Origin: a virus
Virus record (IMG/VR): IMGVR_UViG_3300009514_000014
Coordinates: 1 to 64,000 of that record
Strand: one strand, 5' to 3'
Length of the DNA: 64,000 nucleotides
Each line of letters opens with the position of its first letter. The stretch's first letter is position 1. Positions 1 to 64,000 of this stretch are shown here, piece by piece. Made by a program: the position numbers and the translations under genes. Below the pieces are notes generated by a model. It ran no database searches and was not told the origin of the DNA. It saw only the letters and a program-made list of their open reading frames with translations.

Positions 1-374
1 CTGTTGTTGTTGCTGAAGCGCAAGTGCATCGGAGCCTTCGTTGACGGCGAGGTCATCGACTGTTCGAACGTCCCGACCACGCGTCGTTGGTGTGAGAGCT
101 GCGCCGACATCATGATGGGGGCTTTCGAGGGCAACCTGGTCCGTGCTGCGGCGGCCACTGTGCAGCAGGCGGCCAAGATTGCGCCCCCCATCGACTCTGA
201 GGCTGACCGCGTTGTTGACGAGCTTTTCGCTCGCCGCCAAGCCCGCATCAAGACGACTCCGATCAAGCTATGATGCAGTGGCTTGCCGCTTACGGTGTGG
301 CGGTCTTCTCTGGAGGCATCGTCATTGTCGTGTGGTGGATCATACTCAGCCCCGATGATTGATGTAAACACTTG

Positions 375-403
375 TTGACGGATGCGACAGATTAGACTAA
401 CGT
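375..403 (+). promoter_or_regulatory. sigma70-like promoter, possibly giving a leaderless transcript of 411..932
   Basis: TTGACG-N17-TAACGT; ATG 7 nt downstream with no SD. Confidence 0.5.
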
Positions 404-410
404 CGCATTC

Positions 411-932
411 ATGATTAGCCGACGAAACGCTATCAAGGGCCTCATTGCGACTGCCGCAGGCGGAGTCGCTCTCAGCCTCGGAATCGACGACGTATCCTCA
501 GCGGCACCTGTCATGTGTCCTCCTGGTTGGAAGCCGTGGGAGCGTTGCAACTTGGTCGCCTCAGACGCTCAACACTTCGAGCTTGTCGACCATCACGGCA
601 ACGAGGTGCAGCCCCCACCGGAGTTTCCTCCAGAGCTCGAGGCGCCGGGGCACGTCATCTGCCACCGACGTCTTCGCCCCGATGAGTGGACCAGGCCAGG
701 CGTCGAGTACACCGTGACAAAGGACCCGGGGCCTGTCACCCATTGTTGGGAGCGCACCACCTTTGAACACTTCAGGCCCGGTGACATCGCGCGCTTTAGC
801 CATCAAGATCCGACACAGATAGAGACTGTTGCGCGCATCGTCGGCGAGCCTAAGCGGGTGCTGACCGGGAATGATCGGCAGTGGACTTGGTCGGTGGAAG
901 TCGACTACAACTTCATCGAGGTCGTCACGTGA
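411..932 (+). CDS. hypothetical protein with twin-arginine (Tat) signal peptide
   Basis: N-terminus SRRNAIK followed by a hydrophobic stretch. Confidence 0.6.
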   Translation: MISRRNAIKGLIATAAGGVALSLGIDDVSSAAPVMCPPGWKPWERCNLVASDAQHFELVDHHGNEVQPPPEFPPELEAPGHVICHRRLRPDEWTRPGVEYTVTKDPGPVTHCWERTTFEHFRPGDIARFSHQDPTQIETVARIVGEPKRVLTGNDRQWTWSVEVDYNFIEVVT

Positions 933-934
933 GG

Positions 935-1498
935 ATGCCGACAAGACCGTCGATCACCACCTGGGTGGGTATTGGCTTCATAATTGGTGTGACGTTCGCG
1001 GACATCAAGCGCCGGTTGGCCGACCCTCCGTTATCGCACTGGGCTTGGTCCGTCGCTGCGCTCGGCGTCGTCGTGCTCCTCTGCTGGGGGTACTGGCGCC
1101 GTGAAGTGCGCTGGATGCGCGCCGACCTCACCGAGAGAGAAAAGCTCCGCACCGAAGCCGGCATCGGCAGACGCATCCAAGCTGAAGCGAAAGCCGGCGG
1201 GTGCAGGAACTGCGGATACAAGGTCGGCGAGATGGAATCTGAGCCAAGTCAGGGCCTCCTGCTGGCGGATCCGTTGGAAAGACGCTGCAAGTCGTGCGGC
1301 CTGGACTCAGTCACCGGGTTCTACCCCACGGTGGACGATCCTCGCTACACAGACCTGAACGACATGCAAGCCATCGATGCCATCGTCGATGAGGTCGAAG
1401 CCGGCCTCGCCAACAAAGGCCGCTGTAAGGCAGGCTGGGCCATGCTCAATCGGTTAAGCAACCTCCGCAGGCGACTGGACGACAAAGATGCCACTTGA
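935..1498 (+). CDS. hypothetical membrane protein with Zn-ribbon (two CxxC)
   Basis: two TM segments, CRNC/CKSC; start assumed at MPTRPS. Confidence 0.5.
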   Translation: MPTRPSITTWVGIGFIIGVTFADIKRRLADPPLSHWAWSVAALGVVVLLCWGYWRREVRWMRADLTEREKLRTEAGIGRRIQAEAKAGGCRNCGYKVGEMESEPSQGLLLADPLERRCKSCGLDSVTGFYPTVDDPRYTDLNDMQAIDAIVDEVEAGLANKGRCKAGWAMLNRLSNLRRRLDDKDAT

Positions 1499-1686
1499 GC
1501 CTACTGTCACCGTACGGCTGTATCGATGGCAAGACTGCGGATCTTGGGAGTTCGATTACCCCCCAGAGAGTGAACCGTACGAGATGCCGGAGAGCCTGAA
1601 GAGGCGCTACGAGGCCGCGCATACCGAGTACCACGCAGCGGCCGAGGCAATCCAGGAATGGAAAGACGAACAGGACGTGAAGCGAG

Positions 1687-2028
1687 ATGATCAAACGTAG
1701 AGACTTTTTGCGGGGCGTCGCAGCCACTGCAGCAGCCGTCACGACTGGTGCAGCGCTCACTACGCCGGCAGCAACCAAACCGGCAACCAAACCGGCAAGC
1801 AAGGTGCTGACGGACGTCACCTTCCATAATTGCAAGATCGAGTTCGAGCCTCACAGGGGCGGCGCTGCCATCTACGACTGCCCAGGCATTTACGACAGTA
1901 AGGGGCGAGTCATCACTGTCTCAGCACCACGCCGAGAGATATCATTGCAGGAGATCGTCGACACTATCCGAGAGCGGGAGAAGGCGCATCTCGGTAGCGG
2001 CGGCACGTGTACTTTGCCCGTAGGATGA
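1687..2028 (+). CDS. hypothetical protein with Tat signal peptide
   Basis: KRRDFLRG + Ala/Thr-rich h-region. Confidence 0.55.
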   Translation: MIKRRDFLRGVAATAAAVTTGAALTTPAATKPATKPASKVLTDVTFHNCKIEFEPHRGGAAIYDCPGIYDSKGRVITVSAPRREISLQEIVDTIREREKAHLGSGGTCTLPVG

Positions 2029-2900
2029 GCGATGAAATTCTTGACGGATAAAGAGCTCAACACCATTCGTGGCAAAGCGCTCGTAGGTGCGGCGACACCG
2101 AAAGAGATCGGCGAAGTGTTTGGTCATCTCGACAAACTCGAGATGACGCTCGACGAGCTTGACCAGCAGGACGCTCTCGGCGCTGAGGGTTGGCGCCACT
2201 CTTTCGGTCTACCAGAATAAACGGATGCGTCCCTAAACGGTGATTGGGACGGGCAGCTGCGGTGGGTTTGTGCATTGCCCTGCCAAATTAGTGCTGCCTC
2301 GGTGAAGTCAGCGCACCACTTTCGACGCCGGTAATATTCGGCACCGTGACAGCTCGGAGAGACGAGCAACCAGGAGCAACTGACATGCCGCAAGAGATGA
2401 CCAAGGAAGCCGAATGGGCCTCCACACAAAGTGACATCGCCATCATGGTGGCCGACTTCGAACGCTTCTGCGCGTACCTGGAGGGTATTGGTGAGGCCGA
2501 TGCTCCGCCATCCATGGCTCAGGTCACAGAAGCTCTTGAGGCATACGACGACGCGATAGGCAGCTTCTCGGCTGCAAGGCTGATCAAGGCTGCGGCGATA
2601 CAGGGCCCGAATGATGCCTGAGCGTGTCTGCCGACTGCGAGATGCGAAGCCGCACTGGAAGGGCACAGCCAAGCTCTTACCCGCAGGCCATCGAGGTGCC
2701 GCTGTTTATTCTGGTGGATCGCGTTACGTTGGGGGCGAGGCACCTAAAATATACGATCGGGTGGCGGCTCTCGGCGCGGTTCATGTTGTGGTGGGGTTCA
2801 GTTCTACTGGGGAGTCAGTCTGGTTTGATTCCGGCACTGGTAACTGCATCAAGTTCTGTCACTTTATTCATCGCGGGTTCGAAGAACCTAATGAGGAAGT

Positions 2901-3221
2901 GTGATGCCTAAAGACACGCCATTAAAGGTTGAGATAGTCGACGACGAGATCGTCATTCGGGTTGGCGTCTCGATCCTCAAGTGGGCCGTTGAGCACCCAC
3001 TAGACGACCGCCTGACGGTGCACAACGACGAGACTGGCAAGTTCATGTGCTTCGACATCACAGACGAAGAGGAGTTCGCCAGGGATGTGCTACGCGCCTT
3101 GAACGATGAAGACGAGCAAGGCACCACGATGGTTCACAGGCTGCTCGACAATGCGTTCGTCGAGGCCGTGGACAACGGCTCCATCGGCGTTGCAGAAGAG
3201 ATGAAAGAAGTTGTCTACTAG
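2901..3221 (+). CDS. hypothetical phage protein
   Basis: acidic ORF with SD, in a run of translationally coupled ORFs. Confidence 0.55.
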   Translation: MMPKDTPLKVEIVDDEIVIRVGVSILKWAVEHPLDDRLTVHNDETGKFMCFDITDEEEFARDVLRALNDEDEQGTTMVHRLLDNAFVEAVDNGSIGVAEEMKEVVY

Positions 3222-6200
3222 GAGACTCGACATGGCCTTGACCGTCAAAGAGTTGTACGACAACTTGTGGAAGATGATTCGTGATGGGCACGGTGGCGCC
3301 GAAGTGCTCTTTGATACTGACGCTCAGCGCTATGACACTCATCTGGTGCCGGTAGATTCAGCGCTCATCTACTCACCTGACGACGGTCCGATTTCCAAGT
3401 TGGTTCTCTCAGAAGACCACCCACATCGCGGGCACTGACAATGCGTGTCACGCTGCCTGAGACACCCGTCAACGGCGAAGGCGCGCATCTGCATGCGCTT
3501 TCTACCAGCGTAGTTGACAGTGTCCGCGACGCCGCCATTGAGGTAGTGCAGATAGTGCCCGTCATCCCTTAGGCTGCCAAAGTACATCATTGCGTACATT
3601 ATTGGTTGCTCCCGTTTGTGATGTAGACTCGCGGTGCGCGGTACGTGTCGCCGGCCGTGCTCAGCTTGTTTGCGACCCAATGTGCTCGCTGCACCTCGGC
3701 TTCGGTATCCACGACAATGACCAGGCTGCTCCAGTCGGACTCAGCCATCAGCAGGCGCTCTGCCACCCATTGTACTCGGGAGTTGGTTGTCTCGCCGAAC
3801 CGGCGCTGCTCGACAAAGATGGCCGCATGGCACTGGGCGTCTCCGAGTATCTCTCGTTGCGCCATGAATGCGGCCACGGCGTCCAGTGCTTGCGTCTGCG
3901 CTGAGTGCAGGCCAAACGCCTTGCGCACCATCTCCTCGGCCGTCAGCGAGGACCTAGCGTGGCCGATTGCCTCCTGACTGAAAACAGCCATTGATTTCTT
4001 CATCGAATTACTCCGAAACAGTAGATGGTGGAGGTTGCGGAATTGGCACTTTTGGAAGTGAACCTGGCAACGTGCAGGCCGGGAGTCTTAGCGATACGAC
4101 ACCGTCGGCCTTGACGTACGAGTCGCACTCCAGGGCCATGGGGTCCACTCCTGCCGGGTTATCCTCCGGGCACAGGATGCCACGGAACAGTTCGCACTGG
4201 TCGCAACGGAAGCGCATGCGGTCGTCGCAGATGAACACCGTAGGGCCACCGTTCAGGCACTCAAGCATACGGAGCTTGGCCAGGGGCCGCCATCGCTCGC
4301 AGCGTTTACACTGATACACTCGCCGCTTGTGGTCATCGGAGAGGCCGTTCAAGTTCAACTCGCTCATTTTGGCCACACCAGAAATGGGCACCATGTCGGT
4401 ACGACTTCAGGTGAGCCGGGCCCAACACTATTCTTGACGTATTGTGTGACAAGGGGCTGTGTCGGCTCGTCAGCCAATGTTGGATGTCGGCAAGAGCTGA
4501 CGTCGCTTTTGCCAAAATAGCAACGCCAGGAGCACTCTACGCAACCGTTAGCCGGGCGTTTGAGGGTGGCACCGTCTTTGTCGCGTTGACCGGTGACGAT
4601 ATCGTGGGTTATCTTGCAAGTCTCGCAGAGGCCATGTGTCGTGGCGTCGAATGCCATTGTTGCTGGCACGTGATCCTTGCCGCAGTCGGTGCAGCGCACA
4701 AACTCACATTCATGTGCTGGCATGGCAGCGTTTGCCAGCAGCTCCGGCTGCGGCCAGTGCTTGGCGATCACGTAGTGCGAGTCCCGCCACACAGGATGCG
4801 GTAGTTCGAGTCGCAGTGCAGTGACGCTGCGCTGCACCTCTTCTGGGCAGTCTCGCAGCCAGAGGTCTACGGCACGTTCTCGCTCTTCGGGTCCTGGCGT
4901 TGCTCCGCCTGATGTGTCTTCCATGGCTTATTCTTCCTTTTTCACTTCTTCAGCTGGCGGGTAACGGTAGCGTAACTGCCGTTCGCCGGTTTGCATTTTC
5001 ACGACTTCAACAAGACCAATTCCTAATTCTTCGTGCAGGTAGGTCACACCGTGGCCGGCTGCCACTTGAAACCGCAGAACCAGTGGCTCCTCATCCACAG
5101 TCGCCGCCCATCAATTGGGGGCCGGTCGCGTCTTGCCAGGTGTACCAGGGGCCGTCACCCAGCTTGATCTCTATGCCGTTGTCGCGCATGCAAACTGCGA
5201 ACACTCCGGCATCCGTCTTGAGGCCGATGCCGTTGTAGACTTCTTCAAGCATCAGCGCGCCTTCTTCGTCGGCGTAGATTTTCATCGCTCAGACCCGGCG
5301 TCGATCCACTTTATAATCTTGCGATACGCGGCCCTGGAATTGCTGCCGCACAGCTTTATTTCCTCGACGCATTTGGCGCGAAGACTCGAGAGATGGTTGT
5401 AGTCACCAACCAAGTCGTCGGTGCACATGCCATCGCGGTTCTTTATGATGCGCAACTTGTCGTCAGCAATGACGATCACAACACGGTGGGAGTATTGGCG
5501 GCCGAGCGCGTGTTTCTCGTCGGCGGTGACTAACACTTCATTTGACATGGTGTTGGGGTCCTTTCTCGACGCACTGCTGGTATACCTGCTCGCAGTGCAT
5601 TTTGTGTCGCCATCGCGGTTTGATTTCAGGCGCTGGCGTGTTGCACATGGTCCAGATGAGTCCTGCGCTACCGAACACCAGCAAAATTACGCAGACTATG
5701 ATTGCGGCGCGCACGCGCAGATCTTTGGGTGTCGGAGGAGTCATTAGTCTTTGAGCACCAACTCACCTGTAGTCAGGATGTGCTTCTCGATCGCCATCGG
5801 ACCCGAAAACGTACCTTTCGCGTGCAACACGGTTCGGCGGTCGATGACTCTCGGCGCGACGTTGGCCAGCTGTTGCATCGTGCGGACTGGTGACTTCTTC
5901 GACCCGTTGCCGCCCTCAGTGCCAAGCTCGGAGTCCGCGTAGAAGTGGTACGTCCTCGGCCACCGCAGCCAGTAACTCAATCGAGGGAATCGAGACTTCA
6001 CGACTCTGAACACCACGCCGACGATGCCTGGTTGCTTAAACATGCGCACCTAGAATCTCCTTGATGGTAGTGACGACGCGTGCGCCATGTGCAGACAGCT
6101 TCCACGTCGAGTAATAATGATCGTAGTCCGGACGCCACGCCCCACAACGCGCGAGACCCATCTGGTACAGCTGCCATATGCGTCGTTGCACCACGTGCCG

Positions 6201-6304
6201 TTTCATGTCGAGGCTGGCGGCCAACTCGCTGCTGGTCAACATCCGATTGGCGCGCAGCCGCAGCAGCACGGTCGCTGTCAGTTCGTCAAACTTGCCGTCA
6301 AACA

Positions 6305-6880
6305 TCATCGCAAGAAGCCTCGTCGAAAGTCCGATGCGGTGAAGATTGCCTGGAAAGGCACGAAGCGCTCGATGGACTCTCGGCCGCCCTCTTCGCGGTC
6401 GACGAGGGTCATCACGAGTTTGACGTCCATGCCAGCGTCGCGAGCCGCCTGCACGGCTTGCAGGGCGGAACCACCCGTTGTGGTCACGTCCTCGATGATA
6501 GCGACGGGGCAGCCCTTGATGAAGCCGTTGGCGCCCTCGATGAGCTTCTTGGCGCCATGATCTTTGGTTGCCTTGCGGACGTAGAAGCCGTCGTAGGCTT
6601 GCGGTTGCGCCCCGTCGGCCACCAGGGACAGTGTCGACACTGCGCTGATCAATGGGCATGCGCCGAGCTCCAGACCACCCACTGCGGCGAGGGTGCGCCC
6701 GGCGAGTTCGTGCAGCAACACACGTCCCACCAGGAAGTGCCCAAGCGCCGTCAGCGTCACCTGGCGGCAGTCGATGTAGAAGTCGCTCTCGCGACCTGAG
6801 GCGAGCTTCACAGTCTTTTGTTCATAGGCGTCTCGTAGCAGCAATCTGAACAGCTCTCCACGATTGTTTGTGATCGTCAT
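6305..6880 (-). CDS. pyrE: orotate phosphoribosyltransferase
   Basis: LASGRESDFYIDCR, VRKATKDHG, PRPP motif IIEDVTTTGGS. Confidence 0.93.
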   Translation of the reverse strand: MTITNNRGELFRLLLRDAYEQKTVKLASGRESDFYIDCRQVTLTALGHFLVGRVLLHELAGRTLAAVGGLELGACPLISAVSTLSLVADGAQPQAYDGFYVRKATKDHGAKKLIEGANGFIKGCPVAIIEDVTTTGGSALQAVQAARDAGMDVKLVMTLVDREEGGRESIERFVPFQAIFTASDFRRGFLR

Positions 6881-9800
6881 CTCGTCCCTCCGAAATTAGG
6901 GTCCGCACTACGCACCTGACTTGCGGAGCCGAAGGTGGTTGTACAATGAAACCGGGTGACCGGTTCCGACCTGAACATTTGTATATGTGTGGATAGATCC
7001 CACCCGCAAAAACGAACTGAGGAAGTTCGCGAGGTGAGGCACTAATCTGAACAGGCACTTTCATCGTCATCCGCTTCGTCAACCCGTTTGCTGTCGGGCT
7101 GAATCTTGTCGTAGGCTTCCATGCCTGGTGCGTCCCACATTTCCTCGAAGCTGGCCATCGAGGCTCTGACGCGGGCTGCTTCCTCTGGTGTCCATCCCAA
7201 GTCGGCGATGGCGTTCTCCAGAGGCAGGCAAGGATCGCTTTCATCGTCCATGACTGTCAACGCCTTTTTGTATAAAGCACGATCTTCCGCGCGATCACGG
7301 AAGAATCTCCAGATCAAAAAGACCAGTGCGAGGGTTAGGATAAAAATCAGCAGCGCAAGAGGCGTCCACCATGGCAGTCGCCAGAACCCTGCGCTGTAGT
7401 CGAGAGCTGCCAGCATTTCAATCCGCCACGTTGTGCACGTTGTGCAGCTGGGAAGGATCTTCGATACGGACCGGTCGCGGGTACAGCGTATCGAAGCCAA
7501 CTCCTGGCAGTTTGATGTAGTCGGAGTCGACCAGCTGAACTCGCAGCAACGCCGATTGGCCTGCGCGCACGATGACGTCGTCGACGTTGACAAACAACTG
7601 CATCTCTGCGCTGTTGATGGTGAACGTCACCAGGCGCTCGGCGCTGAACATGCCGCGTGACAGCGTGCATTCGATGTAGCGGTAGATGGGCATTAGAGTT
7701 CGTCGTCCTCCGGCGTGTACTCGGGGTCGTTGATCACGCCATCCTTGCGTTTGCAGATTCCAGCCACCGCCCAAAGGAAGACGACCATGATGACGATGAA
7801 TAACAAAGCTTCACTCATTTTTATTCATCCGTTGTTCCATCCGCAGGCCGCGCACGCGAGTGCCGTGGCCTTGATTGGTTCAGCGCAGCGCGGACACGTG
7901 CCGGTGGCGTACGCTTGTTTGATTTCAGTCCACGCCGCCGACTCGATGAAGGGCGTGGGGGCGGCGGCGAAGCAGTCGACTATGGCGGTCAAGGCTTTCT
8001 GTAGCGTCTTCTGCTGCGCTGCCATGCGGTCGAGACGCGACATGATGGCGTTGTGCGAGTACGCGACTACACTCTGTGTGCGGGTAGCGTGATGCCCTCC
8101 CGGTTCTAGTGTTTGTCTAGGATACATCACCGACGACGAGCAGAATGTCGACGTGCAGAAGTCGCAGAGCAACACTATCTGCTCCACCGTGTAGAGGCCA
8201 TCCTCACGGTCGTATCGCATGTCTGGCAGTTGGTCTCTGGCTGCGTGCCCCAAGGGGTACTTGTAGACTTGTAATGGCGCGTCTTCGTAGCCGCAGCTTT
8301 CGCAACCGAGGTCGTCCAGGTCTTCTGGTGGCACGACCTGCCCGATGCGGTAGATTCGTTTTGCTGGATCAATCAGTGTCATCATCGCCCCCGTATTCGG
8401 CCAGCAGGCGTCTAGCTTCGTCTAGAGCTCTCTTGCCCGCACCGAGTGGCATGTTCAGTGAAGCTCGCAGCCTGGCGTCTATCTCGTGGGCTTCAGCTTG
8501 GCGCAGCAACTGTTCTTGCTCGTCGGTCAGCTCTTCGTCCTCGTCCGGTTCTGAAAAGCGGTGCGGCCACATGCGAAGGCACTTGTTTTCGAGAGCGAGC
8601 ATGTAACGATGGGGCCCGATGTAGCCGTCTCTTCGGGAAAAGAAACTCATTACCTGCACGAGTTGGTCGACGAGTTCTTCTATAGCCACCGCCGAAGGTT
8701 TTAAGAGCGGCGGTGTACCTTCTTCGTAGTCATCAGCTGGCGTCATTTTCTTTTTCACTTATGCAGGGGTGTTCTACTGGCTGCAGGGGTGGGTCTGGCG
8801 CAATCCCGCTCTTGCTCCGTCCGTTGTGCAAAAACAGGCGCGGCTTGTTGCAGTTGTAGCAACGTCCTCCGTCGACCATCACGCACGTGTAGACGTAGCC
8901 ACAGGAGCCGATGTACGCCTCGCTGATATAAATGCTCGTCTGTGCTGTCGCACGGTCGTAACGGTAAATGCAAGCGCGTCCAGGGCGCGTCTTGTCTAAT
9001 CGCTCATTGAGCGCGGCTAGCTCTGGGGTCGGTGGCTCCAGACGGAACGCGACAAGGTTGAACTCCGGAGTATCGCGTACGCCAACCGTCCACGGCACAG
9101 CGGGGCGTCGTCGGTCTGGGTGCTGGTACTCGATGCGTCGTGCATCCCAGTCCGAGATATTGGCGATGTACTCGGCGCTAGGCCCGCTCACGGATTGGTC
9201 CTTTGGTCTCTTCGAAGCGAACGATCTTGTCGCGCACCACCTGGCCGCCGCATTTGAAGGGGCAGTCATCGTGGATGGTCACTGGAGGCAGAACCTCTCC
9301 GGGGTTGTCGACGAAGCAACGGTTGGTGCACTCGAGCGTATAGACCACGGAGATGCGCCCCAGATTGCCAGGCATCAAGTCGAACATGCCGTTGATCAAG
9401 GCGAGCGGCGTCAATCCTCCGGTCGTGTACGTCCCCTGCACGTACTCGCGGATGGGCACGGGAATCGGGATGCGGGGATGATCGCACATCGACCGGTTGC
9501 AGGTGACCTGTGCGTTGAACAGCAACGACATCGCATCACGGTCCGACTCCAAGAGACCGTTGAGATATTGAATGACGTCCGGCAAGTGAGCAGTCCGCAC
9601 GGCAAACGAAAGGAGCTCGTCGTGCGGTGTTTTGATTTCCGGTGATTTGATTGGCGCGTCCAATGTCGTGGTTCCTTTTCCGTCAGTGAAGACTGCAGCG
9701 TGTCCGGTGCAGGACTCCTCGAACTTTCTTTCAAGCGCATCAAGCTGCGCCGTGATGTCTGCGCGGTAGCCCATTAAACCGCCACCCCCATGTCGCGCTC

Positions 9801-10249
9801 TACCATCTCTGGTAGCACCAGCAGTTCCGGGTCGAGGTCCTCTTCGCAGCACGGGCATCGAGTGATCAATACGCCACCGTCGTCTTGCAGGTGCATGAAA
9901 ATCTCAGACTCGATGCGACCCAGTGCTACAGCGTCACGAGCAGACCAATGCAGTGCCGCCTCGCACTCGGGGCAGCACGGTTTATACTTCATGTACTCTT
10001 TACAGCAGGCAAGACAGACTTGTTGACGGAGTCCTGGCGCAAAGCACAGGTGCTCTCCGCAGAAGTACTTTCCGCACCCCCAATGGTCCCCATCGCGATC
10101 TTCAGCGCCCTCGCCTTCATGCATGCCGCCGCAACAATACCCGAGGCCCCTATCGATCGGCACTGGACACTCAGGGTGGTCGCACACTGCTGCCACGCAA
10201 TAACCCATTTCTCGTCCGTCTTTATCATAGCCGCAGTGACCCCAACCCA

Positions 10250-10702
10250 TCAGGCACCTCGCTTGGTGCGGACCATGCGGTCGTTGCCGGGCTCGGAGAC
10301 CCTGCGCCACTTGGCGCCATCCCAATGTTGCACGTCTGTGCGCATCAGCGCATCGACGGTCATCAGCTTGTCTGGACCCAGTGTGCGCTCCTCGACAGGG
10401 CGACCTTCACGGATGGCGTTGTCGATGCCACGTTGCATGCCGTCGGAGATGCCGAGGTCGGTGTAGACGATGGTCTTCCGCGCATGCGCGTGCCAGGCAA
10501 AGCCTGCCCGGATGCCGAGCTCGCGCTCGGTGTCGACGGTGTCGTGGAGCAGGCCTTCCTGATCATAGAGCAGGTGCGACGCGAAGGGTGCCTCACCGCG
10601 ATAGATGGAGTCGCGCATGCAAGCTCGTGCGTAGGCCTTGTTGTACTCGAAGTCGCCGGTCAGCGGGGACTCAAGGATTACTGGGATTGGCTTATTCGTC
10701 AT
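10250..10702 (-). CDS. conserved phage protein (nucleoside deoxyribosyltransferase-like fold)
   Basis: VILESP...YARACMRDS..RGEAPFASHLLY...YTDLGISDGM, typical of this phage family. Confidence 0.6.
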   Translation of the reverse strand: MTNKPIPVILESPLTGDFEYNKAYARACMRDSIYRGEAPFASHLLYDQEGLLHDTVDTERELGIRAGFAWHAHARKTIVYTDLGISDGMQRGIDNAIREGRPVEERTLGPDKLMTVDALMRTDVQHWDGAKWRRVSEPGNDRMVRTKRGA

Positions 10703-11867
10703 CTTCCATCTCCCCGAGAGTTTCAGTCTCTTCGAAGGTCGTGTCAGCTCGCGCAGCGAAGGACTCCGCTGTAGCGATAGGGAACTCTTTGCCGTCCAGA
10801 GGCCGCACAGACTTCGGCGCGTCAGGGTCGACGGCGTCTTGCTCGCGTATCCAACCCAGGATGGCGTTTTGGAAGGCCTGCGGTGTCATGTCAGGATTGA
10901 AGGCTGCGTGTACCACGTGGGAGCCTTGCTCGGTATCGCCGCCTACAGAGGCGCGACGGATGGCTGAGCCTTCCTCCATGAACTCTGGGCTCGGACGCTG
11001 CAGTCGCTCGAACTGCTTGTGCGCTTCCCGCACGCAGTCCTCAAGCATGCGGATGACGCCATCTTCGGTGTGCGCGTCGACGACTATCTTGGCGCTGAAG
11101 CGTCGTTTGATCGGGGAGAGTTGGTCAGACATCTGATGGGTCCTTTGTCGGCGGTAGCAGCTGCAGGCCGTTTCGTTTGCGGTGAGCTTCAATCGCTGCG
11201 TCGCTCGCGGCGGCTTGTGGGTTGATGATGTTGATTAGTTCGTCGCGGGCATCTGAGAGCGCATTCATCGCCGCATTGTAACGTTGCAGCAGCGCAGTAG
11301 GTATCTCGACCTCAAACCCGTTGAAGGGTTGAAAGTCGAACAGTGCTACTTGGTAGATGATTGCGCGCGTTTTAGTTTGGTTAGGCATCTGTGCTCGTGC
11401 CATGGTGTAAGCATCAACCCGCCCACACCGCCTTTCATTTTATGTTTCAGGTACTAGTCTGTCAACAGTTAACCTTGTGTTGGGCCGTCAGGGTACAACG
11501 CCCAAAGGGTGGGGCCACCGGGCCTGTGAGACACTTCAACGTGTGCTCTGGGGTAACGTTTTTGCAGTGCGGCTGCGAAGACTCTGATGTCCGCGTCGTC
11601 GTCCACTAGGCCAAAGACGTGGCGAAAGTGCAGTCCGCAGGTCATGCCTTTGGCGAGGTTGCTTCCGTCACCAGAATCAGTTGTAGTGTAGCCGAGCTCG
11701 TTGAGTTCGATCACCAAGTCTTTGATGCCTGGAGCCAGTGCGTTTTTTGTTGCTTCGTCCATACTGCACATCATAACGTTGTGATAAAAAAACTCAACAT
11801 TTTTTCACATACTAAAATTTAGGTGTTGACAGGCGCGACCAATTAGGTCAGAACCGTAGACAAGCAA

Positions 11868-12035
11868 ATGGAACGATCAAGACTCATAGCCACTTCGGCA
11901 TTATCCAGCGCGACATCACATCTGATGTTTAGTTGGAACGATTGCATCCTCCCCGTGGGGGGCTTGCTCGGCACGCGCATTTATGCGTCGGCCAATCAAG
12001 AGCAGGCGACCCCAAAAGGAGGCCCAGGCGGCTAA
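11868..12035 (+). CDS. putative attenuator leader peptide, 55 aa (MERSRLIATSALSSATSHLMFSWNDCILPVGGLLGTRIYASANQEQATPKGGPGG)
   Basis: ATG 11868 to TAA 12033-35; the 3' end GGCGGCT is complementary to the 5' arm of the downstream terminator; SD is weak. Confidence 0.6.
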   Translation: MERSRLIATSALSSATSHLMFSWNDCILPVGGLLGTRIYASANQEQATPKGGPGG

Positions 12036-12061
12036 GGACTCGACAGGAGTAACACGAGACC

Positions 12062-12100
12062 AAAGGCCGCCAGGGAAAACCCGGTGGCCTTTTTCTTTTT
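12062..12100 (+). terminator. intrinsic terminator/attenuator directly before the tRNA array
   Basis: AAAGGCCGCC-A-GGG-AAAA-CCC-GGTGGCCTTT followed by TTCTTTTT. Confidence 0.85.
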
Positions 12101-12181
12101 GGATGCGCTGGGCAAGTGGCGAGCCCACCCGGCTGTAAACCGGACGTGAGAGCTGTGCAGGTTCAACTCCTGCCGCATCCA
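12101..12181 (+). tRNA. tRNA-Tyr(GTA)
   Basis: GGATGCG/CGCATCC acceptor, loop CTGTAAA, TTCAACT. Confidence 0.9.
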
Positions 12182-12244
12182 CACGGAGGAGAGGTAAAGA
12201 TGGAACACGAACGAAAACCGAAGCTCGACGCCATCAGTTATTCT

Positions 12245-12317
12245 GCCTCCGTAGCTCAAAGGAAGAAGCAAGGGACTTTTAATCCCGAGGTTGCTGGTTC
12301 GATTCCAGCCGGGGGTA
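12245..12317 (+). tRNA. tRNA-Lys(TTT)
   Basis: cloverleaf, loop CTTTTAA. Confidence 0.9.
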
Positions 12318-12476
12318 TCAGCGACGAGCTGCTAGCCGAATTCGACAATCGGGTGACGTTAGCCTACGTCGGTATCTACAACGCGTTCAAGGTGCCGAAG
12401 GATTTGCTTCGTGGCGGGTCCATGCAAGAAAACATGACTCGTGCGGTTATGCGACACATGCTTCGACGGTGATTGA

Positions 12477-12547
12477 TCGGGACTCGTCCAACGGTAGGAC
12501 GTCAGCCTCTGGAGCTGAATATCGGGGTTCAAATCCCTGGTCCCGAA
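12477..12547 (+). tRNA. tRNA-Gln(CTG)
   Basis: cloverleaf, loop CTCTGGA. Confidence 0.9.
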
Positions 12548-12677
12548 TGTGTGATAGATGTTCATGGCGGCGGCTGTCCGCAGCGCGACCGATCTAGGGC
12601 ATCGACACTCTTTGATAATCGAATAGTAGATCATGGTCACGTGAGTCTAGCCGAAAGGCCGTAATGGCTCGCGTTGT

Positions 12678-12751
12678 GGCCCTATAGCTTAGTCTGGTAG
12701 AGCATCCGGCTCATAACCGGGCGGTCTCTGGTTCAAATCCAGGTGGGGCCA
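12678..12751 (+). tRNA. tRNA-CAT (probably Ile2, lysidine type)
   Basis: GGCCCTA acceptor, loop CTCATAA. Confidence 0.85.
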
Positions 12752-12757
12752 CTTTAC

Positions 12758-12829
12758 GGCGAGATAGCTCAATCGGTAGAGCAGTGGACTGAAAATCCGC
12801 GTGCGGGAGTTCGATTCTCCCTCTTGCCA
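12758..12829 (+). tRNA. tRNA-Phe(GAA)
   Basis: cloverleaf, loop CTGAAAA. Confidence 0.9.
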
Positions 12830-12835
12830 TCTTGT

Positions 12836-12906
12836 TCCGAGATCATCTAACGGTAGGATGACAGCCTTTGACGCTGTTTATCTGGGTTCGAATCCCAGTC
12901 TCGGAT
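12836..12906 (+). tRNA. tRNA-Gln(TTG)
   Basis: cloverleaf, loop CTTTGAC. Confidence 0.9.
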
Positions 12907-12913
12907 TTCTACT

Positions 12914-12987
12914 CGGGGTGTAGCGCAGCCTGGAAGCGCATCTGCTTTGGGAGCAGAGAGTCGAAGGTTCAAATCCTTTCACCCCGA
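12914..12987 (+). tRNA. tRNA-Pro(TGG)
   Basis: CGGGGTG/CACCCCG, loop TTTGGGA. Confidence 0.92.
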
Positions 12988-12989
12988 CT

Positions 12990-13122
12990 TTGATGGACCG
13001 CTTGATGTTGGGTAATCAATCAAACTGATAATTTGAACGACTGAGGTTCGATTCCTCGGGGCCCCAAAACTGCGGGGCCGTTGGACGGGAAAAAGCTCCA
13101 GCGTCTACTCTTTGTTCATCAA
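12990..13122 (+). ncRNA. Y RNA-like (YrlA-type) copy 1
   Basis: terminal stem TTGATGGAC(C)G/TGTTCATCAA with bulged C; inside, an anticodon-like arm (CTGATAA), T arm and loop-closed acceptor GGCCCC/GGGGCC. Confidence 0.7.
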
Positions 13123-13137
13123 AAATATTTTACGATT

Positions 13138-13206
13138 TGCGGACCGACAGCGACCGGTTACCCCTTTTCCAAAGAAGCCAATCCGATCGTGTAAAACTTG
13201 TTCGCA
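13138..13206 (+). ncRNA. minimal Y RNA-like copy 2 (no tRNA domain)
   Basis: TGCGGAC(C)GA/TTGTTCGCA stem plus an imperfect inner stem, GGTTAC motif. Confidence 0.6.
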
Positions 13207-13210
13207 TTCT

Positions 13211-13286
13211 AGATCTGTAGCTCAGCCCTGGTTAGAGCGTTCGCCTGATAAGCGAGAGGTCGGCGGTTCAACTCCGCCCAGATCTA
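13211..13286 (+). tRNA. tRNA-Ile(GAT)
   Basis: cloverleaf, loop CTGATAA. Confidence 0.92.
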
Positions 13287-13292
13287 TTTTAT

Positions 13293-13365
13293 GGTAGATG
13301 AGGCCGATAGGCGAGGCGCATGTTTGTGGTGCATGTCGTAGCGGGTTCGATTCCCGTCATCTACC
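13293..13365 (+). tRNA. tRNA-His(GTG)
   Basis: G-1/C73, loop TTGTGGT. Confidence 0.88.
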
Positions 13366-13368
13366 CAA

Positions 13369-13497
13369 GACGGACCGAAGAGCAAAGTGGATTATCGCAC
13401 GGGTAGTTCAATTGGTAGAATGCCCGGTTTAGCTACTGGGAGGTCGCTGGTTCGAATCCAGCCCCATGTACTTCCACGCTCGACTTACTTGTTCGTC
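13369..13497 (+). ncRNA. Y RNA-like copy 3 enclosing a canonical-order tRNA-like domain
   Basis: GACGGAC(C)GA/TTGTTCGTC stem; 13397-13470 folds D-AC-T with a non-canonical anticodon loop. Confidence 0.65.
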
Positions 13498-13618
13498 AAC
13501 TTTTTTGGGTTGCACAGGCTGCGTGATGCACATGCGGTCTGACGGCTGGGACGTAGCGTGCATCAGCTTCGCCTTGGCTTTGGTCGGGTTCATCACCTGT
13601 CCAGGCTCAAACATTCTT

Positions 13619-13691
13619 GGGGCCATAGCTCAATTGGGAGAGCGCCTGCCTTGCAAGCAGGAGGTCGCCGGTTCGACTCCGGCTGGCTCCA
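13619..13691 (+). tRNA. tRNA-Ala(TGC)
   Basis: G3:U70, loop CTTGCAA. Confidence 0.95.
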
Positions 13692-13775
13692 CTAGATCGC
13701 GTGCCCTACCGGCACAGCGTACAAACAACTTTCAGCGGTTTTTTCCTGCTGGACCGACTTGCACGCGATCACCAT

Positions 13776-13848
13776 GGGGATGTAGCTCAGCTGGGAGAGC
13801 ATCTGTCTGGCAGACAGAAGGTCCGGGGTTCGAGACCCCGCATCTCCA
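13776..13848 (+). tRNA. tRNA-Ala(GGC)
   Basis: G3:U70, loop CTGGCAG. Confidence 0.92.
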
Positions 13849-13933
13849 CTAGGACAAAAAAGGGAACCCATTTCTGTCACTATGAATCCTTCGTGCATTG
13901 GTTGATGCTGTGTGCAGTCAATAGGAGAGTTCA

Positions 13934-14164
13934 GTGCAGCAAACACCAGACAGTGCAGATCCGCCAATGAGTGTCGAAGCCATACATCGTGAGCTGTTGG
14001 CTGGAGTAGTTAGTCTTCGTAAAATATATCTCGCCATGCAACGTGGTGAGCTTCGGTCTACGAAACTGGGGCGGCGACGTGTTGCTCGCAGATCGTGGGT
14101 TGAAAAATGGATTGATGGTGAAGACCAATGGTCCGATGTGTCTTGTGGTCCGGGACCGCTTTAG
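13934..14164 (+). CDS. excisionase-like (HTH_17) DNA-binding protein
   Basis: VSLRKIYLAMQRGELRSTKLGRRRVARRSWVEKWI pattern. Confidence 0.6.
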   Translation: MQQTPDSADPPMSVEAIHRELLAGVVSLRKIYLAMQRGELRSTKLGRRRVARRSWVEKWIDGEDQWSDVSCGPGPL

Positions 14165-14292
14165 GCCCCACGTGGGAGACCTGCCAAGGCGCAGGTCTGG
14201 CAATCCATCCCGGCGCAGCAACAGGAGGGTGTTCTAACACACGTCTCGCCTGCAGGTGACGAGTCAGGTGAGAGCCCTGAACTCCTGACCAC

Positions 14293-14365
14293 GCGAGTGA
14301 AGCTCATATGGTCGAGCGCCAGCCTTCCAAGCTGGATGCAGTCGGTTCGAATCCGATCACTCGCT
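14293..14365 (+). tRNA. tRNA-Gly(TCC)
   Basis: cloverleaf, loop CTTCCAA. Confidence 0.92.
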
Positions 14366-14374
14366 CAAGTATTA

Positions 14375-14473
14375 GGGAATGCTGCTCCATGGGGGGCATT
14401 CGATTGCATATCCTTGTTGCCACGCTAGGCGACCGCTCGTAATCGATTATCAAGTTCGATTCTTGCACTCCCC
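14375..14473 (+). ncRNA. tRNA-like RNA with a permuted Y-RNA stem in place of the anticodon loop
   Basis: GGGAATG/CACTCCC acceptor, D and T arms; arm TCGATTGC/GTAATCGA extended by TGTTGCC-loop-GGCGAC(C)G. Confidence 0.55.
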
Positions 14474-14544
14474 GTTTTTTCTTGACGACCTTCGTTCTAT
14501 CTGGTGTAATCTCGCTGTTATTCCAATCTATACGGAGGATTCCA

Positions 14545-15522
14545 ATGGCAGCAATCCCTGACAACTATGGCACCGGCGGAACAGGCCTCGACCCTACCGG
14601 CACAGATTCACAACCATCTTTGGCTTTGTGTCTCCGCGACGTCGCCGACGACCTCGCAGAGCTTCGAACGGCCTTGGTGGCGGTAACCGCGCAACTTGAC
14701 TCGGAGATGTCCCTGGATGAATCTCTCGAGCTCATCAACGATATTCGAGCCAAGTTCATCGCCCACATGGCGCTGACGTCGAGCCACCCGAACGCCGACA
14801 CCACGAACGTCGTCACGGCGCCCGTGGCTACCGACTTGGCATCAGGCTACACGCTAGCCAACGATCTCAAAGTTCAGATCAACGCCCACTTCCTCGACCT
14901 CAGCAGCCTCGAAGAAGCCATCACGCTCGTCAACGACCAGGTCACGCAGTACGAAGCGCACCGGGTCTATGATACCGGCTCCGTCCACAACGGCTCGCCA
15001 GACACCACCAACGTGGTCACGGCCGCAGTCGCGACCGACCTCGCCACCGCCATCACGCGCGCCAACGACCTCAAAGCGATGTACGAAGCCCACCGGGTTC
15101 TCGCGACAACGCACACCAACCCAGACGCGACGAACACGATCGCTGCCGCCGACGCATCGGACCTCGCTACGTTGAAGACGTTGCTCAACGAGTACAGCGT
15201 CGACCACGACGCTCACATCATCTTGACCGCCGGCCCCGTCCACGGTGGCGCCGACGCCGTCAACGGCATCACCGAGCCCGATGTCGACAATGCAGCCATC
15301 CACACCAACGACGACGTCACCAATATCGTCGCGGCAGCGGACGCTACAACCGCAGCTACCTTGGTCACGTTGGCCAATGAGCTCAGCACCGACTACGAAG
15401 CGCATCGCGCTCTGGCGACCTCGCACAGCGCTGCCGATACGACCAACGTCATTCAAGAAGGCGTCGCCGGCTCGAACTACGCAGCCAACGACCCCGCAGC
15501 GCTCAAGACCACCAAGGCCTAG
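14545..15522 (+). CDS. putative virion structural/decoration protein with internal repeats
   Basis: SD GGAGG; Ala/Thr/Asp-rich with repeated H..DTTNVVTA.VATDLA...ANDLK units. Confidence 0.6.
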   Translation: MAAIPDNYGTGGTGLDPTGTDSQPSLALCLRDVADDLAELRTALVAVTAQLDSEMSLDESLELINDIRAKFIAHMALTSSHPNADTTNVVTAPVATDLASGYTLANDLKVQINAHFLDLSSLEEAITLVNDQVTQYEAHRVYDTGSVHNGSPDTTNVVTAAVATDLATAITRANDLKAMYEAHRVLATTHTNPDATNTIAAADASDLATLKTLLNEYSVDHDAHIILTAGPVHGGADAVNGITEPDVDNAAIHTNDDVTNIVAAADATTAATLVTLANELSTDYEAHRALATSHSAADTTNVIQEGVAGSNYAANDPAALKTTKA

Positions 15523-15548
15523 TGCCTTTACGGTTGACTCTGTAGGCC

Positions 15549-15908
15549 ATGTCAGCTACCGTAGCTGGCATGGCTACGCAATTTCCTGCATCAATCACCA
15601 CTTTAGGCTCGGCTCTGCGGCACCTCCGCAACGCGCGCGGTCTTACGATTCGTGGGCTCGCCGCCAAGATCGGTTTGAGCGCTGCGTTTATCTCAGACCT
15701 CGAGCAGGACCGGCGGTCGACGAATCGAATCGGAGACATCGCAGAGGCACTCGACGTCAAAGTAGAAGATCTGCAGTGCTTCGATAGCAGGTACGTTACC
15801 GCTCGAGTGCGGATGTGGATGGATGTCACACCGGGCGTCGGCAAGTTGCTCATGTCAATGATGGATGACGGACGACCCGTCGACGAGCTTCAAGAATTAT
15901 TCGACTAG
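15549..15908 (+). CDS. XRE-family HTH transcriptional regulator
   Basis: LRHLRNARGLTIRGLAAKIGLSAAFISDLEQDRR. Confidence 0.85.
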   Translation: MSATVAGMATQFPASITTLGSALRHLRNARGLTIRGLAAKIGLSAAFISDLEQDRRSTNRIGDIAEALDVKVEDLQCFDSRYVTARVRMWMDVTPGVGKLLMSMMDDGRPVDELQELFD

Positions 15909-15995
15909 GAAGGGTTGGGCATTGGCAAGCCTCGCTGCCTCGAAAACAGTCGACCAGGGAAACCCGGTCTGGGGGTTCAACTCCCCCTCCTTCCG
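15908..15995 (+). tRNA. tRNA-Ser(CGA)
   Basis: long variable arm, loop CTCGAAA. Confidence 0.85.
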
Positions 15996-16064
15996 CTTGC
16001 AGGATAGGGGAGTCAGGTCGTACGGTTATTGCCAACGTAGGGACGATTGTGTAATGTCGCAGGT

Positions 16065-16472
16065 ATGCCTTACAAGAATTATGACGCGCAGCTAGCTTAT
16101 TATCGGGCCTGGTACAAGGCGCGTCGGGATGCATGGTTTGCAGCCAAGCGCTGTGTCGATTGCGCTACGGAAGACGATTTGCAACTTGATCATCGCGACC
16201 CGTCGCAGAAAGTATCGCACAGGGTTTTTGGGTGGAGACGCGCCAGACGTGAAGCTGAGTTAGCAAAATGCGATGTGCGTTGTGGTCGCTGTCATCGAAT
16301 AAAAACAGCGGCAATGAGTGAGGGCTCGTTCAAATACAAAACGGATATAGTACGAGAGGTGCATCGGTTGCGTGAGACTGGTTTATCCTTCGGCGCTATC
16401 GCGAAAAAAATAGGTGTCAGCAAATCCCATGCACATAGAATCGTGTGCGGTGTTGCTCGCACTGAGGTGTGA
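16065..16472 (+). CDS. HNH endonuclease with C-terminal HTH
   Basis: CVDC..LQLDHRDP...CDVRCGRCHRIKT; GLSFGAIAKKIGVSKSHAHRI. Confidence 0.85.
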   Translation: MPYKNYDAQLAYYRAWYKARRDAWFAAKRCVDCATEDDLQLDHRDPSQKVSHRVFGWRRARREAELAKCDVRCGRCHRIKTAAMSEGSFKYKTDIVREVHRLRETGLSFGAIAKKIGVSKSHAHRIVCGVARTEV

Positions 16473-16544
16473 TGCGGAATACCCAATTGGCAAGGGGCCG
16501 GGTTCATATTCCGGTAGATGTCGGTTCGATTCCGGCTTCCGCTA
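16473..16544 (+). tRNA. tRNA-fMet-like (CAT)
   Basis: 1:72 mismatch, GGG in anticodon stem, loop TTCATAT. Confidence 0.8.
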
Positions 16545-16547
16545 GAA

Positions 16548-16615
16548 GAGGAAAACGCAGGTTCGATTCCTGCCTGGTTGCTGCACATCGGTCGTCTAGT
16601 GGTAAGACGTCCCCT
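16548..16615 (+). ncRNA. permuted tRNA-like module (T arm - closed acceptor - D arm)
   Basis: GCAGG-TTCGATT-CCTGC precedes GTCT-AGTGGTA-AGAC. Confidence 0.5.
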
Positions 16616-16624
16616 GCTAAAACT

Positions 16625-16709
16625 GGAAGACACCCTTCAAGGTGGAGGAGCGGTCTGCTACACCGTGGAGTTGAAACATACTTGCGGGGTTCGATTCCCC
16701 GGTCTTCCG
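16625..16709 (+). tRNA. tRNA-Ser(GCT)
   Basis: GGAAGAC/GTCTTCC, loop CTGCTAC, long variable arm. Confidence 0.8.
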
Positions 16710-16722
16710 TAGGAGAACAAAC

Positions 16723-17121
16723 ATGAGTTCCCCGCACGCATATTTGATGGTGCTGATTGACGTCAAACCTACGCCGATGCAGGTGCGAGGTTTCATGATC
16801 TCCAGCGACGACAATCCCGAGTTGGCGTCCAGCGGATTGCGGTGGTTGTAGGGCGCAGTCGGCTACGGCGACAGTTACCAAGAGGCCGCCAATAATCTCG
16901 TCACGCTGGTCAAGTCGGACCCACTGTGGAAGTGGGTGCAGGAGCTCCCATCGTGGCCGCGCTACGCAAAACGAAACGTCACAGAAGCCAAAGCGGAGGC
17001 GGCAGCGTGTGAGGTCGACCCGCGATTTTCTGTCTTGCATCGGTTGCCTCAGGCTGACCGGGACGCCATCTTCGAGTTCGCAATGCAACGGTCTGATGCG
17101 ATTCTCAGGGGAGAAGACTGA
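16723..17121 (+). pseudogene. hypothetical gene interrupted by an in-frame TAG (16849-16851)
   Basis: SD AGGAG + ATG 16723; the frame continues for 89 sense codons after the TAG. Confidence 0.5.
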
Positions 17122-17122
17122 T

Positions 17123-17389
17123 ATGAAAATCATCGATCGTCGGCACCACGCACCGCCGCCAACCAAAGCCGAGCTCGCCGCGAAGCTCATGGAGGAGCTG
17201 ACGCGAGCAGCGATGGAAGACGGCATGTTCTGGACGACGAGACAGGCGCCGACGGTGCCAGGTGAGAAGATTGCGGCGCTTAGTTCAGCGCAGCGAGAGC
17301 TGCTCCAACATCTCGACGCAGAGACGATGAAGCGAGTCATGGAGCCTCGCTACGTGCATCAGATCGACTTCACGCGAACGTTCAATTGA
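17123..17389 (+). CDS. hypothetical protein
   Basis: SD and ATG immediately after the upstream stop. Confidence 0.5.
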   Translation: MKIIDRRHHAPPPTKAELAAKLMEELTRAAMEDGMFWTTRQAPTVPGEKIAALSSAQRELLQHLDAETMKRVMEPRYVHQIDFTRTFN

Positions 17390-17391
17390 TT

Positions 17392-17478
17392 GGAGAGGAT
17401 GTCACAAGGTGTGGCAGCTGTCTGGAAAGCAGTCATGGTACCGAGGGTGCCAGGTGGGTTCGATTCCCATTCTCTCCG
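17392..17478 (+). tRNA. tRNA-Ser(GGA)
   Basis: loop CTGGAAA, long variable arm. Confidence 0.85.
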
Positions 17479-17480
17479 TT

Positions 17481-17629
17481 GTGCAAAGGACCGATTGTTT
17501 GGGTTACCCTCCCCCGTCACTGTGGGGGAGTAGCATTGTGGTGATGCGCCGGGGCTCCACCCCTCGGAGACGCGGGTTCGACTCCCGTCCTTTTGGAATT
17601 CTCCAAGCTAACTTTTTTCGTTCTTGCAT
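17481..17629 (+). ncRNA. Y RNA-like copy 4
   Basis: GTGCAAAGGAC(C)GA/TCGTTCTTGCAT stem, TTGGGTTAC motif, internal D, AC and T arms. Confidence 0.65.
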
Positions 17630-17676
17630 GAAACGCGGTGAGCGTCATCCTGTGGAAGGTGGCGTTTACCGCACCT

Positions 17677-17751
17677 GGGGGTGTGGTCCAGCCTGGAGTG
17701 GACGCTGGCTTGTCACGCCAGAGACCGCCGGTTCAAATCCGGTCATCCCCG
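17677..17751 (+). tRNA. tRNA-Asp(GTC)
   Basis: loop TTGTCAC. Confidence 0.92.
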
Positions 17752-17754
17752 TAC

Positions 17755-17827
17755 GCGGTTGTAGCTCAGCAGGCAGAGCGTTTGGTTGCCAATCAGAAGG
17801 TCGCCGGTTCGAGACCGGCCAGCCGCA
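17755..17827 (+). tRNA. tRNA-Gly(GCC)
   Basis: loop TTGCCAA. Confidence 0.9.
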
Positions 17828-17839
17828 TAAGGAGCTCAA

Positions 17840-18106
17840 ATGGGTTTCGCAGAGATTCTTTTGGAGTTGCAGCAACTCAACCCGTGCGCATTGCTCGCGG
17901 ACGGATTCGAAAGTGCGCTCATCGGCATCGGTCGGCAAGCGCATCAGTATTTGGCTGTCTACGACTACGCCAAGTGCGTCGAGCTCCTGATGGACGGCGA
18001 CGGCATGACGCACGAGATGGCGTCGGAGCACATGGAGTTCAACGTTGTAGGCTCCTACGTTGGACCGAATACGCCGATCTTTTTGCAAAGGCCGAGCGAT
18101 GATTAA
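17840..18106 (+). CDS. conserved hypothetical phage protein
   Basis: ADGFESALIG..AVYDYAKC...EHMEFNVVGSYVGPNTPIF, a motif common in phages. Confidence 0.75.
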   Translation: MGFAEILLELQQLNPCALLADGFESALIGIGRQAHQYLAVYDYAKCVELLMDGDGMTHEMASEHMEFNVVGSYVGPNTPIFLQRPSDD

Positions 18107-18574
18107 GTCGAGCACCACTCTCGAAGAGGCTGAAAGGCTTGTTCGACAGAACCTGTCTAGGCACCATTACACGTCTGCCACAAACGACGTCACGGGCGAT
18201 CTTACTACGACTTTCGTTGTGCGAGATGTAGCCGTAAATTGGGCCGGGACGACGTACAATTACCCGCGATTCAACGTGCATGAGACCGAGGAAGAAAAAC
18301 GGCATCGACTTGCTGCAGAGAAAGCTTCACTTGTATCCGGTCGGTCGCGAAAGCGCGCTCCGAATTGGATGACTCCACCCCTTCCGCCACGCAGTTCGGT
18401 AGCCCGAGCACCTTGGATGCAAGCCAGTGGAATGCCGGCGTCGAATTCTGGCGGGCGTAAAAGACCGTCTCGCAAGCGGAAAGCAGCGACGGAGGGCAGA
18501 CGCTACCGCAGGAAGAGTTGAATAGATCTCAGTTAGTTAGTAAAGTGTAGCTGCCTGTATTCTAGGAGAGCTGC

Positions 18575-20083
18575 ATGGCCATCATAGACTGGACTACGAA
18601 TTACCCTGCAACGCAGGACTCGACGCCTCCGACCACGGAGCAGCCAGACCTGTCCAATACTACCGATGAGACGCGCGTCTCTCAAATCGCGACGTTACGT
18701 GACAAGCTGGATGCGGTGGCAAAGAAGCTCGGTGATGACGGAGATCTGCCGGCTGGCAGCGCTGTTGCCAGACTGACAGCTCTCGAGTCAACACCCGCCG
18801 TCCATCTACTCGGTAGCGCGACACACACTGCTGATACGTTGGCGAACTTGAACGCCAAGATCAGCGATGCGACGTTGATTGATACTGCGGACTCTCGCCT
18901 GTCAGATGCCAGGGAGGCGACAGGGTTGCAGACCTCCGGCGCGACGGTTGTCGTTTCGGCTGCTGCACCGCCTACAACCGATCAAGTGTTGAAGGCGACC
19001 AGCGCTACCACGGCGACGTGGCAAGACGAGATGGCGGTGACAGCGCATGCCTTGGGCGGTATCGAGCACAACCTCGATACCCTCGCCAATCTCAATGCCA
19101 AAATCAGCGACGCTACCCTCGTGGACACCGGCGATTCGCGCTTCAGCGACGACCGTACGGGCAGCAAGCTGCGGACTGCGACCACAGAGGTTGTGATATC
19201 CGGTGCAACGGCCCCGACAGCAGGGCAGATGCTAGTCGCCTCTTCGACTACCCTCGCCGCGTGGGCCACTCCGAAGTTGGACGACTTGGCCACCCCTGAC
19301 GACAACACCGATCTTGACGCTACTATCGTTCAGCACGGTTTGTTGCCGAAACTTGGCGGTGGGACGGCAAACTTTCTGCGTGCAGACGGTGCGTGGGCGG
19401 CGCCATCAGGCGGTGTACCTGGCGCGCATGACCTTGACTCGCATAACGCGAATACGTTAGCCGAGCTCAATGCCATCATAACTGGCGGCGACCTTGATTA
19501 CGATTCTGCAAGTCGTCCGCCGAATGGTTCGGCGAGTGGCGACCTCAGCGGCACATATCCAGGTCCAGCGGTGGCAGCGATCACTACGACGACCGGTCCG
19601 ACCAGCCTGACTGTAGGTGCAGTAGCCGATGGGGATTATCTCAAACGCGTCGGCTCAACAGTAGTAGGGGCGACACCTAACTACTGGCGACACGGCATTC
19701 ATTGGGGGACTGACGGCGAAGCGTCTTTGAGCACTACGAGCACCAGCTACGTCTTGTTGAAAACCTGGTACACACTGCTCCCCTCGGAGACGATCGCTCA
19801 GCTATCCAATATTCATCTGGCGTTGCAGTACGTCGCAGTAGGGACGCCCGGCACAGCCGAGATCAAGGTGATTTTTGACGCAGGCGGCACAGCCACTGTG
19901 AAGGAGTGGACCGGTCTGGTGGCGACTACGGCGGTCATAATCTCCGATCCTGGAATATCACCAGCCTCCATTCCAGCAGACAATACCCAGATTTTTGCTA
20001 TCGAGTTGTGGGCAAGAGTTCCGACAGGGTTCGCTGGTGGTGTAGCTATTGAGTTCTTAGAGATCAACTGGGTCTACAACTAG
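18575..20083 (+). CDS. putative tail/head fibre protein
   Basis: Thr/Ala/Gly-rich, internal repeats (DTLANLNAKISDATL), GDLSGTYPGP. Confidence 0.7.
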   Translation: MAIIDWTTNYPATQDSTPPTTEQPDLSNTTDETRVSQIATLRDKLDAVAKKLGDDGDLPAGSAVARLTALESTPAVHLLGSATHTADTLANLNAKISDATLIDTADSRLSDAREATGLQTSGATVVVSAAAPPTTDQVLKATSATTATWQDEMAVTAHALGGIEHNLDTLANLNAKISDATLVDTGDSRFSDDRTGSKLRTATTEVVISGATAPTAGQMLVASSTTLAAWATPKLDDLATPDDNTDLDATIVQHGLLPKLGGGTANFLRADGAWAAPSGGVPGAHDLDSHNANTLAELNAIITGGDLDYDSASRPPNGSASGDLSGTYPGPAVAAITTTTGPTSLTVGAVADGDYLKRVGSTVVGATPNYWRHGIHWGTDGEASLSTTSTSYVLLKTWYTLLPSETIAQLSNIHLALQYVAVGTPGTAEIKVIFDAGGTATVKEWTGLVATTAVIISDPGISPASIPADNTQIFAIELWARVPTGFAGGVAIEFLEINWVYN

Positions 20084-20094
20084 GGAGCAACACG

Positions 20095-22248
20095 ATGGAC
20101 GTTAGACGATACGGTGCCACTGGCGATGGTGTAACTGATGACACTGCAGCCATCCAAGCCTGCTTGGATGGCCTTCCGCCAAATCGTACTGTGGGCGTGA
20201 ATGGCAGCGAAACGGTCAGAGCGGTTGTCCCGCCTGGAACTTACATGATCAATGCGGTCACCAAGCTTATACCGCCAGCTGGCGTTGTGATCGAGTTCCT
20301 CGACGGTGCGGTGTTTCAGGTCATCACCAACGATCAGGATGCGTACCGCTGCCTCGAGTTGACGGCGAATGGCATCACCTTGATCAATCCGACGGTAGTT
20401 GGGGATCGCACCACCCATACGGGCGGCACAGGTGAGCACGGGCATGGAATTGTGCTGTCCGGAAACAACTGCACGATCATCAACCCTACAGTCAGTGACT
20501 GCTGGGGGGACGGAATCGCTATTTACGGCGGCACCGGTAATACGCTTACGAATGTCACCCTCAATAACAACCGCCGAAACAACCTAACGATCACATCGTC
20601 AATAGACTTGCTGATCGACGGGGCGCTGATAACAAACGCCAACGGGGTGAATCCACAGCTCGGAGTGGATATCGAGCCCAACACCACAGCCGACGATCTC
20701 TACAATGTTGTGCTTCGAAACATTCGCACGAGTGGCAACACCAATGGTGGAATGCTTGTATCTTTGGCGACGCTCATCAACGTTGACAAGACGATCAAGA
20801 TCGAAATCGATAACCACCACGATGATGCTGCTGGATCAATTGGGAGTTCACTATCCCTGAGCCACGCGCTTACATCGGCTAGCTACCTCCTAGATGGCTC
20901 AATCACTGTGCGCTACCCGTACAGCGACACTCCCGGAGCGAACGGGATTGAGGTGCGCAATTGGCACGCGGTCGATACTCCTGCGATTTTGATCGATTAT
21001 CCGTTTTGTCGTAATCCAAACGAGGTTGATCAGGCATCGGGGAAATACGGATCGGGCATCGCTTTCTATTCGGAGGCTGGTGATGGTGCAGGTACGCGCG
21101 GAAACTGTACAATCCGCAATCCGATCTGCATAGACGACCGCGAAACTCCACGAGTAGTTAATGCGTTTCATGTCGTAGGAACCGGCCTCCAGAACCTTCA
21201 TCTGATCGATCCTATAAGGTGGGAGGGGATGGCCCCTGAGCTGATGATGGCTGGCCAAAACGGGGGCGTGAAGGTGAAGGACAGCTTTGGCGTGATGACT
21301 CGCGTTGTGCCGGGCGGGGCTACGACGATGTACGCGCCTCTTGTGACGAAGATTCATAACGAGGGGGCAGCATCCCGTTCTGACATCTACCTCTATCGGC
21401 AGTGGCTGGAGCCGGTGCCGTTGACGCTGGAAAATCGAACGAGCTTCGGACTGCGGATTTACCCAGGAGACGCAGGATATGAAGCTGCTTGCTACCCGTT
21501 GCAGCCATCGGCGGGTACTTTCTTCGAGACCACCGAGATTGGCGCGTCGATCACACTCGTGCAGACGGATGACACTGAGTACTACGTCGATAAAGTCATA
21601 GGCGTATGGACAGGTGGCGGGGCAGGCGGCGGGGATATCACCGCTATCCATGACGACACCGCCAGCGAGATTAGTGCCATCACTGAAAAGACGGCGCCGG
21701 TTGGTGCCGATATGGCGTTGATCGAAGACAGCGCCGCAGCCAACGTCAAGAAGATGGTGCAGCTGTCCAACCTCGGTTTGGCGATCAAGCTCGATGATCT
21801 CGCAGCACCTGATGATACCACCGACCTGGATGTGTCGACGTCGCTGCATGGACTCACCCCCAAGGCGCCCAACGTCGCTCGACAGCGTCTTGATGGCACT
21901 GGCTCATGGGTCGTCCCTGGGGTCGACATTGGCGTCAAGGACACTAGCTACGGTGTCACTTCGGCGGACAACTTGGTCGTCTTCACCAATGAGGGCGCAC
22001 TTGGATTGGTGACGTTCACGTTGCCGACGGCCGTCGCCGGATTGCAGTACTCGTTCGTCACGATCGATGGCGACGGCATCAGAATCGACGCCAACACCGG
22101 CGACACAATTCGTATTGATACTGCAGTCAGCGCCTCCGCTGGCTACATTCAAGGTACAACAATCGGCGAGACAATCACTCTTGTCGCCGTCAATGCCACT
22201 GAGTGGGTTGCGTTGTCCTACGTTGGCACCTGGACGATCGACTCCTAA
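20095..22248 (+). CDS. tailspike with pectate-lyase-like beta-helix domain
   Basis: VRRYGATGDGVTDDTAAIQA, SDCWGDGI, GVDIEPN. Confidence 0.8.
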   Translation: MDVRRYGATGDGVTDDTAAIQACLDGLPPNRTVGVNGSETVRAVVPPGTYMINAVTKLIPPAGVVIEFLDGAVFQVITNDQDAYRCLELTANGITLINPTVVGDRTTHTGGTGEHGHGIVLSGNNCTIINPTVSDCWGDGIAIYGGTGNTLTNVTLNNNRRNNLTITSSIDLLIDGALITNANGVNPQLGVDIEPNTTADDLYNVVLRNIRTSGNTNGGMLVSLATLINVDKTIKIEIDNHHDDAAGSIGSSLSLSHALTSASYLLDGSITVRYPYSDTPGANGIEVRNWHAVDTPAILIDYPFCRNPNEVDQASGKYGSGIAFYSEAGDGAGTRGNCTIRNPICIDDRETPRVVNAFHVVGTGLQNLHLIDPIRWEGMAPELMMAGQNGGVKVKDSFGVMTRVVPGGATTMYAPLVTKIHNEGAASRSDIYLYRQWLEPVPLTLENRTSFGLRIYPGDAGYEAACYPLQPSAGTFFETTEIGASITLVQTDDTEYYVDKVIGVWTGGGAGGGDITAIHDDTASEISAITEKTAPVGADMALIEDSAAANVKKMVQLSNLGLAIKLDDLAAPDDTTDLDVSTSLHGLTPKAPNVARQRLDGTGSWVVPGVDIGVKDTSYGVTSADNLVVFTNEGALGLVTFTLPTAVAGLQYSFVTIDGDGIRIDANTGDTIRIDTAVSASAGYIQGTTIGETITLVAVNATEWVALSYVGTWTIDS

Positions 22249-22265
22249 ACAACAATCACATACCT

Positions 22266-22339
22266 CGGGATGAGGGCTTGATGGTAAGCCGCCTGGTTCG
22301 GGGCCAGGAGTTGTGCGAGTTCGACTCTCGCCATCCCGA
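22266..22339 (+). tRNA. tRNA-Pro(CGG)
   Basis: loop TTCGGGG. Confidence 0.88.
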
Positions 22340-22340
22340 T

Positions 22341-22475
22341 AGAGAGGACCGCAGATTTGGATTATCTATTGGAACGGGAAGTCGCAGGTTCAAGTCCTGC
22401 TGCGGGCCTAGCCCGTATAGTTCAGTCGGCAGAACGCCCGTCTTGAAACTCCAAGTCGTTTCCTTTGTTCTCTCT
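22341..22475 (+). ncRNA. Y RNA (classic YrlA topology) copy 5
   Basis: AGAGAGGAC(C)G/TGTTCTCTCT; T arm, closed acceptor TGCGGGC-CTA-GCCCGTA, D arm. Confidence 0.8.
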
Positions 22476-22482
22476 CGCTTTT

Positions 22483-22590
22483 TGGATGGACCGCTTGTCT
22501 TGGGTTATCTGGTTAAGCAGCCGGCTAGTTCGCCGGTAAAGCTAGACGGGTTCAAATCTCGTCATCCAAGCAAATTTCTTCGTTCATCCA
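22483..22590 (+). ncRNA. Y RNA-like copy 6
   Basis: TGGATGGAC(C)G/CGTTCATCCA; TTGGGTTATC; AC-like and T arms. Confidence 0.7.
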
Positions 22591-22594
22591 TTTT

Positions 22595-22679
22595 GACCTT
22601 GTGGCGGAATAGGTAGACGCGCTAGATTCAGAATCTGGTCCTCGCAACGGGGGTGAGAGTTCGACTCTCTCCAAGGTCA
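22595..22679 (+). tRNA. tRNA-Leu(CAG)
   Basis: loop TTCAGAA, long variable arm. Confidence 0.92.
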
Positions 22680-22683
22680 CAAC

Positions 22684-23010
22684 ATGAAAAAGAAGAAGAA
22701 ACCGAAGATGAATCCGGTTTTGACTCTGCGGAAAGCCTGGGTGTCGTTGGTCCGCACGCGAATCAAAGCTGAAACTGAATTGCTGCAGGTGCTGGCCGAA
22801 ATCGGCGAACCGGAGCTCGACGAAGATGGCTTCGACAACTTGCCACGGTTGGACGACAACGTCGCAGTGCAGCAGGCTGTGACGTACTTCAGGACGGTGT
22901 TTCTGGCGTCACCGGATTCACAAGCAGCGACTGACTTGATCAATCGACTGAATCGGTCGCATTGGGCTCCTGTGCCGTACAGAGGGACAGGGCGCCTGGT
23001 TCAACGTTAG
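22684..23010 (+). CDS. hypothetical protein
   Basis: ORF fills the gap between tRNAs. Confidence 0.5.
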   Translation: MKKKKKPKMNPVLTLRKAWVSLVRTRIKAETELLQVLAEIGEPELDEDGFDNLPRLDDNVAVQQAVTYFRTVFLASPDSQAATDLINRLNRSHWAPVPYRGTGRLVQR

Positions 23011-23011
23011 C

Positions 23012-23083
23012 GCCCGTAAAGCATTGACGGCGATGCGCCGGCCTCGTAAGTCGGGGAGTCGGGTTCAAGTCCTGATACGGGCT
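23012..23083 (+). tRNA. tRNA-Thr(CGT)
   Basis: loop CTCGTAA. Confidence 0.9.
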
Positions 23084-23154
23084 CACTACGTTTACGTAGC
23101 TCGGCGGTGCTGAGCACGTGATCGTGAGGTGGGGTTTTTAGAGTAAGTTTGTTT

Positions 23155-23227
23155 GCCCTCGTAGCTCATACGGTAGAGCAGCTGCCTTGTAAGCAGCAGG
23201 CGACCAGTTCGAGTCTGGTCGAGGGCT
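23155..23227 (+). tRNA. tRNA-Thr(TGT)
   Basis: loop CTTGTAA. Confidence 0.92.
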
Positions 23228-23236
23228 TTTGTAGTA

Positions 23237-23366
23237 TCTCTGGAGAGCTCGGATGGTCGAGCGCCGTAAACATCCAGCGCGTCTTTTTGTTCATCTTGAT
23301 GGACCGCTTGTGTTGGGTTATCGCTTTAGGGGCCGGAGGAGGGGGTTCGAATCCCCCGCCAGAGAA
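23237..23366 (+). ncRNA. circularly permuted Y RNA (tRNA ends, internal Ro-binding hairpin)
   Basis: TCTCTGG/CCAGAGA acceptor, D arm, then TCCAGCGC..TTGTTCAT-CTTG-ATGGAC(C)G..GTGTTGGGTTATC, then T arm. Confidence 0.7.
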
Positions 23367-23367
23367 T

Positions 23368-23502
23368 TCGAGGACCGAAAGATTTTGGATTATCCCTGCT
23401 AAGGACGAGGCCGCAGGTTCGAATCCTGCACACTCCAAACTGGGGGGTGTTAGCTCAGCGGTAGAGCACGTAAAACTCCAGAGTCAACTCTCTTGTTCTC
23501 GA
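23368..23502 (+). ncRNA. Y RNA (YrlA topology) copy 7
   Basis: TCGAGGAC(C)GA/TTGTTCTCGA; T arm, closed acceptor ACACTCC/GGGGTGT, D arm GCTC-AGCGGTA-GAGC. Confidence 0.8.
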
Positions 23503-23505
23503 TTT

Positions 23506-23578
23506 GGGTTGCAAGCTCATGAGGAAGAGCGCCCGGCTGTTAACCGGATGGTTTTGGGTTCGAATCCCAAGCGACCCT
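23506..23578 (+). tRNA. tRNA-Asn(GTT)
   Basis: loop CTGTTAA. Confidence 0.88.
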
Positions 23579-23584
23579 CACGTT

Positions 23585-23659
23585 GTCCCTGTCGTCTAGC
23601 GCGGCCAAGGATGTCGGCTTCTCACGCCGGAGACACGGGTTCAAATCCCGTCAGGGACG
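23585..23659 (+). tRNA. tRNA-Glu(CTC)
   Basis: loop TTCTCAC. Confidence 0.92.
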
Positions 23660-23663
23660 TACT

Positions 23664-23737
23664 GACCTAGAAGGCGAACTGGTAGAGCCGTCAGCCTTTC
23701 AAGCTGAAGATAGCGGGTTCAAGTCCCGTCTAGGTCA
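23664..23737 (+). tRNA. tRNA-Glu(TTC)
   Basis: loop CTTTCAA. Confidence 0.88.
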
Positions 23738-23756
23738 CTTGCTGAAGGAATGCACA

Positions 23757-24086
23757 ATGGCGAAGAAGCCAGTCGTTATCACCATGCGCGTCACCTTTGA
23801 GGTCAACCCGCCCGTCAAGGACGCGCTGCCGGAGCTCGTGACGTCTGTCGAGTTGACGCCAAAAGATCTCAAGCGCAAGAACGTCGCCGAGCGCGCTGTT
23901 CTTAGGCTTCGCAGAGCACTTACCAATGGTGCTGCGGCCTTTGAGATGGTAGGGTCAGGACTCAACAAGGCGATCCGAGAAGCCATCGGAGCGCAAAAAG
24001 GGGAGAAGTCTAAATGCCACACCCAACACAAAGCCACGTCAGACGTCTCGTCAAATCCAAAACTGTCGAGCCACCTGCTTGTGTAG
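23757..24086 (+). CDS. hypothetical protein
   Basis: SD AAGGA, ATG 23757. Confidence 0.5.
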   Translation: MAKKPVVITMRVTFEVNPPVKDALPELVTSVELTPKDLKRKNVAERAVLRLRRALTNGAAAFEMVGSGLNKAIREAIGAQKGEKSKCHTQHKATSDVSSNPKLSSHLLV

Positions 24087-24898
24087 TCTCTGGCCTGCAG
24101 TTCGAGACGCTGATGGGCTCACATGCCTACGGGGTTTCCACCGACCAGAGCGACGCAGACATCTACGGATTCTGCACTCCGGAGAAGCAAGACGTCTTCA
24201 CGCACCTCAAAGGTGTGATCCCCGGCTTTGACAAGCAAGTGGCCAACTTCAAGTTGTGGCAACAGCCGCATGTCACCTGGCGTCACAACCTTGAGCCGAT
24301 GTCACCTGGCGTCGCCAAGTTCGATTTCAACATCTACTCGATTATCGAGTTCTTCAGTCACGCCATGCGTAACACGCCCAACGTGTTGGACTGCTTGTTC
24401 GTTCCTGTGGACGTGATCACCTTCCGCACGAAACTCGCCGACATGGTGCTTGAACGTCGCAAGCTCTTCTTGCACAAAGGCGCCAAGCATCGCTACCTCG
24501 GATTTGCTCACAGTCAGTTGGACAAGATGCGAAAGCTGGCTGCAGAGAACGAAGCCGAAAAAGGCGAGATAGCGACGTTCAAGCAAAACGCGCGACAGGT
24601 CAAGGCACTGAAGCACGCGTACCATGCCGTACGGTTGTGCTTGCAGGTCCGCCAGTTGCTTGCCGACGGTGACATGCAATTCGTCTTCGCCCAGTACCTA
24701 CGCGAGATTCGCTCCGCAAAGTACTCGTACGAAGTCATCGTCGAACGTTGCGCGGAGTTGGAAGTTGAAATCGAAGAACTCTACGCCACCTCCAATGCGG
24801 TGCCCTACAAGCCTGACGAGCCTGCGATCAAGGAGCTCCTGCTCAATTGCCTCGAAGAGGCCTACGGCAGCCTTGACGGCTGCGTGGCACGCAGCTGA
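24014..24898 (+). CDS. Pol-beta superfamily nucleotidyltransferase (RlaP/YcgL-like)
   Basis: GSHAYGVSTDQSDADIYG, N.PNVLDCLF, KHAYHAVRL. Confidence 0.85.
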   Translation: MPHPTQSHVRRLVKSKTVEPPACVVSGLQFETLMGSHAYGVSTDQSDADIYGFCTPEKQDVFTHLKGVIPGFDKQVANFKLWQQPHVTWRHNLEPMSPGVAKFDFNIYSIIEFFSHAMRNTPNVLDCLFVPVDVITFRTKLADMVLERRKLFLHKGAKHRYLGFAHSQLDKMRKLAAENEAEKGEIATFKQNARQVKALKHAYHAVRLCLQVRQLLADGDMQFVFAQYLREIRSAKYSYEVIVERCAELEVEIEELYATSNAVPYKPDEPAIKELLLNCLEEAYGSLDGCVARS

Positions 24899-25185
24899 TG
24901 GCGCCTCTACGACGCTTGATCATCGCCGAGACGGCGTCCAGCACGTGGAGCTACCACCTGCGGATCCTTGAGCCCGGTGAAGAACCAAAGTATGGTGGAG
25001 GGGCTGGTTTCGCGCTGTGTGGCGCAAAGGTTGGCTGGGACACACAGATGCCAATGAGCGCATGGGACAAAAAGGTCGCGCACATTCCAGAGTCTTTTTG
25101 CGTTAAGTGCGAGCTAGAAGCCGCAAAGCGAGGATTCACCGTCGCAGCGGCGGCGGACAGGGAGGAGTCCAGTGGACAAAAGTAG
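24898..25185 (+). CDS. hypothetical Zn-binding protein
   Basis: YHLR...ALCG...CVKC. Confidence 0.5.
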   Translation: MAPLRRLIIAETASSTWSYHLRILEPGEEPKYGGGAGFALCGAKVGWDTQMPMSAWDKKVAHIPESFCVKCELEAAKRGFTVAAAADREESSGQK

Positions 25186-25543
25186 ACGCGGATTCTTCAA
25201 ACGGATAGGTCTCGGTGTCGGTGCGGCGGTTGTTGCCGGTTTGCCCGCCAAGGTTGCCGCAGAACAAGCTCCACGAGTCCTCAAAATCATCAACTGCGTC
25301 GAAGGCGCTAACGTAGGCGTGTTCGAACATACCGAAGGGCGCCAATTGTTTCTTGGCTCCACCGTCTCTGATGGCGTTGTGGATGGCATTGTTGAAGTAC
25401 CGATGGATGAGCTCGCCGTCCAGACTGTCGTTGTGCGGGTGCGCAAGTGGGGCTACGTGCCGTTCAGTCATACTTGTGAGCTGCGCGAGAGCGGGCTCAC
25501 CATAGTCAGCGCTTACATGCGTCTGGACGAGTTGTTGACCTAA
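25172..25543 (+). CDS. hypothetical protein with Tat signal peptide
   Basis: SRRGFFK + h-region + VAA cleavage-like site. Confidence 0.6.
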   Translation: MDKSRRGFFKRIGLGVGAAVVAGLPAKVAAEQAPRVLKIINCVEGANVGVFEHTEGRQLFLGSTVSDGVVDGIVEVPMDELAVQTVVVRVRKWGYVPFSHTCELRESGLTIVSAYMRLDELLT

Positions 25544-25549
25544 CGTGCT

Positions 25550-25882
25550 ATGCTGACACCTAAAGACCAACATTGGTTGACGCTGGCCGGACAGAAAGTT
25601 GAGGTAGACCGTTTTGGGTTTCTCATCAGATCGACGGACTGGTCGTTTGCGATTGCTGAGGCCTTGGCAGTCCTCGAAGCGATCGAGCTCGAACATGCGC
25701 ACTGGCGGCTCATCAGACTCGTCAGAAAATTCCATCGAGAACGCCATCGAGTGCCTAGTGTCCGGGAGATCTGTGACGCCGGAGACGTTACCCTCCGACA
25801 GCTCTACGATTTGTTTCCACCAACAGTGCTCAAATTGTTTCGCGTCTCGGGAATGTCAAAGCCGGGTTGCGGAGGTTACTAA
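25550..25882 (+). CDS. TusE/DsrC-family sulfur relay protein
   Basis: VEVDRFGFL....W..AIAEALA..E.IEL...HW..IR..R, LYDLFP, GMSKPGC. Confidence 0.8.
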   Translation: MLTPKDQHWLTLAGQKVEVDRFGFLIRSTDWSFAIAEALAVLEAIELEHAHWRLIRLVRKFHRERHRVPSVREICDAGDVTLRQLYDLFPPTVLKLFRVSGMSKPGCGGY

Positions 25883-25891
25883 ATAGTTTTT

Positions 25892-26256
25892 GGGGATGAA
25901 AAGGTTTCGACAGGGATGATCGAAGTGAAAGAGTGCAAGCCGGGGAATGATTGGTCACCTCGTGAAAAAGACTGGTCAAGTTCAAACGCCAATGACAACG
26001 CTTACGCGGAGCCTATGGCTCAAGCTGCCTAGTGCAGCTTCGTCTCGCCACCCCTCCTGACTGTGACAGGTGGATGAGACGTCATTGAACGGTCTAGGAG
26101 CCGGCAGTCCTCGTCGGGTCGGTTCCGAGATGCAGACGAGAAACGAACCGTGTGGAGCCTGTCGCTGGGCGCTCTCGGGGGTTAAATCAGCGACTAAGCT
26201 TGTAGGATCTCTGCATGACGCGTTTCTGGACTCGGGTTCGATTCCCGACTTCTCCA
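25892..26256 (+). ncRNA. ssrA: tmRNA, tag ANDNAYAEPMAQAA*
   Basis: 5' GGGGATGAAAAGGTTTCGAC; tag ORF 25988-26032; 3' GGACTCGGGTTCGATTCCCGACTTCTCCA. Confidence 0.95.
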
Positions 26257-26802
26257 AACCATTGACAAATGCCCCCGATGATTTGGTCTATGAAAAAGGG
26301 TGGGCCGGGCGATGCTATTCGGCGGATGCGTCCTGAACGTCGGGCGCGTCTGGCTGCACTGACGTCGGCGGCTCTGAACGATCGTCCGACGAGTCATTCG
26401 ATTGAGGCGATGATTCAGACGTCTCGGCCGGGATGGGGGATGCCTTGGTACCGTCTGCCACCTTCGCTAATTGTTCCAGCTGGTGCACCGAGTAAGTCAG
26501 GAAATCAGCGGCGATAATCCGCAACACCTCGATACTGACAGGGTTGTGTCCACCCTTGATGATTTGTGGTTTGCCATCCGGACTCAGTCGCCAGCCTCGT
26601 TGCAGCAAGCGACCCGTGAACAGGTCAAAGTTCTTGTCTGCTTCTACCTTCCGCAGTTGTCGCAGCTCTTGCAGCCATAACGACAGTTGTCGGTGTTCTC
26701 GTCCTCGTTCGTCGTCGCTCTCGCCGCCGATTTGTGCGGCGTGATTGATCGCATCGTTCAAGCTTTTCATTTTTGTCCTCCGTGGACACACTACTACAAT
26801 CT

Positions 26803-26875
26803 GCCGGCGAAGCTCAATAGGCAGAGCGCCTGCTTGGTATGCAGGAGGTTATCGGTTCAATTCCGATCGTCGGCT
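26803..26875 (+). tRNA. tRNA-Thr(GGT)
   Basis: loop TTGGTAT. Confidence 0.9.
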
Positions 26876-26941
26876 CTCCGAATTAATGGGGTACTACAAT
26901 AGGTAAACGAGGTACTTTCGCGATTCGAGTACCGCATTTGT

Positions 26942-27014
26942 AGGGTACGCGCTGGGTTACGCTCACTGGTCTCCAAAACCGGTTGGATGCGGGGTTCGAT
27001 TCCCTGGTGCCCTG
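26942..27014 (+). tRNA. tRNA-Trp(CCA), atypical D arm
   Basis: AGGGTAC/GTGCCCT, loop CTCCAAA. Confidence 0.75.
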
Positions 27015-27102
27015 TAGTCACCGCAGAGGTGGAGACTGCGAGTTCATGTCGCAGTGGGACCTCAATGTGCGACGGAGCACTCTGCGCTGTTGGTGGCTTT
27101 AT

Positions 27103-27282
27103 GGGCTTGTGGCCGAATGGAACGGCGGCTGTGCCCCTGCGAAGCGAGCGAACCAGTTGATCATGGGGAGTGGACTTTGCGGGCGGACACCGGGGGCGTC
27201 CAATACATTGTTGGACCCAGCAGTGTGGCGGAGATCGCGTCCCTCGCTAATGTGGTTGCAGGTTCGAATCCTGCCAAGTCCA
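27103..27282 (+). ncRNA. 180-nt tRNA-like RNA with a large insert in the anticodon arm
   Basis: GGGCTTG/CAAGTCC acceptor, D arm and T arm flank ~105 extra structured nt. Confidence 0.6.
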
Positions 27283-27287
27283 CTTTT

Positions 27288-27360
27288 GAGTCCATAGCCA
27301 AGACGGTAAGGCAGCCGCCTGCAAAGCGGCCAATCCTCGGTTCGATTCCGAGTGGACTCT
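27288..27360 (+). tRNA. tRNA-Cys(GCA)
   Basis: loop CTGCAAA, U73. Confidence 0.92.
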
Positions 27361-27365
27361 CTTTT

Positions 27366-27434
27366 GCTCTGCGGTAAGGATGCCAGGCAGGCCTTCTAAG
27401 CTAGCTGTGCCAGGTTCGATTCCTGGGCAGAGTG
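27366..27434 (+). tRNA. tRNA-Arg(TCT), reduced D arm
   Basis: loop CTTCTAA, T arm intact. Confidence 0.7.
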
Positions 27435-27684
27435 AATTCGTGCTACGCTGCGTGACATGCATGAGTGGCAAGAGGATTGGAAAGAGCAACCGGGTTGTCG
27501 CGGAGACGCCCGACGATGTAGCTGCATATACTGCCATGGCCGACCGTGGGGTTGTGCGCACTGCTACGTTTGTTCCAGCTGCAAACGCCCCGTCCTGCTG
27601 TACGCAGCAGGCCACCCGCAGGGGTTGACACCGATACCGTGCAAATGCGCTGATGAAAAAGCGCTGATGAGAAAGTGAACGTGG

Positions 27685-27966
27685 ATGGCCGACTTTTACA
27701 CCGACGACGATCTGGACAAGCTCTACAACAGGATTGACACCTTGTTGCGCAGTGGGGACTTGGACGCCATCAACGAAGAGCTCAGGAAATGCGTTACGCG
27801 CATCGACAAGATGTGCGTCATGGAAATGATTGGCTACCTGACAATCACATTTGCTGCAGCTAAAAACCTCTCGTGTCGACCTCTACTAGTTAACGCCGTG
27901 CGCACCGAGATGGCACGACGCGGAATGTCGAACGCAGAGATTGCAGCGGAGCTCTACGGATTGTAA
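27685..27966 (+). CDS. hypothetical protein
   Basis: ORF between tRNAs. Confidence 0.5.
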   Translation: MADFYTDDDLDKLYNRIDTLLRSGDLDAINEELRKCVTRIDKMCVMEMIGYLTITFAAAKNLSCRPLLVNAVRTEMARRGMSNAEIAAELYGL

Positions 27967-27967
27967 T

Positions 27968-28041
27968 GGCCTCGTGCCCAAATGGAGAAGGGAACGGTTT
28001 CCTAAACCGTCAATGTGCAGGTTCGAGTCCTGCCGAGGTCG
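27968..28041 (+). tRNA. tRNA-Arg(CCT)
   Basis: loop TTCCTAA. Confidence 0.9.
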
Positions 28042-28133
28042 AGCGATAATGCCAGGGCAGCAGCAATGGCTGCGGCTGCCCTGGGCCTAACCGGAGGGCG
28101 TGCCTGACCGGCTCTAGGACGCAGAGACAGCCT

Positions 28134-28205
28134 GGGAGTGTAACTCAGTGGAAGAGTGTTTGCTTTACACGCAAGTGGCCGGAGGTTCGAATCCTCTCAC
28201 TCCCA
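28134..28205 (+). tRNA. tRNA-Val(TAC)
   Basis: loop TTTACAC. Confidence 0.9.
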
Positions 28206-28209
28206 TCAT

Positions 28210-28282
28210 GCCGCCATCGTCTAACGGAAAAGGACGCAGGTCTTCGGAACCTGCCATGAGGGTTCGAATCCTTCTGGCGGTG
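28210..28282 (+). tRNA. tRNA-Arg(TCG)
   Basis: loop CTTCGGA. Confidence 0.88.
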
Positions 28283-28386
28283 ATCAAGAAAAAACGCCCC
28301 CCGGTTCTTACCGGGAGGCGTCAGGGGCGATGTGCCCTCCACCATCCACTCGTTCGCATGAGGGGAACGCACAAGGTATCATCTTT

Positions 28387-28459
28387 GGGTGTGTAGCTCA
28401 ACCGGAAGAGCGTCTGCGCGACATGCAGAAGGTAGGGGGTTCGACACCCTCCACGCCCA
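28387..28459 (+). tRNA. tRNA-Val(GAC)
   Basis: loop GCGACAT (C33 atypical). Confidence 0.85.
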
Positions 28460-28472
28460 CTAGGAGCTCGAG

Positions 28473-36994: not shown

Positions 36995-37714
36995 CTATTT
37001 CTTGCTGTTCTTCTTTGAGGCCATATCCAAGCTATCGGGTAGTTGTTGAATCTTGGTGATTGGTTGCGTGGTTGGCATGGCCCTCCGCTCGAGCCTTTTA
37101 CGATGCTTGCGCTCCGCTCTCAGCTTCCGTGCCGACGCGATTACCGCTTTGCGACTGGCGATCATGTCGGCCGCGACAGCCTTGGGTACGCGCAGGCATT
37201 TGGCGCCGACGCGCACACGACCCGTCAGGCACTTCGGTGGTGCCGCCACGTCCTCCACTGCAGCTGGGGCAGCAGGCTTGACCTTCACTGCGTCGAGCTT
37301 CTTGTGTAAAGCCTCGAGCTCGGCCTGAAGTTGCATGGACGTCCTCGCCTCCTGCTTGGCCTGTTGGGCGACCTGCCACAGCTGCAGGGAGTTGAGCACC
37401 TTGGCCATCTGATTCTGCTGCCGACGAAGAGTGTCGTAGACCTTGTCCGACTTCACTTCAGCCTGAGCGGCCTGATGTTGCGCGTCGGGGTCGCCCTTGA
37501 TCAGACCGTACCACGCGGCTCCTGCCGACGAGATAGAGCCGATTAGCACCGTCGCGATGCCGACCCATCGCGGCAGTTTGCGGCCGTTGCCGGCAGGTGC
37601 AGTTGCGCCTTCCGCCTTGATGTCCTCTGGGGCATCTTCGGTCGGCACGTTTTGGATTGGGGCCCCGGAGGTTTCCGGGGTCTCGTCAACGGCAGGATCG
37701 GTCGTGTCGCTCAT
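36995..37714 (-). CDS. hypothetical membrane-anchored coiled-coil protein
   Basis: single TM + Gln/Lys-rich coiled coil. Confidence 0.55.
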   Translation of the reverse strand: MSDTTDPAVDETPETSGAPIQNVPTEDAPEDIKAEGATAPAGNGRKLPRWVGIATVLIGSISSAGAAWYGLIKGDPDAQHQAAQAEVKSDKVYDTLRRQQNQMAKVLNSLQLWQVAQQAKQEARTSMQLQAELEALHKKLDAVKVKPAAPAAVEDVAAPPKCLTGRVRVGAKCLRVPKAVAADMIASRKAVIASARKLRAERKHRKRLERRAMPTTQPITKIQQLPDSLDMASKKNSKK

Positions 37715-38787
37715 GGTTGCCTCCAAGTTATTGAAGGCGAGAGTGTAACATCTACTCGGTAGATGAGGCGACCAAAGGCGTCACGCCTCGTTGTCGCGTG
37801 GTTGAGGTAAGAGCGGCAACGCTGCGGTGCACAGCTGAGCCTCCACCTCGCCGGGCGATCTCGTTGCGCGCGACGTCGACTTCTTGCTGCAGCGCGGCCA
37901 GGATGGTCTCGGCCCGCTGCATGTTACGCAAAGCGATCTGGACTTTAGCTCGACGGTCTTGAAGATGGGCACGCAGCTCTTCGTCGCCAAGACTCCCTAC
38001 CATACTGCCCCCATTTGCTCGTGCTGGCATCGTCATTTACGTCTCCTTCGCCTGGGTTGACTTGCGTTGCTGAAACGTCTTGATCATCACTAGGGTATTT
38101 TGTGGGGCCTCGCTTGACAAGTATTTATGTAACCGATCTTGCGCCAAATGCGCTCCAGCGTCGATTACGTCCCCGTCTACCACTTCGACGTTGAACCCCA
38201 ATTTTAGCAGCTGTTCGCTAATTAACATGGCCATGTGGGTCTTGCCTGACCCGGAACCACCCTTGATTTCGATGGCTAATGTCTGCTTTTTCATGGGCGC
38301 TGGCTTACTGGCCGCACAAGCGCTTCGACACCGATACCGTGGTGAGCGCCGATGTCCGCCTCCACCAACTCGTCGAGAACTTTGACGTCCTCGACATACA
38401 ACTCAACGCTTTCCGTCATCCCGATTACGGTCCCTGGAGCGTCGCTGAGGCTCACGATCAGACCACCCGAGCCGTCGTGTCGTCGAGGCGTGACAGTGAG
38501 TTGAATGCGCATCGAGTCCTGCATCACCACGACGCCGCGCGACACCTGCGCGTCGACAGGCACATGCAGCGGCGCGCTGAACAGACGCGCATCGACAGTG
38601 ACAGACTGCGTCGGCGACGCCATCATCCGGGAGGGCTCACCCACTCCGAGTGTGTTTTGCATTGGTCTAGCCTTTCAGTTGGCACCGAACGAAAGCACTC
38701 GGTCGGTGGGTTATATAGGTGTAGACAGCAACCCGCCCGCACCAGCCATTGAGGATACAAACAGAATAAAATACTGTCAATAGGTGT

Positions 38788-39456
38788 TTAGGATAATCTG
38801 CGATTCTTTCCGATGTGCGCTTGTTCTTGCTTGGCGATCTCCGCGTCACGTTCCGCATCCTCACCGGTTTGACGGAACCAGTAGATGGATGGTGAAAGCA
38901 AGTCGTCGCTCACGCCATCAGCCCATTCGTCCTCGTCTCCGCGCGCCCATGCTGGTTTTTTGAAGGTGCAGCCATCGGGTTTGATGTGCATAGAACCCGT
39001 TTCCGGGTCGTACGATTCGATGGTTGCCGGTTGGTCATTGTAGTAGATAGTTCGACCCACAAGGTCAGCATCACCCTTACGCAAGTCTGCCGGATGCTCG
39101 TCGAGCTTCATCAACACGTCTGGTAGGCGACGCAAAAGAGCGTCGGCAGAGCGTGCCCCTTCGACGTAGACTAGCTTGTCGTCGTAGTACATGTTGGCGA
39201 CGCAAGACTTGCGAACTTCGTTGCCGGATAGTTCGGATCGCTTCAAGTAGTTGCTCTCCTTGATGTCGATTCGCAAGCACGTACGGTGGCCGTCGAAGCC
39301 TTCAATGGAGCCATCAGGCCAACGTGCGTAGACTGTGTTGGCGGAGCGGGAGTGCGGGTGCTCGCCGAAGATGAGCTCCACGACCTCGCCTTCGACTTTG
39401 GTGGTGGCAAATGGCTTTTCTTTGGCGCTATTGCCTACTCCCCATTGTTCTGACAT
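38788..39456 (-). CDS. hypothetical protein
   Basis: long ORF with SD GAGG. Confidence 0.6.
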   Translation of the reverse strand: MSEQWGVGNSAKEKPFATTKVEGEVVELIFGEHPHSRSANTVYARWPDGSIEGFDGHRTCLRIDIKESNYLKRSELSGNEVRKSCVANMYYDDKLVYVEGARSADALLRRLPDVLMKLDEHPADLRKGDADLVGRTIYYNDQPATIESYDPETGSMHIKPDGCTFKKPAWARGDEDEWADGVSDDLLSPSIYWFRQTGEDAERDAEIAKQEQAHIGKNRRLS

Positions 39457-39492
39457 AGTTCACCTCTTTGACTTGCTCAGGAGAATAGCACG

Positions 39493-39729
39493 ATGAAGAA
39501 ACTAATTGGACTACTGGCAATCCTGCCGTTGGTGCTTTTTGTCGCCTGTGGTGATGATGTCACCCCTACGACTGACGCAGCTCTGGTTATGGAAGCCAGT
39601 ATCGTCGAGGCCGGTTCGGATGCGGTTGGCTCCGATGCCGTCACGGTCGATGCAGCTGCAATCAAACCTGACGTTGTGGTTGTCGCACCGGATGCGGCGC
39701 CTGCCGACGCGGCCCCCGCTACAGACTAA
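39493..39729 (+). CDS. small lipoprotein
   Basis: MKKLIG...FVACGDD lipobox, Asp/Ala-rich tail. Confidence 0.65.
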   Translation: MKKLIGLLAILPLVLFVACGDDVTPTTDAALVMEASIVEAGSDAVGSDAVTVDAAAIKPDVVVVAPDAAPADAAPATD

Positions 39730-40375
39730 TCGGATCATCACCGTCGTCGGAGACTGCCTTCAGCTCTCCGGCGGCAGGTTCTTTCTCTACTTCCGGTACG
39801 TCGAGGGCTCTCAGCGCTCCGTCCGGAAATCTGAAGTCTAAGTACTCCCCCAGATAGTCCAAGATTGATTTCTTGAAGCCGCGTAAGTCATCGGGCGCTC
39901 CACGCACCATACCGGCCGGTGAGAACTGCGAGTGGCGAAATCGACTTGTGAACACGTGCAGAGGTACACCGTGTTGCAGGGCGATCGACACGGTGTAGGT
40001 CAGCGCATTCATGATTCCAGAGATGAATGAGCCCGGCTTGCTCATGTTCAGGAAGAGCTCACCGAGTCTTCCATCGGGGTACAAGCCCATGGTCAGGTAG
40101 CCTTTGGCGATCTCTTTTTCGTCCACCAGCTCAAAGCAATGCGTGAATGATTGACGCTCGCCTGGCAACCGCCAGCGATGGGGTGCGCTGGTTGGCAATT
40201 TGGTTTTGGCGATCACCTTCTCTCGAATGAATGTCTCCCAGGCAATCAGACGCTCACGTGTGGCTTCGGTTGCGGCAATTGGCGTACCGGTCCCACTGGC
40301 TTTTTGGGCTGCGTCGAACAGCTCGACGAGTTCGGCCACCGATGGGATGTTTTCTTCAGCTAGTTTGGTGGACAT
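39719..40375 (-). CDS. stand-alone TSCPD domain (class II ribonucleotide reductase C-terminal-like)
   Basis: RLPGERQSFTH, KGYLTMGLYPDGRLGELFLNMSKPGS, VSIALQHGVPL, SILDY. Confidence 0.8.
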   Translation of the reverse strand: MSTKLAEENIPSVAELVELFDAAQKASGTGTPIAATEATRERLIAWETFIREKVIAKTKLPTSAPHRWRLPGERQSFTHCFELVDEKEIAKGYLTMGLYPDGRLGELFLNMSKPGSFISGIMNALTYTVSIALQHGVPLHVFTSRFRHSQFSPAGMVRGAPDDLRGFKKSILDYLGEYLDFRFPDGALRALDVPEVEKEPAAGELKAVSDDGDDPISL

Positions 40376-41043
40376 TATCGAAGCTCGATGCAGGACTCTT
40401 TGAGCATGTCCGCTGTTCGGTCCCACTCTTGGTCGTTTACGGTGCGAGGATCCCAAGGTACGACCAAGACGTTGACAGCATGCGACCAAGGAAACAAAGC
40501 TGTTTTTGCTTCTTTGATCAATCGCTGGTAGCCGTCGTGAATCATTTGGAGGTAGGCCAACGTTATGCCCTGCTCTTGCGGTCGATTGCGCTCTTTGATG
40601 CGTTCGAGGCAGGTCTCAGGGCGAGCGTTGAGGTAGACGAGAGTCGTAGGCGGAAAGAGCACAAGTGACATATTGCGCACTGCAGACTGGTAGATCTCCC
40701 ACTCCTTTTTGTGCATGGCGCCAGTCTCGGCGAGTGCCCGTGCGAACACGAGATCGCCCCACAGACTTCGATCGAGGATGGCGCCAGCGTAGCCGCCATC
40801 AACGAGAGTCTCGGCTGCGGCAGACATCTGCATGGCCCAGTGACGGTGGAGCATTTCCATCTGGAACGGGAATGACCAACGCATGTAGTCGTCGTAGAAG
40901 AGCTGCAAGAGTTCGTGGTCAACCGGCTCTTCGAGTAAACGCAACCCCAGACGCTTTGCCAGCTTCTTGCTGGCGGTACTTTTGCCTGTGCCAATGTTGC
41001 CCTCGACGATGATCAACGCTTTGCCGCGACTAGCCGTCACCAT
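40375..41043 (-). CDS. deoxynucleoside kinase
   Basis: IVEGNIGTGKST, EEPV, LDRSLWGD, RIKERNRPQE. Confidence 0.9.
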   Translation of the reverse strand: MVTASRGKALIIVEGNIGTGKSTASKKLAKRLGLRLLEEPVDHELLQLFYDDYMRWSFPFQMEMLHRHWAMQMSAAAETLVDGGYAGAILDRSLWGDLVFARALAETGAMHKKEWEIYQSAVRNMSLVLFPPTTLVYLNARPETCLERIKERNRPQEQGITLAYLQMIHDGYQRLIKEAKTALFPWSHAVNVLVVPWDPRTVNDQEWDRTADMLKESCIELR

Positions 41044-41056
41044 ACAGTCCTCGCTC

Positions 41057-41401
41057 TCAATAGGAAAAGTGGTTGGGGAATCTTTCGATCAAATAATTCA
41101 TTAGAAGATATGTGTGGCAAAACTTTCCGTCTCGGCAGTAACAGAGGAATGTCAGAACTCCACTGGGTTGTGTGCTTAGCGCCCCGAAACGGTAGAGCTC
41201 GGCGTACAAATCTTCCGGTATCCCAGCCAAAATTTCTAGGTATTTTTTCGTGTAAGTACCGTCGGAGATCGTGTTTGTTTTGTGTGCCCGTATCATGTCC
41301 CAGGTGGGGGCAAAAACGAGGCCAAGTCCCTCACCTGATTTGCGGGTGACGTCGAGTCCGTTGTCGGTGCGATTGATGGCGGCGCGGGTGAGTCTGATCA
41401 T
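41057..41401 (-). CDS. DUF488-like protein
   Basis: FAPTWDM...TFLCYCRDGKFCH. Confidence 0.55.
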   Translation of the reverse strand: MIRLTRAAINRTDNGLDVTRKSGEGLGLVFAPTWDMIRAHKTNTISDGTYTKKYLEILAGIPEDLYAELYRFGALSTQPSGVLTFLCYCRDGKFCHTYLLMNYLIERFPNHFSY

Positions 41402-41771
41402 GTTCTAGAGTGCAGAGTGAATTTCTTGAGGAACTCCTGCTCCTCGCGCACAAAGACTTGGCCGGGGTGCACGTACTGGCTGTAGACCACGACACGTAAC
41501 CCGTCGCGCTCGTTGGTGCAATCAAATCCAATGGTGTGCACGCTGTAGACCACTCCAGATTTGTCGTGCGTGTAGAGTTTGCCGTCCACCTGCTTTTTGT
41601 GTGAGTAGCACTTGCGGACTGTGGGCTCTTCCACTGGCTGCACGATTACTCCTAACTCGCTGCTACCGACAGGATCGTTAACGCCTTGAGCGACGAGCTC
41701 TTGCTCATGCATCTCTTTGGGGCAATCGGGTGCGCAGCCGCGATAAGCGGTTCCGCATTCTGCTGTATGAT

Positions 41772-42323
41772 TCATGTGCCATTTATCGGATTCCATATTG
41801 TCTCCTCTTCGGTCGGCTGGCCGTCGATTGGATCCCAGTAGCAATTGCGGTCCATCAACCACACGGGGATGCCCAATGAGGCCGCGACACGCATTGCGTG
41901 ACCGGTCCCACTCCAACCTGGTTTGTGGTAGCTAGGGAAGGCGTAGACGCAGCTCACGGGCTTATCAAAGCGCATGACGATCATCGCGTTGCGAATCATC
42001 AAACGGCGCACACCTTGTCCTAAGTGGTCCCAGGCCGAGTGCGCGTTTTTTGCTGCTTCGATGTGGGCAGGAGTTGCCTGGTTTGCCGTCCAGTACTGTT
42101 GACCGACAGGCATCTTTGCCCGCTCGTAGTTGGCCCAGGGCAGGTAAAGCTCGACTGTGCCGTGAACTCGTGCGCCCTTGGCGAACGCCTGGTCGCAGCC
42201 GATGGCGTTTCCGCTTGTCAGCGTTATATTGGCCTGCACGATTCGTGTAGCCATGTCCGAGATGAAGGCCTGTTGAAGGGCCGTCAGCTCGCGACGACCG
42301 ATTCCGGCTACATAGCGGTCCAC
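41772..42323 (-). CDS. SLOG/DprA-like protein
   Basis: YVAGIGRRE, LTSGNAIGCDQAF, LYLPW, RNAMIV, GTGHAMRVA. Confidence 0.75.
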   Translation of the reverse strand: MDRYVAGIGRRELTALQQAFISDMATRIVQANITLTSGNAIGCDQAFAKGARVHGTVELYLPWANYERAKMPVGQQYWTANQATPAHIEAAKNAHSAWDHLGQGVRRLMIRNAMIVMRFDKPVSCVYAFPSYHKPGWSGTGHAMRVAASLGIPVWLMDRNCYWDPIDGQPTEEETIWNPINGT

Positions 42324-42937
42324 TTGTATACCTTGCGCAGTCGTTTGGCGTCAGCATCGGTCAATTCTTGTGGTCGCTTGTTGATTTGTTCATGCATGAT
42401 TGATGTTGATTTGTCGTCATGCGCCAACCCGACACCATGTCCGAACTCGTGTTTGACGACTTTCGGATTGAACGAGTGATACTTACCGAGGCGAATTCGA
42501 CCGCCAACAATTCGTCCTTTTTCGTTCCAACGTAGTTCAGTGCTGCCGCCGTGTTCTGGTGCGGTGTCGACGACGTCAATCAGCAATGCACCGGAGAACT
42601 GCAATCCTTTGTCCCACATCTCGAGATACTTTGACCAGACGGCGCGCTCTGTTGGTGTGCCCAAGTCGTACAACGTACCGCATTGTGCATTGATCTCTCG
42701 TACGGTGGCGCGCAATGCGGCCAAGGTGGGGGTATCGATGTCTTCAGGGTAGTACCAGAATACAGGCGTACTCGGCCAACGGAGGTTGGCGCCGTTTTCG
42801 TCCTTCATGAAGCCTCGGTCTTGCTGGGTCCGCACGGCCCAAATGATGACGATAGGCACCCCGATCAAAAAGATGACGCCGAGAGATCCAAAGAGGATTT
42901 TGTTGAAGAGAGACATTGCGGAAAAGAATTCAATCAT
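42308..42937 (-). CDS. membrane-anchored zinc metalloprotease (matrixin-like)
   Basis: HEFGHGVGLAH + SIM Met-turn. Confidence 0.8.
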   Translation of the reverse strand: MIEFFSAMSLFNKILFGSLGVIFLIGVPIVIIWAVRTQQDRGFMKDENGANLRWPSTPVFWYYPEDIDTPTLAALRATVREINAQCGTLYDLGTPTERAVWSKYLEMWDKGLQFSGALLIDVVDTAPEHGGSTELRWNEKGRIVGGRIRLGKYHSFNPKVVKHEFGHGVGLAHDDKSTSIMHEQINKRPQELTDADAKRLRKVYKWTAM

Positions 42938-43440
42938 GAAGCACCTCCACCGGTATCATAACGCACGTGAACAAAAGAGGGGTGAGTCAAAATCGAGTGC
43001 AGCAGCGGCACAACGACGCCCTCCGCCAAGCCTCCGTTTCCGCAGCCGACTGAAGGTACGAGGATATAGCCGCCAGTGTGTTCGTCGCTCTCAGCATGCG
43101 CCTGCAGCTCTCTCAGGCTGCGTTCGATCAGTCGGAGGCATGCAGGCTGTTGCCACGACCTGTATGGCTGTTCGAGGTTCAGCGGCTTCACAGGCAACAG
43201 AATGATGTACTTCCCCCACTTGCCGCCAGGCATCATGCAAACTGGTGCCGAAGGGCCGTGTTGCTTGCAATACTGGCCATAGGACAATGCAGCCCAAGGC
43301 ATGCGACGGGTGAGCTGACGCGCGATGCCGGCCCCCATGACGTTCTTGCCGTCGGACAGTTTCCAACCGATGTTGGTGGGGACAACGATGCTGTCGTCTT
43401 TGCGGCTTAATTGCCAGATGTCTCCGACTACAGTTTCCAT
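42934..43440 (-). CDS. macro domain (ADP-ribose-binding/hydrolase) protein
   Basis: VGDIW, VPTN, VMGAGIA, PSVGCGNGGL. Confidence 0.85.
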   Translation of the reverse strand: METVVGDIWQLSRKDDSIVVPTNIGWKLSDGKNVMGAGIARQLTRRMPWAALSYGQYCKQHGPSAPVCMMPGGKWGKYIILLPVKPLNLEQPYRSWQQPACLRLIERSLRELQAHAESDEHTGGYILVPSVGCGNGGLAEGVVVPLLHSILTHPSFVHVRYDTGGGAS

Positions 43441-43443
43441 GAA

Positions 43444-44367
43444 CTAGCGCTGCTTTCCGTGTTTTATTGGTCGAAGCTCATTAGCGGCCATCTTGAATGC
43501 GAGAGTCTCTTCTAGATCGACACCTAAGCTCGCTGTCAGATCGAGTAGACGAATTAACGTATCGGCGAGCTCTTCGACAAAGTTGACGTAGATGGTGCAC
43601 TGATCTTCGCCAATTTGATCGGGGTCGCCTAGCTGCTCGGGCGACTCTTTGCACACACGCATGCAATGTGCAAGCGTAGTTGGCGTCAAGTGACGGTAAG
43701 CTTCCATCGCTTCGCCACAAAGTTCGCCAACGATCAGTGCCATCTTCTCCGGTACATTCATCCAGTCCGTCGTGAACTGTTTGGACTCGCGATACTTGGC
43801 GATCTGGTCGGCAAGGTGAGAGAGAGAAGCCGGACCTTGAAGTAAGCGACTGTAAAGAATAGTGAGCGTTTCTGTCCGCGACGGTATCTTGTTTGGGTTG
43901 GAGTTGTCTTTTGCGATCCCTGCACGGACATTTTCGATTTGTTCTTGCGGCTTCAACACGGGTACGATCGCGCGCTTCTGTGCTTTTTCTTCAAGATCGG
44001 CGACTAATTCGGTGAAGGCGATCTCGTCCGATTTAGATTGCATGCTGCAGTATCGGGCGTAGTGGAGGCATTTATGATGCTCCACCATGTCATGCAGGTA
44101 GCTTTTGGCCATTCGTAGGGTGTCACTGACACCTTTGCCACTACGTTTGGTCCACAAAAACTCGGCAAAGAATTCGCAATGCGAGCATCCGGCGACTACT
44201 CTTCGCCAATCGTTAGCTTCGGTCTCGAATGTCGCCGGAGGAGCTGGGGGCCCATCTTCACCCCAAAACTGTGGGGCGGGGTTTAGTACACCGAGTGATA
44301 TGCCAGACGTGATGGCGAGCGCTTGCTGGTGCCACGTCAGACCGAGATGTTGGATGCGGCTTTTCAT
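43444..44367 (-). CDS. protein with C-terminal MazG-like NTP pyrophosphohydrolase domain
   Basis: KMALIVGEL.GEAMEA, EELADTLIRLLDL, KMAANELRPIKHGK. Confidence 0.75.
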   Translation of the reverse strand: MKSRIQHLGLTWHQQALAITSGISLGVLNPAPQFWGEDGPPAPPATFETEANDWRRVVAGCSHCEFFAEFLWTKRSGKGVSDTLRMAKSYLHDMVEHHKCLHYARYCSMQSKSDEIAFTELVADLEEKAQKRAIVPVLKPQEQIENVRAGIAKDNSNPNKIPSRTETLTILYSRLLQGPASLSHLADQIAKYRESKQFTTDWMNVPEKMALIVGELCGEAMEAYRHLTPTTLAHCMRVCKESPEQLGDPDQIGEDQCTIYVNFVEELADTLIRLLDLTASLGVDLEETLAFKMAANELRPIKHGKQR

Positions 44368-44855
44368 TTGTTTTTCTTCCTCCACAGCCAAGGCGCCATA
44401 GGTGTCTTGCCGGCCCACAGGCCAATGGATTCTTTCTTCGCTTTCTTTTCGGCGCGGGCAAGAAGCTTGCTTTTAGAGTACTTCTTGTAGTGCCACGCCC
44501 AACCCTTGCGCACGAGTTGATAGCTCAAGCAGCGATACTTATTCTTGCCTCGGCACAGGTCACCAAGCCATCGCCCGTACTTTCCTTTGCCGTTGACGTT
44601 GACTGTGACGTCACGCCCGAAGACGAACGCGACGGCGAACTTGGTTGCGTCTTTGCCGAAGGCTTGTTTCTTCTCGGGTGCGTCGACGCCTTGAATACGG
44701 ACACGTTGGATGGTCCAGCAGCCCTTAGCACCGGGACGTAGGACGTCGACCGTGTCGGCGTCAAGAACACGTACGACTTTGCCTTTCCAGGTTTTTGTTT
44801 CGGCCCAAGCTGTGGTTGAAATAAACAGGGCTAACAGAATTGTGATGAATCTCAT
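44364..44855 (-). CDS. thermonuclease (SNase-like), secreted
   Basis: VVRVLDADT, RVRIQGVDAPE, YGRWL, AKKESIGLW. Confidence 0.9.
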   Translation of the reverse strand: MRFITILLALFISTTAWAETKTWKGKVVRVLDADTVDVLRPGAKGCWTIQRVRIQGVDAPEKKQAFGKDATKFAVAFVFGRDVTVNVNGKGKYGRWLGDLCRGKNKYRCLSYQLVRKGWAWHYKKYSKSKLLARAEKKAKKESIGLWAGKTPMAPWLWRKKNK

Positions 44856-45138
44856 TTGTCGTCTCCTTCTTTTAGCAAACCCAGCTCGTCCAGCATCTGC
44901 AAGCATTGGTCTGCGCGATACAGTGCGTTTTCTCGTTCAGCGCCCTTCAAACAAACGAAGTGCGCGGCTTCTATTTTCCTCATCGCCATTGGGTTGATGT
45001 CGGCGGTCGAAGCAACCGACAGGAGCGTCTGGCGTTCGCAAACATGAAATTGCTCAGCGAGCTCCTCTCGCAGTTTCACCTTCCACGGCGGAAGCTCGGG
45101 TCGCTCTGCTTGCCAAACACTCACCAGTACTCCTTCCA

Positions 45139-46140
45139 TCAATACTGTACTTTCAAGCGCACCACAGAGCCGGGTTGCTCGCGTTCGAGTTTGTTGATGG
45201 CTTCGTTCTCGTTGATGTACTTCATGTTGACGTCACAGATGACTGAGCGACGTCCGTGTTTCAACGCAGCTTCGGCCACAACACCGGACCCGGCGAAGGG
45301 GTCCAGCACCCATTCACGTTCGACGGTGGAGTTCAGCACGAGACGTTCCACGACCTCCAACGGTTTTTGTGTTGGCGGGTCATTGCGACCGGCGCGTTTG
45401 CCGACGAGGACGTTGGGGTACGAGCGGTCGTTGAGTGCGCGTTTGCCCTTCTCTAAGAACAGGATGCGCTCGGTCGATGTGGCCCAGTGGTAGCCGGTGC
45501 CCTTGCGGATAATCTTGTATGCAATCTCCACAATCTTCTGGCGCGCGGTGAGCAACGGGTTATTCACGATTGCCAACAGCGTTTCGAGAAAGGTCTTGTC
45601 GACAGTCTCGCGGACCTTCAACCAGGTCAGCGTCGGCCATGGATGCCACGATTTGCCTACGACCGCGTGTAGCGGAGCGAGCAGTCCACCGAATGTCGCG
45701 TTGGTGTACTCGACGAGCACCGCATCATTTTTGAGGTAGAACGGATTGCGTCCGCTGTAGATGACGTGTTCGGTCTCGCAGTCGCAGAAACAGTACAGAT
45801 GTGTATTGGGTCGCTGGACCTCGTGAAGCCAGTACAGCAAGTCCCAGTAGCGCGTGTTGGCCAAGATCGAAAACCAGGGATTGGAGCTCGCCTTGGAGTC
45901 CTTGAGCCGCGTTGTGGTGCCTACAGCCCGATGGCGCTCCAAGGACTCGTAGGGCGGGTCGGTGATCGTCAGTGCAATCACCTCGGGCAGTAAAGGGAGA
46001 ATATGATCCCAGCTGCCCTCGATGATGATGCACTTTGTGGGTTCGACGTCATTCATCGCCAGACCAAGAGCGACGTACAGGTCGTTTCTGGTCGCGATCA
46101 GGTCGTCGCGGAGGTTTGCCTGTCTACCAAAAAAATTCAT
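45139..46140 (-). CDS. N6/N4 DNA methyltransferase (beta class)
   Basis: ITDPPY, PTQKP, VLDPFAGSG. Confidence 0.88.
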   Translation of the reverse strand: MNFFGRQANLRDDLIATRNDLYVALGLAMNDVEPTKCIIIEGSWDHILPLLPEVIALTITDPPYESLERHRAVGTTTRLKDSKASSNPWFSILANTRYWDLLYWLHEVQRPNTHLYCFCDCETEHVIYSGRNPFYLKNDAVLVEYTNATFGGLLAPLHAVVGKSWHPWPTLTWLKVRETVDKTFLETLLAIVNNPLLTARQKIVEIAYKIIRKGTGYHWATSTERILFLEKGKRALNDRSYPNVLVGKRAGRNDPPTQKPLEVVERLVLNSTVEREWVLDPFAGSGVVAEAALKHGRRSVICDVNMKYINENEAINKLEREQPGSVVRLKVQY

Positions 46141-46143
46141 AAA

Positions 46144-46932
46144 CTAGAGCATCCAGTCCATGTCTTCGAAGCAGCACGGAATCAGCTTGATGAACATCGC
46201 GAGTGCTTGCTTCATCGTGCTGCGAATTTCCCACTGCGCGTGTCCGTCGCAGCGCAGTGTGAAGACGTGCCGCCATTGGCGGATGTTGTACGTCGTGCAG
46301 ACTTCCGTCTTGCAGGCGTTTGGCAAGACGAAACGCGCGTCCTCAGCCTTAACGCCGTTCGCCAGCAGATTGAGGTAGGTTTGATAGCTTGTCAGGCACT
46401 GATACAGGAACGCGTTTGTTCGTTCTGTTTCAGGTGAAGGTGGCATATTGGCGGAGATGAGCTTGTGACCTTGATTGAGTGGAGCAGCCTCGTTTCTGAA
46501 AACCATGACGTCGCGCGCTTGATTCAATCGATACACGGTACCTGCAGGTAAGTCGTCGATGGTTGATGGGCAGATGACCTTCAGCAACTTACCGTGTTTC
46601 TTTTTGCCATAGTTGCAAAAGCGCTGTGACTCTTGCGAGTATGCGGCGATGCGGTGCCGCACGAGCTGATGGGACGCTGTTCGCGAAAACGTAAAGCGAC
46701 CTGTGATGGCGCCGTGCTCCAACACCGACTCGTGTTTCGAGACCTCGTCTTTGCCTTTGATGGCAACGCGTTTGATCAGTGTGTCGGCAGAATCTTCGGT
46801 GATCTTATCCTCCGATTTGTAGCAAACGCGGATGCAGCGCTCCAACAATTGTGGGATGCGGGCGACCTCCTCGGGGTCACTGAGGAGCTCGAAGGAGGGT
46901 GTGACGATTTGAATTCCTGGATGATCGATCAT
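46144..46932 (-). CDS. thyX: FAD-dependent thymidylate synthase
   Basis: HESVLEH, SHQLVRHR, YSQESQRF, EDARFVLPN, HAQWEIR. Confidence 0.95.
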   Translation of the reverse strand: MIDHPGIQIVTPSFELLSDPEEVARIPQLLERCIRVCYKSEDKITEDSADTLIKRVAIKGKDEVSKHESVLEHGAITGRFTFSRTASHQLVRHRIAAYSQESQRFCNYGKKKHGKLLKVICPSTIDDLPAGTVYRLNQARDVMVFRNEAAPLNQGHKLISANMPPSPETERTNAFLYQCLTSYQTYLNLLANGVKAEDARFVLPNACKTEVCTTYNIRQWRHVFTLRCDGHAQWEIRSTMKQALAMFIKLIPCCFEDMDWML

Positions 46933-47105
46933 GGCGGTTCCGTTCGGTTATTGGGTTAGACACAGCATGCCTAGCGCTGCCGCAAGCAACACGGCACATC
47001 CTGCGAAGTTGTATTTCCATGTCCTGACGCGATCGCGCAGCACGTCGTTGTCATGTTGAAGCGCGATGTACGCCTCTTTGATTGCAAACTCGTCCATGGC
47101 TTGGC

Positions 47106-47792
47106 TCATTGGGCGTTTTCGCTCTCGTAGGCATTCAGGCCGTCGTTGATCATTTTGCATATTGCTTCCTCTGGCATTCGCCGAACTTTCTCGTGTCGAC
47201 GCTTGCATGCCGAGTTCCAGGGGCGGGCCACTACCAGCACTTGCAAGCGGTTGGTGGTGTCTTGCTCCGCGATGTCGACGGCTTGGTTGTAGTCGTCTTC
47301 GATGAACACTGTCTTGCGTCGTGGATATTGCAAATAGTGTGTGTACAGCGCGGAGTACTTTGAAGCTTGCAAGCAGGAAAAATGCACTTGAGTGTCGGGT
47401 CCGAAGCCGTGACTGAACAGCCAACTGCTGGTGGCTTTCTCCAGACCGAAGTTGACGCGTCTGGCAGTGATGAAATCTGTGCCAGGCCAGCGCTGGAGGA
47501 CTTGCCACATGCGCATGTAGGAAGCCAAGCCGTAGTAGAAACCGGGATTGCTCCACAGCTTAGCTGTAACCTCCGCGACGAACTTCGGGTAGTCCGGTAC
47601 ATCTTGCCCGTGTTGCAACAGAAAGTCATGAACTTGAGGCTCGGAGGGGAATTCGGTGCAAACAGAAATTGGCACTGCAACATCGAATCGTTGCCATAGC
47701 CAAGTGAGCATTGCTGAGTGGATGTTGACCAGCACGCCGTCGATGTCGGAGACGAGGTTGGTGTCTTCAGGGTTGAATTTGTGGTTGGCCAT
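47106..47792 (-). CDS. HAD-family 5'(3')-deoxyribonucleotidase-like protein
   Basis: DIDGVL, FITAR, FIEDD, RPWN. Confidence 0.75.
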   Translation of the reverse strand: MANHKFNPEDTNLVSDIDGVLVNIHSAMLTWLWQRFDVAVPISVCTEFPSEPQVHDFLLQHGQDVPDYPKFVAEVTAKLWSNPGFYYGLASYMRMWQVLQRWPGTDFITARRVNFGLEKATSSWLFSHGFGPDTQVHFSCLQASKYSALYTHYLQYPRRKTVFIEDDYNQAVDIAEQDTTNRLQVLVVARPWNSACKRRHEKVRRMPEEAICKMINDGLNAYESENAQ

Positions 47793-49530
47793 TACCGGGT
47801 CTCCATGAGGTCAAAGTTGAGCGCGAATGGCGAGAACTCTATCCATTTTCCGTGTCCTTTTTCTCTGCGGCCTTCTTGGCGAGATAGCGTTTGCGTGCGC
47901 GTGCGGAGTCTCGAGCCTGCAAGCAGCGCTGTTCGTAGCACCACTTGGTGTCTCGCTTTTTGCCTTTGAAGGTCTCGCCGCAGTTAGTGCAAATGCAGGT
48001 GTAACGTGCTCGATGTTGTCCTGGCGGTTTTGCCATCGGTTACTCTTTTGCTGTTGGGTCGTCGAGGAGTGCCGCGAAGCGTCTCGAGTTAGGGTCTGTT
48101 TGCTTTTCACCGAGAGCCTCACCGATCACTTCTTGCTCGGTGAGCTCCGGAACGATGGGCGCTGTTCCTACTTTTGATTCGATGCCGCCACGACTGACGT
48201 ACACTGGACGTTTCGCTTTTAGAATACGAGCATCGCCGTCGGAGAATAGAATGACGTATGCGGCGCGACGAACTGCCTCTTGGCTGCGCACGTGCTGCAA
48301 AGTGGCTTCTCTGAATGTGACGCCTCTTTGCATGTCTCTCATGTTCAGTTCAAGCAGACCATTGGCCGTGATGCGACCGATCATGACCTGTAGCTCTCGA
48401 CGTTCCGCTCGCACGAAGTCTTTGTCGCGTACTGGAGCTACACCACGTCGGTCGAGTCCACTTGGCATTCGCACCCACGGTTTGGTCGCCCCACGCTCGC
48501 GCTCGCCACTGGCTGCATCTGGGACGGCTGGAGCGACTGCGTTGATGAAATCCAAGAAAGGACTACTTGGCTTTCTGTTTTTCATCCTGCTTGTCCAAGA
48601 AGTCCACGCACAGGTCATCAACAAACTGTGCGATGGTGATGTCTTTCTTCACGCAATGCGCGACGACTTTAGCATGTGTATCACCCTTGATGGAGACTTG
48701 CGTTTTCTTTGTTTTTCTTTTCATGTCGGTTGGCCTCCCCCTTGTGACAATTCATGCAAGATAGCAGGCGTCAGTCCTGCACGTTTCATCTCGATGAACA
48801 TGGCGCCAGTCTTGATGCCGAGGTAGTTTGCGACCTCACGTCGATTGCCGCAGAAACGAAACCAGGCTTGAGTGAACAGCGAGCGTGCTGCAGTGACAGC
48901 CGCCAGTCGTTTTCGGAAAGCCAGGTAGGTCTCGCCTTCGCGCTGTCCTAGCATGTTTAGCTTCTCTAAGTAACCCAAAGATGGAACGTCCTCTTCAGGC
49001 CGTCTTGGCGGTCTAGGGGCTCCTCGCTTCTTCTTTGGCTTAGCTGGCTCGGTTGCTCCGGGTGTAGGAATTGTAGGTGGTGCGTCGCTCATGCATACAA
49101 CTGTAATCGAAACAGGCATAGAGTCAAGCATATTTTTTTACCAATTTTTTATCATTTATTACTTGCGGTACAGATCTACTATTGGTAATCTGCCCTTGAG
49201 AAGTGAAGGTGAATCGATGGCTAAAGTTAGGCCTAAGACTAAAAAGAAGACCACCAAGAAGGCGCGCACTCCGGTGTCGCCCAGCAAGGCTGCTGTGCCT
49301 GAGAAGACACGTCAGACCTACGTATTCGATCATGAAACGCTCGGTGATGCTGCATTCATTCAGCGGGTGTTACGCGCTTCCACTGCGACGCACGCAGCGA
49401 AGTACGCCATTCGTCGTGTCGCTGAGATGTTGCGCTACGTTGACGAGGGTGGACAGATTCAAGTTGGATTCAAGGGTAACCGAAAGACGGTCATACTCGA
49501 CTTCCCACGAAGTGACGGCAAGACTGTCTG

Positions 49531-50103
49531 ATGTTTCGCCCTCCGGTTCGCGACAAACAAGCCAACTTCAATCTGTGGACATCAGGAGCGTACGGCAATC
49601 GTTTGCATGCCTGGCCCACTGTCGCTGCCTATCGGGCCTCAGGTTTTCCTGGTCGAATAGTGTTGCGGTACCTTGGTGCCACTGGTTGCGGGTTGTGTGA
49701 GTACAATCTGTATGACAGTGAGATTGACGCCATTGTCGAGGAGTGGCGAAAGCAAGGCGCCGATCCTGACCTGGTGATGGTTAACGAAGCGGCTCCGGAC
49801 TACGCTGTGACGCTACAGGGTGAGCTGTTCACAGGCGTCACACCTGACAATCGACCTGACTACTTCCTCTACTCGACAGTGGTTGCGCATATGCGACCTG
49901 CACTTGCCGCACGCTCGCGAGTCGTCACAGGATTGACGACTCGCATGTTGTTGCGCCAGCACATGACGCCTTCAAGCCTCGCAGATTTAGATCTGTTAAT
50001 CGACAACTACCCTGATCACGTGCTAGAGATTAGCGTGTTTCGAATTTGTCTCGGCGACATTCCAGGTCGTAACTCTCTAGTCTGGGAGGTTCGTCGATAC
50101 TGA
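49531..50103 (+). CDS. hypothetical protein
   Basis: coupled ORF (TGATG). Confidence 0.6.
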   Translation: MFRPPVRDKQANFNLWTSGAYGNRLHAWPTVAAYRASGFPGRIVLRYLGATGCGLCEYNLYDSEIDAIVEEWRKQGADPDLVMVNEAAPDYAVTLQGELFTGVTPDNRPDYFLYSTVVAHMRPALAARSRVVTGLTTRMLLRQHMTPSSLADLDLLIDNYPDHVLEISVFRICLGDIPGRNSLVWEVRRY

Positions 50104-50115
50104 AAGGACCAGTCG

Positions 50116-50634
50116 ATGTACCTCGCCTTATTGCTTGCACTAGCCAACGGCCATGCACCCCCAGCGATTTCCGCCACTATCAAAGCTCAGGCTGTAGAAG
50201 TCGTCTCCGGCCGGCTGTCCGTCTACCACCCGCATGACGGTTTCAATCGGGGCATCTTGAGCTGCTCGGGTGCCGCCCCCATCAAGTTCACGTGGGAGCA
50301 AAATCACATTGCCTTCAGACAGTGGCGGCGCATGGGCTGCGGGCGTCAAGTTCTTGTCTGCGCCAAAACGACTGGTCGATGCGCCGTATCCAAAGTACGT
50401 GATGCAGGTCCTTACGGCATCTACACCGGCAAGCTTCATGGAGCCGTGAAAGACGGTCGTTGGAAGGTGTGGGTCAAACGGCGTCCACCTAAGGGCTGGA
50501 AGTGGCGCGCTGCCGTCGATTTGTCGTATGGATTGTGGAAGCGACTAGGAAAGCCTGGCGGCCTGACAAACGTGTCGATGCACTTCCTGCCTAAGGAATC
50601 GAACGGCGGCTACGGTAGGGTGCCTTCCGCTTAG
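50116..50634 (+). CDS. RlpA-like double-psi beta-barrel protein (candidate lytic transglycosylase/endolysin)
   Basis: signal-like N-terminus; CGRQVLV...VRDAGPY...VDLSYG..KRLG. Confidence 0.6.
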   Translation: MYLALLLALANGHAPPAISATIKAQAVEVVSGRLSVYHPHDGFNRGILSCSGAAPIKFTWEQNHIAFRQWRRMGCGRQVLVCAKTTGRCAVSKVRDAGPYGIYTGKLHGAVKDGRWKVWVKRRPPKGWKWRAAVDLSYGLWKRLGKPGGLTNVSMHFLPKESNGGYGRVPSA

Positions 50635-51133
50635 GCGGAAGTTTGACGGGCTGCTGCTTGACGTAGATGATCTTTGTCTTCTGAGCTGACAGTTTCTTCA
50701 AGGCTTCCGCCATGTTTGCCTGGCGTTTTTTGTCCGTCTCTGCGGCGATCTTGAAGCGCTCCATCTTTTGCCCGACCGTCACGACTCCCCATAGCAGTGA
50801 GCCAAGGAAGCCCAGGACTGTAGCTACTCCGACGGCGACACCCACCCAGTACTTCAAACCCTTGGGCGTAGCGACTGGTGTCATGTCGGAGAGTATTTTG
50901 GCGTGCTGCTCCGCGTTTTCTGCGATGGTTTGGTCAAGTGCATCGCGGATGCCATCGCGGAGTGCGGCACATTCAGTTTGGCGGACGGCCGAACCATTTA
51001 GTCGACTGAGATGCGCATTGACATCCGACAGGCCACCTTCGAGGTCTCTTTGCCCTTGCTCCAGATTCTTGATGCCTTTTCTGGATTCTCCGACGTGGAT
51101 GAGTATTTGTGTGAGGGGGTCGGTCTCGCTCAT
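50591..51133 (-). CDS. coiled-coil membrane protein (lysis cassette?)
   Basis: heptad region + TM. Confidence 0.5.
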   Translation of the reverse strand: MSETDPLTQILIHVGESRKGIKNLEQGQRDLEGGLSDVNAHLSRLNGSAVRQTECAALRDGIRDALDQTIAENAEQHAKILSDMTPVATPKGLKYWVGVAVGVATVLGFLGSLLWGVVTVGQKMERFKIAAETDKKRQANMAEALKKLSAQKTKIIYVKQQPVKLPPKRKAPYRSRRSIP

Positions 51134-51570
51134 TGCACTGTTCCAGTTTTCTTCACAGCAACTGCAATCCCAACCGTTGCTCCTGCCCCTACCACGAATC
51201 CGACGGTCATCCATAAGTATGGAGATCGCCACCAGGCGTCTTTGCTGGCAAATGCCTTGGCTTGTGCTTCGGCAGTATCTTTCCAGGCCTTGGTGATGGC
51301 CTGATTAGTCTTTTCGTTGAGCTCAAGAATGCGCACACGATCGATGTTATTGCTGAGACGCGCCTCGGTCTTCTTCAACGTCGCCCTGACCTTCGGCAGC
51401 TGCTTGGCGTCCTTCAACCTTCGACGTGCGACTGGCATAGGGAACCAGACGCCCTTCACACCTTTGTGCAGCATGCCGACGGCGTCGGTCTTACTGGGCT
51501 GGGACGTAGGCTGTCCGTAGGCAGAGGAGCTCACCAGCAGACTCACGATCACGATGCAGCATCTCAGCAT
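51130..51570 (-). CDS. spanin-like envelope protein
   Basis: signal peptide, coiled coil, C-terminal TM. Confidence 0.45.
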   Translation of the reverse strand: MLRCCIVIVSLLVSSSAYGQPTSQPSKTDAVGMLHKGVKGVWFPMPVARRRLKDAKQLPKVRATLKKTEARLSNNIDRVRILELNEKTNQAITKAWKDTAEAQAKAFASKDAWWRSPYLWMTVGFVVGAGATVGIAVAVKKTGTVQ

Positions 51571-51572
51571 GG

Positions 51573-51908
51573 CTATTTCTCCAGCTCGTTGAACTCGGCG
51601 ATGACGTCGGCGTCTGAGAGCCCGTCAACCTCTTTGACGACAGCAACTGTGGCGCGTTTGGCCTCGATTATCTTCTTGTCGAGCTCGAGGCCCTTTTCGC
51701 GATTGGTGATCAATTCAATCTTACGGGCCTCCTTGTCCGCTTCAAGTCCGGCAACTTTGGCGGTTGTCTTCATCATGGCCAACTCGCCTCGAAGCTGCTC
51801 CGCCACTTTCTTTTGGCGGAGCAGCAATAGGACGAAGAGGAGAATGACGCCTGCGCCACCTGCAATGAGTGCGATGCCGAGGCGCCAATGTGTTCTCCAC
51901 CAGCTCAT
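51573..51908 (-). CDS. i-spanin-like protein
   Basis: N-terminal TM + coiled coil. Confidence 0.45.
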   Translation of the reverse strand: MSWWRTHWRLGIALIAGGAGVILLFVLLLLRQKKVAEQLRGELAMMKTTAKVAGLEADKEARKIELITNREKGLELDKKIIEAKRATVAVVKEVDGLSDADVIAEFNELEK

Positions 51909-51911
51909 GGC

Positions 51912-52517
51912 CTACTCCGCGTCCGCCTTCTTGGGTGCCGGTGACGGTTCGTCCGTCTTCTTTTTGCTGCCGAGGAAGGGCACATACTTGAATGCTGCCG
52001 AGTACATGCCTGCAGCCGACGTACCCATGGTTATGCCACCGACAATGGCGTCGAGCCACCCGCTGCCGGCTGCAATGGCAAACGCTCCTTGACCGATAAC
52101 ACCGAGACCGATGGCGACCCAGGGTAGTACCTTTGGTGGAATCTTTTTGCCGACTAAAGTGTTCAGCAGCCATGTCAGCAGCATGAGCAGAATACCGACG
52201 AACAGCGCCCACTTTCCTGACTTGGCTGCCGCAATCATGCTGGTGATCATGTTGAGCGGACTGTCCTTGTCGACATCCTTTGGCGCGTTGGTCGGTGTCG
52301 GTGCCGGAACTTGCTCGATCTTCGTGATGGCGGGCTGTGATGTCGGAGCCTTGGTTGCCGCTGCTGCGACTTTTGTTGCCGTCTTTGCAGGCGCTTTAGT
52401 GGTGGTCTTCGCGACTGCGGGTTTGACTGCGCCGTCGGCGGCGAGTGCTGTGGAGCCGATCGTGGCGACGCTGAACAGCAGCGTCAGCATAATTGCTGTC
52501 TTCTTCTGGGTTCTCAT
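51912..52517 (-). CDS. holin-like membrane protein
   Basis: 3 TM segments, basic C-terminus. Confidence 0.5.
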   Translation of the reverse strand: MRTQKKTAIMLTLLFSVATIGSTALAADGAVKPAVAKTTTKAPAKTATKVAAAATKAPTSQPAITKIEQVPAPTPTNAPKDVDKDSPLNMITSMIAAAKSGKWALFVGILLMLLTWLLNTLVGKKIPPKVLPWVAIGLGVIGQGAFAIAAGSGWLDAIVGGITMGTSAAGMYSAAFKYVPFLGSKKKTDEPSPAPKKADAE

Positions 52518-52534
52518 TATGTTCCTCCATGCGC

Positions 52535-52933
52535 TTATGCGCTAGCCTGCGTGATGTTTGGCAGGAATTCAATGATGCCTCGTGCTAATCGCACCCGCTC
52601 AGGGGTCGCGAGTAGCGCCTTGATATCGTAGTTCCAGGTGCCAGCCAAGTCGGCCGTATCGTCGTGCTTGAAGGTCACCTTGAATATGCCTGAAGCGGGC
52701 GTGACGATCGCCATCTCCGTCGCCTCGGCAGTGCTGTAGGCCAGCAAGGCTTCAGAGTCCGCATCGGTGTTGTCCCGCTTGATGGTGAACCACAGTTTGG
52801 CGCCAGTCAGATCGAGTGGCGTGTCTGCCGGACGTTCCACCGTAAAGGTGTGGGTGTAGTCGTCACCGGCATGAATCGGTCGAAAGTTGTTACGTTCTAG
52901 TGCTGCAGCGGTGATGTTGTATTCTTGACTCAT
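52535..52933 (-). CDS. BppU-N-like baseplate/structural protein
   Basis: GDD...F....PLDLTGA..WFTIK...G.F.V.F...DTA.L.G...YDI. Confidence 0.65.
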   Translation of the reverse strand: MSQEYNITAAALERNNFRPIHAGDDYTHTFTVERPADTPLDLTGAKLWFTIKRDNTDADSEALLAYSTAEATEMAIVTPASGIFKVTFKHDDTADLAGTWNYDIKALLATPERVRLARGIIEFLPNITQASA

Positions 52934-53463
52934 TAGCCGACTTCCACTTCTAGGGGTGCAGACGCATCGTCCTCCACCACCAGTTTTGCACTCGCATCGG
53001 ATGCCACAGTCAGATTGCTGCTGGCACCTGTAGCGACTAATGCCTTTACAGCTTCCACGCGCACAGAAATCGTCTGTGTGGCAGCAGGCGCTGCCCTCAA
53101 GATTTTGCTCGCCGGATTGTTGACGACCAATGTAGCGGCCGCATACACGCCTTCGGTTGCGAGTTGCAGTAGAGTTTGTGCATCTGACTCAACGATCAGT
53201 GACAATGAAGCTTGAGGGTGCACAATCACCTTGGTTGTCGGGTCTAAAGCCAGGGTCAATGCCATAGCACTGTCGGAGTCTACCACCAATAGTCGGTCTG
53301 CGTCAGCAGATGTCGGCGTCGGCAGTAAGTTGACGTACAAAACCTGAAGCGGCATTCCCGGTTGCGGGATCAAGTACGCCCTTCCCGACAAGAATTGCGA
53401 AGACAGTCGCAGCATTTGCGCGCTGGCGCCGTTTTGTGAGTGCATGCTAGGCAATGGCTGCAA
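52933..53463 (-). CDS. hypothetical virion protein
   Basis: coupled ORF in the structural operon. Confidence 0.5.
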   Translation of the reverse strand: MQPLPSMHSQNGASAQMLRLSSQFLSGRAYLIPQPGMPLQVLYVNLLPTPTSADADRLLVVDSDSAMALTLALDPTTKVIVHPQASLSLIVESDAQTLLQLATEGVYAAATLVVNNPASKILRAAPAATQTISVRVEAVKALVATGASSNLTVASDASAKLVVEDDASAPLEVEVG

Positions 53464-55135
53464 GTCCGATCGTGGAGTATTGAACTCCGAATCCTGGCAC
53501 GGTGGCGGTTGCGATCGTGTAATAAGGTGCTGTAGTTAGTGGAATGCCCGCTGTTGTTTTTGTTAGCTGAAAGACTCCCTGAGTGTCGACTGAGCCGGCC
53601 TGGCTAAAAACAGTATTACCTGCCTCGTCGTACAACGTGACGGTCACCGCAGAAGGCACGACCAACGTGCTACCTTGTTGACACCAGATGTGGCCTTTGA
53701 AAATATCATTTGCAAAATCTAGCACGAAACTCTGATTGACCTTGATGGCGTTGGTCAAACTTTCAAGCGTTGACTGCCTAGCCAATTGATAGTTTTTAAC
53801 GACTACGCAGGTGTCGGCGCTTTCATCGGTAAGGTCGAAGTTGCCCATCAAATGGATGAAACCGGCTGTGTTTGTGTCCTCAAGCTGTATGTGCGCTCCT
53901 GTCGTATGGATCGCCACGATCCCGAAGTCGGTCATGCCTCGGACTTTCAGGTGCCCGTGGAAGTCAACGATCGAGCAATTCCTGCCGCCTCCGTTGACAT
54001 TAATGATAGCCGGGTCGAGCGCGCCCCTTCGGCCCGAATAGCATTTCCAAAGCTCCAGACCAGCAGCACCGCCAAGCACCATCTCGCCTTCGATTTCTGA
54101 GCGATGGATATCGCCTTCGACAAACCCAAGGTCCAAAACAACACACTCATTAATATACGAGTTGTCGTCCAGCGAACCGGACAGTGTGAGATCTCTAAAG
54201 TTGCAACCGGTAACATCAGCCCCCGCTTCAACCGTTAACGTAACCGTCAACTTATTTGCCCCCGTTACTTGAAAGCCGGGGATAGACACGCCGGCCGCCA
54301 GTGTTGCACTGCTGATAAATCTTAACGAGCGAAACCCGCGTCCGACTTGTGCGTCAATCAGTAGAGCATCAGCGACGTTGCTTGACGGGGCATGAGGGGC
54401 GCCGGCAGGATAGGACGTGCCGGATACTGCATTGCCGGTGACGTTTTCAACATCGATGGAGATTCGGCCGCCAAAGGTTCCCGCCTCTAGCTGCGTTTGG
54501 TTCGCCGTCGATGCCGCCGTTGATTCTGTTGTCTCGAGATACACCCCAAACGTAGGCAGCGCTTTCGGGATATTTGCGCCCGCATAGCTTCTGGCGACTA
54601 AGTTGCCCCCAGAGATCGAACACCTGACTATTTCATTGATCTTGTAGCTATCCCCTAAACCCCATTCGTTGTCGACTCCTCCAGACAGCGCAGTGCAGTA
54701 AAGAAGTGTATCGCTGATGGTAGTCAAGACTTCACAAGTTGACCCGTCAGTCAGGTTTCGAATCAGCATCCCTTGCGTCACGCCGTTGGCGAGGAAGAGC
54801 GCAGATGCATCGTATAGATCAGTGCCAGCAGGATGGCCGGTGGTGACTGTCCCAACTTGTTTGATGTTGTGTCGCGCCTCGAATGCGACAGCCATGTTAT
54901 TGGCGGTGACTGTGAGTCCAACGAAGTCGCCGCTACTCAGTTCTTCCTCACCTCCTGAACGCAAAATCAGTTTGCGTTTGTCTATATTTGCAACGTCGTC
55001 GGAGATGGCGCGACAGGTGTCTAGGATATCTTGAATCGTAACTTCTGTGATTGGTGCAGGAACCCAAAGAATCCTCAGATCATTGCTGTCTGGATTCCTG
55101 CCCCAATCGACAAATGCTCCGGCAATTTCGGACAT
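53447..55135 (-). CDS. virion structural protein (tail fibre-like)
   Basis: beta-rich Gly/Thr/Ser composition. Confidence 0.6.
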   Translation of the reverse strand: MSEIAGAFVDWGRNPDSNDLRILWVPAPITEVTIQDILDTCRAISDDVANIDKRKLILRSGGEEELSSGDFVGLTVTANNMAVAFEARHNIKQVGTVTTGHPAGTDLYDASALFLANGVTQGMLIRNLTDGSTCEVLTTISDTLLYCTALSGGVDNEWGLGDSYKINEIVRCSISGGNLVARSYAGANIPKALPTFGVYLETTESTAASTANQTQLEAGTFGGRISIDVENVTGNAVSGTSYPAGAPHAPSSNVADALLIDAQVGRGFRSLRFISSATLAAGVSIPGFQVTGANKLTVTLTVEAGADVTGCNFRDLTLSGSLDDNSYINECVVLDLGFVEGDIHRSEIEGEMVLGGAAGLELWKCYSGRRGALDPAIINVNGGGRNCSIVDFHGHLKVRGMTDFGIVAIHTTGAHIQLEDTNTAGFIHLMGNFDLTDESADTCVVVKNYQLARQSTLESLTNAIKVNQSFVLDFANDIFKGHIWCQQGSTLVVPSAVTVTLYDEAGNTVFSQAGSVDTQGVFQLTKTTAGIPLTTAPYYTIATATVPGFGVQYSTIGLAAIA

Positions 55136-55138
55136 ACG

Positions 55139-58100
55139 CTACGGCAGGTCAACGTTTTCGTCGGCCTGCAAGTTGGCCGCGATGTTGGCTCCAGTTGAAC
55201 CGAACGTCGCTGTACCATCAGCGGGCAACCAACCTTTGAGACGACCAACCCAGTAGATCGGGAAGTCGCCGATGTACTGGAGAGTATTTGACGCCGATGC
55301 TGCAGACGCTTCACCTTCGATGAGGGCCACATGGGCGTTGTACGTTGCGACCAAGTCCGCCGCGCCCGTCACATCACCGATGGTGTTCTGGCCGATGCCT
55401 TGCTGAAGGTGGAAACGACCGTTAGTCCGGTCGACAGTATCGTACACAAAGCTCAGGTACGTGCCTGTGCCGTTGGGGTCCAAGATGCGGAGCACGCCCG
55501 TATCTGGAACATCCAATGGCATCGGCACTGCTCGCGTTTGCGCATCAAGCTCTATATCGCTATCGCTGGCGCCATTGTAGATACCTCCAACTGTGCCTAC
55601 CTGGAACTCGGTGCGAAGAATCGTCTTCAGACCGGCACCCGTCGATCGATAGGCCGCAACGCGTACTCCAGTGAGGCCCGGGAGCGCCGTGTTTGCGTCG
55701 GTCATGACCAACGACTGCAAGTTTGGCGGTGTTCGAGGGCTGCCTGCTGCGGTGATCACCGTGAAGTTTTGGATGTCCGCTGCGAGCAGATCTTCCTTGA
55801 TAATGAACCAACCTTGGCTAAACGCTGCCTTGCCGCCAGAGAAGCTGGCAATAGGGCAACCCTGCGTGTTGATCGGATACGTGCTCACCAGTGAAGGGAA
55901 GATATTACCGGCAAGGCCGGCATCTGCGGTGCCTGGCCCGCCAATCAACGTTGTGATCTCGGAGGAGGTGCGGTACTTGGCATATTCGTAGACGTTCAAG
56001 ACCGTGACCAGTGGTGTCGCATCGTCCTGAATGTTGGGGGCGACCAGCGCGTTATAATTCTCGGCACCACTACCATCTCCCAGGTTGTAAGGCACGGTTG
56101 TCGAATCTGCATTGGAGGCAGGCGTGAATGTCGATCCCGAGGTGGCTCCGGTGATCTGATTGGTGTCCAACGTGCCCGAAATCTCTTCGACGTACATGTC
56201 CCCTGCCGCGTCTAGCCCCATGAAATAGCCGGACCATGCTGAGACGGCTTGGTTCAAAACTTCGCCGTAAACAAAAGCGGCTGAAGCTGCCACTGACTCC
56301 ACCAACTTGCGGCCAACCGTGAGCAGTTTGATGTCGTCAGCATAGCCGGCCACCAGGTTTGCAACCGAACTGAAGGTCGCCGTTGCCGCGCTGATCTGTC
56401 CCGTGATCGTTTCGGCGCTGCCGAATTGAGTGGCCGGCGTTTTCAAGATGTAGTCGAGCGTGTCCCCGGTTGTGTCTTCAGCGGTCACGATGCCGATCGC
56501 GCCCGTGGTCCCGCCGATGATCTCTTCACCGACAGTAAAGGCGCCCACACCCGTGTACGTGATTCGATGCGTACCAGTCAGGTTGTTAGGATCGACGATG
56601 GTGTTGAATGCGACACCGGCTAGACCACCGACCTGACCGGTAGTCACCCAGAAATAGGTGGTACCATACTCTTTGGCGTGGACAGTGACGTTGCCGCCAT
56701 CGATAAGCTGGCCCAGGGTGGCAACTGCAGGTTGAATGTACCGCACGTCGGTGGAGGTCTTGTTTTTGACCAAGACATCGATGTGGCCTGCGATCCACCA
56801 GTTGTCCAGCACTCGACCGTCCTGCTCCACGTAGAGGTTGGGTTGAGGAGTCGGATTGGTGCTGTCGTAGAAGAAGCCGTGATCTCCAACGCGGGCAAGA
56901 GTCGAACCAGACTGGATACCGGTCCAGATGTTATTCTTACTCGAATCCTGCCACGCGCCTTTCTCAAGGAAGCGAAACGACAGGTCGGGGATTTTCCAGC
57001 CGTTGATGATCGTGTACAACTGGTCTTTAACGTTGGCGCGAAGCGGAGCAAAATCGTCCAAGTAGCCCTGCTCATCAACCACGTCCTGCACCAAACCGTA
57101 GAATTGGCTGGAGCTGCGGACGATGTTGAGACTGCCAGCGGGGTAAATACCGCCTTGGCTGACGCGTTGCTCATCGAGTACACCACCGAGAGCCGCCGGA
57201 ACGTTGATCGTAGCAGCATCCAGATAGGCGTTTTGAGCATTCTCAACTTCAGCGTATTTCACCCAAGTCTTGTCGCTCTGTTCGACGTGCAACTCGTCAG
57301 CGTCTGCGAATGCTCCGGCGATCTTATCCGCCAAGATCAACTTGCCAGTTGAATCCCCGTCGTCGATGACTGCAACCACGCGACCGGCAACTCCCGTGAG
57401 ACCGGCATTGTAGCCCTGCACATGATCGCCAACCGAGAAGACCTTACCGGCGACCAGAGTGTCGTAGTACACGCAATCCAAGATGCGTAGGTTGTTGTTA
57501 TCCGTCCACGCGCCTCCTGTGGTATCGGAGTCCACCAAGCGCAACGATCCTGCCGTGGCAGTACCGTAGACTTTCTGTACGCGACCTTCCGCTCCGGACA
57601 CATTGTCCGTAACCCGTGCATCGGCAGGGATCAACTGGCCGCCAGCATCGTAGTGAATGATGACGCTGTTGTTGGTGTTAGTCGTTCCTGGAACAACTAG
57701 ATCAGTATCGAGTGCGGCGCCTGTCCACACTCCACTGTTATCAGTGCCGACGCCGTTTGTGTCGCAAACGTCGGATTGAATTCGTGCGGTGGGAAGCAAA
57801 ATGTTGAGCACCTCAGGATTCGTGAACGGCTCGCCCGTCATAGGCTCGCCGTAGATGATCCCCTCACCTGACGTTTCCTGGTTGTACTCGATTGCATACA
57901 CCACGATGGTCGCTGAAGATGTCGCACCCTGCAACGTGTCACCAACCTGGAAACCGCCGTTCCCCGCTGTGACGGAATCAAAGGCGAGCGTCGACAACTG
58001 AAGAACAGACTCGCCACTCACCCATCTGCCAACCACGTTGGTCAGCGTCAGCGTCCCTGTGGCCGCTGAGCCAGTCCGCGCGATGACTTTGCCGACTGCT

Positions 58101-58234
58101 CCGGATGTTTGACCTCGGACGTACTGGCCGACAGCAGGTTGAGTGCCTGTACCCGTGGTGTACGAGATGATTCCATCCACGTGGTAAATCCACTGATTTA
58201 CGTCGTCGAACAGCCAGTCATTAGCGATACTCAT
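55139..58234 (-). CDS. large virion structural protein (1031 aa) with repeated GxTSGAxG modules
   Basis: repeats F.VGE.I.G.TSGA.G.V. Confidence 0.7.
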   Translation of the reverse strand: MSIANDWLFDDVNQWIYHVDGIISYTTGTGTQPAVGQYVRGQTSGAVGKVIARTGSAATGTLTLTNVVGRWVSGESVLQLSTLAFDSVTAGNGGFQVGDTLQGATSSATIVVYAIEYNQETSGEGIIYGEPMTGEPFTNPEVLNILLPTARIQSDVCDTNGVGTDNSGVWTGAALDTDLVVPGTTNTNNSVIIHYDAGGQLIPADARVTDNVSGAEGRVQKVYGTATAGSLRLVDSDTTGGAWTDNNNLRILDCVYYDTLVAGKVFSVGDHVQGYNAGLTGVAGRVVAVIDDGDSTGKLILADKIAGAFADADELHVEQSDKTWVKYAEVENAQNAYLDAATINVPAALGGVLDEQRVSQGGIYPAGSLNIVRSSSQFYGLVQDVVDEQGYLDDFAPLRANVKDQLYTIINGWKIPDLSFRFLEKGAWQDSSKNNIWTGIQSGSTLARVGDHGFFYDSTNPTPQPNLYVEQDGRVLDNWWIAGHIDVLVKNKTSTDVRYIQPAVATLGQLIDGGNVTVHAKEYGTTYFWVTTGQVGGLAGVAFNTIVDPNNLTGTHRITYTGVGAFTVGEEIIGGTTGAIGIVTAEDTTGDTLDYILKTPATQFGSAETITGQISAATATFSSVANLVAGYADDIKLLTVGRKLVESVAASAAFVYGEVLNQAVSAWSGYFMGLDAAGDMYVEEISGTLDTNQITGATSGSTFTPASNADSTTVPYNLGDGSGAENYNALVAPNIQDDATPLVTVLNVYEYAKYRTSSEITTLIGGPGTADAGLAGNIFPSLVSTYPINTQGCPIASFSGGKAAFSQGWFIIKEDLLAADIQNFTVITAAGSPRTPPNLQSLVMTDANTALPGLTGVRVAAYRSTGAGLKTILRTEFQVGTVGGIYNGASDSDIELDAQTRAVPMPLDVPDTGVLRILDPNGTGTYLSFVYDTVDRTNGRFHLQQGIGQNTIGDVTGAADLVATYNAHVALIEGEASAASASNTLQYIGDFPIYWVGRLKGWLPADGTATFGSTGANIAANLQADENVDLP

Positions 58235-58461
58235 GATCTACTCCTTGTACTCGTCAGGCCAGTCCGCAACAGGTATTCCCTGTTGCTCAGCCATTTTGAT
58301 AAAAGCAAGGCGCCCGTCTTCGGGCATTGACAGGATTTCCCCGTCACGCACCCACATTAGATTTCCGGAAACCTGGTTAATCTTTCGTGTTGCCCCACAC
58401 AACCGACACTGATCTTCTTTTATGCAATCTTCTTTACTGCAAATGGGGCAATCTCTAGCAC

Positions 58462-60624
58462 TCATGGCAGATCCACATTTTCGTCAACACGCATCGCTGC
58501 GGCATGCGACAACCCGTCTGTGGTTATCGTGTCGGAGGCTCGATAGTTAGACCAGCCCTTCAATCTGACTACCACAGTGACTGCGAGGTCGCCCGTGTAG
58601 TTGTAGGTGGCATCGGTCACGACGCCGGAGCCGTTAGTGGTCCCCGTCATAATTGCAGCGCCAGTGCTAGTGTTCTCCACACGAACGCGCAAACCTGCGA
58701 CCGCCGCCGCGCCAAGTTTGCAAGTCACGGTTAGCGTTTTTGTGTTTACTACAGTGGTAGAGGCGCCTGTGCCGTTACGTACACTAGGAGAGTCACCGCT
58801 ACCCGACACGTTGATTGTGACGGCGCCGGCAGTATCGTTAAAAACAGCTGCCTTGGACGAGTAGAAACTATGTATTTCTCCGCCCGAGCCGTCAGCCAGT
58901 GTGATCGCGCTGGAACCGGCTACGCCTGCAGCTCTCGTCAGGTGCACTGTGAACGTCGTGCCGGACGCAACGTTGACGTAGTATTTGGTTGCATCAGTCA
59001 AGTTGATCGAATCGGTTCCGCCTTCTTTGTTGTAGAAGACAGCATCTCCCGATGTGAATCCATGCGCGGCGTTTGTAGTGATAACGTTGGAAGCCACACC
59101 CGTCTGGGTGTGAAAATTCCAGCCAAGGTCTGCAGGCGCCCAGTAGTTGGTGAACTTATTGCCTACTGAATTCGTTGACCCTGTGGCGGTGATCTCCATT
59201 GCATGACCAAAGTCGTGACCCCCACCCCCATCGAAAGAGCAGTAGGTAATCCCATTCATTGCAGCCAAAGGAGTGAATAGCGACTCGCCCTCCCCCAATG
59301 TGAAGTCGGAAAGCAAAACGGTAGTCAAAGCAGCGGTGGAAGCTACGACATTTCCGATGCTCTGCACGAAACCTTTGGAGATGGTGCACTTCGATGTCAA
59401 GGTCATGACCCTGATACCTTCGAAGATGCACGCCGTGGCGACCAATCCTGCCGTGGAGGTCGTACCCGTCACCGTGAAGTCGGCGCGGTTATCTGGATCT
59501 CGTATGATGCTCTGGTTCTCGCCGGGTGCAGATGGAACCGTCAGTGCTTCGATGGTGCCAGCGAAGGCATTGGTCCGAGAGGTGCTCAGACCAAAAGTGT
59601 CGGCGTCGTTGACGAACACCCAAAACGATCCCGGTTCTGGACCGATGTCATGAGAGCCACCCTCCCTGGAGTAAGTGACGTAGTCGCCGGTGTTCAGGCC
59701 GTGCCCTGGAATCGTGATGTGATCGCTGGTCGCGTTGGTCTGCAGTGCCGTGTCGAACCATTTTTTGGTGACGCTGTGGCCATTGCCGGTGAACGAACAA
59801 ACGTCCAAGGTCACCGCTGTGGAGGCGTTTTGGAGATCGACCTTTATGCCGAGAGCGCCTTCACCTACGCGAGCCCAAGGAAAGACGAGCTTCGTGTTGC
59901 TGGCAGTGAACGTTGTAGCGGTAGCAGAACCTATGGCCAGCATTGCCCCTACGAAGATGACGTCGTCCTTCGTCGTGGCGATGCCGTAGCGATTGCCGGT
60001 TGTCCCTTCGTCAAACGTCACAAAGTCAGCGAAGCTGCCGCCTGTGCCCACCCAGAGCAGGCCCTGCCCTGTGGTTACAAAGTCGATGGCATCCATCGCC
60101 AAGTTCTCGGACTTTGCCGACGAGACCGACATGGTGGCAACATGCGCCCAATAATTGACCGCACTCAACGTGACCGCACCTCCCGGTGATGCATCAACGT
60201 AAGCGGCCTCATTGAGGTCGATCGGCGGAAACAACCAACCACCTGGAGCTGGGTAGGTGGACTTAGTGTAAAGGTAGTACTGATTGTAAAGCGTGGGTTG
60301 ACCACTTCCGGCTGTGGCACCACTGCCGATTTCAATCTTATTGCCGGCCGCCCTGGTAGTCTGCAAAACACCGGGCGTTGTGGCCAGAGCCTTGAAGATG
60401 AAGGTGTCGCCTGCGACGTTGTAGGTGACCGAGTTAGGGATGAAGCAGACCCCAGTCTCGCTTGTCTTGACCTTTTCCGAGACAGACTGCGCACCCTCGT
60501 AGAAGAACTCGCCCTCTAGAACAGCCGCACCCCCTGCGGTATCTTCCCAGACGCCAGCTACGGGAGTGGAAGGAGACAACGCCTCTGCGTCAGTAATGCG
60601 AGTTCCTTGAAAGGTCACGGCCAT
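58462..60624 (-). CDS. virion structural protein with tail-fibre-type beta repeats
   Basis: HGLNTGDYVTY / HGFTSGDAVFY repeats. Confidence 0.7.
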   Translation of the reverse strand: MAVTFQGTRITDAEALSPSTPVAGVWEDTAGGAAVLEGEFFYEGAQSVSEKVKTSETGVCFIPNSVTYNVAGDTFIFKALATTPGVLQTTRAAGNKIEIGSGATAGSGQPTLYNQYYLYTKSTYPAPGGWLFPPIDLNEAAYVDASPGGAVTLSAVNYWAHVATMSVSSAKSENLAMDAIDFVTTGQGLLWVGTGGSFADFVTFDEGTTGNRYGIATTKDDVIFVGAMLAIGSATATTFTASNTKLVFPWARVGEGALGIKVDLQNASTAVTLDVCSFTGNGHSVTKKWFDTALQTNATSDHITIPGHGLNTGDYVTYSREGGSHDIGPEPGSFWVFVNDADTFGLSTSRTNAFAGTIEALTVPSAPGENQSIIRDPDNRADFTVTGTTSTAGLVATACIFEGIRVMTLTSKCTISKGFVQSIGNVVASTAALTTVLLSDFTLGEGESLFTPLAAMNGITYCSFDGGGGHDFGHAMEITATGSTNSVGNKFTNYWAPADLGWNFHTQTGVASNVITTNAAHGFTSGDAVFYNKEGGTDSINLTDATKYYVNVASGTTFTVHLTRAAGVAGSSAITLADGSGGEIHSFYSSKAAVFNDTAGAVTINVSGSGDSPSVRNGTGASTTVVNTKTLTVTCKLGAAAVAGLRVRVENTSTGAAIMTGTTNGSGVVTDATYNYTGDLAVTVVVRLKGWSNYRASDTITTDGLSHAAAMRVDENVDLP

Positions 60625-60628
60625 GCTA

Positions 60629-61168
60629 TCAACCCACCACCAGCTCATAGACGCCCATGCTGTGTTCTGCGTCTAAGTAGCCCAAAAATGCGCCCATAAG
60701 GCGTTCGGCACGTTTCTCCAACTCGGGTTTGATCACTACCCTGTCACCTGTGTCATTCGGTGGGACTGAGTCGTAGTCCACGACGATCACGGGCACTCCA
60801 TTGAGGGCGACCAGCCGTTCGATCATGTCTCGGCCGGTTGTTGTGACGGCGTCAGCGCGCACTTCGATCACGAAGGCCCAGTGGCCGCCATTGAGCTCGT
60901 TAGCGGAGCACATCACGCCCGACAGGTCTGGACGATCCTTCGGGAGACCCACACCCCGCAACCAAGAACATTGGAAGTCGCAGCATGTGGGCGGACGCTC
61001 AGCGTTCCCAAATATTTGACAGCCATCAGATCCCTGATGCGGGCAGCCGGTGTGGGCCGCCTTGGTCAGCTCGGGGACGCCCCCGATATAGCAACAAACC
61101 GTACATGCGCCACACGCCCTTTCGTCGGCGGCAGAGGGGTTGCTGGTTCTGTGGGCTGTGTCAGGCAA
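60629..61168 (-). CDS. Cys-rich YkgJ-like Zn/Fe-S cluster protein
   Basis: RACGACTVCC..CPH...CQIF..RPPTC..F.CSWL. Confidence 0.7.
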   Translation of the reverse strand: MPDTAHRTSNPSAADERACGACTVCCYIGGVPELTKAAHTGCPHQGSDGCQIFGNAERPPTCCDFQCSWLRGVGLPKDRPDLSGVMCSANELNGGHWAFVIEVRADAVTTTGRDMIERLVALNGVPVIVVDYDSVPPNDTGDRVVIKPELEKRAERLMGAFLGYLDAEHSMGVYELVVG

Positions 61169-61195
61169 GTTAGCACCCTGCTACTGCACCGTGAC

Positions 61196-61663
61196 CTAGT
61201 GGCCGATAACGTGCGGCTCGAATTTGAGCTTCGCCGTCATTGCGTCGACGCCACCGGTTGTTGTCACCAAAATCTTCGATCCCCACAGTATGGGCAAATG
61301 AATCTGCGTCGTGTCGGAGGTGACAAACGACACTTCGGTAGTCCCGGAGAACAATTCTACCAGATTGTCGTTGATGTCCTTTAGCTCAACCTTCCAGGTA
61401 GATTGATTACCGCCGAGTGCCAATTCTATCGCCACGACGCGAAGTGCGTCTTTCGGCTCGAATGCGTACAGCGTGTCGTCGGTCGGATCGAAGAGGCCGC
61501 CTTCTAGTCCGGGAGCAAACTCAAAGATATCATCGGCGAACGTCGGCACAAGAGCGACAAGGGGGCCACCATCCTTCGGTGTCAGGCCAGCAAAGTCGCT
61601 GCCGGCCTTTATGGCCTGGTGAATTGCGCACAAGCGCTCAACCTTCGCAAGAACTGTGGCCAT
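61196..61663 (-). CDS. hypothetical protein
   Basis: SD GGAGGT. Confidence 0.6.
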   Translation of the reverse strand: MATVLAKVERLCAIHQAIKAGSDFAGLTPKDGGPLVALVPTFADDIFEFAPGLEGGLFDPTDDTLYAFEPKDALRVVAIELALGGNQSTWKVELKDINDNLVELFSGTTEVSFVTSDTTQIHLPILWGSKILVTTTGGVDAMTAKLKFEPHVIGH

Positions 61664-61729
61664 AACTTACCTCCGGGTATTTGGCAACTTATCATAGGAC
61701 TTTACGCCACACAATGCCACTTCTTTGGT

Positions 61730-61758
61730 TTGACCTCGGAGGCTATGCCATCTATGAT
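61730..61758 (+). promoter_or_regulatory. sigma70-like promoter for the portal operon
   Basis: TTGACC-N17-TATGAT. Confidence 0.55.
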
Positions 61759-61805
61759 AGCCGGAAATACTAGCAGCTCGCGAGAGTACTAGAAGGTTGC
61801 GACAT

Positions 61806-63566
61806 ATGAGCCAAGACACTAGCGTGGAAGAAACCGAATCCGTAGCACTCGTCAAGGCTGAAATAATGGGTGGAGGCGGAGCTCGATCAAACCTGATCGA
61901 GCTCTTGACGCAATCTCAGGACGCCATGCCTACAGGGGCGATGACCCCTCCGTACGACTTCCAGATGCTGTACAATTTGTTTGAGTCATCTTCGCTACTT
62001 AGACCAAACATCGATGCCTACAAGACGAACATCGACTCGTTCGGCCACCATTTCGTTCCGATTGTCGACCTGACGGCTAAGGAATCTACCCAACAGATTT
62101 CAGACGCCATGCTCTACGAGAGCATGATGGCGGTGCAATCCGGTGCCACGTCGCTGGCCGACGTCGAGGAACCGACTCCTGAGGAGGTTAAAGAGCGCAA
62201 AGACCACCTCCAGAAGGTGGCGCGTCTCGAGCACGCACGCCTGCGGGCATTCTTCTCGTTCGTGTGTCCGGATTTGAGCTTCACCGAGCTACGCCGTAGA
62301 ACGCGGCAGGACTACGAGGTCACCGGCAACGCCTGGTGGGAGGTGATCCGCAACGCACTCGACGACGTTGCCCACGTCTACTATGCGCCACCAATCAACA
62401 TCCGCCTACTTGCCAAAGATGATGAAGCAATTCAGGTTGAGGAGCGGGTGCAGGTCACCGATATCACATGGACGACAGTCAAGCGCTGGCGCCGATTCCG
62501 CCGATTTGTGCAGGTCGACACGAGCCGCGACCCAATTTTCTTCAAGGAATACGGCGATCCACGCACCGTCTCGCGCGCGACCGGTGCCTACTACCGCGAT
62601 GTCGCCGCCTTGATGGCCGAGGAGCCGGACGCCAAGCCTGCATCAGAACTTCTGCACTTCGCGCTGTTCACGCCGAACTCTCCTTATGGGATTCCGCGCT
62701 GGATCTCCAACCTGCCAGGCGTGCTTGGCACCCGTGAGCTCGAGGAGGTCAACTACGACTACTTTCGCAATAACGTCGTGCCCCCTCTTGCACTCCTGTG
62801 CAGTGGCGGTCGCTTCGGGAAAGGCGTCGCCACCAAGATCGAGGAGTACATCGAAGAGCACCTCAAGGGGCGCAAGGGCACCCATCGCATCCTCGTGTTG
62901 GAAGCTGAGGGCCAAAAGGGCGCCGGAGAGTCAGGTCCGAGGTCAGTGCCGAAGGTGCAGTTCGTGCCACTGCGAGACGCGCAGCAGTCAGACTCCCTCT
63001 TTCAAAACTACGATTTGCGCAACTCCGAGAAGGTCGCGCACTCCTTCCGCCTGCCTCGAATCCTCAGGGGTGATGACACCAAGATCAATCGAGCTACGGC
63101 TTTCATCGCATTACGCTTCGCCGAGGAACAGGTATTCGAGCCTGAGCGCGAGACCTTCGACGATGTGATCAATCGGCAACTATTTCCGGTGCTCGGCGTC
63201 ACCTTCTGGCGCTATAGGTCCAATGCGCCTGTCGTGCGCGATCCAGACAAGCTCGCTGAGATGTTGGAGCGCCTGGTCAAGGCTGGAATCTTGTTGCCAC
63301 GAGAAGCTCGAGAGATTGCCGCCGACATCTTCAACCGCAACTTCGTCGACATCTCTGAAGAGTGGACCGGTAAACCGCTACCCTTCACCTTGGCGCAACT
63401 CCGCTCCAACCCAGATGCACCAGTGGACGATCCACCGAAGGACGACGATGACGCGGATGAAGACGAACCAGCGCCGACCCCCACTGTCGCCGCACAAAGA
63501 CCGCCGACCAGAGACGACTCGACGTTTCTGCGCGCCGGCAGGCCATACAAAGCGTTGGGCGAGTAA
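61806..63566 (+). CDS. phage portal protein
   Basis: PPYD, DYEVTGNAWWEVIRN, ELLHF...SPYGIPRW, YFRNNVVP, FRLPRILRG, NRATA. Confidence 0.9.
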   Translation: MSQDTSVEETESVALVKAEIMGGGGARSNLIELLTQSQDAMPTGAMTPPYDFQMLYNLFESSSLLRPNIDAYKTNIDSFGHHFVPIVDLTAKESTQQISDAMLYESMMAVQSGATSLADVEEPTPEEVKERKDHLQKVARLEHARLRAFFSFVCPDLSFTELRRRTRQDYEVTGNAWWEVIRNALDDVAHVYYAPPINIRLLAKDDEAIQVEERVQVTDITWTTVKRWRRFRRFVQVDTSRDPIFFKEYGDPRTVSRATGAYYRDVAALMAEEPDAKPASELLHFALFTPNSPYGIPRWISNLPGVLGTRELEEVNYDYFRNNVVPPLALLCSGGRFGKGVATKIEEYIEEHLKGRKGTHRILVLEAEGQKGAGESGPRSVPKVQFVPLRDAQQSDSLFQNYDLRNSEKVAHSFRLPRILRGDDTKINRATAFIALRFAEEQVFEPERETFDDVINRQLFPVLGVTFWRYRSNAPVVRDPDKLAEMLERLVKAGILLPREAREIAADIFNRNFVDISEEWTGKPLPFTLAQLRSNPDAPVDDPPKDDDDADEDEPAPTPTVAAQRPPTRDDSTFLRAGRPYKALGE

Positions 63567-63595
63567 CCTAAAACCAACCACCACAGGTACAGAAA

Positions 63596-64000
63596 ATGAG
63601 CGACAAGAACGACAAGACAGACCCGAAGACCGAAAAGGCGATCGCCAATGTGTTGGCCGACGCCAAGTTGGATATCGATCCCACGCCTTTCCGTTCGTTT
63701 ATTCGAAATGAGCGGGACTTGGTTGTAGTTTACAAGGCGCTTGAGAAGGCGATCATGCGCAGTTTCGCCGAGGACCTCCGTCGCAACCCATTCGGCAGGT
63801 TGGCGCAGAGTGGGGTCAAGGAGTCTGACCTTCAGGAGCGCTTCAAGATGTGCGAGACATGGATCAGACGAGCTCGGGGTGACCTGGGCTTCTCTCTCGA
63901 CAAGACTCTCGACCTGATGCCGCATGCCTTGCGCTGCGAGATAGACGGTCAGACCTTCGATCCTGCCACCATGAGAACCAGTATTTGGACTCCGACATAA
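63596..64000 (+). CDS. hypothetical protein
   Basis: ORF downstream of the portal. Confidence 0.6.
   Translation: MSDKNDKTDPKTEKAIANVLADAKLDIDPTPFRSFIRNERDLVVVYKALEKAIMRSFAEDLRRNPFGRLAQSGVKESDLQERFKMCETWIRRARGDLGFSLDKTLDLMPHALRCEIDGQTFDPATMRTSIWTPT

Follow-up and report, generated by a model that had tools for sequence, protein, structure and literature searches.

A codon-diverse leader ORF and terminator before a phage tRNA operon: a candidate ribosome-mediated transcription attenuator

Introduction

Current ideas about phage tRNA genes centre on codon compensation and on escape from tRNA-cleaving host defences (PMC10264068, PMC11555353, PMC11464382). The closest described form of control for the locus presented here is found in the leaders of amino-acid operons and of pheST, i.e., trpL, hisL, leuL, pheL, the multivalent thrL and ilvGMEDA leaders, and pheM. 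In these leaders a short promoter-proximal ORF and a terminator precede the regulated genes, a segment at the end of the ORF pairs either upstream or with the 5' arm of the terminator, the position of the ribosome decides, and the product feeds back on translation of the leader. Our phage leader likewise has a short ORF (promoter-proximal if the putative promoter is used), a putative terminator and a pairing segment of this kind, and we propose that the decision by ribosome position and the feedback apply to it as well. It differs from the classical attenuators in that the genes behind it are tRNAs and not enzymes or synthetases, in its length (55 codons versus 14-32), in a codon diversity that is nearly maximal (35 of the 39 tRNA species of the phage are called on, with no run) where classical leaders repeat one regulatory codon, and in having a conserved peptide core; besides, it is a system known from sequence alone.

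Leaders of the ermC type, and those of vmlR, msrD and Pseudomonas armZ (PA5471.1), sense ribosome stalling in a generic manner (PMC13041342, PMC10314930). There, as would be the case here, slowing of the ribosome refolds the RNA and turns the downstream genes on, but the triggers are ribosome-targeting drugs acting in specific peptide contexts, and the genes confer resistance. To our knowledge, none of these generic-stalling leaders is built for sampling the whole codon table. T-box riboswitches, which choose between a terminator and an antiterminator, sense tRNA charging and lie upstream of translation-related genes, resemble the proposed system in all these respects; however, they bind the tRNA directly and without an ORF, whereas our leader has one.

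As for tRNA arrays themselves, the trn L-array of Anabaena sp. PCC 7120 is silent and is induced by translational stress (PMC8421152), its repressor being TrcR (PMC10272220). Like the array considered here it is a long set of accessory tRNA genes, with an expression that is tied to impaired translation, as we propose for the phage array, but it is cellular and controlled at the promoter (direct repeats plus repressor), while the phage array would be controlled at the level of the leader; the terms "leader", "attenuat-" and "terminator" are all absent from the text of PMC8421152. This array is the nearest that we found in the literature to attenuation controlling tRNA genes, of which we found no published case, and neither did we find a published description of leader-peptide attenuators before phage tRNA blocks. 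In the Caulobacter phage phiCbK, cassettes made of a promoter, a mini-ORF and a terminator do stand before tRNA blocks, and in one 45-aa leader 31 of 44 residues belong to the very set of amino acids that its block serves (p = 5e-7; Fisher p = 6e-6 against the neighbouring cassette). The arrangement directly before the tRNA genes is the one described here, and so is an ORF composition that mirrors the tRNAs behind it. The phiCbK-type leaders, though, are 20-45 codons long and mirror a block for a few amino acids, whereas ours is one leader that stands before an array covering all 20 and samples almost the entire repertoire, and there is no sequence homology between the phiCbK leaders and ours.

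Results and Discussion

Layout of the leader and the tRNA operon

We refer to the whole stretch of DNA that was analysed, 64,000 nucleotides of the virus record IMGVR_UViG_3300009514_000014 (an uncultivated phage), as the window. ARAGORN identified 42 tRNA genes in it, plus a tmRNA. Forty-one of them make up the array already counted in an earlier, sequence-only reading of this DNA, and a further one lies at 36386. All 20 amino acids are covered by the array, and 39 distinct three-nucleotide anticodons are found in the window. A leader of about 240 nt heads this co-oriented operon of 25 kb (Table 1), while the gene upstream of the leader (11469-11774) is on the opposite strand.

Table 1. Features of the leader region and of the tRNA operon behind it, in window coordinates.
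Feature	Position	Strand	Details
-35-like TTGACA of the putative leader promoter	11826-11831	+	Sequence; TTGACAG kept in G004
Candidate -10, CAGAAC	11849-11854	+	Sequence; poor match
Leader ORF	11868-12035	+	ATG to TAA, 55 sense codons plus TAA
Long in-ORF hairpin H1, 5' side (segment 1)	11929-11969	+	Codons Phe21-Leu34; pairs with 12000-12035; RNAalifold
H1, 3' side	12000-12035	+	RNAalifold consensus, window plus G004
GAGCAGGC within H1 3' side	12000-12007	+	Sequence
SD-like AAGGAGG within H1 3' side	12016-12022	+	Sequence
Segment 2, CCCAGGCGGCU, overlapping the stop codon	12023-12033	+	Within H1 3' side
Antiterminator conformer (predicted)	12023-12075	+	12023-12025 with 12073-12075; 12027-12033 with 12065-12071
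Spacer hairpin closed within the antiterminator	12036-12061	+	Pairing kept, sequence different in G004
Putative intrinsic terminator	12062-12100	+	Stem 12062-12092, loop AAAA, T-tract 12090-12100 (11 nt)
tRNA-Tyr(GTA), first gene of the array	12101-12182	+	Homologous tRNA-like gene at the equivalent place in G004
Putatively gated unit: 41 tRNA genes and tmRNA, protein genes interspersed	12101-31494	+	All co-oriented

The T-tract of the leader hairpin runs right up to tRNA-Tyr, as had been noticed from the letters, which leaves no space for a promoter, so that any transcript of tRNA-Tyr has to come through the ORF and the hairpin. Another hairpin with a T-tract adjoins a tRNA-Ser (31406) and follows an HNH endonuclease gene of the ordinary kind, so that in this phage a terminator touching a tRNA is not diagnostic alone. 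A promoter for the leader is suggested by the TTGACA, which is conserved in the related phage contig G004 (see below), as is a T-rich block upstream of it; if used, it would start transcription near 11860 and leave a 5' UTR of only ca. 7 nt. The poor -10 box had been admitted as a weakness by the sequence-only reading, and it remains one. Our consensus scan for promoters and terminators called no promoter on the + strand, that of the leader included, and it also missed the bulged terminator, while a permissive terminator scan was usable for the strongest sites only and otherwise too noisy.

Conservation and coding constraint of the leader ORF

G004 is one related phage contig (portal 58% identical) and the sole relative for which DNA is available. 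It has the same order of elements as the window, namely TTGACAG, a homologous ORF, a hairpin and a tRNA-Tyr-like gene, and it keeps the ORF, the terminator and the complementarity between the end of the ORF and the terminator arm. This is the opposite of a homologue that loses the ORF or the complementarity, which had been named beforehand as grounds for giving up the idea of an attenuator. The G004 ORF has 56 codons, a GTG start at the aligned position with GGAG 9 nt upstream, and an end coding for GGPGG-stop; its GC3 is 0.82 versus 0.59 and 0.57 for GC1 and GC2. In the window, the ATG at 11868 has no upstream Shine-Dalgarno, a weakness that had also been pointed out before.

Just 13 of the 55 aligned codons are identical in the window and G004 leaders. 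Of the 16 codon differences that involve a single base, 10 are synonymous where 4.4 would be expected (p = 0.003), and this excess is confined to the frame of the ORF, the other two frames showing none. The leader ORF is thus under frame-specific purifying selection, and it is probably translated. The peptide family comprises five members of 40-56 aa, the other four having been found in protein sets of 5.8 billion and 1.84 billion sequences. Indels are in frame across the five homologues, and a core of 38 residues (H18-G55) is conserved. The family motif is W..C.LP...EQA..GGPGG-stop, and the invariant elements are the C-terminal GGPGG-stop plus W, C, LP, Y, N and EQA.

The family is small. A profile search of 1.84 billion representatives yielded no further members, and viral contigs gave no matches when searched with single sequences, be it the leader peptide or the 101-aa protein flanking it. 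No DNA-level relatives were found among the INPHARED phages. The closest portal of a cultured phage is 32% identical. In profile and pattern scans that covered viral, metagenome and genome contigs, G004 was the one relative to turn up, the 89 metagenome pattern matches being unrelated frames without an adjacent tRNA. Distant portal relatives (G001, G003, G005-G007) are uninformative because they have no tRNAs, and tRNAs are also absent wherever a homologue of the 346-aa array gene was located.

The leader peptide had no match in Pfam or in PHROGs, and its AlphaFold model, built on a shallow alignment, reached a pLDDT of 52 and was nearly devoid of secondary structure (one three-residue helical turn). 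From these searches and this model it appears to be neither a member of a known family nor a folded protein. Other uses of the region were considered and rejected. The AAGGAGG is not the ribosome binding site of a downstream ORF, as no start codon follows it, and the minus-strand ORFs that span the leader overlap tRNA-Tyr and are unconserved.

Alternative folds of the leader RNA

The strong terminator proposed from the letters was recovered by folding, with a stem of about -24 kcal/mol (z = -4.5 versus shuffles), and together with its T-tract the hairpin is likely to act as an intrinsic terminator. We discarded the possibility that it serves a minus-strand gene, since that gene starts upstream and points away. 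The alternative hairpin was also borne out. Its two arms are CCC/GGCGGCU (12023-12033, which takes in the first base of the stop codon) and GGCCGCC/GGG (12065-12075), and the resulting antiterminator reaches -24.7 kcal/mol (z = -4.2) versus -24.0 for the terminator, the two conformers being mutually exclusive. The end of the ORF doubles as a copy of the terminator 3' arm and can pair with the 5' arm. The RNAalifold consensus of the window and G004 places the antiterminator strand on the 3' side of the in-ORF hairpin, which provides a 1:2 / 2:3 / 3:4 geometry, and in the terminator two pairs are fully compensatory and a third is G-U/G-C, covariation counts that are small because they come from the DNA of two family members, which are not independent of each other. 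In G004 the identical 3+7 design of antiterminator pairs is possible, but the fold is no better than shuffles (-23.6, z = -1.2). The terminator of G004 (-29.5 to -32 kcal/mol) outweighs it, and at equilibrium forms at every ribosome position; it may terminate poorly, because its U-tract is interrupted (UUUCGGCGUUUCU).

The fold of the whole leader has a z-score of -5.6 in the window and of -8.1 in G004. Such an exceptionally structured RNA of some 240 nt, with a strong terminator at its end and a long co-oriented operon behind it, would fit a promoter-proximal terminator that is overridden either by an antitermination factor of the phage or by the folded leader RNA, as happens at lambda PR'-tR' with Q or with the HK022 put RNA, the ORF being secondary. 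We consider this distinctly unlikely, as the coding signal is specific to the frame of the ORF, the extremes of codon and tRNA sampling described below would have no role, and no antiterminator gene was identified, short of a systematic search.

The same z-scores would suit a structured non-coding RNA in which the reading frame is incidental, for instance an sRNA that ends at the terminator hairpin or is cut free at tRNA-Tyr by RNase P. The paired segments coincide with the conserved peptide motifs, and a hairpin followed by a U-tail is the typical 3' end of an sRNA. There is even a precedent for an sRNA derived from an attenuator, rnTrpL of Sinorhizobium (PMC7968998). However, a synonymous excess in the ORF frame only, the high GC3 of G004 and in-frame indels across the five homologues are not what an incidental frame would leave behind, and an Rfam cmscan of the two leaders gave no family match above noise (E up to 10 for the window, up to 1 for G004). 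As a replacement for the attenuator this is very unlikely, but an sRNA could coexist with it. The T-box covariance model was not matched by either leader at permissive E-values.

There may also be a loose resemblance to arrest peptides. A nascent-peptide sensor of the TnaC/SecM type, in which some ligand or state would cause the conserved peptide to arrest its ribosome close to the stop, would give a reason for the invariant GGPGG-stop and the other invariant residues; these motifs are, however, equally well accounted for by RNA pairing, and the logic of the sensor is unclear, because a ribosome arrested at the stop would hide the antiterminator strand and thereby promote termination. We give this explanation very little credence.

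The effect of ribosome position was modelled in two ways. With the full-length RNA of the window, the probability of the terminator is 0.81 without a ribosome and 0.92 with one at the stop, and it falls to 0.05-0.48 when the A site is at codons 28-32 and to 0.05-0.39 when it is at codons 36-41. In a snapshot model, in which the RNA ends short of the 3' arm, the antiterminator has a probability of 0 when the A site is in the last six codons or at the stop, ca. 0.55 one codon earlier and, in both phages, 0.98-1.0 at earlier A sites. The folding models disagree on the default state without translation and on the codons that count, about 24-46 in one and 1-49 in the snapshot model. The sequence-only reading had supposed that a shortage of almost any tRNA would be sensed, with host anticodon nucleases and toxin-antitoxin toxins as candidate triggers; the extreme codon sampling behind that idea holds, while the breadth of sensing depends on the model.

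Codon and tRNA-species sampling

The 55 codons of the leader ORF include 42 distinct ones and encode all 20 amino acids, exactly as had been counted, and AGA, ATA, TTA and CGA are among them; to call the setting of these codons GC-rich, as was also done, overstates a genome GC of just 56%. We ran the comparison with other 55-codon windows that had been suggested. At least 42 distinct codons were found in none of 10,805 windows of proxy genes, in a share of 0.0008 of six-frame stop-free windows and in 0.0011 under iid codon sampling. The full set of amino acids is present in 2-4.5% of windows of this length, and the 38-residue core alone contains all 20, which is true for a share of 0.0011 of windows.

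For tRNA species, six-frame windows of the phage average 25.7 (sd 2.6), and the count of the leader (35 of 39) is reached by other windows at one place only, which lies antisense to tRNA genes. In G004, the codons of the leader draw on 37 of the 44 tRNA species of its phage (mean 24.2, sd 3.4), unmatched elsewhere in 50 kb of G004, so that both leaders rank top or tied-top among the six-frame windows of their own phage. The cognate codons expected of an attenuator are found here as diversity, without a codon run. All five family peptides contain the 20 amino acids, even though the column that holds single-copy D, K, F, V, I and R differs between family members. The completeness of the five has p = 7.5e-4 by column shuffle, and 9e-4 (invariant columns fixed) or 3e-5 (none fixed) by relabelling with the column partitions kept; these nulls preserve relatedness, and a value of about 1e-3 is the one to retain. 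The diversity statistics are post hoc, because diversity was first noticed on this very ORF, and they are replicated only in G004 and the peptide family.

It is possible that the ORF is an ordinary small phage protein gene followed by a leaky terminator, with constitutive partial read-through giving the tRNAs and the diversity being coincidental. Frame-specific purifying selection and a conserved core are at home here, as amino-acid-level selection on those 38 residues is equally expected for a functional small protein. The Shine-Dalgarno and start of G004 are normal, the phage of the window has a terminator directly before tRNA-Ser after the HNH gene, and 2-4% of 55-codon windows contain all 20 amino acids anyway. 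What a small protein leaves unexplained is the top or tied-top tRNA-species sampling in two phages whose codons are mostly different, the completeness of five peptides despite single-copy residues that move, and an ORF end that copies the terminator 3' arm; besides, the peptide has neither a family match nor a predicted fold. On balance we regard this explanation as unlikely.

Proposed mechanism

We propose instead that the leader may be a trp-type, ribosome-mediated transcription attenuator before the phage tRNA operon, a test track for the whole tRNA repertoire, to which we assign a probability of about 0.5. This interpretation, put forward in the sequence-only reading, gains from the conservation, the coding constraint, the tRNA-species sampling and the complete peptides, and loses from the model-dependent breadth and the dominant terminator of G004. 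Transcription from near 11860 would cross the 55-codon leader and the terminator before arriving at tRNA-Tyr and the other genes of the array. The codons that close the ORF (CCA GGC GGC U) would pair with the 5' arm and block the terminator. A ribosome located at the last six or so codons or at the stop, in step with the RNA polymerase, would cover this segment, so that the terminator would form and the array would stay low; a ribosome held up earlier would leave the segment free, the antiterminator would form and the polymerase would enter the tRNA genes. We infer the direction of the switch, and the stalls that would count, from the pairings in the RNA. The signal sensed would be the overall speed of decoding or the scarcity of many different tRNAs, and the phage tRNAs, as the product, would feed back on leader translation. 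Because its codons cover about nine-tenths of the tRNA species, the leader is probably a means for the phage to produce tRNAs of its own while decoding is slow.

In a stronger and more tentative version, possible but doubtful at present, the leader would be a race track of 55 codons that call on ca. 90% of the tRNA species, and the ribosome would mask the antiterminator only if it got across early enough. If almost any tRNA ran short or were cleaved, for instance by anticodon nucleases of the host, or if elongation slowed in general, the complete replacement tRNA set would be turned on along with the tmRNA and RNA-repair-type genes, and the new tRNAs would switch it off again.

Conclusions

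The rank statistic used here, i.e., the number of own-phage tRNA species called on by the ORF before the array, is applicable to every phage with a tRNA array, and the size of the cassette (ca. 280 nt) makes direct reporter testing feasible. Why phages carry tRNA genes, and when these are expressed, is a long-standing question. If the attenuator reading is true, this phage would have a demand-driven control, in which a leader probes decoding across almost the entire codon table and governs access to a complete tRNA set. Attenuation would then apply to tRNA genes, and its trp-type form would be widened from a single amino acid to the overall capacity for translation.

The tRNA array and its upstream region

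The window is the initial 64 kb of a phage contig from IMG/VR that is 84 kb long (ca. 50% complete, 56% GC). No close relative was found among cultured phages, which gave no DNA matches; the best cultured portal match reached 32% identity, and phages of Rhizobium and Rhodobacter were among the top matches. The tRNAs of the window carry 39 distinct anticodons and between them serve all 20 amino acids. Portal relatives more distant than the contig G004, described below, had no tRNAs.

Features of the window around the leader and the tRNA array
Feature	Position	Strand	Remarks
Sigma-70-like promoter	11437-11465	-	TTGACA-17-TAAAAT
Divergent gene	11469-11774	-	
Sigma-70-like promoter	11770-11797	-	TTGAGT-16-TATGAT; overlaps a conserved CTCAAC block 5' of the putative leader promoter
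Leader ORF	11868-12035	+	55 sense codons
Alternative hairpin	12023-12033 / 12065-12075	+	
Terminator hairpin	12062-12092	+	T-tract 12090-12100
tRNA-Tyr	12101	+	
41 tRNA genes and tmRNA	12101-31494	+	protein genes interspersed
tRNA with 8-nt anticodon loop	13397-13471	+	ARAGORN anticodon 'tagc'
Hairpin	17631-17675	+	strong (-26 kcal/mol), no U-tract; immediately 5' of tRNA-Asp
Pectate-lyase-like gene	20095-22248		717 aa; within the array
Nucleotidyltransferase gene	24014-24898		PHROG 388; within the array
tmRNA	25892-26256	+	tag ANDNAYAEPMAQAA
Hairpin	28286-28325	-	very stable (-33 kcal/mol); T-tract on minus strand, between two plus-strand tRNA genes
HNH homing-endonuclease gene	30859-31362		
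Hairpin and T-tract	31370-31405	+	10 GC-rich pairs
tRNA-Ser(tga)	31406		
Terminator-like hairpin and T-tract	35395-35463	+	strong; TTGACA follows within 15 nt
Additional tRNA gene	36386		outside 12101-31494

The gene upstream of the leader lies on the opposite strand, so that the intergenic region is divergent and tRNA-Tyr can be transcribed only through the leader ORF and its hairpin. The ORF has no SD and the -10 box is poor, both of which weaken the case for an attenuator. The two minus-strand promoters would drive the divergent genes.

The terminator described in the sequence-only reading was recovered (-24 kcal/mol, z = -4.5), with tRNA-Tyr starting right after its T-tract. A second strong hairpin adjoins tRNA-Ser, and a terminator touching a tRNA is thus not special in itself in this phage, a further weak point of the attenuator reading. 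This second hairpin lies directly 3' of the HNH gene, which is of an ordinary type, and the two look like a mobile gene with its own terminator; the arrangement was not found in the related phage contig G004.

Elsewhere in the array, the tRNA with the 8-nt anticodon loop has a mismatch in the acceptor stem and lacks the G3:U70 Ala identity pair, while the counterpart position in G004 holds tRNA-Ala(cgc); it could be quadruplet-reading or defective. The hairpin at 28286 may be a terminator against antisense transcription, and that at 35395 may mark the end of one plus-strand unit and the start of the next.

Codon diversity and sampling of the tRNA repertoire

Recounting confirmed that the leader uses 42 distinct codons and all 20 amino acids. 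At least 42 distinct codons were found in none of 10,805 55-codon windows of proxy genes, in 0.0008 of six-frame windows and in 0.0011 under iid sampling, a diversity that is unusual against the window backgrounds. A full set of 20 amino acids is seen in 2-4.5% of 55-codon windows; the leader already reaches it within its 38-residue core, which 0.0011 of windows match.

Codons were assigned to phage tRNA species by exact anticodon first and standard wobble second. The leader calls on 35 of the 39 species, as against a mean of 25.7 (sd 2.6) in all 34,997 six-frame 55-codon windows. The maximum among these is 35, and it occurs in just two places, the leader frame and a stretch that lies antisense to tRNA genes. 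The G004 leader, whose codons are mostly different and strongly GC3-biased, samples 37 of the 44 species there (window mean 24.2, sd 3.4), a number not attained elsewhere in 50 kb of G004.

Relatives of the leader and coding evidence

The sequence-only reading proposed looking for similar leaders ahead of tRNA arrays in related phages, and G004 (82 kb, portal 58% identical) provides one, matching the leader region at 70% DNA identity. The order is a T-rich block, TTGACAG, the ORF, a spacer hairpin, a long hairpin and a tRNA-Tyr-like gene, followed by a syntenic array of >45 tRNAs. The ORF starts with GTG at the aligned position, has GGAG in front of it and closes with the GGPGG-stop seen in the window. 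The tRNA-Tyr-like gene (1465-1548, minus strand, of stretch L064) was missed by ARAGORN and detected by Infernal; 8 nt are inserted in its D-arm region, and its best Infernal model is tRNA-Sec (38 bits). The U-tract of the G004 hairpin is interrupted, which counts against an attenuator. G004 was the sole match in the contig collections searched, and protein searches (5.8 billion and 1.84 billion sequences) yielded three further family peptides of 40, 42 and 56 aa and no others.

As far as sequence can tell, the leader ORF is coding. When the window and G004 leaders are aligned, just 13 of 55 codons are the same, and 10 of 16 single-base codon differences are synonymous (4.4 expected, p = 0.003), with no excess in the other two frames (5/17 and 5/21). 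GC3 of the G004 ORF is 0.82, versus 0.59 at the first codon position and 0.57 at the second, and the indels among the five family peptides are in frame. A rival reading, an ordinary small gene whose terminator is leaky, would also be coding; we consider it unlikely, as it would leave the wide sampling of the repertoire unexplained.

All five peptides, including the 40-aa member, hold all 20 amino acids, and the alignment columns of the single-copy D, K, F, V, I and R differ among members. Shuffling residues within columns left all five complete in 15 of 20,000 trials, and relabelling with each column's partition kept gave 9e-4 with invariant columns fixed and 3e-5 otherwise, these nulls being approximate, as real substitutions are conservative and the sequences related. 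The leader peptide matched no family in Pfam or PHROG, and AlphaFold gave one 3-residue helical turn and otherwise no secondary structure (pLDDT 52, shallow alignment). Another rival reading, a sensor based on nascent-peptide arrest, is hardly likely at all.

RNA folding and ribosome position

The alternative hairpin proposed from the sequence does exist. CCC and GGCGGCU, running into the stop codon, pair with GGCCGCC and GGG of the terminator 5' arm, enclosing a small spacer hairpin, and the energy (-24.7 kcal/mol) essentially equals that of the terminator. Folded as a whole, the leader greatly exceeds shuffled sequences in stability (z = -5.6 for the window, -8.1 for G004). A structured sRNA with an incidental frame would fold in this manner too, a reading that we hold very improbable beside the coding signal.

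The two-sequence consensus (window and G004) contains a long in-ORF hairpin, H1, with codons 21-34 on its 5' side and, on its 3' side, the EQA...GGPGG-stop region, whose strand is also the one able to pair with the terminator arm. The trp attenuator has a 1:2 / 2:3 / 3:4 pairing layout, and the leader RNA is laid out likewise. Between the two phages, two double changes and a single G-U/G-C change preserve the terminator pairing, the spacer hairpin stays paired with a different sequence, and where the stop changes from UAA to UGA, the facing strand of H1 has a synonymous Phe change from TTT to TTC; coming from two sequences, these compensatory changes are anecdotes and not statistics.

We modelled the switch codon by codon, masking a 30-nt ribosome footprint and all RNA upstream. 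For the full window leader the terminator probability was 0.81 without a ribosome and 0.92 with one at the stop. A-site positions at codons 28-32 lowered it to 0.05-0.48, and those at codons 36-41 to 0.05-0.39. In G004 at equilibrium, the terminator, owing to its high stability, forms at every ribosome position. In a co-transcriptional snapshot, with the RNA ending before the 3' arm of the terminator, the antiterminator dominated in both phages (P = 0.98-1.0) except with the ribosome near the ORF end, where P was 0 for an A site in the last six codons or stop and ca. 0.55 one codon earlier. The models bracket the options, since either only the central zone would count or any delay over codons 1-49 would. 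Both predict one direction, a delayed ribosome favouring read-through and a ribosome at the end favouring termination. Antitermination mediated by a phage factor or by the leader RNA itself is a further rival reading, which we regard as quite unlikely.

Comparison with other systems and possible role

No case of leader-peptide control of tRNA genes was found in the literature. The nearest published one is the Anabaena tRNA array, induced by translational stress via promoter repeats and the repressor TrcR (PMC8421152), in a text where 'leader', 'attenuat-' and 'terminator' do not appear. Caulobacter phage phiCbK (JX100813, 46800-53000, stretch L167) has three promoter, mini-ORF and terminator cassettes before tRNA blocks, all three with CTTGACA behind a T-rich block, an arrangement shared with the window leader; its genome paper mentions neither leaders nor attenuation. 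In the 45-aa leader, P, K, L, A and S, which are precisely the amino acids that its block serves, make up 31 of 44 residues (p = 5e-7), and the second reads QFVRQIQVV..NI ahead of a Phe/Val/Ile/Gln block (Fisher p = 6e-6 for these two leaders against the two amino-acid sets). The third, a 20-aa leader in front of a Glu/Asp block, shows only a weak match, with 3 of 19 residues where 2.1 are expected. The window would fit the phiCbK type of pattern at its limit, with a single leader, ahead of a 20-amino-acid array, that samples nearly everything.

The most likely reading, to which we give a probability of about one half, is a trp-type leader-peptide attenuator by which the tRNA operon would respond to decoding over the whole repertoire. 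Its strong form, in which a lack of nearly any one tRNA would set off the attenuator, is more doubtful. In view of papers on phage tRNAs and on defences that cleave tRNAs (PMC10264068, PMC11555353, PMC11464382), the anti-defence trigger suggested by the sequence-only reading, by which tRNA cleavage would switch on the phage tRNA set, is a plausible candidate.
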